Assembly: GCA_041577335.1 (NCBI GenBank)
Contig: JBFGJH010000023.1
Span: forward strand, 1-40,590
Reading direction: 5' to 3'
Length of the DNA stretch: 40,590 nt
DNA from: Acidimicrobiia bacterium
GTDB lineage: Bacteria > Actinomycetota > Acidimicrobiia > Spongiisociales > JAENVV01
Shown here: in pieces, positions 1 through 40,590 of the stretch
Numbering within the stretch: position 1 is the stretch's first letter
Layout: each line of letters opens with the position of its first letter
The notes under the pieces: generated by a model
Told to the model about the DNA's origin: nothing
The model's input: only the letters and a program-made list of their open reading frames with translations
Databases searched by the model: none
Made by a program: the position numbers and the translations under genes

Positions 1-297
1 GAGACGCCGGATGATCTGTTCGGTGACGCCGGGGGTGTAGTCGAAGTCGCGCCGGAGCAGCTTCCACTGCATGACGTCTGTGGCGGCGTACAGAGCCATC
101 ACCAGAGCCTCGCGGTCGGGGGAGCCGTGGGCGGGAAGCCATGGTGCGAAGACGTGTTCGATCCAGGCACGGTGCGCCGATCGACCCCGTGGCTCACGGG
201 CTTGCGCTTGGATTGTCTCCAGATCCGTCATGAACGCCATCACGACAGCCGGGATGACGGAGGGATCGTCCTCGAGCGGCTGGGATGCGAACTGCAT
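1..297 (-). CDS. Partial ORF (runs off window) resembling the C-terminal part of a TetR/AcrR-family regulator, without an HTH
   Basis: Not in the ORF track. ATG at 297 after AAGGAAGG; reads MQFASQPLED...GRSAHRAWIEHVFAPWLP...ALYAATDVMQWKLLRRDF. In-frame TAA at 306-304 prevents upstream extension. Confidence 0.5.
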   Translation of the reverse strand, partial: MQFASQPLEDDPSVIPAVVMAFMTDLETIQAQAREPRGRSAHRAWIEHVFAPWLPAHGSPDREALVMALYAATDVMQWKLLRRDFDYTPGVTEQIIRRL

Positions 298-486
298 CCT
301 TCCTTACTGCGCAAGTCATTCCATTTCGGTGGGCGGTGCCAACAGGACAGCAACCGGGCTATCCCGATGAACTCGTCGACAGCCTGGCCCGCTACCTGCG
401 GAGCCGCTTGATGGTTCGGAGCGAACCGCGTTCGTGGCTGTGAATGACCTGGGCTGGCGATCTGGTCTTTCGGGGACACTTGTCTA

Positions 487-532
487 CTCCCTCGACCTCG
501 CTACTTTGACTGGGTAGTCGAGGTCGAGGGAG
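487..532 (+). promoter_or_regulatory. Inverted repeat covering the Shine-Dalgarno sequence of the S8 protease gene
   Basis: ctccctcgacctcg-ctac (487-504) pairs with gtag-t-cgaggtcgagggag (514-532); the right arm contains GGGAG just upstream of ATG 536. Confidence 0.6.
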
Positions 533-535
533 AAG

Positions 536-2335
536 ATGATTCGCAGCGCGGCCCACGCCGTCCTGGTATCGGTCGTGATGGTGACCGGCCTCCTCGCAGG
601 CGGCGCCGGGGCACCAGTCGACGGGCCGCAGCAGTCCTACGTCGTGGTGCTCGACCGAGGTGCCCCGGACGTTCCGGCTGTGGCGGCCGAGCTGGCCCGG
701 ACCCATGGCGGTGATGTGGGATTCGTCTACGAGCACGCCATTCAGGGATTCTCGGTGACCATCTCCGCGCGAGGAGCGGCGGCGCTGGCCCGGAACCCGC
801 ACGTGGCCTATGTCGAGGAAGATATGCTGCGCTCGATCGATACCCAGACAACGCCGACGGGCATCGTTCGGATCTTTGCGGACACGAACGCCAATCTCGG
901 TATCGACTCGACGGACGACTACCGGGTCGACGTGGACGTGGCGGTCATCGACACGGGCGTCGACCTCGAGCACCCCGACCTCGACGTGGTCGGCGGCGTG
1001 AACTGCGCCAAGGGGGGACCGTTCGGGGGTAACTGTCAGCAGGGCGGCGACGACGATCACTACCACGGTACCCACGTGGCCGGCACGATCGCCGCCATCG
1101 ACGACGGAGTCGGGGTGGTCGGTGTGGCACCGGGCGCCCGCATCTGGGCGGTGAAGGTGCTGAACCAGCGGGGCTCCGGTTACACCTCGTGGATCGTGGC
1201 CGGCATCGACTGGGTGGCTGCCAACGCCGCAACCATCGAGGTCGCCAACATGAGCTTGGGCGGCGGCGGCTTCAACCAGGCCGAGTACGACGCCATCCAG
1301 GGGGCGGTGAACAAAGGCGTGGCGTTCGCGGTGGCCGCCGGCAACTCGAACGACGACGCCAACAACTACAGCCCGGCCGCCTTCGACAACGTGCTGACGG
1401 TGTCAGCTCTCGCCGACTTCGACGGCGCAATGGGCGGCAATGGCTCGCCGACCTGCCGGACGGACCAGGACGACACCCTGGCCGACTTCTCCAACTGGGG
1501 GAACGCAGTACAGATCGCTGCACCTGGGGTGTGCATTCTGTCGACCTTCCCGGTCGAGCAGGGCGAGTACGGGACGATCTCCGGCACCTCGATGGCTTCC
1601 CCCCACGCCGCCGGCGCCTTGGCGCTGCTGGCCAGCTCCAACAACCCGTCGAACGCCGCAGATGTCTCCGACCTGTACACCGCGGTGATCGACGCCGGGA
1701 ACTCCAACTGGACCGACGACTCCCTCGACGGGATCCAGGAGCCGCTGCTCGACGTCTCGAACACGGCGCTGTTCGTCCCTGCGCTGATAGCTGGCAATGG
1801 CGGCGGTACGACCGACGACCCACCGACGGTGTCGATCTCGAGTCCGGCCGACGGTGCCTCGTTCAGCTCGGGCGAGACGATCTCGTTCGCCGGGTCGGCG
1901 TCCGACGCCGAGGAAGGCGATTTGTCGGCCGACCTCGTCTGGACGTCGAATCTCGACGGCCAGATCGGCACCGGCGGCTCGTTGAACGCCGTGCTTTCGG
2001 ACGGGACTCACACGGTGCAGGCGTCGGCGACCGACTCGGGTGGGAACACGAGTTCCGACAGCATCAAGATCACGGTGGGTGGATCCTCCGGTGGGGGCGA
2101 TTTCACGCTTTCAGTCGACGCCTACAAAGTGCGCGGGACCCAGACCGCCGATCTCCGGTGGTACGGAGCGGCGTCGGACAATGTCGACGTCCTCAAAGAC
2201 GGCGTCTCCATAGCCACCACGGCCAATGACGGCTTCTACACCGACACCGGGAAGAAGGGCGGTGGCTCTGCCACGTACCAGGTGTGCGAGGCGGCGACGT
2301 CGACGTGCTCCAACGAGGTCACCGCCGGCTGGTGA
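536..2335 (+). CDS. Secreted S8 (subtilisin-like) serine protease with I9-type prodomain and C-terminal Ig-like/beta domains
   Basis: Signal peptide; catalytic motifs VAVIDTG, HGTHVAG, AAGN, GTSMASPH; PTVSISSPADG Ig-like module. Confidence 0.95.
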   Translation: MIRSAAHAVLVSVVMVTGLLAGGAGAPVDGPQQSYVVVLDRGAPDVPAVAAELARTHGGDVGFVYEHAIQGFSVTISARGAAALARNPHVAYVEEDMLRSIDTQTTPTGIVRIFADTNANLGIDSTDDYRVDVDVAVIDTGVDLEHPDLDVVGGVNCAKGGPFGGNCQQGGDDDHYHGTHVAGTIAAIDDGVGVVGVAPGARIWAVKVLNQRGSGYTSWIVAGIDWVAANAATIEVANMSLGGGGFNQAEYDAIQGAVNKGVAFAVAAGNSNDDANNYSPAAFDNVLTVSALADFDGAMGGNGSPTCRTDQDDTLADFSNWGNAVQIAAPGVCILSTFPVEQGEYGTISGTSMASPHAAGALALLASSNNPSNAADVSDLYTAVIDAGNSNWTDDSLDGIQEPLLDVSNTALFVPALIAGNGGGTTDDPPTVSISSPADGASFSSGETISFAGSASDAEEGDLSADLVWTSNLDGQIGTGGSLNAVLSDGTHTVQASATDSGGNTSSDSIKITVGGSSGGGDFTLSVDAYKVRGTQTADLRWYGAASDNVDVLKDGVSIATTANDGFYTDTGKKGGGSATYQVCEAATSTCSNEVTAGW

Positions 2336-3049
2336 TGCAGTGAGGAGAAGCAAGCCGAGGGCGAGCGAGAGAGATGGATGGGCTGGGCGCGCTCGGTGGC
2401 GAATTCGAACCGGGACACAGGGGATTAGGTCTGTGTCGATGGGATGGGCGATGGTTGTCTGGTCTGCCGGGCCACGAGAATCGAGTTGATCGACGAGCGG
2501 GGCCCGCAACTCCACTCGACAACATGACAACTGACCATGACCGGTGATGACCCATGTCTCGTCCGGCTCCTGCGGTCGACAACTTTCACTGGGCGCGTCC
2601 ACGCGGCACGTGCCGCGACGAAGCAGTGAGCCAGTCCCTGCAACTCCAGACAGCTCGGTCACGGAAGGTTCCGGCCCGAGCTGGGACCAAATTGAAACTT
2701 CGTCCACGTGAACCTTCACCGGCTTATCGCTAACGCTCTGAACGGCAGCCAATGCCGCTTCGGGGGCAAGACAGCTACGCCCCCCGGACGTCCTATGCAC
2801 GCTGACGCTTGCCTCGATGCGACCAGCGACGCCCGGATGATCGGCTGGATCAACCAAGCCGGTAGGTCCAACGGGTCGGGACAGTTGGTCATCCCTGTCG
2901 CCACCAGCATCAAGGTGCTTGTCGCCTACTGACACTTCCAAGGGTCAGGCACGACCGGCAGACGCGCGATCGATTCGCGGCTGTAGCCGTCGCATGTCGG
3001 TCCGCTAGGTCTGGGCAGATTTGCCCACCCACTCGATGTTGGCCGCGCT

Positions 3050-3481
3050 TCAACCGAGTTCGGCGGTCGGCTCGAGGAAGACGACTGGGATCTCACGGTC
3101 GGTGCGGGTCTGGTATTCCGCATATCCGTAGTACGCCGCCACGGCACGATTCCACCACCGGGCCCGTTCCTCACCGACCGCCGTCAGCGCAGTGACTCGA
3201 AGCCGGCGACCCGGAAGCTCGACGGCAGCCGCCGGCGCAGCCAGGAGGTTGAGGTACCACTCGGGATGCCGATCTCTGCCACCCCAGGATGCGAAGACGA
3301 CGAGGCGGCCGCTGTCTGTGAGATACAGCAGGGGGACGGTGTGGGGTTTCCCGGTGCGACGGCCGGTCGTTGTGAGCAGCAGCATGTCGTTGTCGACGAG
3401 GCGTTTGCCGATTCTGCCTGCGGTGGCTCGGAATATCGCCGCGTGGAGGCTGGAGAGTCGCCGGGCTGTGGCGTCCTTCAC
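3050..3481 (-). CDS. Deazaflavin (F420)-dependent nitroreductase family protein (DDN-like)
   Basis: LLLTTTGRRTGK, ASWGG..HPEWYLNL, Y..YQ.RT.REIPVV motifs; GTG at 3481 overlaps the typA stop (GTGA). Confidence 0.9.
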   Translation of the reverse strand: MKDATARRLSSLHAAIFRATAGRIGKRLVDNDMLLLTTTGRRTGKPHTVPLLYLTDSGRLVVFASWGGRDRHPEWYLNLLAAPAAAVELPGRRLRVTALTAVGEERARWWNRAVAAYYGYAEYQTRTDREIPVVFLEPTAELG

Positions 3482-5307
3482 GAGCGGCGCTTGGCGGCGA
3501 GTTTGCGCTCGCTCTCGGTGAGGTAGCGTTTGCGGATTCGTATGGCATCCGGCGTGACCTCGACCAGTTCGTCGTCGGCGATCCACTCGATCCCCGATTC
3601 GAGTGTGACGTCGCGGGGTGGCTTGAGCTTGATGGCCTCGTCGGCCTGGTGGGTGCGGATGTTGGTGAGCTGTTTGCCCTTCGCCGGGTTTACCTGCATC
3701 TCCTCGCCACGCGAGGCCTCGCCGATCACCATCCCTTCGTAGACCTCGATGCCCGGCCCGACGAACAGCTCCCCGCGCTTCTGCAGGTTGTCGAGGGCGA
3801 AGGCAGTGGACGTGCCGGCTCGGTCGGCGACGATCGCGCCCCCGGTCCGGTGCGGCAGCACGCCCGCCCACGGTATCCACCCGGCGTGATGCTGATGCAC
3901 GAGCGCGGTGCCTCGGGTTGCTGTCATGAGCAGCGAGCGGAAGCCGATCAGGCCGCGGGCCGGCGCCTCGATGGTGACGATGGTCCTGCCGGTGTCGCCC
4001 GGCCGCAGGTCGGTGACCTTGCCCTTGCGGGGCGCCGCCGCTTGGGTCACCGTGCCGACGTGCTCATCGGGCACGTCGACCACCGCACGCTCCAGTGGCT
4101 CGTGCGGGGACCCCTCGATCTCGCGGATGATCACCTCAGGACGGCTCACCTGAAGCTCGTAGCCCTCGCGGCGCATCGACTCGATGAGCACCGCGAGCTG
4201 CAGCTCGCCCCTACCCGCGACCTCGATGACCTCCGGTGACGACGTCGGCCCGACCCGGATCGACACGTTGCCGAGCACCTCGCGATCCAGCCGCTCCTTG
4301 ATCTGGCGAGACGTCAGGAAACGCCCTGAGCGCCCCGCCAGCGGCGACGTGTTCACGCCGAACGTCATGCGGAGCACCGGTTCGTCGACCTCGAGCCGGG
4401 GCAACGGCTTCGGGTCGATCGGATCGGCGAGCGTGTCACCGATCTCGACCTCCGGGAAGCCGGCAACGACGAACAGGTCTCCGGCTGCCCTTTCCTCAAC
4501 GTTCACCCTGTCCAGGCCGGAGAATCCGAGCAGATGGGCAAGGCGGCGCCGCAATGGAGGCTCCTCGTCTCTCGAGTGACACAGCGCGATCTGTTCGCCC
4601 GCCCGCAGTGTGCCCTCCACGACGCGTCCGATGGCGAGCCGGCCGAGATAGTCCGAGGCATCGAGGTTGGTGACCAAAGCTTGCAGTGGTGCGTTGGGGT
4701 TGCCGGCCGGTGCCGGGATCGTGGCCACGATCGTGTCGAGCAGCGGAGCCAGGTTGGCGTCGGGCCCGGGGACGCCGATGCCGGCGACGGCCCGCCCTTC
4801 GCGAGCGATCGTGGACACGATCGGGAACTCGATGTGCTCGTCGGAGGCCTCGAGGTCGAAGAACAGCTCGTAGATCTCATCGACGACATCCTCAGTACGG
4901 GCGTCGGCGCGGTCGACCTTGTTGACGACCACTACCGCGGGTAGCCCGAGCGCCAGGGCCTTGGACAGCACGTAGCGGGTTTGCGGCATCGGTCCGTCGG
5001 CGGCGTCGACGAGCAGCAACACGCCGTCGACCAGCGCCAGCGCCCGCTCGACCTCGCCGCCGAAGTCGGCGTGGCCGGGGGTGTCAACGAGGTTGATCCG
5101 CGTGCCCTGCCACTCGATGGCCGCCGCCTTGGCGATGATCGTGATGCCACGCTCGCGCTCCTGGTCGTTGGAGTCCATGACCCGGTCTACCCGTGCCTGA
5201 TGGGCGCGGAAGACTCCCGCGGCTTCGAGCATGGCATCGACCAGTGTGGTCTTGCCGTGGTCGACGTGCGCGATCAATGCGACGTTGCGGAAGGGAGCGC
5301 TCGACAT
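3478..5307 (-). CDS. typA: Translational GTPase TypA/BipA
   Basis: [43 protein letters not shown]-terminal [14 protein letters not shown]. Confidence 0.97.
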
Positions 5308-5556
5308 GGCGGGAGGATGGTACCCGGTGCCGGCGCGTTTGGATTCGCGTCAACAGAAGTCAGCCAGTGCGCTCGACCGTGGCGTTGACGGCGAGCGACA
5401 CAACCAACGTCAGCACCAGGCGGCCCACGATCGACACCGAAAGGCGAGGGAGCGGCGCAGCAGCACCAGCACGAAGGTCGCCAGACGGCGCAGCGAGTCG
5501 ACAGCCGTCGGCTTGTTGCTCCCCGACCTGGGTTTGGTAGTCAGCCGCGACGGAGA

Positions 5557-6711
5557 TCACAGGAAGCGCAAGACGGCGTTCTGCGGCGCTTTTTGTTTGA
5601 AGGTGGCGTACCACGAACACAGCGGGAACAGGACCACCAACCCCAGGAACCAGTAGGGGACCATGGCGGGGATGGTGGTGCCGGCCGGGGTGAGCCACCG
5701 CCCGAGGATCGCATATAGGAATAGGTGCGAGACGTAGAAGAACAGGGGAGTGCGGCCAAACACCGCCAGCACCGACAACCCGCGTGAGGGGCGGTTGGTC
5801 AGCAAGACGAACGACCAGAGGATGATCAGATTGACACCCATCGCCAGCAACGTGAAGGTCATCGCCGGCGGGTATTTCACGACGTTGAGAAAGTCGATCC
5901 ACGAGTCCCCGGCCCGGGGTCGGATGTTGCCGAATCCGTTGGCCGCCCGGATCACAACGAAGGCCACGAGGAACACACCACCCAGCATCAGTGAACGTTT
6001 GTAGGCACGCTGGCGGTCCGCCACAATCCATTTGCCGAAGACCATTCCAAGCACGACCAGCTCGAGCCACGGCAGGATCGGATAGTTCGACCAGAAGCTG
6101 GCATCGCCGCCGCTGTAGCCAAAAATCAAGCCGAGTGGCTGGTCGAAGATCTGACCCCACTGATTTGCGTCCGGATGCGTGAACTCGATGCCGACGAATA
6201 GGGCGGTTGCCACCACCAACAGGTAGGCGGGTTTCAGCTGGAGAAGCAAGCTCCCGAGGATCATTCCGCCGCCCAGGGCGACGAGCACCCCTTGATAGAC
6301 CTGGGGGAAGGGCTCCGGACCCAGTTTCCACGCCTGATTCACGACCAGCAACTGCAGGGCGATCAGCAGCGTGCCGCGCACGACGAAGTGTCTGGTGATG
6401 GCCCACTCGCTCCAGCCTCGGCTCCGCCGCGACTGGGCAAACAGCACCATGCCGATGCCCATCAGGAACGTAAAGCCGGGGGCAGCCGGATGAGTCACGA
6501 GCCGTGCCAGGAATGGGACCGCACTTTCATATACGGGGAATGGGCCGCCCCAATGCTCGCCACCGCTGTGCTGCTGAGCGATGAAGAAGTTCGCGTGGTC
6601 GAACGCCATCAACACGATGATGAGCCCACGCAACGCATCCAGAGCCAGAACCCGCGCTGCTGGCTGCGCCGCACCTTCGCCGCTTCGATCGATGGCCGTG
6701 GCCGGTTTCAT
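5557..6711 (-). CDS. DUF1624 / heparan-alpha-glucosaminide N-acetyltransferase-like membrane protein
   Basis: LDALRGLIIVLMAFDH, RLVTH.AAPGF, KYPP motifs; many hydrophobic segments. Confidence 0.8.
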   Translation of the reverse strand: MKPATAIDRSGEGAAQPAARVLALDALRGLIIVLMAFDHANFFIAQQHSGGEHWGGPFPVYESAVPFLARLVTHPAAPGFTFLMGIGMVLFAQSRRSRGWSEWAITRHFVVRGTLLIALQLLVVNQAWKLGPEPFPQVYQGVLVALGGGMILGSLLLQLKPAYLLVVATALFVGIEFTHPDANQWGQIFDQPLGLIFGYSGGDASFWSNYPILPWLELVVLGMVFGKWIVADRQRAYKRSLMLGGVFLVAFVVIRAANGFGNIRPRAGDSWIDFLNVVKYPPAMTFTLLAMGVNLIILWSFVLLTNRPSRGLSVLAVFGRTPLFFYVSHLFLYAILGRWLTPAGTTIPAMVPYWFLGLVVLFPLCSWYATFKQKAPQNAVLRFL

Positions 6712-7161
6712 CTACCCGCACCGCCAGGTGGTCTCCCGAGCGTACGACCCCCCATCGCCCTGGAAGTAGGGCTGAATGCCCCTTCGGGCCACGCGTCGTG
6801 CGTTCCTCGCTGCCACCTATGTCAGGATGCGCTGGAATAGCTTCAGATCCGCGCGCACACGGCCGCGAGCCCTCTACCGAATCTCGAGCTCGCGCCACCG
6901 GACGGCTGCACGTTGAGCTGGTCGTGGGCACAGGGGAAGCGGCGACGGTCTCGACGGTGCGGCTGGCGTCCTAGGAGCTGGCGGGTCTCTGGCACCGGTG
7001 ACAGTGAGGCGCCCGGCGAATTCCATCCCGGAGGCCTAAACCTGCCGCCGTCGGATCGACGGCGGTGGGCGCTTGGCTACGCTGCGACTCCGGGCCGCAG
7101 GACGATGAAGGTTCGACGACCGGAGCTCAACGGTCGCAGCAGTAGGGGTGTTTGTCTGGTG

Positions 7162-9000
7162 ATGATCGACGTAGAGAAGGCGTTACGGCGGGCGGGACTG
7201 ACCAGCCCCGCGGTTCGAGAATATGTCCGGCAGTGGGCCGAGCACACCGGGGCAGCTCGGATCGAAGTGGTGAACGCCGCGGACGACGCCCGACTGATCC
7301 AGGAGTCGATCGAAACCGGCGAGATCCTCCCCGCCGGCGAGGGCCTGTTCTACTCCCGCAGCTACTTCAAGGACACGGCCCGCTCTGAGGAACGGACCAT
7401 CGTGGCAACCAGCTCTCCTGAAGATCGCGGTGTCTACAACAACTGGCGTCTCACCTCGGAGATCCGCCCAATCGTCGAAGGCCACATGAAGGGCGCCATG
7501 GCGGGCAAAACGATGTACGTCATTCCCTACCTCATGGCTCCCCTCGGGGCTCCTCTCGAGAAACACGGCGCAGGAGTCCAGCTCACCGATCACCGCACCG
7601 TCGTCCTGCACATGATCCGGATGACCCGGGTCGGCGTGGATCTGTTCAACCAGCTCGCCGATCCCGACACCTTCGTCCGAGCCGTTCACGTGACCGGCGA
7701 CCTGGAGAACCTCGGCCAGGGCACGCCCGAGGACAAACGCTATTTCGTCACGGTCGCCGATGAACGGACCATCCTCCACTTCGGCTCGTCGTACGGTGGC
7801 AACGCTTTGCTCGGGAAGATCGCCCATGGGCTGCGCCAGGCCGCCTACGACGGTTGGACCTCGGGGTTCCTCAGCGAGCAGTTCCTGCTCTTGGGGATCA
7901 CCGACAAGCAGACCGGCCGCACGTATCACATCTGCGGCGGATTCCCGAGCGCCTCCGGAAAGACCAACCTGGCGATGACGCTCGCCCCAGACGCCCTCGG
8001 AGAGAAGTATCACGTCTCGTTCTATGGCGACGACATCGCGTGGCTCTGGGTCGACCCCGACGATGGCCTCTTGTACGGCATGAATCCGGAATACGGCGTG
8101 TTCGGCGTCGCCATGGACACCAACGAGTACACCAACCCGACCGCTATGGAGGCTATCGCTCCCGGCACTCGAACCCTTTTCACCAACGTCGCCTACAACG
8201 ACGACACCAAAGAGATCTGGTGGGAGGGACGCACCGAGCTTCCGCCGGCTGACCCCACGGGCTGGCGGGACTGGAAGGGTCGTCTCGTCACCGACCGCGA
8301 TCCTGACGAGGCCGATGAGCCGTGGGCCCATCCGAACAGCCGATTCACGACCTCCATGTCGAACGTGCCCAACGTCGCCGCCGACTTCAACGCCCCCGAG
8401 GGAGTGCCGATCGACGCGATCATTTTCGGTGGCCGAACCCGGGACCGTGAGCCTCTGGTCAGGGCGATCACTGACCTGGCTGAGGGCGTCTACGACGGGC
8501 TGACCCTGGGTGCCGAGGCGACCTTCGCGGCCGAGGGGGTCGACGGCCAACTCCGGTACGACCCGATGTCGATGCGGCCTTTTATCTCCTATCCCGAGGG
8601 CCCGTATGCCGCCCACTGGCTCGAGGTGATCGGCGCGGCACGCGAACAGCCGATCTTCGCCCACGTCAACTGGTTCCAGTGTGACGACGATGGTCGGTTC
8701 CTGTGGCCCGGCTACCGCGAGAATCTCCGTGCCCTGGTATGGCTGATGCAGCTCAAGAACGGCGAGGTGGCCGGCCGGCAAACGCCGGTCGGCATCGTCC
8801 CGACCCAGGACGAGCTCGACCTGACCGGACTCGACCTCCCCCGGGGTGACCTCGACCGGCTGCTGACCATCGACGTCGAACGCTGGCGTCAGGAGATGGA
8901 GCGCAGACAAAGATACCTGGAGCAGTTCGACGCGCTGCCCGAGGAGATCTGGGCCGTCCACCGTCGCATCGCCGAGGCGTTGGAGTCGGAGCCCGACTGA
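7162..9000 (+). CDS. pckG: GTP-dependent phosphoenolpyruvate carboxykinase family protein (divergent metal-site motifs)
   Basis: TARSE, SYGGNALLGK, FPSASGKTNLAM, GDDIAW, HPNSRF, IIFGGR, DPMSMRPF, VNWF, WPGY. Start placed at ATG 7162 (or GTG 7159) rather than the ORF-track start. Confidence 0.85.
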   Translation: MIDVEKALRRAGLTSPAVREYVRQWAEHTGAARIEVVNAADDARLIQESIETGEILPAGEGLFYSRSYFKDTARSEERTIVATSSPEDRGVYNNWRLTSEIRPIVEGHMKGAMAGKTMYVIPYLMAPLGAPLEKHGAGVQLTDHRTVVLHMIRMTRVGVDLFNQLADPDTFVRAVHVTGDLENLGQGTPEDKRYFVTVADERTILHFGSSYGGNALLGKIAHGLRQAAYDGWTSGFLSEQFLLLGITDKQTGRTYHICGGFPSASGKTNLAMTLAPDALGEKYHVSFYGDDIAWLWVDPDDGLLYGMNPEYGVFGVAMDTNEYTNPTAMEAIAPGTRTLFTNVAYNDDTKEIWWEGRTELPPADPTGWRDWKGRLVTDRDPDEADEPWAHPNSRFTTSMSNVPNVAADFNAPEGVPIDAIIFGGRTRDREPLVRAITDLAEGVYDGLTLGAEATFAAEGVDGQLRYDPMSMRPFISYPEGPYAAHWLEVIGAAREQPIFAHVNWFQCDDDGRFLWPGYRENLRALVWLMQLKNGEVAGRQTPVGIVPTQDELDLTGLDLPRGDLDRLLTIDVERWRQEMERRQRYLEQFDALPEEIWAVHRRIAEALESEPD

Positions 9001-9296
9001 CAGCGGGGTCGCGGCATTGCACAAGGCGCTGCCTAGCCGTCGCCCGCGCCTACGTGCCGCCGACCACTTCCACAATCCCGCCAAGTTGCCGAGCTGCGAC
9101 CCCGGCCGGTGCTCGAGGCGGCCCAGCACGAGGACGAGGCCCTCGGGGTGGCGTGGCGAGACCGGATGCAGTTCCGACCCGGGTCTTCGTCGTTCTTTCC
9201 GCGTCTTCTGCCGAGCGAACCTGCCACAGAGGACTCGCTTCCAGGCTGCCGTCGCGGACCGGAACACGGGCTGGGACATGAGCGGGCTCGGAAGAG

Positions 9297-9452
9297 ATGT
9301 TTGTCGGTGCCTCGCTGGCCGGCCAGAAGGTACGCAAAACGGCCAGGATCTGTAGCGCTGCCGGTAGCGGAGAGATCCTCGCCAGCCGGGCGCTCATCGA
9401 ACAGGTCGATCTGGCGTCGGCGGGCTCGTCCTGCGCTCCATGTCGGTCATAA
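9297..9452 (+). pseudogene. Remnant resembling the C-terminal part of a class III adenylate/guanylate cyclase domain
   Basis: Reads LAGQKVRKTARICSAAGSGEILASRALIEQ, matching the G..V..AAR....A..GEIL.S cyclase motif; only 51 codons. Confidence 0.45.
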
Positions 9453-9883
9453 GGCGACCGGCGCTTCGCTGCTGACACGGTGCGGGACGCCGTTGAAGCC
9501 CTTCGACGGCAACGCCCGGCCCAGCAAGTGATGGCGGCGTTGGTCGATCTCCCGGCGAGCCGGAGGATATGTGGCTGGCGACGGCATCGGTCGATCTCTG
9601 ATAAGTGGATTCTGATGAGCCCTACCCTGGTGAGCCGGCGGCATACCTCCGGCGTTGCTCAGAGCGGCCCACCTGAGACGTTCGGTCCGGCATTCCCGTT
9701 CGTGTACCGAGCCGACGCCAGGCTTCGCCGGCGCCTACGTCCCGCGACCACACGACAACGGAGCTTGCGGAGTCGCCGCTACCGCCCGCGCAACCAATCG
9801 CTTTCGTCGCGCGTCATTCAGCTGGCCGATGGCGGCGACAGAGACGACCATGCGAGCATGCGGCCGGCACACCGGCGAGTCCA

Positions 9884-10138
9884 CTACCGACGCGGCGCGC
9901 GCGGCCGGGCCTCGTTGACCGTGAGCCTGCGACCGTTCCATTCGTGACCGTCGAGCTTCTCGATGGCCTTAGCTCCGGAGTTGGTGTCGGCTAGTTCGAC
10001 GAACCCGAATCCTCGCGACCGACCGGTGTCGCGATCGGTGATCACCGAAGCGGAGTCGACGGTGCCGTACTCGGAGAAGAGCGAACGAAGGTCAGCTTCC
10101 GTCGCGTCGAAAGGGAGATTCCCTACGTAGATGTTCAT
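9884..10138 (-). CDS. Single-domain RRM RNA-binding protein
   Basis: RNP2 IYVGNL, RNP1 RGFGFVEL, C-terminal LTVNEARPR; GAGAGG RBS. Confidence 0.95.
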   Translation of the reverse strand: MNIYVGNLPFDATEADLRSLFSEYGTVDSASVITDRDTGRSRGFGFVELADTNSGAKAIEKLDGHEWNGRRLTVNEARPRAPRR

Positions 10139-10260
10139 GGCCGTTGCCTCTCATCGATGGGAACACTGTTGTTCCCGGGTGCAGTTGTTCCGGAACCGAC
10201 GCTGCCACAGTCCAGTCCGGAGAAGGAGAGAAGCAAGCCGCCGCCGAAGCAGCCGAAACC

Positions 10261-10269
10261 ATCTTACCA
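10261..10269 (-). promoter_or_regulatory. Putative extended -10 promoter of the RRM gene
   Basis: Minus strand TGGTAAGAT (TGn-TAnnnT), about 120 nt upstream of the ATG. Confidence 0.4.
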
Positions 10270-10815
10270 CCCGCGAGCCGGTGTCCGTCGAGGTCGGTGC
10301 GGGATGGCGACGGGGTGCTCTCGATGCGATCGGCTTGCTTCGCTTTGTCAGTTCAGCCGGGTGGCAACTGGTTCGATGAGCGGTGTTGTGTCGAGCACAT
10401 CAGTTGGAGCGCCGCCCAACCCCCTCGTTTCAGGGTTCGATGAGGGTGATCCGCACCCGCCGGGCGGCCGGGCCAAGGTCCTCGGAACCGCAGGACGAGC
10501 TCGAGCGTGCCATGCCGCCGACAGGGGTGAACCCTCGATCGAGCGGCGTCGTCGCGCTGCGGAGATTCGTGCCGGGTCGTGTTTCTGGAGGTGGCCTTCC
10601 CTCGCTGGCCCGCCTGGAGGTTGATCGTGTCGGCCTGGGAATCTGTTAGCGTGACGCCAGCCACGTCGGGTGGAGGCCAGCGATCACGTCGCTTCCCCGG
10701 CGGATCACGGCAGCACGTTCTCACCGGTTGGACTGCCTCTTCGGCCGACACTCGATCCTGTCCATTCCTGGGCGCGCGGTCGAGTGAGATACGCCAAGAC
10801 AGGAGAAGTCACGCC

Positions 10816-12258
10816 GTGACCACCACCTTTGCCCAGCTCGGGCTGCCCGAATCGATCATCAATGCGCTTGCCCGTCGCGGGATTGTCGAGACCTTCCCCA
10901 TTCAGGCTGCGTCGATTTCCGACGCGCTCGCCGGGAACGACATCTGCGGGGAAGCCCCCACCGGGTCGGGGAAGACCCTTGCCTTTGGCCTGCCGCTGCT
11001 GGCCCGGATCGATCGCGGACGGTCGCGTCGACCCCGAGGCCTGGTCCTTGCGCCGACGAGGGAACTCGCCGACCAGATCGTGCAAGAACTCGCCCCGCTC
11101 GGCCAGGCGGCTTCCCGGCAGGTCGTGGCCGTGTACGGAGGCGTCGGGTACGGACGCCAGAAGTCGGCTCTTCGCCGCGGCGCAGATGTGGTCGTTGCCA
11201 CTCCCGGACGTCTGGAGGACCTCATGCAGCAGGGCTCGATCGATCTCGGTGACGTCGATGTGGTGGTGTTGGACGAAGCTGATCGCATGGCCGACATGGG
11301 ATTCCTTCCAGCAGTTCGACGCATCCTCGATGCGATCCCCCGTGACCGCCAGACACTGCTGTTCTCGGCGACGCTCGACGGTGATGTCGCTGTGCTCAGC
11401 CGGACCTATCAGCGAAGTCCGATCAGCCATGAGGCAGAGGCCGTTGCCGACGAGAGTCCACGCGCCAGCCACCACTTCTGGCTCGTTCACCACCATGACA
11501 GGACCCGCTACACGGCAGATGTCATCGCAGCCGAAGGGCAGTCGATCGTGTTCACCAGGACCCGCCACGGCGCTGACCGTGTGGCCAAGCAGCTCGGAAA
11601 GGTCGGAGTCGTCGCAGTGGCTCTCCACGGAGGACGGTCGCAGAACCAGCGGACGAGAGCACTCGAGGCGTTCGCGGCGGGGCGAGCCTCGGCTCTGGTC
11701 GCTACCGACGTTGCGGCCCGGGGCATTCATGTTGACGCCGTTGCTGCCGTTATTCACTACGACCCCGCCGGCGACGCCAAAGACTATCTCCACCGTTCGG
11801 GTCGCACCGCTCGAGCCGGTCGGGTTGGGAAGGTCGTCACCTTCGCCACCGATGTCCAGCGTCGCAAGATCCATGCGATGGCGAAACAACTCAAACTCGA
11901 CGCCGTGTTCGAGAAGCCGAAGGAGGCGCTCGACCGGGCGCAGGACGGGCAAGGGGTGGGCGCCGCCGCCGGGTCGGGGCAAGAATCGGGCGACTCCGAT
12001 CGATCGCAATCCGTCTACGTCGCCAACCTGCCATGGAGGGTGACCGGCGACGACCTCCGGGCGCACTTCAGTCCCTACGGCCCCGTCCACCAGAGCACGG
12101 TGATCACCGACCGCAGAACAGGGCGATCCCGTGGCTTCGGGTTTGTGGATATGGATCCGGCGGATGCCGAAAGGGCTGTACAGCAACTCGGTGGATCGGA
12201 CCTGTGCGGTCGCCTTCTGACTGTGCGCCTCGCTCGCCCTGCCCGTGTCGGGCGCTGA
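10816..12258 (+). CDS. DEAD-box RNA helicase with a fused C-terminal RRM domain
   Basis: Q motif FPIQ, APTGSGKT, PTRELA, TPGR, DEAD, SAT, ARGI, HRSGRTAR; C-terminal VYVANL...RGFGFVDM. GTG 10816 follows AGGAG. Confidence 0.95.
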   Translation: MTTTFAQLGLPESIINALARRGIVETFPIQAASISDALAGNDICGEAPTGSGKTLAFGLPLLARIDRGRSRRPRGLVLAPTRELADQIVQELAPLGQAASRQVVAVYGGVGYGRQKSALRRGADVVVATPGRLEDLMQQGSIDLGDVDVVVLDEADRMADMGFLPAVRRILDAIPRDRQTLLFSATLDGDVAVLSRTYQRSPISHEAEAVADESPRASHHFWLVHHHDRTRYTADVIAAEGQSIVFTRTRHGADRVAKQLGKVGVVAVALHGGRSQNQRTRALEAFAAGRASALVATDVAARGIHVDAVAAVIHYDPAGDAKDYLHRSGRTARAGRVGKVVTFATDVQRRKIHAMAKQLKLDAVFEKPKEALDRAQDGQGVGAAAGSGQESGDSDRSQSVYVANLPWRVTGDDLRAHFSPYGPVHQSTVITDRRTGRSRGFGFVDMDPADAERAVQQLGGSDLCGRLLTVRLARPARVGR

Positions 12259-12345
12259 GCGCGCGACCATGGAGTCAAGGACTAGTCCTTTGAGGAGGAT
12301 CACTGAAAGCCCGGCGCGAGCTCGACCGCGATCTGTGGCAAACGG

Positions 12346-12810
12346 TCAGCCGACCGCCTTCTTGACGAGGGCGACGATTTGTTTCTCGACCGCCGGGTTC
12401 AGTTCGGTCAGCGCAAACGACGTAGGCCACATGGCACCGTCGTCGAGGTTGGCTGCGTCCTGGAAGCCGAGCGTGGAGTAGCGCGCCTTGAACTTGCCCG
12501 CGTCCTGGAAGAAGCAGACGACCTTGCCGTCCCGCGCGTAGGCAGGCATGCCGTACCAGGTCCTGGGTGTCAGCTCGGGTGCGGCCTTCGTGATGATCTC
12601 GTGGAGTCGCTCCGCCAGGATGCGGTCCGCATCGGCCATCGCCGAGATCTTCTCCAGCACCGCGGCGGTGCCGTCGACCTTCTTCCCGCCTTTGGCGGCC
12701 TTCGTCTCCTTGGCGCGCTCCTTCATGGCGGCGCGCTCCTCTGCGGAGAAGCCTTCAGCGTCTGTGTCCGACTGCGTGCTGCCCTTGGCCGATTTGCTTG
12801 CGGGTGCCAT
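12346..12810 (-). CDS. DUF1801 (YdhG-like) domain protein
   Basis: FSAEERAAMKERAKE, PRTWYGMPAYA, FFQDAGKFKARYSTLGF, MWPTSFAL; GGAGG RBS before ATG 12810. Confidence 0.85.
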   Translation of the reverse strand: MAPASKSAKGSTQSDTDAEGFSAEERAAMKERAKETKAAKGGKKVDGTAAVLEKISAMADADRILAERLHEIITKAAPELTPRTWYGMPAYARDGKVVCFFQDAGKFKARYSTLGFQDAANLDDGAMWPTSFALTELNPAVEKQIVALVKKAVG

Positions 12811-13167
12811 CCGACCTCCTTCAGTGAGCTTGCCATCCGGGATGGCGCCCATCCCCTGAACGTGACATTGCCGGTCCCCGGCCCAACAGTCAAGAGACGA
12901 CCGTCACCCCACACGGCAGATGTCACCGGCTAGCTCCGGAGCGGACCCGACGTCACACGTCGTCTACTGAGAACCGGCTTGATCGATGGATTGGTCGAAA
13001 CAGGGAAGCACGATCTTCAGCGACGCGCTGGACCGAGGTGGTACGGACGGCGTCTCTCGGAGCCGGCGCCCTCTCCCGGCTCATGGCTTTCATAGCCATG
13101 ACGCCTCCGCATGCGCGGGCGGCGCCTCGAATCGTCTATGCGTGTCGGATCGGGACGATGCGAAGAC

Positions 13168-13623
13168 ATGGATGACATGAGCGAATCAGTCCGTCAGCGT
13201 GTCAGGGACATTCTCGAGCCCTTCATGGCTCAATTCGCATTCGAGATCGAGCCCGGCGCCAGCGATGCCGAGATAGACGACGAGTGTGATCGTCTTCGCT
13301 TGGAGCGATTGCCGGCAGCCGTTGACGAGTTCTAGCGTGTCTGGGGCGCCCCAGGCGGGCCAGCTCGAGAAGCGTTCTGTGGCGAGGATCCGCTCAGCGT
13401 GGACGCCATGCTGAATCACGGGTGGCACTCACCAAGAGTTGCCCGGATGTGGGGAGCCAGCCTGGAGATGGTGGCAGGCGCTGTCCCACATGCGGCTGGC
13501 GACTCGGGGATGACGTGGTTGCAGGCGCCGAACCTGGGCAGCCCGCTGGACCCGGATGATCTCGAGATCCGGTGGGCCTTGGAGAGTCACGCGGTCGGTC
13601 GGCACGAACTTGCGCGCCGCTAG
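13168..13623 (+). pseudogene. Interrupted SMI1/KNR4 (SUKH)-like gene
   Basis: GASDAEID...RL.LERLPAAVDEF*RVWG resembles the SMI1/KNR4 N-terminal motif; in-frame TAG at 13333-13335; the same frame continues to another TAG at 13621-13623. Confidence 0.45.
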
Positions 13624-13762
13624 ACACCGAACGAGGGGGATCAGTCCTTGGGACGGATTCCCCTCGTCGTATGGCTCCGTGCCGCGCGGCCGCGAAACGT
13701 GGTGTTCTCACCTCCGAACAAAGGCCGGCTCGGGGCGGCCGGTAACGATACGGGTCTCTGCG

Positions 13763-14272
13763 TCAGACCGTCGCCGCACGTCGGCACGATATTCGCGGCC
13801 CATCGACGAGGGTCTGTAGGACCACGCAGTGGCGCTCAGTGGTGGCAACCAGCTCGTCGAGCACGGAAGGCGGGGCGTCGGATACCAGGTCGAACGAGAG
13901 CCGGATCTCCCCGAATCCGACCGCTACCGAGCGGTCGGTCCCCAAGGTCCCGCGTACATCGAGGTCTCCCTCCGCCCGCACCTCTCCCGTCACGTCGACG
14001 CCTCGGTGCACCGCCACGGCACGCATGGTGACGCCGGCGCAGGCGACGAGCGCTTGCAGCAGCATGTCGCCCGAGCACAGTGCTGTTCCGTCCCCGCCGG
14101 TCGACGGGTGCAGGCCGGCTCTTGCGAGCGCACGCCCGGTCTGCACGCTGCACGCAACACCCTCAGCGTCTAGCGCGCCACGTGCCTCGAGGGTGATGAT
14201 TGCCGTATCGGGTGCGGCCCGGTATTGGTCTTTGAGCGGGCCCTGTATCGCCCGCAGCTCGTCGCCGCGCAT
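13763..14272 (-). CDS. OsmC-family protein
   Basis: GLHPSTGGDG..LCSGDMLLQALVACAGVT, GDLDVRGTLG, TERHCVVLQTL. Confidence 0.9.
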   Translation of the reverse strand: MRGDELRAIQGPLKDQYRAAPDTAIITLEARGALDAEGVACSVQTGRALARAGLHPSTGGDGTALCSGDMLLQALVACAGVTMRAVAVHRGVDVTGEVRAEGDLDVRGTLGTDRSVAVGFGEIRLSFDLVSDAPPSVLDELVATTERHCVVLQTLVDGPRISCRRAATV

Positions 14273-14285
14273 CTCGAGACCGTCT

Positions 14286-14561
14286 CTACGCGCGAGCCGT
14301 TGTCGGATCGATCACGGTGTGAACCGTGCTGATCGTGTCGCACGGAAAGCCGCCGACCTCGGCGTGCTCTCGAACGCTGTCTGGGCCGTCAGCGATGTAG
14401 ACGCAGTAGAGCTTGTCATCGGTGACATAGGACTCCAGCCATTGAGCCCGGCCGGACATCCCGGAAAGGACGTCGACCGACTTGCGTGAGATTGCTTGCA
14501 GCTCGGGGCCCGTCAGCGCACCGGCTCCCGGAAGCTCGCGCTCGATCACGTATTTGGGCAT
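14286..14561 (-). CDS. DUF4242 (SCO4226-like) small protein
   Basis: MPKYVIERELPGAG, WLESYVTDDKLYCVY.A, REHA..GGFP; GGGAGG RBS. Confidence 0.85.
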   Translation of the reverse strand: MPKYVIERELPGAGALTGPELQAISRKSVDVLSGMSGRAQWLESYVTDDKLYCVYIADGPDSVREHAEVGGFPCDTISTVHTVIDPTTARA

Positions 14562-14688
14562 CACGCCTCCCTTTCTCTGCACCACACCCGATGTACGGTG
14601 TGTCCTACCAGACACTGTCCACTGAGATCCCTAGAAAGGCCATGACTGGATCACCCGGATACCTTGCCGAAACACCGGAGTTGGCCCG

Positions 14689-15684
14689 ATGACCGGGCAA
14701 CCGGAACTAGTCGAGGGAGGCCCATCCGAGCTCCGGGCCGCGCTCGAACGCCTGCGGCTCGGCGGAGCCATCTTTCTTCGGGCCGAATACACCGACGGAT
14801 GGTCGTACGAGTCACCTCCAGCCGAGGACCTCATCGGGCTGCTCCAGCCCGACGCCCGACAACTGATCCTGTTCCACATCGTTGCGCGGGGAGGCTGCTG
14901 GATCGAAATCGACGGCGGGGAGCGGCATTGGGCGTCGGAGGGCGACGTGATCGTGCTTCCATATGCGGATCGGCACCGCATGGGCGGCTCCTCCGCTGCT
15001 CCATCTGTTCCCATCGCATCGCTTCTCGACCCTCCTCCTTGGGACCGGCTGCCGGTTATTCGCCATGGTGACGGAGGCCCGCGGACCGACATCGTCTGTG
15101 GTTACTTGCACTCTGTCGATCCGTTGTTCGACCCCGCTATGCAGGCGCTGCCCCCGGTTTTCGTCGTCCGTCCGTCGAGCGTCGCCTCTCAGTGGGTCAG
15201 GGCATCTATCGACTATGCGCTCGAGCACGCCGCCCCACCCGCCAGTGTTTCGGACAGCGCGGTTGCCACTCGACTGCCGGAGCTACTGCTCATCGAGATC
15301 CTCCAACAGCATCTCTCCACGGCACCGGCGGGCGATCAAGGGTGGCTCGCGGCCCTCCACGATCCCATTCTGGCTCCGGCGATGTCGCTCATCCATCGAC
15401 ACCCCGAGCGGAAATGGACCGTTTCCGAACTGGCAGGAGAGGTCGCTGTTTCCCGATCAGTGCTCGACGATCGCTTCCGGCGGATCCTGGGAAGATCGCC
15501 GATCCGCTACTTGGCCGACTGGCGCATCCACCTGGCGCGAGATCTCCTCGCCAACACCGAGGTCACTGTCGGAGCCATCGCAGCCCGAGTGGGCTATGAC
15601 TCCCAGGAGGCATTCAGTCGCGCCTTCAAACGGGCGTCGGGGAGCGCCCCTAGTCGCTGGCGGGACCTGCGGCGGTCCCGCTGA
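14689..15684 (+). CDS. AraC-family regulator with N-terminal cupin domain
   Basis: FHIVARGGCW, GDVIVLPYADRH, IVCGY; WTVSELA...VSRS and VGYDSQEAFSRAFKR HTH motifs. Confidence 0.92.
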   Translation: MTGQPELVEGGPSELRAALERLRLGGAIFLRAEYTDGWSYESPPAEDLIGLLQPDARQLILFHIVARGGCWIEIDGGERHWASEGDVIVLPYADRHRMGGSSAAPSVPIASLLDPPPWDRLPVIRHGDGGPRTDIVCGYLHSVDPLFDPAMQALPPVFVVRPSSVASQWVRASIDYALEHAAPPASVSDSAVATRLPELLLIEILQQHLSTAPAGDQGWLAALHDPILAPAMSLIHRHPERKWTVSELAGEVAVSRSVLDDRFRRILGRSPIRYLADWRIHLARDLLANTEVTVGAIAARVGYDSQEAFSRAFKRASGSAPSRWRDLRRSR

Positions 15685-16221
15685 CGCGGTGCACAAATTG
15701 TCAAGCCCAACGATGCCAGGGGCGCCGTCTATCTTCCGGCACGCGGTCGAGAGGTGCTTCCACACGGTCGAGGTCGCTGCCCCATGCACGCGCGCACCGT
15801 CCATCGGAGGCAACGTTTGCGCCCAGATCGGCGCGCCGCCATTCCTGGCGAGAACTCTCCGAAGGACACATTGACGAAACCGAACCAACAATCCCCACGT
15901 CGTCGGATGTGGACACCGAATACCGGTTTGCTTCTTCGCCGGCAGCCGTGATCGTGAGAGGTGATGAGAATGTGCGGCCGAGCCGGGTCGCATCCGGTGA
16001 TCTGCCAGCATCAGAAGCTGTTGAGCCTAGGTCGAGGCGGCGGATGATGATTCGGTGACAGCGCCGAAAGGCTTCTGGCGACGCAGATCGCGGGCAGTTG
16101 CAGCGACCTTGTGCAACCCGTATCCTTCCCGCAGGTCGGTGGACCGGAGTGGCTGAATGCCACTGTGGCGCTCATTTCCGACCCGGGGCGCCGGCCTCCC
16201 TTTAGAAAGGATGGCCAAACG

Positions 16222-17346
16222 ATGCGTTACGTGAGGCTTCTCGCGTCGCTCTGTGCCTTGGCGCTAGTGGCTGCTGGGTGTGGTGGCGACGATTCTTCCG
16301 CAGAGAGTGCTCCGACAGGATCTGACGTCGAGCAGGTCTTTTTCATTTTGGACTGGGTACCTAAGGGGCAGACCGCTCCATTCTTCGTGGCTCTCGACAA
16401 GGGGTTTTGGGCCGATCGCGGCCTCGCTGTTCAGATGACGCGAGGTTACGGGTCGGGCGACACGTCCGACCGGATCGGTATCGGGGAAGGGGACTTCGGA
16501 TTCGCCGACGCAGGCGTTGTCATGAACAAGGTGAGCCAAGGACTGCCGTTGGTTGAGATCGCGGCAATTGCCTCCACGGTGCCCGTTGCGGCCTACATCG
16601 ACCCGGCAGCCGGCGTTATGAACCCTCAAGACATGGTGGGGCTCAAGGGTGCAGTAGATGCCGGAGACGGGAACGACAACACCTTCAAGGCGTGGGCGCC
16701 TTCGGTCGGAATCGCATACGACGATATCGACTGGCAGTACACCGATGGCGCCAACATCACTTCTGTGGCGTCCGGACAGGCGGATTTCGTGATGGACTGG
16801 ATCACGAACATTCCAGAGTGGTGGCTGGCGGATCCACCGATTGAGCCCGACATCCAGTGGATCGGCTATGACATCGGCGTCTACGGTAGCGGCCTCATCA
16901 CCCGTCCCGAGGTTTTGGAGTCGAAGCCTGACGTTGTGCAAGCCTTTGTGGAAGGCGCAATGGCCGGGTTCGAATACGTGATCGAGGGTGGGCCCGAGGC
17001 CCGCGAAGAGGCCATAGACATCCTTTTCAAGTACAACCCGGAGATCGCCGAGCAGCCCAACGCGCGTGAATTCCACTCGGGGAATCTGGATTTGTTCCTG
17101 ACGTTGATGCTGACTGACGAGGTTCGTGATGGCGGGCTCGGGTACTACGAACCCGAGAAGCTGGACCTCACCCTCGACTTCATGAACGAGTTCCTGATCG
17201 AGGGGCCCGATGTGACGGCCGACGATGCGTTCGCCAACCTGGTCGATGAGGGTCAGGTCAAAATCGACAACTTCGATGAGGCACTTGAGTCTCTCGAGAT
17301 GGTGCTGGGCCGGCCCAACCCGCTCATGCCGTACATCCAGCCGTAA
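16222..17346 (+). CDS. ABC transporter substrate-binding lipoprotein, NMT1/THI5 (NitT/TauT) family
   Basis: Lipobox-like VAAGC; LDW.P....PFFVALDKGF....GL.V....G.GS; YGSGLI; start ATG 16222. Confidence 0.88.
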   Translation: MRYVRLLASLCALALVAAGCGGDDSSAESAPTGSDVEQVFFILDWVPKGQTAPFFVALDKGFWADRGLAVQMTRGYGSGDTSDRIGIGEGDFGFADAGVVMNKVSQGLPLVEIAAIASTVPVAAYIDPAAGVMNPQDMVGLKGAVDAGDGNDNTFKAWAPSVGIAYDDIDWQYTDGANITSVASGQADFVMDWITNIPEWWLADPPIEPDIQWIGYDIGVYGSGLITRPEVLESKPDVVQAFVEGAMAGFEYVIEGGPEAREEAIDILFKYNPEIAEQPNAREFHSGNLDLFLTLMLTDEVRDGGLGYYEPEKLDLTLDFMNEFLIEGPDVTADDAFANLVDEGQVKIDNFDEALESLEMVLGRPNPLMPYIQP

Positions 17347-17357
17347 GACCAACGGGC

Positions 17358-17392
17358 GAGGAGGCGCCACACACCCTGTGTGGCGCCTCCTC
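17358..17392 (+). repeat. Perfect 16-bp inverted repeat between the SBP and ATPase genes (likely mRNA-stabilising or attenuating stem-loop)
   Basis: gaggaggcgccacaca-ccc-tgtgtggcgcctcctc; no U-tract. Confidence 0.8.
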
Positions 17393-17420
17393 TGCCCCAT
17401 AACACTGAAGGCATCGCTCC

Positions 17421-18224
17421 ATGGGAATCCGCCTCGACGCGATAAGCAAGGTCTTCGAGACCGAGGACCTCACGGTGGAGGCGTTACGTGGCGTGTCAGC
17501 GGTCGTCAACGACAACGAGTTCGTCAGCATCATTGGGCCCAGTGGGTGCGGCAAGAGCACGTTGCTCCGTCTCATCTCGGGCCTGACACCACCAACGCAG
17601 GGTTCGGTCTTTCTCGATGGCGTCGAGGTTGATGGACCGATGGGCAACATCGGGTTCGTGTTTCAGGCACCGACCTTGCTCAAGTGGCGGACCGTCTTCA
17701 AGAACGTGATGTTTCCGTATGAGGTACTCGCTTCGCAGCGGAAGGCACCCGCAGGGAAACAAGAGTTCGAAGAGAGGGCGCGCAAGCTGCTGAAGATGGC
17801 AGGCATTGAGGAGTTCACAGATGCCTATCCGAAACAGCTGTCGGGTGGTATGCAGCAGAGAGTCTCGATTTGTCGTGCGCTGATCCACGATCCCACTCTC
17901 CTGCTCATGGACGAACCCTTCGGCGCGCTCGACGAGTTCACTCGTGAGCGGATGAATGAAGAACTGCTCCGCATCTGGCATGAGACGACCAAGACCGTTG
18001 TGTTCGTCACCCATCACATTCCGGAGGCGGTCTTCCTCTCGGACCGGGTGTTCGTCATGTCACGCCGCCCCGGAACGATCCTGGGTGAGGTGACGATTGA
18101 TCTTCCGAGACCCCGGACTCCGAAGATGCGTGAGAGCGTTGAGTTTCTCGACCGGGTCGTCGAGACTCGCCATCTGATAGGCCTCGGCTCGGGGGCCGAG
18201 CTCCTGAGCGAAGATCCGGCGTAG
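17421..18224 (+). CDS. ABC transporter ATP-binding protein (NitT/TauT family)
   Basis: GPSGCGKST, LSGGMQQR, LLMDEPFGALD, VTH. Confidence 0.96.
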   Translation: MGIRLDAISKVFETEDLTVEALRGVSAVVNDNEFVSIIGPSGCGKSTLLRLISGLTPPTQGSVFLDGVEVDGPMGNIGFVFQAPTLLKWRTVFKNVMFPYEVLASQRKAPAGKQEFEERARKLLKMAGIEEFTDAYPKQLSGGMQQRVSICRALIHDPTLLLMDEPFGALDEFTRERMNEELLRIWHETTKTVVFVTHHIPEAVFLSDRVFVMSRRPGTILGEVTIDLPRPRTPKMRESVEFLDRVVETRHLIGLGSGAELLSEDPA

Positions 18225-19043
18225 ATGACGACCGATCTCGACACTGCGGCACCGCCATCCGAAGAACCAGTACCAGTTCAACCCGGACGCAGCGTCGAGC
18301 GCATCCGAAAGTTCGTGGATCCAGCCGTGTTCGCCGTTCTGATCGTCATCGGCTGGCAAGTCGTCATTTGGATCTTCGATTTCCATCCAGTCGTTCTACC
18401 GCCGCCTTCTCGCGTGTGGACGGTTCTCAGCACGCAGGGCGATTTCCTCGTCGAGAGCATGCTCGACTCGTTGCGGACGATCCTGTGGGGCTTCTTCTAT
18501 GGGAGCCTTCTCGGATGGCTCGCCGGGGTTGCCATCACCTACTCACCAACCGTGCGCAAAGCAATCCATCCGATCCTGGTCTCGCTCTTTGTGGTGCCCA
18601 AGGCGATATTCCTTCCCCTCCTCATCATCTGGTGGGGCGTCGGTGGATTCCCCGATCACAAGATCGTCGTGACGATGCTCCTGGCGTTCTTCCCGGTAAC
18701 GGAAAACACGATTGCCGGCCTATCGGGCGTCGAGCGCGAGATGGTGGAGCTCAGTCGTTCACTGGGTGGCAGTTCCCTGTTCCTGTTCCGCAAGATCGCC
18801 CTGCCCTTCTCGATCCCGTTCGTGCTGGCCGGATTGCGGATCGCCATGACCGAGTCGTTCATCGGGACATTGTTTGTCGAGATCCTCGTACCCAATGAAG
18901 GCATCGGCTCGCGCATCGTCGACGCACAGGACGTGTCGAATACGCAATTCATCATCGCTGCGATCCTGGTCATAGCCATCTTCGGGCTGGCCGCCTATTT
19001 CCTGCTGCAGTGGATCGAACGGAGGCTGACGAAGTGGTACTGA
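18225..19043 (+). CDS. ABC transporter permease (NitT/TauT family)
   Basis: LPPPSRV, VPKA..LPL...W.G, FFPV, EAA-like loop. Confidence 0.92.
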   Translation: MTTDLDTAAPPSEEPVPVQPGRSVERIRKFVDPAVFAVLIVIGWQVVIWIFDFHPVVLPPPSRVWTVLSTQGDFLVESMLDSLRTILWGFFYGSLLGWLAGVAITYSPTVRKAIHPILVSLFVVPKAIFLPLLIIWWGVGGFPDHKIVVTMLLAFFPVTENTIAGLSGVEREMVELSRSLGGSSLFLFRKIALPFSIPFVLAGLRIAMTESFIGTLFVEILVPNEGIGSRIVDAQDVSNTQFIIAAILVIAIFGLAAYFLLQWIERRLTKWY

Positions 19044-19852
19044 GAAGCGATCCCGCCCTCAGGGCCCCCACGGCGTGGCTGCCCGCGGTGTTGCGTGGCC
19101 TCTGGAACGCCAAAGAGCTGATCCTCACGCTCTTCGCGGCGGTGCTGGTCTGGATCCTCCTTGTTGAATTCGGAGACTTCCACCCGATCGTGCTCCCGAC
19201 GCCGGCCGCAGTGGTGGGCGCACTCGTTGGCGACTGGAGCATCCTCGCGCGGGAGACACTGTGGTCCTTCTACGAGATGTTGCTGGGGTTCACCTTGGGC
19301 GGTTCTCTAGGGTTCCTGCTAGCGATCGGTATCTTCTATTCGCCGTTCCTGCACCGTGCTGTCTACCCGTTCGTGTTCGGATTTCGGGTCGTCCCGAAAG
19401 TTGCCTTCCTTCCTCTGTTCCTCGTGTGGTTCGGGATCGGCCTGACGGTCAAGGTGGTGATGGCCGGCACCGCTGTCTTTTTCCTCGTTTTGGTGCAGAC
19501 GCTGCTGGGGCTCATGACGGTCGACCCGAGCCTCGTGGAATTCGGCAAGTCACTGAAGATGAAAGAGGCGTCGTTGCTACGCCGCATCCGAATTCCTGCT
19601 GCACTCCCGGCCATGATGGTCGGTGTGAAGATGGGCATCACGTACGCGCTGACCAACGTCGTCGTCGCGGAAATGGTCGTGTCGACCAACGGGCTCGGGT
19701 TCCTCGTCGTCCGGGCACGCCAGCAGGCCAGAACCGACTCGATCATCGCGGTGATCATCGTGACTGCCGTGGTGGGAATCCTCGTCTATCAGCTTGGTCG
19801 CGCCGTCGAGAAGCGAACGACCTTCTGGTACTTCGAAGAACACAGCGGATAA
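19034..19852 (+). CDS. Second ABC transporter permease (NitT/TauT family)
   Basis: LPTPAAV, VPKVAFLPLFLVWFG, IPAALP, VVAEM...NGLG; GTG 19034 after GGAGG. Confidence 0.9.
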   Translation: MVLRSDPALRAPTAWLPAVLRGLWNAKELILTLFAAVLVWILLVEFGDFHPIVLPTPAAVVGALVGDWSILARETLWSFYEMLLGFTLGGSLGFLLAIGIFYSPFLHRAVYPFVFGFRVVPKVAFLPLFLVWFGIGLTVKVVMAGTAVFFLVLVQTLLGLMTVDPSLVEFGKSLKMKEASLLRRIRIPAALPAMMVGVKMGITYALTNVVVAEMVVSTNGLGFLVVRARQQARTDSIIAVIIVTAVVGILVYQLGRAVEKRTTFWYFEEHSG

Positions 19853-19869
19853 GACCCGACCGGAGGCCC

Positions 19870-21195
19870 ATGACTGTTCAATACATCCGTGACTCGCACG
19901 CTTACGATGGGGTACCGCCCTGGGGGGCCAGCGCCGGCGATTTCGTGTTCTTCTCTGGTGGCATCGCTGCCGATCCGGTCGACGGGATCCCGCCCGAGAT
20001 AGCGCCCACACCCACCTACCCATACCACGGCTCCAGCATCGACCGTCAGCTGCGGTACGTGTTCAGCAAGATGGGCAACGTGTTGGAGCAAGGCGATTCC
20101 AATCTGAAACGGATCATGAAGATCTCCACCTACCAGACCGTGACTGGCGAGATCGATCACGCGTTGCGGATGCGCCGTGAGTTCTTCGAGGTGGAGAAGC
20201 CACCGCCCAGCACCTTGCTGGTCGTGCCGGCGTTGGCGGTCCCCGGCCTGTCCGTCACCAACGAGGTGATCGCCCTCAAGACGGCCGCCGACCGTGACCG
20301 GTCGGTGCTGCACGCGCCACAAGACGACAGTCCGCTGCCAATGCTCGACACGATCTATCAGCGGCCGATATTTGTGCAGGCGGCCGCGGGGGGCGGCCTC
20401 GTGTTCACGTCAGGGCTCACAGCGGCCAATCTCATCCTCAAGCGCTTCCACGAGCTGCCCGATGTGCGGGGGATGCTTCCCAAGCACGCCGATTTCCCAC
20501 ACCGGCTGTACGAGATCAAGTACCAGACCCGGCTGACGCTGCTGTACCTGCGACGGATTCTCGAGAGGATGAACGCCACGCTCAACGACGTCGTGAAGGT
20601 CGAAATCCATATGACCAATGCCGAGGACATCGCTGGTATGGAGGAGGCCTGGAACGAGTTCTTCCCCACTGCGCCGCCCGCGCGTAGCGTCTACATCACA
20701 GACCTCGCCCCGACCGAACAGCTCATAGAAGTCGAGGTCATCGCAAAGGACCCCGAAGGCCCCTACCAAAAGGAGACGATCACTGCCCCGACCGTCCCGA
20801 GCTACCTGGGCGGCGTGCCCCATGCGGTCCGGGTCGGGCCGTACGTGTTTTTCTCGGGTCTGCTGGCGACCGATCACGAGACCGGCCTGGCTCCAGCGGC
20901 GCGGGTTGACCCGCAGTTCCCGCATCATTCATCCTCGGCGAAGCGGCAGGCGGCGTACATCATCGAAACTATCGACGCCATCTGTAAGGCTGCCGGCACA
21001 TCCAAGGATCAGCTTGTCCGGCGGCGCACGATGCACACCGACTTGGAGGAGTTCGGGCCGGCCGAGGATGCTTGGTTGGAGGCCCTCGGGTCCAGCCTGC
21101 CGCCAACCACCGTTTTCCAGACGCCCGGTCCATTGCCGGTGCCGGGCTGCACTATCGGCTACGACATCATCGCGTTCGCGCCCGACCGCACATGA
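19870..21195 (+). CDS. Rid/YjgF-superfamily protein with three tandem domains (copy 1, 441 aa)
   Basis: Three units with G..VF.SG ... Q ... PP.(S/R/T) ... (E/D).IA; ATG 19870 after GGAGG. Confidence 0.85.
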   Translation: MTVQYIRDSHAYDGVPPWGASAGDFVFFSGGIAADPVDGIPPEIAPTPTYPYHGSSIDRQLRYVFSKMGNVLEQGDSNLKRIMKISTYQTVTGEIDHALRMRREFFEVEKPPPSTLLVVPALAVPGLSVTNEVIALKTAADRDRSVLHAPQDDSPLPMLDTIYQRPIFVQAAAGGGLVFTSGLTAANLILKRFHELPDVRGMLPKHADFPHRLYEIKYQTRLTLLYLRRILERMNATLNDVVKVEIHMTNAEDIAGMEEAWNEFFPTAPPARSVYITDLAPTEQLIEVEVIAKDPEGPYQKETITAPTVPSYLGGVPHAVRVGPYVFFSGLLATDHETGLAPAARVDPQFPHHSSSAKRQAAYIIETIDAICKAAGTSKDQLVRRRTMHTDLEEFGPAEDAWLEALGSSLPPTTVFQTPGPLPVPGCTIGYDIIAFAPDRT

Positions 21196-21354
21196 TCTCA
21201 GTGCGGTTGGCGCGGCCAGCCCGGACCGGCCGGAGGTCGCAAGGCTGATCGACGGCCGTCGCGTGCGATGGGAGGGCAGAGATGGGCGCTGAAAGTGGCA
21301 AACGACGCAAATGCGGTGTTCGCCGTGCCAGTGCGGGTGTCATGAGGAGGACGC

Positions 21355-22683
21355 ATGGGCGGACAGGCCAAGATCGTTGAGTTTGTGAGCGGTCGCGAGC
21401 TTGGTCTTCCTACGGAGATGTTGCACCAGAGTGCCGCCGTCCGTTTCGGCGACTTCTGCTTTCTCTCCGGTATTCGCGCCACGGATGAATTCGACGTCTT
21501 GGTGGCCAAGGCCCGGCCGGCGGCCGGCCGCCCTTTCCACAATTCGCCGGCCGAATTGCAGGCGAAGGTGGTGCTGGATCGGCTGGCTCGAGCGATGGAG
21601 GCACTCGGGGGGACTCTCGAGGACGGTGTCTACATCGAGCAGTACTTCACATCCAGGTCGCATTTCGAGCCTTATAGAACGGTAGGACGCGAATTCCTCC
21701 CAAATGATCGCCCGCCCAGCACTGCCCTGCCGTGCCACGCGCTGTCCTCGCCAGATGCGGTCCTCGAGGTGGATCTGACGGCAATGATCACGGCCGCCGA
21801 ATCGACCCGGCAGCGTATTTCGACGGCCGCATCCCCGAAGGTCCTCGGTGGCTACGCGCAGGGTGTACGGGTGGGGGAGTGGATCTTCCTGGCGGGAGCC
21901 ACCCCAGCCGACCACACACAAACTTCGGCTCCGTATCCGGGAGGGCTCGGGACCGCGCTGGCACCGGAGGCACGGGTCGATCCCAACCTCTGGTACGGCT
22001 CGGCCATTGAACGCCAGGTGGAGTACATCATGCTGAACAAACAAGCGACGGTCCTCGAAGCGGCTGGATCGTCCTTGGGCCGGATCGTCAAGGCAGACGT
22101 CTACCTCTCGCACCCCGGTGAAGATCTCAACGGCTTTCACAGGGTGTGGCGCAGTCTGTTCGGGGACGCTGCACCGGCGACGACTGTCATCCCGGCTGAC
22201 GGATTCGGCAGCGAGGGAAGCCGGGTGGAGATAGGCATCGTTGCGCTGGCGGACGACGGGGACATCGAAATCGACCGACTCATGTTGTCAGGGGCGGCCG
22301 CTCCACTGGGGCCGTACCCTCACGCCGTCAGCGCGGGAGACCTTCTCTTCGTGTCGACCTTGATGGCCGCCGATGATGATGGCCTGGTCGCGGCGGCGAA
22401 GCCAGGAAGAACGTCGAGGAATGTGCGTCCCCAAATCGTCGACGAACTCGAGTATTGCTTTGGCTTGTTGAGGGAGATCTGCACGGCCGCCGGAACCTCG
22501 CTGGCACATGTTGTTCGGCGGAAGAACTTCTTCACAGATCTGTCCGATCTATATGCGGCCGACGTAGAGGCAAGAAAGGCCTGGCCGGCGGCTCCGCCAG
22601 CGAGCACCAACGTCGGCGTGAGCGGACCGCACATCGTCCCGGATGCCCGGGTGGCTATGGATGTCGTGGTTGCGGTGCCATAA
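21355..22683 (+). CDS. Rid/YjgF-superfamily protein with three tandem domains (copy 2, 442 aa)
   Basis: GDFCFLSG / GEWIFLAG / GDLLFVS starts; RPPST / APATT / PPAST; LEVDL / VEIGI / VAMDV ends; GAGGAGG RBS. Confidence 0.85.
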   Translation: MGGQAKIVEFVSGRELGLPTEMLHQSAAVRFGDFCFLSGIRATDEFDVLVAKARPAAGRPFHNSPAELQAKVVLDRLARAMEALGGTLEDGVYIEQYFTSRSHFEPYRTVGREFLPNDRPPSTALPCHALSSPDAVLEVDLTAMITAAESTRQRISTAASPKVLGGYAQGVRVGEWIFLAGATPADHTQTSAPYPGGLGTALAPEARVDPNLWYGSAIERQVEYIMLNKQATVLEAAGSSLGRIVKADVYLSHPGEDLNGFHRVWRSLFGDAAPATTVIPADGFGSEGSRVEIGIVALADDGDIEIDRLMLSGAAAPLGPYPHAVSAGDLLFVSTLMAADDDGLVAAAKPGRTSRNVRPQIVDELEYCFGLLREICTAAGTSLAHVVRRKNFFTDLSDLYAADVEARKAWPAAPPASTNVGVSGPHIVPDARVAMDVVVAVP

Positions 22684-22810
22684 GCGCGCGGCAGAAGCCA
22701 CCATGGGCCCGCCGCACATCCGGCTACCATGAGTCACCCGCGCTCGAGGGAGGAGCGAGTGCCGAACCCCAGGGCCCACGCTCGGCCGGACCGATTCGAA
22801 GGACGCGCCT

Positions 22811-24190
22811 GTGGCTAGCCCGGGACCTAACCCCTTGGCCCAAACCATTGATGGTGGCGGGACGCGAGGGCCCTTTCTGTTCACCGGGACCATCACTCCG
22901 CATGATCCGGACACCGGTGCTTTGATGACCGGCTCGATATCGCTTCCCGCGGAAGCTGAGCACCACCTGGCAAAGGCTCGTTTTGGCACCAATCTGCGGG
23001 ATGTTCCGACCGATACGGCCCGAGCCCAAGCTTGGGTGATCTATCAGTGGTTGGCCGCTCTGCTGGATGCGCACGGAGCCGATCTCACGCGACTCGTTCG
23101 GCAACGTTTGTATCTTCGTGACCTTCGGGACGTCGCAGCGGTGGAGCGAATGATGGACGTGTTCATTCCTGGAGCCAAGCCGACGACAACCATCGTGCAG
23201 ATGCCGGTACACGGCGTCGATGAGCGAATCCGGGTCGTGCTCGAAGCGGTCGCCTTGGAGACGGACTGTTCATGGGAGCGCACGGAGATCAGGCTGTCGG
23301 GAATCGGCGAAACCGATCGATATCCCCAAGCGATTCGTACCGGACCTTACGTGTGGGTGGGCAACACCGTCGCGATGGACCCGGCCAGCAGGTCTCTCGT
23401 CAGCACATTGGCCGACGTTGACGCGCCGTCATTTCAATGGACGGCGCGGCGCCGCAGTGAAGAGGAGATCCTGGCGCAAACGCTGGCGACGTTCACAAAT
23501 ATGAGCTCAGTCCTCGCTACGCAGGGGGCAACTCTGGCCGACATCATCAAGGTGAACGGTTGGATGTCCTTTCTCATGCGTGACTACCGGCCGCTCGGAG
23601 AAGCGCGCCAGGCCTTGTACCCGGCGGGGACCGCCGTCCCTGCCAGCTCATCGGTCACGATGGCGGGCCAACTTCCGGAGGGTGCCCTCATCAGCTACGA
23701 GGCCGTTGCCCTCGTGCCGGGGTTCGCAGGGTACGAGCATCGCGCGATGGCCGGACCGTCGGGCATGTCCAGCGTGTATACAGCCGTTCGGCAGGCGGGA
23801 CCTTATGTTTTCACATGTGGCGACGTGCCGGTCGACACGGCGAAACCCGCAGTGATCGCGAGCCCGGAACATCTTCAAGGTGACGCCCGTTACTTGGCGT
23901 TCGGCCGATTCCACGCCGAATCGCGTATCCAGGTCCAGGCCTGGGATGTCTACGAGCGGCACGCTGTGAGCCTCGGCCTGCACGGCGCCTCATTCGCCGA
24001 CGTCGTCTACCAAACGGTGTACATGCGAGATCCGTCCCGATACCCGGCACTGGAGCGGGTGGCGGCCGAGTTCTTCGGAGGGCGGATACCGCCAACCTCC
24101 ATCGTGCCGATCGTCGACACGTCACCATACTGGGAGACCGATCTCGAGATCGAGGTGGTCGCCTACGCGCCGGCGGACGGCGACGATTGA
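22811..24190 (+). CDS. Rid/YjgF-superfamily protein with three tandem domains (copy 3, 459 aa)
   Basis: GPFLFTG / GPYVWVG / GPYVFTCG; KPTTT / VPASS / IPPTS; LEAVAL / YEAVAL / LEIEVVA. Start uncertain. Confidence 0.82.
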   Translation: MASPGPNPLAQTIDGGGTRGPFLFTGTITPHDPDTGALMTGSISLPAEAEHHLAKARFGTNLRDVPTDTARAQAWVIYQWLAALLDAHGADLTRLVRQRLYLRDLRDVAAVERMMDVFIPGAKPTTTIVQMPVHGVDERIRVVLEAVALETDCSWERTEIRLSGIGETDRYPQAIRTGPYVWVGNTVAMDPASRSLVSTLADVDAPSFQWTARRRSEEEILAQTLATFTNMSSVLATQGATLADIIKVNGWMSFLMRDYRPLGEARQALYPAGTAVPASSSVTMAGQLPEGALISYEAVALVPGFAGYEHRAMAGPSGMSSVYTAVRQAGPYVFTCGDVPVDTAKPAVIASPEHLQGDARYLAFGRFHAESRIQVQAWDVYERHAVSLGLHGASFADVVYQTVYMRDPSRYPALERVAAEFFGGRIPPTSIVPIVDTSPYWETDLEIEVVAYAPADGDD

Positions 24191-24209
24191 GAAGAACCTA
24201 CGGGCACTG

Positions 24210-25232
24210 ATGATCATCGATACCCACACCCACCACATGCCCAGGACCTTTCTCGAGCGAGCAATGGCCGAGCCGGACCGATATCGGGCGAACGTCGTCG
24301 ACCAAGGCGGCGGGTTGTTCGAGATGCGACCCGACTTCTGGACCAGCGCACGTTTCACCGCGGTCTACCGGTTTGAGCCGATCTATTACGACTGGGCAGC
24401 CCGGGTCCGGCATATGGACGAGCACGGCATCGACGCAGCTGTCGTGAGTATTGGGCAGGCGACGAACTACGCGTGGGCGCCGGCAGACCTGGCTCGCGAA
24501 GTGGCCGCGTTCTCCAACGACGATCTGGCACGCGGCAGCGCCGAGTTCCCCGGTCGGATCTACGGGATAGCCCAGGTGCCGCTGCAAGACCCCGCCGGAG
24601 CGGTCGACGAAGCCACGAGAGCCGTGCAAGAACTTGGCCTGAAAGGCGTCCAGCTGTTGTCGAGCGTTGAGGGCCGCAACCTGGACCAGATCGGGTTCGA
24701 TCCGGTCTATGCGCGGATTGAGGAGTTGGGCGTTCCGATCTTTCTGCATCCGTATGGCATATTGAACGAAGCGCGCATGAGCGACTATTACCTCGCCAAC
24801 GTGGTGGGATTCCCGGCCGAACAGGCGATGGCGGCAGCTTCGTTGATCTTTGGTGGTGTGTTGGACCGTTATCCGGGTCTGCGTGTCTTGCTGGCTCACG
24901 GGGGCGGCGCGTTTCCCTACATCCTGGGCAGGATCGCACGTGGCTCGGAGGTCCTCTCGGACCAGATGAGGACGGACCACCCGGTGCGGGATTATCTCGA
25001 CCGGTTCTACGTCGACACGCTGATCCACGACGACGCCGCGCTCGGATACCTCTTCGACACGATTGGCCCCGATCACATCGTGCTCGGGACAGACTGGCCC
25101 TATTGGATGATGGATCCAGATATGTTCCCGCGTTTGGAACGGGTGGCGGCCGAACGCGGGATCGACGGCGCCACGGTGCTCGGTACGGTGGCGGCCCGGC
25201 TGTTCGACCTGCCCACCCAGCCGGCCTCTTGA
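24210..25232 (+). CDS. Amidohydrolase_2 family metalloenzyme (ACMSD-like decarboxylase/hydratase)
   Basis: IDTHTH, FLHP, AHGGG, GRI, GTDWP. Confidence 0.88.
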   Translation: MIIDTHTHHMPRTFLERAMAEPDRYRANVVDQGGGLFEMRPDFWTSARFTAVYRFEPIYYDWAARVRHMDEHGIDAAVVSIGQATNYAWAPADLAREVAAFSNDDLARGSAEFPGRIYGIAQVPLQDPAGAVDEATRAVQELGLKGVQLLSSVEGRNLDQIGFDPVYARIEELGVPIFLHPYGILNEARMSDYYLANVVGFPAEQAMAAASLIFGGVLDRYPGLRVLLAHGGGAFPYILGRIARGSEVLSDQMRTDHPVRDYLDRFYVDTLIHDDAALGYLFDTIGPDHIVLGTDWPYWMMDPDMFPRLERVAAERGIDGATVLGTVAARLFDLPTQPAS

Positions 25233-25299
25233 CGCGAACTGCGGGCCTGGCGAACTGTCGGCGTCAGGTCTCGATGGAGAGCGCACTCACCGAAGGGGT

Positions 25300-25998
25300 T
25301 CAGATGAGTGTAGATGCCAGGTAGGAGACCGCCGCCATGACGGTCGTGACTGTTGCGTACTTCTGATGCAGCTCGAAGAGGTTCGCCGAGTGGGATGTCC
25401 CACTTCGATCGAAGGTTGCTTCTCGAACCACGAACGGGTTGAGGTTGTAGGAGAAGGCGTCCACCACGGAAGCGCGGACACAACCACTCGTCGAGCCGCC
25501 CGCCACCAGCAACGTATTGACTTGGAGTTCGATGAGCCACGAAGCCAGCGGGGTCGCAAAGAAGGCGCTGGGTTTGGTTTTGGTGATGACCAGGTCGCCG
25601 CGGTGCGGGCTGATCTCGTCGACGATGTCGTGGGCCCGAGCAGGCTCGGGGCGTTGTTCGAGCTTGCCGGCCCAGCCGCCGAGCTCCGCTCGAGCTTCCC
25701 GAGGTGAGTTGCGTGAGTACACGATCGGTATCCCGGCGGGCCGCGCAACCTCGACCAACTTTGCGATGTGGTCGACGGCCTGCCATGCGGCATCACCGCA
25801 GCTGAGGGGATATTCGTCGGTCCCCCCACGATCGCCGGTGAACGCGTAGGTCACGTCGACGATGAGCAAGGCCGGTCTCGATCCGGGCCGAGCGGTCCGG
25901 CCGTATCCCGCTGCCTGGTAGGTCGCGAGCTCGTCCGCGGGGAAGACGCCGGCAGCTAGTTCGCGAGGGTCCACCGGCGGGAGCCTGTGGTCGGTCAT
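25300..25998 (-). CDS. Isochorismatase-family cysteine amidase (N-carbamoylsarcosine/maleamate amidase-like)
   Basis: PALLIVD, KTKPSAFF.T.L, STSGCVRASVVDA (Asp-Lys-Cys triad). Confidence 0.9.
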   Translation of the reverse strand: MTDHRLPPVDPRELAAGVFPADELATYQAAGYGRTARPGSRPALLIVDVTYAFTGDRGGTDEYPLSCGDAAWQAVDHIAKLVEVARPAGIPIVYSRNSPREARAELGGWAGKLEQRPEPARAHDIVDEISPHRGDLVITKTKPSAFFATPLASWLIELQVNTLLVAGGSTSGCVRASVVDAFSYNLNPFVVREATFDRSGTSHSANLFELHQKYATVTTVMAAVSYLASTLI

Positions 25999-26960
25999 TT
26001 GAGTTCCTCGAGGCCTGCTTCTGCCAGCATCTCGAGCTGTTCGAGATACGTCTCGAACCCGAGCCGCAGGTCAAGCACCACGTGGTCCAGGCCGCGCTCG
26101 GCGAACTTGACCAACTCAGCTTTGCAGTCTGCGGGTGTGCCGGCGATCAGCAAACCTTCGAGATCGTCGATCGTTTCGAACGCTCCGGATTCCGGTCGGA
26201 TCCAGAACTTGGCCCCAGCGGAGCTGGTCGCCAGGGCTGCCACGTTGATGTCTGCTCGTGCCCGGCTCCGATCCCGGTGTACCTTCACGATGGGGATCGA
26301 TCCGACCGCCAGCGATTTGCCGGCCTCATCACAGCGCTCGCGCAAGTAGGCCATGCGAGCGTCGAGCGTCGCCAGCGGGATCCGACCCGGTAACCATCCA
26401 TCCATGTGTGCAACGGCCCTCCGTACCGCGGCCTGGGTCGTTCCGCCGTAGAACATCGGGATCGGCGCGGCGGGTTTTGGTTCGAGCGTTACGTCATCGA
26501 AATTGAAGATGGTCCCTCGGTAGGACGCGTTGTCGTGGCTCCATACGAGCCGCAGGATTTCCATGGTTTCCGTGAAGATCTGCTCTCGATCATCTCGCAG
26601 TAGACCCGCCGCTTGGAACTCGGCTGGGTTGCTGCCCAGTCCGTACCCGCCGATCACCCGTCCATTGGAGAGCACACTCAAAGCGGCCAAGTTCTGAGCT
26701 ACTTTTAGGGGCCAGCGGATGGGGATCAGCACGGCCATCCCGAGCTTCACACGAGTGGTCACCGAGCTGATCGCGGCCAGGGTCATCAGCGGCTCGATGA
26801 ACGTGAGGTCCGATCCTTCCATGCCGTGTGGCCTCCACAGGATGTGATCCCTCACCCAGACCGAGTCGTACCCGAGCTCCTCCACCCGGCGGCTTCCCTG
26901 CACGAGCGTCTCGACGTCGGCATGCTCCCCGAAGTGCGGCAGCAGTACACCGATCTCCAC
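25995..26960 (-). CDS. LLM-class (luciferase-like) oxidoreductase, probably F420- or flavin-dependent
   Basis: GVLLPHFG, GYDSVWVRDH, EP..TLAA, LSNGR, GG...AVRRA....DGW. Confidence 0.9.
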   Translation of the reverse strand: MEIGVLLPHFGEHADVETLVQGSRRVEELGYDSVWVRDHILWRPHGMEGSDLTFIEPLMTLAAISSVTTRVKLGMAVLIPIRWPLKVAQNLAALSVLSNGRVIGGYGLGSNPAEFQAAGLLRDDREQIFTETMEILRLVWSHDNASYRGTIFNFDDVTLEPKPAAPIPMFYGGTTQAAVRRAVAHMDGWLPGRIPLATLDARMAYLRERCDEAGKSLAVGSIPIVKVHRDRSRARADINVAALATSSAGAKFWIRPESGAFETIDDLEGLLIAGTPADCKAELVKFAERGLDHVVLDLRLGFETYLEQLEMLAEAGLEELK

Positions 26961-27359
26961 TCACGCACCAGCCTGCGCTGCGTCGGTCACAATGTGAAAG
27001 TCGGACCCGGCCGGCGCGTAGACCTCGAGAAACCTGGCGGGCACCGACCCGGGGTTGCTGGTGGCGTGAATGAGGCCCGGGGGGATCCAGAGCACGTCGT
27101 CGGGGCCAAGCCGGTACTCAGAGTCGCCGATCCGGACTTCGATCTCGCCGGCCAGCACGATGTAAACGTTCTCGGCCCTTTCGTGGTAATGGAGCGGACC
27201 TTCGCCCGATCCCGGTTCGAGCGTGTTGAGGTGCACATCGACATTCTGGGCGGGCCCGAGATCTTGGTCCACGAGCCGGATCGATTCACCGCGGTCACCC
27301 CTCAGCCGCTTGCGTGGACCCTCATTCAGATGCGTGAAGTAGGGCTCTCGTTGCTGCAC
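26961..27359 (-). CDS. Cupin-domain protein
   Basis: G.GPLHYH...E..YIVLAG and LGPDD...IPPG.IH cupin motifs. Confidence 0.88.
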   Translation of the reverse strand: MQQREPYFTHLNEGPRKRLRGDRGESIRLVDQDLGPAQNVDVHLNTLEPGSGEGPLHYHERAENVYIVLAGEIEVRIGDSEYRLGPDDVLWIPPGLIHATSNPGSVPARFLEVYAPAGSDFHIVTDAAQAGA

Positions 27360-27386
27360 CAGGCGCCCCGTCCTTCCGACTATGGC

Positions 27387-27445
27387 ACTATACGCGGCGC
27401 GCCGCCTCGGGCCAGTAGAGCGCGACCTCGATCCGGGTCTACAGT
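27387..27445. promoter_or_regulatory. Divergent promoter region; likely leaderless transcript for the alpha/beta hydrolase
   Basis: Minus TATAGT at 27392-27387; plus TACAGT at 27440-27445 lies 7 nt before ATG 27453 with no SD. Confidence 0.5.
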
Positions 27446-27452
27446 CCCATGA

Positions 27453-28352
27453 ATGGAGCTACGAGCAGAGAGGGTCGAATATCAATCTGCTCGCGACATC
27501 AGCATCGCGGCCGACCTCTACCTGCCACTCGCCCCGCAACCGCCGGCCGGCTATCCGGCCGTTGTCATCTGCCTGGGCTGGGGCAGCGTTCGCGAACTGA
27601 TGCAGCCGTGGGGTGACGCCTTGCGCGCACGTGGCTTCGCCATCCTCGTCCCCGATTATCGGGGTTTTGGCGGCAGCGGCGGTGAACGCGGCCGGTGTTT
27701 CCCCGCCGAGCACGGGGAAGACATTCGCGCTGGTCTGCGCCATACGGCAGGTCTACCGTATGTGGATTCGGCCCGTATTGCGCTCGTCGGCGTCAGTTAC
27801 GGCGGGGCGGTGGCGGTCGCAGTAGCGGGATCCGATCCAACCGCCCGCGCAGTGGTGTCGGTCGTGGGCTACGGGAGCGGGAAGCGACACCTCCAGGCCC
27901 TCCGCACCGAGAGAGAATGGCGAGCATTCATGGACCGGCTGGAGGCCGACCGGCACCGCCGGACGTGTGGTGAGGCTTCAGCTGTGATAGATCCGGACGA
28001 GATCCTCGTTCGCAACGCCGAAGCTCGTGCCTGGCGGCGGAGCGTCGAGAAGCAATTTCCGCACATGGCATTCCAGACCACGTTGGAATCGGCCGAGCGA
28101 ATAGTCGAGTTCGAGCCAGAACGGTCGTTGCCATATTCGACCCCGAAGCCCGTGATGTTCATACACGCGGAAAAGGACGAAATGATTCCGGTGGAAGAGT
28201 CGCACAGGATGTGGTCGCGCGCACAGGAACCGAAAGAGCTGGTCATCCTCCCCGGTATCGGTCACCACGAAGTGCACCGCGATGGCGGTTTCAAGCAGAC
28301 AATCGATCACATCGAGCGCTGGCTGACCCTGCATATGAGGCCGACCGCATGA
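27453..28352 (+). CDS. Alpha/beta-fold hydrolase
   Basis: DYRGFGGSGG, nucleophile GVSYG, HAEKDEMIP, GHHE. Confidence 0.9.
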   Translation: MELRAERVEYQSARDISIAADLYLPLAPQPPAGYPAVVICLGWGSVRELMQPWGDALRARGFAILVPDYRGFGGSGGERGRCFPAEHGEDIRAGLRHTAGLPYVDSARIALVGVSYGGAVAVAVAGSDPTARAVVSVVGYGSGKRHLQALRTEREWRAFMDRLEADRHRRTCGEASAVIDPDEILVRNAEARAWRRSVEKQFPHMAFQTTLESAERIVEFEPERSLPYSTPKPVMFIHAEKDEMIPVEESHRMWSRAQEPKELVILPGIGHHEVHRDGGFKQTIDHIERWLTLHMRPTA

Positions 28353-29350
28353 ACAGTCATCGTGTCAGGTTCGGGTTGGTACTGCCCCATTTCGGATCCG
28401 ATCCGACGCCGAAGCGAATACTCGATGTCGCGGTGCGGGCGGAAGAGGCCGGGTTCGATTCGCTGTGGTTGCGAGACCGCCTCGTAGCCGGAGCGCCCCA
28501 CGGCCTGATTCTCGAGGCTGGGGGCACCACGTTTTACGAGCCGCTCGTCACGGCCGCCGCGGTGGCGGCTGCGACCTCCGAGATCACAATAGGGACAGCC
28601 GTTTTGCTGCCCAACCGGCACCCTCTCCAGCTGGTCCAACAACTGGGAACGCTGGCACAACTCGCACCCCGTCGCTTGATCGTCGGCCTCGGGCTCGGCG
28701 TGGGATCCCACAACTTCGAATCGCTCGGCCTGCGGTATGAGGACCGGGACGAGTTGTTTCGGGAAACGATGACAGTGTTGCGAGGAGCAGAAGCTGGTAG
28801 TCCGCTCTTGCATTCGGGTGCCCACTTCTCGTTCGGCCCGGTGGAGATCGATCCTCTGCCCGGTAGACACCTTCCGATCTACTACGGCGGCGTCAGCCGC
28901 GCCGCCGTACGCCGGGCGGTGACACACTGTGACGGATGGATCGCAGGGAGGCTGCCCTTAGCCACCTTTGCAGCCAGATTGGACTTGTTGACCCAGCTGA
29001 CGTCTGATCCCTATCACAGGCTCGACATCGCAACCATGCCGATCACGGTCGTTGATGAGGGTGACGGCCGTCTCCTGGGGCGCGCAAACGAGGCGGTGGC
29101 GCTGCTTGCTCGAAGTGCGGAGGGGGCCAGCGATTGGTTGAGGCCCCCGTCCGGTCGGTTCGAAACGATCGAAGACCTAGCCGGTTTACTCATCGCCGGA
29201 TCTCCCGAGCGCTGCACCGCAGAAGCGCGGCGGATCGTTCAAAACGGTGTGTCTCATCTCATCTTCGACCTACGAATCGCCTTCGACGAGATCGAGCGGC
29301 AGCTCGAGCTGCTGCAGATCGTGTTGGCCGACATGGCCGAGTTTCGGTAG
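28349..29350 (+). CDS. LLM-class oxidoreductase, close paralog of 25995-26960
   Basis: GLVLPHFG, GFDSLWLRDR, AAVRRAVTHCDGW; ATG 28349 overlaps the upstream stop (ATGA). Confidence 0.88.
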   Translation: MNSHRVRFGLVLPHFGSDPTPKRILDVAVRAEEAGFDSLWLRDRLVAGAPHGLILEAGGTTFYEPLVTAAAVAAATSEITIGTAVLLPNRHPLQLVQQLGTLAQLAPRRLIVGLGLGVGSHNFESLGLRYEDRDELFRETMTVLRGAEAGSPLLHSGAHFSFGPVEIDPLPGRHLPIYYGGVSRAAVRRAVTHCDGWIAGRLPLATFAARLDLLTQLTSDPYHRLDIATMPITVVDEGDGRLLGRANEAVALLARSAEGASDWLRPPSGRFETIEDLAGLLIAGSPERCTAEARRIVQNGVSHLIFDLRIAFDEIERQLELLQIVLADMAEFR

Positions 29351-29442
29351 CCATGGACGGGGCGGGCGCGCGACGGCTCGGTGACCGGGAGGGAGGCTCG
29401 TCGCGCCCAGTCGAGACTCCCGGACGGGCGCCCGGCGAACTC

Positions 29443-31791
29443 TTAGCGGTTCTGAGCTTGCGCCTCTCGGATCAACCGCCATAGCTTGGCGGGCGTCACC
29501 GGCATCTCGGTGATCTCGACCCCGAAGGGTCTCAGCGCGTCGACGACCGCATTGGCCACCGCCGCAGGAGGGGACACGGCAGACCCCTCGCCCGCGCCTT
29601 TGATCCCCATTGGATTCAGCGGCGACAGATGAGTCTCGTGGGCCACTTCGATGAACGGCACGTCCGTTGCAGTGGGCAGGAGGTAATCCATGAAGCTGGC
29701 GTTGAGCAGCTGCCCGTCTTCGCTGTACAGGATCTCCTCAAAGACGCCGTTGCCGATACCGTGCGCGACTCCTCCGTGCTGCTGGCCGTCTACCACCATC
29801 GGGTTGAGGATGCGCCCACAATCATCGACGACAACGTACCTGAGAATCGACAGCAGACCGGTGTCGATATCGACTTCGACAACTGCGACGTGGGTACCGG
29901 AAGAGAACGTAACTGTCGGCGGCACGAAGTAGCTCGTCACCTCGAGACCCGGCTCCATGCCTGCGGGCAGCCGTGACCCTGGTCCAGGCGCCGCCGCCTC
30001 AGCCACCTCCGCCAGCGACAGCCCAACGTCGGGCACACCACGCGGATGCACCACACCGCCATTGATGTCCAAGTCTGAGGGGTCGACTTCGAGGAGCGAC
30101 CCGGCGATGGCCAGGACCTTTTCGCGGAGCCGCCCCGAGGCTTCGTGAACGGCCGACCCGGCCGTCACGGCCGACCTGCTCGCAAAGGTTCCGCCACCGT
30201 GGGCTATCAGCCCGGTATCGCCGGCTCTCACCGTCACATCGTTGGGGGCGACGCCCAGCTCATCGGCCGTGATCTGTGCAAGAACGGTCTCGTGACTCTG
30301 CCCGTGCGGGTTCGACCCAGAATGTACAACGACGTGGCCGCTGAGGTCGATGCGGACCAATGCGCCCTCGTGGGGCCCGAAACCCGAACCTTCCACGTGG
30401 CACGAGATGCCGATCCCGACGTATCGCCCTTCTGCTCGTAGACGGTCTTGGTCGGACCGGAAGGTGTCGTAGTCAACCAGCTGGAGCGCCTTCTGGAGCT
30501 GGGAGGGGTAGTCGCCGGAGTCATACACGACGTTGCCGCCGTCGCGATACAGCATGCCCATGTTGTAGGGCATCTCGTCGCCGGGGATGAGATTGCGCTG
30601 GCGCACATCCGCAGGATCGAGGCCCACCTTGGCCGCCACCATGTCGACGATCCGGTCACACACGAAGGTGGCAGACGTTCGGCCGGCGCCTCGTACAGGT
30701 GTGTTGTCGCGTTTGTTCGTGAGAACGCACAGCCCCTCAGCCCAGAAGTTGTCGATCTTGAACTGATTGCGCAAGTGGGCGGCCGTGTTGTACGAGAGCG
30801 TGATGGCGAACGGGTTGTACGCTCCGGTGTCGATTATGAATCGATCCTTCAGCCCCGTGATCCTCCCTTCATTGGTGTAACAGACTTCCACGTCGTGCAC
30901 CTGGTCACGGGAATGGCGGGCGTTCCCCAGGTTCTCGCGCCGGTCTTCAATCCAACGGATCGGTCGGCCTAGCCTGATAGCCAGGTAGGGGATCAACACC
31001 TCTTCGTTGTAGATGCCGCCGCCGAAGCTCCCGCCCATGTCCGGTGAAATGATGCGGATTGCTTCTTCGGGGAGATGCAGCATCTCCGAGAGGTAGGTGC
31101 GCAGCAGGTGCGGGCGTTGTTGTGTGGCCCAGATCCGTAGGTCGCCTGGGGCCGTGTATTCCGCAACGACACCCCGGGTCTCCATCGGCGAGCCGACTGA
31201 GCGTCCGATCACGATGCGCGTCGAGAGCCTCTGCTCGGCTTGCGCGCACGCCGCGTCCGGATCGCCTGCGCTGACTTCGAACCGGCAATGAACATTGCCG
31301 GGCACCTCCGGGTGAAGTTCCGGTGCGTCATCCGCAAGAGCCTCGTCGATACCGTGAATTCCGGGCAGAGACTGGTAGTCGACGTCAATCAGCTCGAGAG
31401 CGTCCTCCGCGATGTAGCGATTCTCGGCAACGACCACGGCGACGGGTTCGCCAACGCGAAAAACCTTCTCGGTGGCCAGCAACTGCGCCCGGTATGGCCT
31501 GACGATCAGTCCTGTCGCTTCGACAACGTGTTGCGGGATGGTCTTGTAGAACGGACGGGTGAACGGCTCGACGTACCCCTCAATGTCCGCGCTCGTTATG
31601 ACGGCTGCGACGCCAGGCAGCTCCAGGGCCGGGGCGGCATCGATAACTCCGATCACGCCATGGCTGATCGGGCTCCGCAGAACGGCCGCCTCCAACATTC
31701 CCGGCAACCGGATATCTGCGACATAGCGGCCCCGTCCGGTGACCAGCGTCCGATCTTCCCGGCGAGCGACGGGCTGGCCCACAAAGGTCAT
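29443..31791 (-). CDS. Xanthine dehydrogenase/CoxL-family molybdopterin-binding large subunit
   Basis: RRED..LVTGRGRY, GGSFG, PVRGAGR, GQSHET, TFASRS, DCGRILNP, GIKGAGE; ATG 31791 overlaps the small-subunit stop. Confidence 0.93.
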   Translation of the reverse strand: MTFVGQPVARREDRTLVTGRGRYVADIRLPGMLEAAVLRSPISHGVIGVIDAAPALELPGVAAVITSADIEGYVEPFTRPFYKTIPQHVVEATGLIVRPYRAQLLATEKVFRVGEPVAVVVAENRYIAEDALELIDVDYQSLPGIHGIDEALADDAPELHPEVPGNVHCRFEVSAGDPDAACAQAEQRLSTRIVIGRSVGSPMETRGVVAEYTAPGDLRIWATQQRPHLLRTYLSEMLHLPEEAIRIISPDMGGSFGGGIYNEEVLIPYLAIRLGRPIRWIEDRRENLGNARHSRDQVHDVEVCYTNEGRITGLKDRFIIDTGAYNPFAITLSYNTAAHLRNQFKIDNFWAEGLCVLTNKRDNTPVRGAGRTSATFVCDRIVDMVAAKVGLDPADVRQRNLIPGDEMPYNMGMLYRDGGNVVYDSGDYPSQLQKALQLVDYDTFRSDQDRLRAEGRYVGIGISCHVEGSGFGPHEGALVRIDLSGHVVVHSGSNPHGQSHETVLAQITADELGVAPNDVTVRAGDTGLIAHGGGTFASRSAVTAGSAVHEASGRLREKVLAIAGSLLEVDPSDLDINGGVVHPRGVPDVGLSLAEVAEAAAPGPGSRLPAGMEPGLEVTSYFVPPTVTFSSGTHVAVVEVDIDTGLLSILRYVVVDDCGRILNPMVVDGQQHGGVAHGIGNGVFEEILYSEDGQLLNASFMDYLLPTATDVPFIEVAHETHLSPLNPMGIKGAGEGSAVSPPAAVANAVVDALRPFGVEITEMPVTPAKLWRLIREAQAQNR

Positions 31792-32258
31792 GGGTTCTGC
31801 CTCGCGAGTTCCTGAATAGCCAGAACGATATTGTGGTACCCAGTGCATCGACACAGGTTGCCCGAGATCCGCTCGCGGATCTCATGTTCGTCGTCCGATC
31901 CTCCCTCGGCCAGATACTCGACCACGGTCATGATGAAGCCCGGCGTGCAGAATCCGCACTGCAATGCGTGATGGCGAGAGAATGCGTCCTGTACCGGGTG
32001 GAGGCCGCCGTCCGGCCCGACCAGCCCTTCGATCGTGGTGACCCGGTGCCCCTCGGCCTGGACGGCCAGCATGAGGCAGGATCGCACGGAGCGGTCATCA
32101 AGCAAGACCGTGCACGCCCCGCACACCCCGTGTTCGCAGCCGAGGTGGGTGCCGGTGAGACCAGCCACATCGCGGAGGTAATCAGCCAGCGTCATCCTCG
32201 GGTCGACAGTGTCCGTTACGGGGTCGCCGTTGACTTCGAGCGTTACGTCGCGTGTCAT
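31788..32258 (-). CDS. [2Fe-2S] small subunit (CoxS/CutS-like)
   Basis: GCEHGVCGAC...SC, QCGFC, NLCRCTGY. Confidence 0.96.
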   Translation of the reverse strand: MTRDVTLEVNGDPVTDTVDPRMTLADYLRDVAGLTGTHLGCEHGVCGACTVLLDDRSVRSCLMLAVQAEGHRVTTIEGLVGPDGGLHPVQDAFSRHHALQCGFCTPGFIMTVVEYLAEGGSDDEHEIRERISGNLCRCTGYHNIVLAIQELARQNP

Positions 32259-33124
32259 GTGACCCCTGCTCGGTCGCGGGCCAAATGAAGGGCGCGTCTG
32301 GTCAGAACGTAGGCCAGGTTTCGCTTGTAGTCGGCCGGACCATGCACATCGTCGAGCGGAGCAATTGCAGGATCGACAGCCCGGGCTGCCATCTCGAAGA
32401 CCTCGTCGGCCGGCTCCTGATCGAGCAGCATCGATTCAGCGTCGGTGGCTCTGATCGGGGTCAACCCGGCAGCCATGAGCCCAATACGCGCGTCATTGAT
32501 GCGACCATCCGAGATGCGGAGCACCACGCCTGCGCCCGCCATTGCGAAATCTCCGTGCCGGCGGGCTACTTCCAGGAAGGCGGAGCCGGCACCGGCTGAA
32601 GGCAGTTGAAAGCGCAGCCTGGTCAGCATCTCGTCGGGAGCAATGCCCGACTGCATGTACCCGGAAAACATGTCCGGGCCGGCAATTGTCCGCGATGACG
32701 TCGCAGATTCGACCTCGAACTGTGCGTCGAGGAGGAGCGCGATCACGGGCCACTCCGCCGCCGGATCGGCATGAGCGATGCTCCCTCCTACGCTCCCGCG
32801 ATTGCGGATGGCGACGTGGCCGATGTGCGAGATGGCGTCCGCGATCAGGGGACACCGTTCCGCGATCCCGCCCATTTTCTCGATGGCGCGATGGCGTGTG
32901 AGGCTTCCAACGACCAGCGCGCCGTCTTCCATGTGCAGCTCGTCCAACCCGGCGAGCCGATTGATGTCGACGATGACCGCCGGCCTGGCGAGCCGGAACG
33001 CCAAGAGAGGCATGAGACTCTGGCCGCCGGCGAGGATCTTGGCTTCGTCCCCGTGCTCGGCCAGAAGCCCGAGAGCCTCTTCCCGATGTTCGGCACGCCG
33101 ATACTCGAATGGCGGCGGTTTCAC
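32255..33124 (-). CDS. FAD-binding medium subunit (CoxM/CutM-like)
   Basis: KPPPFEY, LAGGQSLMP, IRNRGSVGGS.AHADPAAE, RRHGDFA; start at GTG 33124. Confidence 0.94.
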   Translation of the reverse strand: MKPPPFEYRRAEHREEALGLLAEHGDEAKILAGGQSLMPLLAFRLARPAVIVDINRLAGLDELHMEDGALVVGSLTRHRAIEKMGGIAERCPLIADAISHIGHVAIRNRGSVGGSIAHADPAAEWPVIALLLDAQFEVESATSSRTIAGPDMFSGYMQSGIAPDEMLTRLRFQLPSAGAGSAFLEVARRHGDFAMAGAGVVLRISDGRINDARIGLMAAGLTPIRATDAESMLLDQEPADEVFEMAARAVDPAIAPLDDVHGPADYKRNLAYVLTRRALHLARDRAGVT

Positions 33125-33173
33125 CGTGCGCTCCGGACTGATGACGGTGATGGCCGGCCGAGCAGGTCGCTGG

Positions 33174-34181
33174 TCACGCCGCGAACAGGTCCAGCAAACG
33201 TTGCGCCTGATGGCGTGCCGCCGGACGGAGAACCGCCATCTCGACACCAGCTGCGTGGTAGCGGCTGACACGATCTTTGACTTGTTCGGGCGTCCCCGCC
33301 GCGGTCATGCCCTCTACGTAGCTATCGGGGACGGCCTCCACGAGTGCGTCCTTGCCGCCTTTCTCCCAGGCTTCAACGAACATGGGGAGATCGCTCTCGA
33401 TGATGTACGGTTCTCCCACCCGCATCTTGGGCCCGGCGTTGAACGGCATCTGGATCGGATCGAACTTGGTTGCCACTTCCCAACGAACCGCGTCTAATGC
33501 GGCGTCGTGAGCGTCCTCGATCGAGCAGACCACGATCTGGGCCACGTAGAAGTCGTCCCAACTCCTGCCGGCCTCGTCGACGGATTCCTTGAGGATCTTT
33601 ATGGCGTTGGCCGTGTATTCGGGCGAACAGGCGGCATTCAGCATGACACCGTCTCCGATACGACCGGCCAAACGGAGCCCGGTGGTGCTCGTGGCCGGGA
33701 TGAGGATCGGAATCTCAGTGCGGTAAGGCACGAAGCTGAGTTGGGCGTCATCGAAATTGACATGATCCCCGTGGTACGAGACGTTCCGACCGGTCAGAAC
33801 GAGCCGGATGGCGTCGATCCACTCTTCCAGGGTGCGCGGCGGGGCCAGATGCTCGATGCCGTACCGCGAGGCGTGGGTCTTGGTACACGCACCGGGCGAC
33901 ACCGTCATCCTGCCTTCAGTGAGCTCGTCGAGTGCCGCCAGCGTCTGGGCCATGACGAGGGGGTTGCGGATTCTCACCGTCTGAGTGCACCCCAGGGTGA
34001 GGGTGTCGGTGGCGAGTCCCACCGCCGTCAGGGCAGATACTGAGTCCCGGTTGAGTTCGATGGTCTCCGAGAAGAAGCCCATCTGAAAGCCGCGTTCTTC
34101 GGCCGCTTTCATCAAGGTGGCCATATCCCGAACCGTCATCTTGGGGTCGTATCCAGTCGCGAAACCCACTCCGGACATCAT
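33174..34181 (-). CDS. LLM-class oxidoreductase (Mer-like, possibly F420-dependent)
   Basis: AAEERGF...FSE....RD, RNP...AQTLAALDELTEGR, LRLAGRIGDGVMLN, AAGTPEQV. Confidence 0.85.
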   Translation of the reverse strand: MMSGVGFATGYDPKMTVRDMATLMKAAEERGFQMGFFSETIELNRDSVSALTAVGLATDTLTLGCTQTVRIRNPLVMAQTLAALDELTEGRMTVSPGACTKTHASRYGIEHLAPPRTLEEWIDAIRLVLTGRNVSYHGDHVNFDDAQLSFVPYRTEIPILIPATSTTGLRLAGRIGDGVMLNAACSPEYTANAIKILKESVDEAGRSWDDFYVAQIVVCSIEDAHDAALDAVRWEVATKFDPIQMPFNAGPKMRVGEPYIIESDLPMFVEAWEKGGKDALVEAVPDSYVEGMTAAGTPEQVKDRVSRYHAAGVEMAVLRPAARHQAQRLLDLFAA

Positions 34182-34255
34182 CCCTCCGAACGAACGCTGC
34201 CGGAATACTACAGACCGGCCATCGTCGCAACGAGGGTACGCGCCGGCGGGACCCG

Positions 34256-35905
34256 TCAGGCCCGATCGATCCGTTTCGCCTCGACACCGTAGATGCGCTC
34301 GGCGGCTTCAGGACTGACGAGACCCTCCGCGACATCACTTGCGACCGCATGAGGGTCACGGTCCTGGGGGTCGTAGAAACCGCCGCCGCCGGGCAGCTCG
34401 AGCGTGAAACGGGCGCCTGCCGGGAGTCTGGTACTGAGTTTGGCGCTCTCGACCGACCCTGTTGAGGTGGAGAAACCTCCCTGTCGCCCCGGCATGCCGC
34501 CTTCGTACCCTTCGGCCGCGTATCGAACCCGGTCGGAGAGAGACGCCACGATGAAGGGCTCGTCGGTTCGGACCTCTACCTCGATGCGCTGACCGAGGCC
34601 CCCGCGGTATTTGCCGGGCCCCCCGGAGTCTTGGATCAGCTCTTTGCGTCTGAACACCAGTGGGGCGCTGGTCTCGGTGATTTCGACCGGCGCCGTGGCG
34701 ATACCGCTGGGGAAGCTTGTGGTGGAGAGCCCATCGGCGGCTGGTCGCGCTCCCATGCCACCCGATGCAAAGAACACAGTGACGAAGCGGTTCTCGCCGA
34801 TACCTCGTGTCGTCGTCAACCACACGTTGCCGGCTCCTTCAGCGATGACACGATCGGGAATCACCCGGGCAAGGGCACCCAGCACGGCATGGGGGAGGAA
34901 ATGTCCGACGATATGCCGGGCTGCCACAGCGGCGGGAAAGCGCGGATTGAGGATGGATCCCTCGGGAGCCGTGACCGACACTGGCTGAAAGCTGCCGTCG
35001 TTGTGGGGGATCTGGGGTGACACCGCGCATTTGAGCGCGTAGGACGTGTACGCGGTCGTGTAGTTGAGCACGACGTTCATGCCCCGCTCGACCTGTGGTG
35101 AGCTCCCTGCGTAGTCGACCAGGATCTCGTCGTCGCGGATCTGGACCATGCACTGGATCCGTACGGGCTCGTCGATGCCGTCGGTGTGAATGACTTTCTC
35201 GTAGTCGCCGTCCGGGACCGCGCGGATTGCTTCTCGTGTTGCAGCCTCGGACCGGCTGCGGATCTCGTGGCTGAGCGTTTCCAGACCGTCCAGCTCGAAG
35301 TCGTCCAGGTACTCCAGCAGCCGGTCGGCTCCGACCTGATTCCCGGCGATCTGGGCGTGGATGTCGCCGAGGACTTCGCGCGGTGCCCGCACGTTGGCAC
35401 GGATCAGCTTCAGGAGCTCCTCGTTCGGCTCGCCCCGATCGATCAGTTTCGTGATGGGGATGTACAGACCCTCCTCGAACACCTCGCTGGCATCGGCCGA
35501 CAGGCCCCGACCCCCGATATCGACGGCGTGGCAGCAATTCCCGAAGAAGCCAATAAGGCTGTTGTCGGCAAAGACGGGCGTCACTACCGAAAGGTCGTTG
35601 AGTTGCCCGCTGGTCTGCCACGGGTCGTTTGTGATCAAAACATCGCCGGGTGACAGCCGCTCCGGCGGGAAGACTTTGAGGAAGTGGTGCATGGACGTGG
35701 CCAGCGAGTTGATATGTCCGGGGGTTCCGGTTACGGCCTGTGCAAGCATCCTGCCTCTGGCGTCGAACACCGCTGCGGACAGATCCCCCGACTCGCGCAC
35801 GATGGGAGTGAACGAGGTCCGCTGCAAAGCGGCGGCTTGCTCATTCGCCACCGTGATGAGCCGTGACCAGAGGATCTCGAGCGAGACGGGATCGATGTCA
35901 GCCAT
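34256..35905 (-). CDS. Hydantoinase B / oxoprolinase family subunit
   Basis: FTPIVRESGD, NDPW, HAVDIGG, EEGL.IP, GGMGA, DSGGPGKYRGG, PGGGG. Confidence 0.93.
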   Translation of the reverse strand: MADIDPVSLEILWSRLITVANEQAAALQRTSFTPIVRESGDLSAAVFDARGRMLAQAVTGTPGHINSLATSMHHFLKVFPPERLSPGDVLITNDPWQTSGQLNDLSVVTPVFADNSLIGFFGNCCHAVDIGGRGLSADASEVFEEGLYIPITKLIDRGEPNEELLKLIRANVRAPREVLGDIHAQIAGNQVGADRLLEYLDDFELDGLETLSHEIRSRSEAATREAIRAVPDGDYEKVIHTDGIDEPVRIQCMVQIRDDEILVDYAGSSPQVERGMNVVLNYTTAYTSYALKCAVSPQIPHNDGSFQPVSVTAPEGSILNPRFPAAVAARHIVGHFLPHAVLGALARVIPDRVIAEGAGNVWLTTTRGIGENRFVTVFFASGGMGARPAADGLSTTSFPSGIATAPVEITETSAPLVFRRKELIQDSGGPGKYRGGLGQRIEVEVRTDEPFIVASLSDRVRYAAEGYEGGMPGRQGGFSTSTGSVESAKLSTRLPAGARFTLELPGGGGFYDPQDRDPHAVASDVAEGLVSPEAAERIYGVEAKRIDRA

Positions 35906-37961
35906 GGATCACGACCCCGAGATTGCCGGACTCATCGAGAGTCCCCAGCCCGCCTGGCCCGATCACGACGGTCGACTCCCGCTCCTCGACGACGGCCGGA
36001 CCCTTGATCTCGTAACCCGGTTCTAGGGCATACCGATCGAAGACTGCCGCGTCGACGATCTCACTGGATTCAGCAAACCACATTCGGCGGTCGCCTTTGT
36101 GCGGATCACCACCAGCGTGGGCGAGCTGCATGCGAGGCTGGTCGGCGTCGCCGGCCACACGCACGCGCCACGTCAGGAGCTCTGCCTCGACGTCGGGCGG
36201 GCGGGAGCCGAACAGCTGCAGGTAGTGCGTTTCGAAGGCACGGCGTATGAGCTCTGAGTTCAGCTGCGGAACGCTGGTTCCGAGTTCGACCGTGACCGAG
36301 TCTCCCTGGCCGTGGTATCTGACGTCGGCGCCGATCGATACGTGCAGATTCTGCGGGTCACGCCCGGTAGCGGCCAGTTGCGCCCGGCCATCGGCGATCA
36401 TGTCGTTCAGCGCGCGGTACGTTTCATCCCAAGATATCTGCTCGACCACCGACGGCAGGCTTCGCACATAGTCGAAAGACGGGGGAGCCGTGAGCATGCC
36501 AAACGCAGACGCGACTCCGGCGTTTGGTGGGAACACGAGGCGGGTTACGCCGAGAGAGCGCGCCACACCCCAGGCATGGACCGGTCCGGCGCCCCCGGTC
36601 GCAACGATGACGTACCTCCGGATGTCTCGCCCGCGCTCGATGGCGTGCATACGGGCTGCGCTCGCCATGTTCTCGTTGACGACCCGGTGGATGGCGGCGG
36701 CGGCTTCGATCAACGACAACCCGAGCCGCGTGCCTAGACCGGAGATTGCCCGGCGGGCGGCGTCGAGGTCGAGCGGCATGGCGCCGCCGAGGAAGAAGTT
36801 GGGATCGAGATACCCGAGTATCAGGTCGGCGTCGGTGACGGTGGGATCGGTTCCACCCCGCCCGTAGCAGGCCGGCCCCGGGTCTGACGAAGCGCTGTCC
36901 GGTCCCACCTTCGGCAACTCGAACGGTCCCACCCGAGCGATACTGCCGCCGCCGGCGCCGATCTCTATGAGGTCGACGACGGGAACGCGGATCGGCATTC
37001 CACTGCCCTTGGTAAACCGGTACACCCGTGCTGTCTCGTGCTCGCGGGCGATGAGCGGCTGGCCGTCATCGACAAGGCCGGCTTTGGCGGTGGTGCCACC
37101 CATGTCGAAAGCCAGGACCGAGTCCGTCCCGTGTTCTGCCCCGAAATGGCCGGCTGCCAGCACGCCGGCCGCAGGGCCTGATTCGAGCAGGCGCACCGGG
37201 AATCGCCGCGCAACATCGGTGGTTGCGAGCCCGCCGGTCGAGAGCATGATGTGGAGCGGCGCGCTGATGCCGTCGCGGCGCAGTTCGTCCTCGAGCTTTT
37301 TCAGATAGCGGTCTACGACCGGGAGGACAAAAGCGTTCGCAACAGTTGTCGAAGTCCGATGAAACTCACCAACCTCCGGCGAGACGTCACTAGAGAGTGA
37401 AACGGCCGCGTTCGGCATCAGCTCGGAGAGGACATCAGCGACGAGTCGCTCGTGTTCGGGGTGGAGGTACGAATGCAGGAAGCACACCGCCACCGCTTCG
37501 ATGCCATCGGCACGCAGCCGCGGAACCAGGGCTTCAACGTCGCTGCGGTCCAGAGGCGTATCAATTGTGCCATCGGCCAGCACACGCTCGGCGACCGCGT
37601 ACCGGCGGCGACGCGGGGTTAGCGGTTCCGGGAGTTCGATGAAAAGGTCATACAGGTCGTACCGTTGCTCCCGACCCGTGGTTAGGACGTCTATGAAGCC
37701 TTCGCTCGTGACCAACGCGGTTCTCGCGCCTTTTCGCTCTATCAGTGAGTTCGAAACGAGCGTGGTTCCATGGACGATTTCCGTCATGAGGTGGGGTTGC
37801 CAACCTTCGAGAAGCTCGCGCAGTCCCAGCGCGACGCCCTCGGATGGGTCCGGGTAGGTCGTGAGCGTCTTGACGGTTCCTTCGAGGGTTTCGTTACGTA
37901 CGAGCGCAAGATCGGTGAAGGTCCCTCCGATATCCACCGCGATCCGAGTTGCCTGCTGCAC
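35898..37961 (-). CDS. Hydantoinase A / oxoprolinase family ATP-binding subunit
   Basis: DIGGTFTD, HGTT, ESGPAAG, DMGGTT, IGAGGGS, PGPACYGRGG, TVTDA; start placed at GTG 37961. Confidence 0.93.
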   Translation of the reverse strand: MQQATRIAVDIGGTFTDLALVRNETLEGTVKTLTTYPDPSEGVALGLRELLEGWQPHLMTEIVHGTTLVSNSLIERKGARTALVTSEGFIDVLTTGREQRYDLYDLFIELPEPLTPRRRRYAVAERVLADGTIDTPLDRSDVEALVPRLRADGIEAVAVCFLHSYLHPEHERLVADVLSELMPNAAVSLSSDVSPEVGEFHRTSTTVANAFVLPVVDRYLKKLEDELRRDGISAPLHIMLSTGGLATTDVARRFPVRLLESGPAAGVLAAGHFGAEHGTDSVLAFDMGGTTAKAGLVDDGQPLIAREHETARVYRFTKGSGMPIRVPVVDLIEIGAGGGSIARVGPFELPKVGPDSASSDPGPACYGRGGTDPTVTDADLILGYLDPNFFLGGAMPLDLDAARRAISGLGTRLGLSLIEAAAAIHRVVNENMASAARMHAIERGRDIRRYVIVATGGAGPVHAWGVARSLGVTRLVFPPNAGVASAFGMLTAPPSFDYVRSLPSVVEQISWDETYRALNDMIADGRAQLAATGRDPQNLHVSIGADVRYHGQGDSVTVELGTSVPQLNSELIRRAFETHYLQLFGSRPPDVEAELLTWRVRVAGDADQPRMQLAHAGGDPHKGDRRMWFAESSEIVDAAVFDRYALEPGYEIKGPAVVEERESTVVIGPGGLGTLDESGNLGVVIHG

Positions 37962-37986
37962 CCACCACCCCGTTGGCGTGTTCGCG

Positions 37987-37996
37987 AAGCTAGCAT
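37987..37996. promoter_or_regulatory. Overlapping divergent -10 hexamers between hydantoinase A and the SDR
   Basis: Minus TAGCTT (37992-37987) and plus TAGCAT (37991-37996) in a 78-bp gap. Confidence 0.4.
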
Positions 37997-38039
37997 CGCC
38001 CGGGCCGGGGCAGACGTAGGCAGATACCGGCGCCACCCA

Positions 38040-38804
38040 TTGACTAACGACGGCGATCCCTTCAGGCTGGACGATCTCACCGTGCTCGTCACCGGTGCGA
38101 GTCGCGGCATTGGACGCGCTATTGCCGTCGGCATGGCTCGGGCGGGTGCTGACGTTCTCGTACTCGCCCGCTCCGAATCCGACCTCGACTCTGTCGCCGA
38201 CGAGGTGGCAGCGGTCGGATCGGATGCGCACGCCATCGTCTGCGACGTGGCGGATGTTGCTGCCATTCATGGCGCCGTTCTTCAGGCGTGGGAATGGAAG
38301 AGCGGCGTCGATGTGCTCGTGAACGCAGCGGGAATCATCATTCGATCCGACCCCCCATCGGTGAGTGCCGCTGAGTGGGACCGTGTTCACGCCGTGAACG
38401 CCCGGGCGCCGTTCTTCTTCTGTCAATGGATCGGTGAACGCATGCTGAAGGGGCGGGGTGGATCGATCGTCAATGTGACGTCTCTGGCCGGCGAAGTGGC
38501 CACAGGAGCGGCCGTCACGTACCAGTCCAGCAAGGCCGCTCTGATCCAGCTGACCCGGGCGCTCGCTTCTCGGTGGGGCCCAGAGGTCAGGGTGAATTGT
38601 GTAGGTCCGGGCTACGTCAGAACTGCCCTGAACGAGGACTGGTTGGCGCAACCCGGCCACACCGAATACGTCGTCGAGCGCACCGCACTCCAACGGGTCG
38701 GTAGTCCGGAGGATGTGGTGGGCGCCACGGTGTTTCTGGCGTCGCCGGCAGCTGCGTACATCACCGGGCAGCATGTACGGGTCGACGGGGGTTGGGGCCG
38801 CTGA
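38040..38804 (+). CDS. Classical short-chain dehydrogenase/reductase
   Basis: TGASRGIG, NAAG, catalytic YQSSK, PG, ITGQ...VDGG; start (TTG 38040) uncertain. Confidence 0.92.
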   Translation: MTNDGDPFRLDDLTVLVTGASRGIGRAIAVGMARAGADVLVLARSESDLDSVADEVAAVGSDAHAIVCDVADVAAIHGAVLQAWEWKSGVDVLVNAAGIIIRSDPPSVSAAEWDRVHAVNARAPFFFCQWIGERMLKGRGGSIVNVTSLAGEVATGAAVTYQSSKAALIQLTRALASRWGPEVRVNCVGPGYVRTALNEDWLAQPGHTEYVVERTALQRVGSPEDVVGATVFLASPAAAYITGQHVRVDGGWGR

Positions 38805-38980
38805 CGCGTCCCCAAGCCGGTTGCTGCTACCTCATCGGACGCGAGCCTCATGGACCTTCGCATGATCCACGCAACCCGCCCCTTGCAGCTGATGCCGGAC
38901 CCGGGCCATGATGTCGCAGTGTTGTTGCCCTGAGCGACGACACCAATGCCGCTGCGTGAATCCGACGGGAGGTGGAGGCC

Positions 38981-40264
38981 ATGCAGGCGAACACATCGGG
39001 ATCTGGAAATGCGAGCGTAGAAGAGAGCATCCTCTCGGCGGAAATCGAGGCCGACGCGGTAGAGATGATCCAGGACTTGGTCAACATCCCAAGTCCGACC
39101 GGCTATGAGGCCGGGGTGTCGGAATACCTGGCCGGCCGATTCGAGGATCTGAGGCTGGACACCAGACTGCAGGAGGTCGAGACCGGGAGGTCAAACGTCA
39201 TCGGCACGTGGAAGGGTGGCGACGCCGATGAGAGCCTCATGTTCCTCGGCCACATGGATTACGCCCCGGGAATCGGCAAGCCGGAGGCGCAGTGGGTGGA
39301 TGAACGCTGGATCGCGGGGATCGGTGCGTCGAACATGAAGGCGGCGTTCCCCGCCTACTACCTGGCCACGCGGATGTTGATGGACGCCGGATTCCAACCG
39401 AAGGGTGATATTTACCTCGCCGGGGTTGTAGGTGAGATCGAGAGAGCACCCGTGGGAGAGCATCAGGGTGCGAGCTGTCGCGGTTCCGGGTATGGCGCTC
39501 GCTATCTGGCGAGCCACGGATACCTCCCGGATCTCGTTTTGAATGGAGAACCGACCGGCCTACGGGTCCAGATTGCGAACGGCGGCTACATGTTCATTCG
39601 CCTGACGACCCGGGGGGTCACTCAGCACGCGTCCTACCGGCAATTCGGTGTTGACGCGATCGAGAAGATGGAACGGGTAACGCCACAGATACGAAGGTGG
39701 GAAGAGGAATACCAGGCCCGCTTCAAACACGACCTGGTGGTACCTCGGGTCAACGTTGGGGCGATCGAGGGCGGTGTGCCGCAAAACCCGCCGCTCGTGG
39801 CGAATTTCTGCCACGCCTACGTCGACGTGATGCTGGTGCCGGGAACCAACGTTCTCGAGGTCAAACACGAGGTACAGAGATTGGTTCGACGCATCAACGA
39901 AATGGATCCGGATCTTGGCGTCGAGATGGAGATCTACATGACGAGTCGCGGTTACGAGATCCCGTACGACGCACCCATCGCCGAGGCGGCTCGGCGGGCG
40001 CATCGCACAGTCACGGGTGGAGATCCCGACGAACCGGAACCTTCACGATTCGGGGTGTCGAGTGACAACTGGGTTTTCTGCGAGTTCGGGGCCGAGGGCA
40101 TCACCTACGGGCCCGCAGGCAAGTCGAGGGTCTTGCCGGGCGAATACGCAGCCTACGACCCGGACTATGGCGAAGTCATCAACGTTGACGACCTGGTCAG
40201 ATGCTCGAAGACCTACGCGCTCACCGTGCTCGAACTGATGGGTGCTGCCGGCGCGAGCGGCTAG
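38981..40264 (+). CDS. M20/ArgE-DapE family hydrolase with non-canonical metal motifs
   Basis: IPSPTGYE, GHMD, GASNMK, GEIE, GEPT, G...HAS, NVGAIEGG, YGP; ATG 38981 after GGAGG. Confidence 0.85.
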   Translation: MQANTSGSGNASVEESILSAEIEADAVEMIQDLVNIPSPTGYEAGVSEYLAGRFEDLRLDTRLQEVETGRSNVIGTWKGGDADESLMFLGHMDYAPGIGKPEAQWVDERWIAGIGASNMKAAFPAYYLATRMLMDAGFQPKGDIYLAGVVGEIERAPVGEHQGASCRGSGYGARYLASHGYLPDLVLNGEPTGLRVQIANGGYMFIRLTTRGVTQHASYRQFGVDAIEKMERVTPQIRRWEEEYQARFKHDLVVPRVNVGAIEGGVPQNPPLVANFCHAYVDVMLVPGTNVLEVKHEVQRLVRRINEMDPDLGVEMEIYMTSRGYEIPYDAPIAEAARRAHRTVTGGDPDEPEPSRFGVSSDNWVFCEFGAEGITYGPAGKSRVLPGEYAAYDPDYGEVINVDDLVRCSKTYALTVLELMGAAGASG

Positions 40265-40523
40265 ACGTCCGCGCGAGGTAGTGCCAACCACGACCCGCCG
40301 CCAAGATCCGTTCGTCTGCGCCTTTCGATGAGGTTGTGAAAAGCGTCATCGGGCTAGGCACACATGCCCGGGTTGTGCGCAGCGAACGTATGGCGGCACT
40401 CGAGGTGCTCCGGCATCGAAATCGCGCCGGCCAGGAATGGGTTGGGCGAACACGATCGTCGTCTGCCCGGGTATCTTGCCTCCAATCCTAAGGAGCCCAC
40501 AGGGGCACGACCCGAGGAGCGCA

Positions 40524-40590
40524 ATGGCCACCGTGTCCCAGCCTCACCTCAGCCTCGACGACCTCCGGCGTTCGGTCGAGGCAGACGAGA
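40524..40590 (+). CDS. 5' end of a gene, possibly glutamine synthetase family (gamma-glutamyl ligase type)
   Basis: GAGGAG RBS then MATVSQPHLSLDDLRRSVEADE; resembles the N-terminus of actinobacterial GlnA4-like proteins. Only 22 codons visible. Confidence 0.4.
   Translation, partial: MATVSQPHLSLDDLRRSVEADE

Follow-up and report, generated by a model that had tools for sequence, protein, structure and literature searches.

The window analysed here (the whole stretch of 40,590 nucleotides) exhibits three consecutive genes, designated T1, T2 and T3, each encoding a chain in which three Rid (RidA/YjgF) domains are fused. We propose, with a probability of roughly 0.45, that these putative cytoplasmic single-chain Rid-fold pseudo-trimers are dedicated enamine/imine-processing enzymes of a nitrogen-compound catabolic island, rather than agents of general metabolite repair.

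Three consecutive triple-Rid genes

T1: 19870-21195, + strand, predicted triple-Rid pseudo-trimer, 441 aa (PF01042 in 3 stretches, E-value = 1.7e-31)
T2: 21355-22683, + strand, triple-Rid protein, 442 aa (PF01042 in 3 stretches, E-value = 2.7e-32)
T3: 22811-24190, + strand, predicted triple-Rid pseudo-trimer, 459 aa (PF01042 in 3 stretches, E-value = 6.3e-24)

The sequence-only reading had seen three Rid-like units in each ORF. The Pfam scan agrees, matching PF01042 three times in each of T1, T2 and T3, and none of the proteins falls short of three Rid folds. Searching the window's own genome in six frames recovered all nine domains separately, eight of them above the 27.3-bit cut-off and the ninth at 26.1 bits. 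The families that the three proteins match best are PF01042 and TIGR00004; the TIGR00004 scores (91.8, 85.5 and 73.8 bits) stay below the cut-off of 106.25 even with three domains summed. The T1 domains span about residues 1-142, 143-297 and 298-441. We set the T1 start at an ATG preceded by GGAGG, the ORF itself being open from 19261; T2 starts at an ATG preceded by GAGGAGG and T3 at a GTG. The window's own gene call gives T3 only 345 aa; the 459-aa reading is covered to 95-100% by seven relatives (35-78% identical, 449-469 aa).

Genomic context

The three genes stand directly behind an ABC importer, as had been noticed earlier: the importer occupies 16111-19852 and is followed by a 17-base gap to T1. 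The neighbouring genes are as follows.

14689..15684, + strand: AraC-family regulator, Cupin_6 sensor and HTH_18 (PF12852 1.1e-34, PF12833 1.3e-21)
16111..17346, + strand: NMT1/THI5-like substrate-binding protein of the ABC importer (PF09084 1.2e-24)
17421..18224, + strand: ABC importer ATPase, nitrate/sulfonate/taurine type (PF00005 1e-33)
18225..19043, + strand: ABC importer permease 1 (PF00528 1.9e-27)
19010..19852, + strand: ABC importer permease 2 (PF00528 1.2e-24)
24210..25232, + strand: ACMSD-like metal-dependent decarboxylase, Amidohydro_2 (PF04909 1.1e-37), 19 bases past T3
25300..25998, - strand: isochorismatase-family hydrolase, amidase-like (PF00857 1.8e-32), 4-base overlap with the upstream LLM gene
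25995..26960, - strand: luciferase-like (LLM) oxidoreductase, F420-class (PF00296 5.5e-44; TIGR03619 172.9 bits, above the 166.9 cut-off)
27453..28352, + strand: alpha/beta hydrolase (PF12146, PF12697, PF02129)
28211..29350, + strand: second LLM oxidoreductase (PF00296 4.7e-44)
29443..33271, - strand: molybdenum hydroxylase of the xanthine-dehydrogenase/CO-dehydrogenase family (Pfam, NCBIfam), three subunits: large 29443-31854, 2Fe-2S 31788-32258, FAD 32255-33271
33174..34181, - strand: third LLM oxidoreductase (PF00296 2.4e-50)
34256-35905 and 35898-38774, - strand: hydantoinase/oxoprolinase B and A (PF02538 1.6e-154, PF01968 2.4e-90)

By its position, the AraC-family gene is likely the regulator of the cluster. 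The nearest solved relatives of the importer binding protein are 4nmy (uncharacterised, E-value = 1.8e-12) and the formylaminopyrimidine-binding protein 3ix1 (9.1e-11), and in NCBIfam the ATPase matches SaoA, taurine and nitrate transporters best, in each case below cut-off. The decarboxylase is closest to the solved human (5.8e-52) and bacterial (4e-37) ACMSDs, followed by gamma-resorcylate, 5-carboxyvanillate and uracil-5-carboxylate decarboxylases. The isochorismatase-family hydrolase scores 65.4 bits against RutB and 46 bits against biuret amidohydrolase, both far below cut-off. The hydantoinase/oxoprolinase is of the ATP-dependent lactam-opening enzyme type, with caprolactamase models below cut-off. 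The true start of the second LLM gene is probably later, since its domain starts at residue 56. None of the window's neighbour genes, the Mo-hydroxylase subunits included, reaches an NCBIfam equivalog cut-off. Pfam and NCBIfam recognised no ring-cleaving dioxygenase or aminomuconate-type dehydrogenase in the window, so the analogy with ACMSD is one of family, not of pathway.

Proposed function

In our preferred reading, the imported substrate would be a nitrogen-containing (hetero)cyclic or unsaturated carboxylate, which the hydroxylase, the LLM oxidoreductases, the lactamase-type enzyme, the amidase and the hydrolase would open and trim. The ACMSD-like enzyme would then decarboxylate the product, like ACMSD itself, to give an unstable enamine or imine, and the single RidA-type cleft of T1 would hydrolyse this intermediate to a keto acid and ammonia, like AmnE and RutC. 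T2 and T3 (the latter usually encoded beside the decarboxylase) lack the RidA arginine and may possess altered clefts for other intermediates; alternatively, they may be non-catalytic, keeping labile intermediates or passing them on. It is established that some Rid enzymes serve as dedicated deaminases, by the account in Niehaus et al. (2015, BMC Genomics 16:382; PMC4433059).

Conserved residues and predicted unequal clefts

The carboxylate-binding arginine, required for RidA catalysis according to that paper (PMC4433059), is kept in one of the nine domains, the T1 middle domain (R272, in 'PPAR'). It is absent from T2, where the middle domain reads 'PATT', and from all domains of T3; distant T2 relatives retain 'PPAR' in the middle domain. 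Since the arginine is left in a single domain, the three would-be clefts are predicted to be unequal, consistent with the earlier suggestion of three different clefts per chain. R272 is present in all 70 T1-clade members. Among 37 T1 relatives, P270-A271-R272 and E287 are invariant and 11 of the 21 invariant columns fall in domain 2. Across 229 relatives the arginine is found in the middle domain of 147, in the first domain of none (15 if the neighbouring register is counted) and in the third domain of one (11 on the same basis).

The missing arginine is a point against an imine-deaminase mechanism for T2 and T3. The T3 clade exhibits eight invariant columns, Q223 being the sole polar one; with so few invariant polar residues, a binding or scaffolding role fits T3 as well as an enzymatic one. 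Both observations favour a reading in which T2 and T3, perhaps also T1, are non-catalytic and serve as ligand-binding, intermediate-holding or regulatory partners of the decarboxylase (T3) or the Mo-hydroxylase (T2). It would also fit the gene neighbourhoods: T3-type genes directly adjoin Amidohydro_2 in the window (19-base gap), in the Paracoccaceae loci and in L028, and T2 orthologues (L056, L057), as well as a more distant T2-like gene (L054), lie near Mo-hydroxylase genes. However, the T2 family holds many positions near-invariant across 33-40% identity (e.g. S122, T123, D186, W213, Q221, E292, C376), beyond the usual need of a passive scaffold, and Rid subfamilies without the arginine are widespread, by the description in PMC4433059, and are not known to be inert. 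We consider this alternative unlikely.

Predicted folds

The AlphaFold2 models of T1 (pLDDT 91.4, pTM 0.92) and T3 (pLDDT 86.5, pTM 0.89) exhibit the same strand/helix pattern three times, and single-domain Rid structures superpose on the first, second and third thirds of T3. The top full-length structural match of both models is the chorismatase Hyg5 (Z = 25.8 with 288 residues aligned for T1; Z = 25.1 with 286 for T3), at a Foldseek E-value of 8e-13. T1 and T3 are confidently predicted to be chorismatase-like pseudo-trimers. The pseudo-trimer fold initially assigned to every chain is thus supported by models for T1 and T3; for T2 it is suggested indirectly, by a collinear alignment with T1 (428 columns, 26% identity, E-value = 5e-34) and the three PF01042 matches. 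The best solved sequence match of T2 is the 2-aminomuconate deaminase AmnE (3.7e-11).

The resemblance to Hyg5 would also suit pseudo-trimers that gained new chemistry, like FkbO/Hyg5 and AtzD/barbiturase, for example hydrolysis of C-O or C-N bonds, or opening the ring of an N-heterocycle that the Mo-hydroxylase has hydroxylated. Barbiturase (5hwe) aligns with both models over 270-275 residues (Z = 8.4-8.5, rmsd 5.4), the AtzD fold is thought, as stated in PMC3758960, to derive from concatenated YjgF-type monomers, and the cluster includes enzymes characteristic of N-heterocycle breakdown. However, sequence identity to chorismatases is low (13-14%), the barbiturase Z is in a range that the tool calls common, and searches of solved structures with the T1, T2 and T3 sequences gave no chorismatase or AtzD chain at E <= 0.001. 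Plain PF01042 is still the family that the proteins match, and the RidA motif survives in T1. New chemistry appears quite unlikely.

Related loci

In three phyla, T1-type and T3-type genes recur jointly, accompanied by an ACMSD-like decarboxylase and an importer. Both clades are represented in one locus at 12 of the 27 T1 loci, plus L028, and Amidohydro_2 is present at 11 of the 13 T3-clade loci; these counts overstate independence, because the gene neighbourhoods rest on crude longest-ORF annotation and one Paracoccaceae lineage (L008-L011, L021, L023, L026) contributes many of the loci. At 20 other annotated loci the importers are of NMT1-ABC, TctABC, TRAP and PotD-like types, a variety that makes several substrates probable for the family. 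These loci also exhibit Amidohydro_2, FrsA-like hydrolases, LLMs, Asp/Glu-racemase/Amdase, amidase and CoA-transferases.

The three close orthologues of T2 (71-73% identical) have neither T1 nor T3 with them, and two lie beside a Mo-hydroxylase gene. One is accompanied by orthologues of the Mo-hydroxylase (68%, 77%, 58%) and of the window's third LLM (79%), and by hydantoinase B (L056); the other has a Mo-hydroxylase-like gene (35%) upstream (L057). The idea of T1-T2-T3 as a conserved unit is not borne out: the T1 and T3 types travel with the ACMSD-like decarboxylase, and the close T2 orthologues without either. The same data bear on a single machine in which T1, T2 and T3 form one hetero-oligomer, e.g. 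of stacked pseudo-trimers. The three genes are neighbours on the same strand, with no terminator-like site in the 159-base (T1-T2) and 127-base (T2-T3) gaps, and T1-type genes are found together with T3-type genes in different phyla. However, besides the solitary T2 orthologues, 7 kb lies between the T1-type and T3-type genes of L001, transporter genes come between them in the Paracoccaceae loci, and a T1-type gene stands alone at 15 of the 27 loci, making such an assembly very unlikely.

Origin and distribution

T1 and T2 exhibit domain-by-domain orthology and, on sequence grounds, share one ancestor that was fused already. T3 forms its own clade (support 0.98). Its three domains resemble one another most, so T3 apparently arose by a triplication of its own or was homogenised. 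Relatives of the triple-Rid proteins fill hundreds of 50%-identity clusters, publicly annotated as 'enamine deaminase RidA' or 'RidA family protein'. The single-chain design was already named in 2015, as '3x-RidA' (PMC4433059), and rows of such genes are not confined to the window, e.g. four consecutive genes in L012/L013. The spread of the genes is patchy as judged with a T2 query: T2-like genes are found in 10 of 151 genomes of the order (the window's own counted) and in none of the 18 other genomes of its own family.

Elsewhere, the window's genome encodes three further Rid proteins: a canonical single-domain RidA of 124 aa that has 'PPAR', one that is AmnE-like, and a third. Given this canonical RidA and the patchily distributed catabolic cluster, a generic housekeeping role seems unlikely, in line with the sequence-only reading, which suggested that the proteins may be something other than generic imine scavengers. 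It is highly improbable that the proteins are ordinary RidA-type scavengers protecting PLP enzymes, merely fused and triplicated: their best families and the annotation of their relatives point that way, but the sub-threshold TIGR00004 scores, the eight domains without arginine, the canonical RidA elsewhere in the genome, the absence of T2-like genes from the 18 other genomes of the family and the location inside an importer operon all argue against it. Dedicated enamine/imine processing remains our preferred reading.

Comparison with known systems

The '3x-RidA' proteins named by Niehaus et al., exemplified by EF_0115 of Enterococcus faecalis, are likewise described as three tandem Rid-family domains per polypeptide, presumably a covalently linked trimer unit (PMC4433059). 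As far as descriptions can be compared, they differ in being a subset of the RidA subfamily, whereas T1-T3 keep the arginine in one of nine domains and score below the TIGR00004 cut-off; T3, moreover, is apparently a separate triplication. A literature search found no paper characterising any 3x-RidA protein, nor close homologues characterised with ordinary RidA function in the same arrangement. AtzD/barbiturase, of the Toblerone fold, similarly possesses three concatenated YjgF-like repeats per chain and acts on N-heterocycles, by the description in PMC3758960, but is another family, with weak structural similarity and no sequence match to T1-T3.

FkbO/Hyg5 (PDB 4bps, 5a3k, 5ag3) are single-chain Rid/YjgF-fold pseudo-trimers and the best match of the T1 and T3 models, but they are shorter (about 330-340 aa against 441-459 aa) and have no sequence-level match. 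They belong to secondary-metabolite biosynthesis, not to importer or catabolic operons. AmnE (PDB 6izh) and RutC (PDB 3v4d) are single-domain Rid-fold enzymes of catabolic pathways, acting on the enamine/imine intermediates that follow ring opening. AmnE-type enzymes act downstream of ACMSD in the classical pathway, and here an ACMSD-like gene follows T3. Against RutC, T1-T3 score 39-44 bits, far below the 169.1 cut-off. AmnE and RutC are homotrimers with chains of about 130-140 aa and three equal sites, whereas T1-T3 carry three unequal domains in each chain.

Results

The stretch of the window that carries the three Rid genes (T1, T2 and T3) contains the following features.

14689-15684, + strand, AraC-type regulator
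16111-19852, + strand, importer: NMT1/THI5-type binding protein, ATPase and two permeases
19870-21195, + strand, T1, 441 aa; ATG at 19870 behind GGAGG, ORF open from 19261
21355-22683, + strand, T2, 442 aa; ATG start preceded by GAGGAGG
22811-24190, + strand, T3, 459 aa; GTG start
24210-25232, + strand, Amidohydro_2 gene (ACMSD-like decarboxylase)
25300-26960, - strand, luciferase-like (LLM) oxidoreductase of the F420 class and isochorismatase-family hydrolase, with a 4-base overlap

The regulator, the importer, T1-T3 and the Amidohydro_2 gene all lie on the + strand with short gaps. The T1-T2 (159 bases) and T2-T3 (127 bases) gaps exhibit no terminator-like or promoter-like site, and Rfam gave zero matches across the whole window, both gaps included.

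Each protein exhibits three stretches matching PF01042 (Ribonuc_L-PSP, Rid/YjgF), with E-values of 1.7e-31 (T1), 2.7e-32 (T2) and 6.3e-24 (T3) and scores of 109.2, 111.8 and 84.7 bits against a family cut-off of 27.3. The sequence-only reading of three triple-Rid genes with nine domains is thus confirmed. In a six-frame search of the own 3.38-Mb assembly, nine of the 12 PF01042 matches fall within T1-T3; eight of these single domains score above the 27.3-bit cut-off and the ninth reaches 26.1 bits. The other three matches are single-domain genes on other contigs. T2 aligns collinearly with T1 (26% identity, 428 columns, E-value = 5e-34). The deposited gene call for T3 is 345 aa long (75% of the ORF), its first Rid domain being partly missing. 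Since seven T3 relatives (35-78% identical, 449-469 aa) span 95-100% of the 459-aa reading, the longer form is the right one.

The single-chain design is not new and was already named 3x-RidA in 2015 (PMC4433059). That paper, by Niehaus et al., presumes 3x-RidA to be covalently linked trimer units, mentions rarer two- and four-domain fusions, and counts chorismatase and 2-aminomuconate deaminase among the specialised activities of Rid proteins (PMC4433059). T1-T3 each exhibit the three tandem Rid-family domains in one polypeptide that characterise 3x-RidA. In another report, the AtzD fold is proposed to stem from concatenated YjgF-type monomers (PMC3758960). A literature search for characterised triple-Rid proteins, in which subscription journals were mostly uncovered, gave only the 2015 paper and one unrelated match. 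The locus is a lopsided, uncharacterised branch of an already named, common protein design, and not a new type of system.

We aligned the nine domains with three Rid sequences of the own genome: a canonical RidA (124 aa, motif PPAR), an AmnE-like Rid and a third Rid. Only the middle domain of T1 exhibits the RidA arginine (R272); in the remaining eight the position is occupied by P, T, A or S, whichever of the two one-column registers is read. According to the 2015 paper, this residue (Arg105 in S. enterica/E. coli numbering) binds the substrate carboxylate and is required for imine hydrolysis (PMC4433059). With the arginine present only at R272, T1 is left with a single RidA-type site at most, and T2 and T3 are left without any. 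The asymmetry that had been expected of the three sites is therefore real.

In 37 T1 relatives P270, A271, R272 and E287 are invariant, and the middle domain holds 11 of the 21 invariant columns. Further invariant residues of T1 are H53, S55, R102, S114, Y211, D335, H353 and R386. We extended the comparison to 229 proteins (233 minus four exact duplicates), comprising relatives of 380-520 aa and ORFs taken from the retrieved loci; rows outside this length range were left out. An arginine occupies the middle-domain column in 147 of them, the first-domain column in none (15 with the motif shifted by one column) and the third-domain column in one (11 with the same shift). By clade, the middle-domain arginine is found in 70/70 T1-type proteins vs 2/25 T3-type proteins; in the loosely defined T2 group it is found in about 60 of 115, a count obtained by subtraction. 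The window T2 and its close orthologues exhibit PATT at this site whereas remoter relatives exhibit PPAR, indicating a loss of the arginine in the T2 lineage. Separately, the first domain of the T2 family exhibits a conserved DRPAST motif (T2 residues 117-123 in A3, the T2-family alignment). The arginine of this motif precedes the canonical RidA arginine position of the domain by two residues, is present in 58/229 relatives, and might point into the same cleft.

AlphaFold2 models were computed for T1 from a 37-sequence alignment (pLDDT 91.4, pTM 0.92) and for T3 from 18 sequences (pLDDT 86.5, pTM 0.89). The strand/helix pattern is repeated three times in both models. A Foldseek search with the T1 model ranks the chorismatases Hyg5 (5ag3, 5a3k) and FkbO (4bps) at the top, followed by single-domain RidA; the chorismatase alignments cover about 400 columns with 10-14% identity (best E-value = 8e-13). 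A structural comparison by VIA-align against 48,161 representative chains also places Hyg5 (5a3k_A) first, both for T1 (Z 25.8, 288 aligned residues, rmsd 3.1) and for T3 (Z 25.1, 286 aligned, rmsd 3.3). Single Rid structures each match one third of a model, T1 domain 3 at Z 15-19 and T3 domains 1, 2 and 3 each at Z 9-11. FBXO22 (8ua3_C) follows with Z 15.3 for T1 and 14.6 for T3, and the barbiturase 5hwe_A scores near the stated background of the tool (Z 8.4 and 8.5, rmsd 5.4, 270-275 residues). The predicted models of T1 and T3, with Hyg5 as the best match, thus agree with the anticipated pseudo-trimer fold. Sequence searches of solved structures with T1-T3 matched only single-domain chains (122-165 aa); at E-value ≤ 0.001, T1 matched 26 solved sequences, T2 29 and T3 3, and chorismatase chains were absent from all three sets.

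The history of the domains was examined with profile-profile scores between the nine domain alignments. T1 and T2 pair position by position (D1-D1 200, D2-D2 247-248, D3-D3 301-302, each the best in its row), and thus descend from one already-fused ancestor. T3 domains score 144-184 among themselves vs 98-140 against any T1 or T2 domain. This points to a separate triplication or a homogenisation within T3, which is a lead and no proof because the alignment is shallow (18 rows, two subgroups). A FastTree phylogeny of the 229 proteins separates the T1 clade (70 members, support 0.96) from the T3 clade (25 members, 0.98) and gives no support to the T2 grouping (0.27).

A word-indexed search of 5.8 billion clusters returned 41 relatives for T1, 18 for T2 and 9 for T3. 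An exhaustive phmmer search with T2 against 1.84 billion 50%-identity representatives returned 1229 at E-value ≤ 0.001, 343 at ≤ 1e-10 and 101 at ≤ 1e-30; the best 150 of the 1229 are mostly 400-470 aa long and collinear. A protein atlas look-up gave only unnamed PF01042 clusters of 427-437 aa. Relatives from named sources are labelled "RidA family protein" or "enamine deaminase RidA", none with a specific function. In a survey of the order of the window with one T2 protein query (E-value ≤ 1e-20), 10 of 151 genomes, own genome counted, exhibit a T2-like gene; it is absent in all 18 other genomes of the same family, one of which belongs to the same genus and is 98% complete. A tblastn search for T1 on plasmids found none at E-value ≤ 1e-10. 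The G+C content is 0.60 at window positions 16001-20000 (importer genes) vs 0.63-0.66 elsewhere. The low G+C and the patchy order-wide distribution hint that the operon was acquired.

An alignment-based scan in which each species was represented by one genome yielded 42 loci (the T1 single-protein query yielded none). We compared these loci with the window genes by tblastn, and applied Pfam to crude ORF calls of 20 loci (108 + 97 ORFs). Multiple triple-Rid paralogues per locus are common, with four consecutive genes in a Hyphomicrobiales MAG (loci L012:8123-13917 and L013:8122-13917). This block, preceded by a PotA/PotB-like ABC importer and followed by Amdase-like and MmgE/PrpD genes, occurs entire on two contigs of one assembly. 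A T3-clade gene is present in 12 of the 27 T1 loci, and in L028 alongside a shortened T1-like ORF. Since seven of these 12 loci come from Paracoccaceae and are nearly identical, about six lineages are independent; those with T1 and T3 together are Acidimicrobiia, Chloroflexota and several Alphaproteobacteria. An Amidohydro_2 gene, usually adjoining the T3-type gene, is found in 11 of the 13 T3-clade loci, the one in L019 being weak and unconfirmed by Pfam. The importer type varies (NMT1-ABC, TctABC, TRAP, PotD-like ABC). TctC/DctP proteins are encoded in L008, L022 and L025, of which L022 belongs to Pusillimonas caeni and L025 to Paenalcaligenes niemegkensis, both cultured. Other repeat neighbours are FrsA-like hydrolases, LLMs, Asp/Glu-racemase/Amdase-type genes, amidase or asparaginase, PaaK-like ligases and CoA-transferases. 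Single-domain Rid genes (144-150 aa) occur at two T1-type loci (L008:11392-11823 and L015:5412-5861), so that fused and unfused Rid are used side by side.

T2 exhibits different company. Its orthologues at 71-73% identity lie on three metagenome contigs, none flanked by T1 or T3. One 13.7-kb contig (L056) has a divergent Amidohydro_2 gene, an LLM gene and a hydantoinase B gene, as well as orthologues of the Mo-hydroxylase subunits of the window (68, 77 and 58% identity) and of its third LLM (79%). A Mo-hydroxylase-like large-subunit gene is also found upstream of the T2 orthologue in L057 (35%) and, in the order survey, beside a remoter T2-like gene (30%) in L054 (42%). An LLM gene directly follows the T2 orthologue on all three contigs (L056:5470-7806, L057:4218-6238, L058:2-1859); it is only 24-26% identical to the LLMs of the window, none of which is a close counterpart.

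The co-occurrence of T1 and T3, and of T2 orthologues without them, indicates two partnerships and no conserved trio: T1 with T3, the decarboxylase and the importer, and T2 with the Mo-hydroxylase and LLM. The three genes in a row are a local merger of two recurring modules. Runs of such genes occur elsewhere too.

In the window, the Amidohydro_2 protein is closest, among solved structures, to ACMSD decarboxylases (human, E-value = 5.8e-52; bacterial, 4e-37), followed by gamma-resorcylate, 5-carboxyvanillate and uracil-5-carboxylate decarboxylases. Farther downstream are an alpha/beta hydrolase, a second LLM, a three-subunit Mo-hydroxylase of the xanthine-dehydrogenase family, a third LLM, and hydantoinase/oxoprolinase A and B subunits. 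None of the neighbour genes reaches an NCBIfam equivalog cut-off. The hydantoinase A ORF (35898-38774, - strand, 958 aa) has Pfam domains starting at residue 276; its first ~275 residues would reflect either a wrongly placed start or additional N-terminal sequence. A DEAD-box helicase at 10579-12258 (+ strand) carries a C-terminal RRM_1 domain (PF00076, E-value = 2.1e-17).

Discussion

The architecture, the asymmetry and the gene partnerships are shown by the results; what we infer is which class of substrate is used, how the steps follow each other and whether catalysis takes place. The reading that we find most likely has, as a whole, a probability of about 45%. The cluster would import and degrade a nitrogen-containing cyclic or unsaturated acid. 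Acting after the ACMSD-like decarboxylase or jointly with it, T1 would use its one RidA-type cleft to split a carboxylated enamine/imine by hydrolysis into a keto acid and ammonia, much as AmnE and RutC, both single-domain Rid enzymes, act in their pathways. The arginine-less T2 and T3 would treat other intermediates in altered clefts, or bind and pass on labile ones. The gene types of the window (Mo-hydroxylase, Amidohydro_2 decarboxylase, alpha/beta hydrolase, isochorismatase-type amidase) fit the picolinate/nicotinate (maleamate) pathway, as do the Asp/Glu-racemase-type genes of other loci; for this cluster the pathway is a lead only.

Several alternatives have to be weighed. T2 and T3, which lack the arginine, and perhaps T1 may be non-catalytic binders; we regard this alternative as unlikely. 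New chemistry of the chorismatase kind, with Hyg5 as the closest fold and solved sequence matches confined to single-domain chains, seems to us distinctly improbable. Of similar standing is a bolder proposal, which we hold to be a long shot: T1-type proteins (one arginine site), T3-type proteins (no arginine, separately triplicated) and the ACMSD-like decarboxylase would form a three-protein module conserved from Actinomycetota to Pseudomonadota, capturing and detoxifying the unstable enamine of the decarboxylase directly, or performing a new ring or C-N cleavage. By analogy with the chorismatases, fusion would in that case have allowed two of a chain's three Rid clefts to evolve new chemistry. 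A hetero-complex of T1, T2 and T3, compatible with the other alternatives, is very unlikely; the three genes are neighbours here, but T2 orthologues occur apart. Plain housekeeping RidA is hardly credible: T1, T2 and T3 do match PF01042 but reach 91.8, 85.5 and 73.8 bits against the TIGR00004 (NCBIfam) cut-off of 106.25, and the arginine of the RidA subfamily, found in T1 domain 2 and missing from the other eight domains, argues against membership of those eight in RidA proper, as far as aligned residues can tell.

Few small proteins are as widespread as those of the Rid family, and most of its subfamilies have no known job. Fused triple forms have been noted and, to our knowledge, never studied; here, three diverged paralogues are adjacent. 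The partnerships of T1/T3 with the ACMSD-like decarboxylase and of T2 with the Mo-hydroxylase provide testable handles on arginine-less Rid domains. If the enamine-processing reading is true, the locus would add steps to the routes by which bacteria degrade nitrogen-containing acids.

Two known systems invite comparison. The likeness to the Rut pathway is limited to the mix of gene types (LLM, isochorismatase, hydrolase and Rid), and this candidate was dropped, all Rut models scoring far below cut-off: RutC gives 39-44 bits on T1-T3 against 169.1, and on the window neighbours RutB gives 65.4 against 377.95 and RutA 32.7 against 498.3. The order of the LLM and isochorismatase gene types is that of rutA-rutB, yet both genes stay far under the Rut cut-offs. 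T1, T2 and T3 differ from the solved chorismatases FkbO and Hyg5 in exhibiting no sequence-level homology to them (13-14% identity in structural alignments). T1 and T3, as modelled, resemble them in a single-chain pseudo-trimeric Rid-like fold. The value of the locus lies in its testable partnerships and in the hint of repeated, independent fusion: it bears on why the fusion of a homotrimer into one chain, letting the sites diverge, apparently arose more than once.
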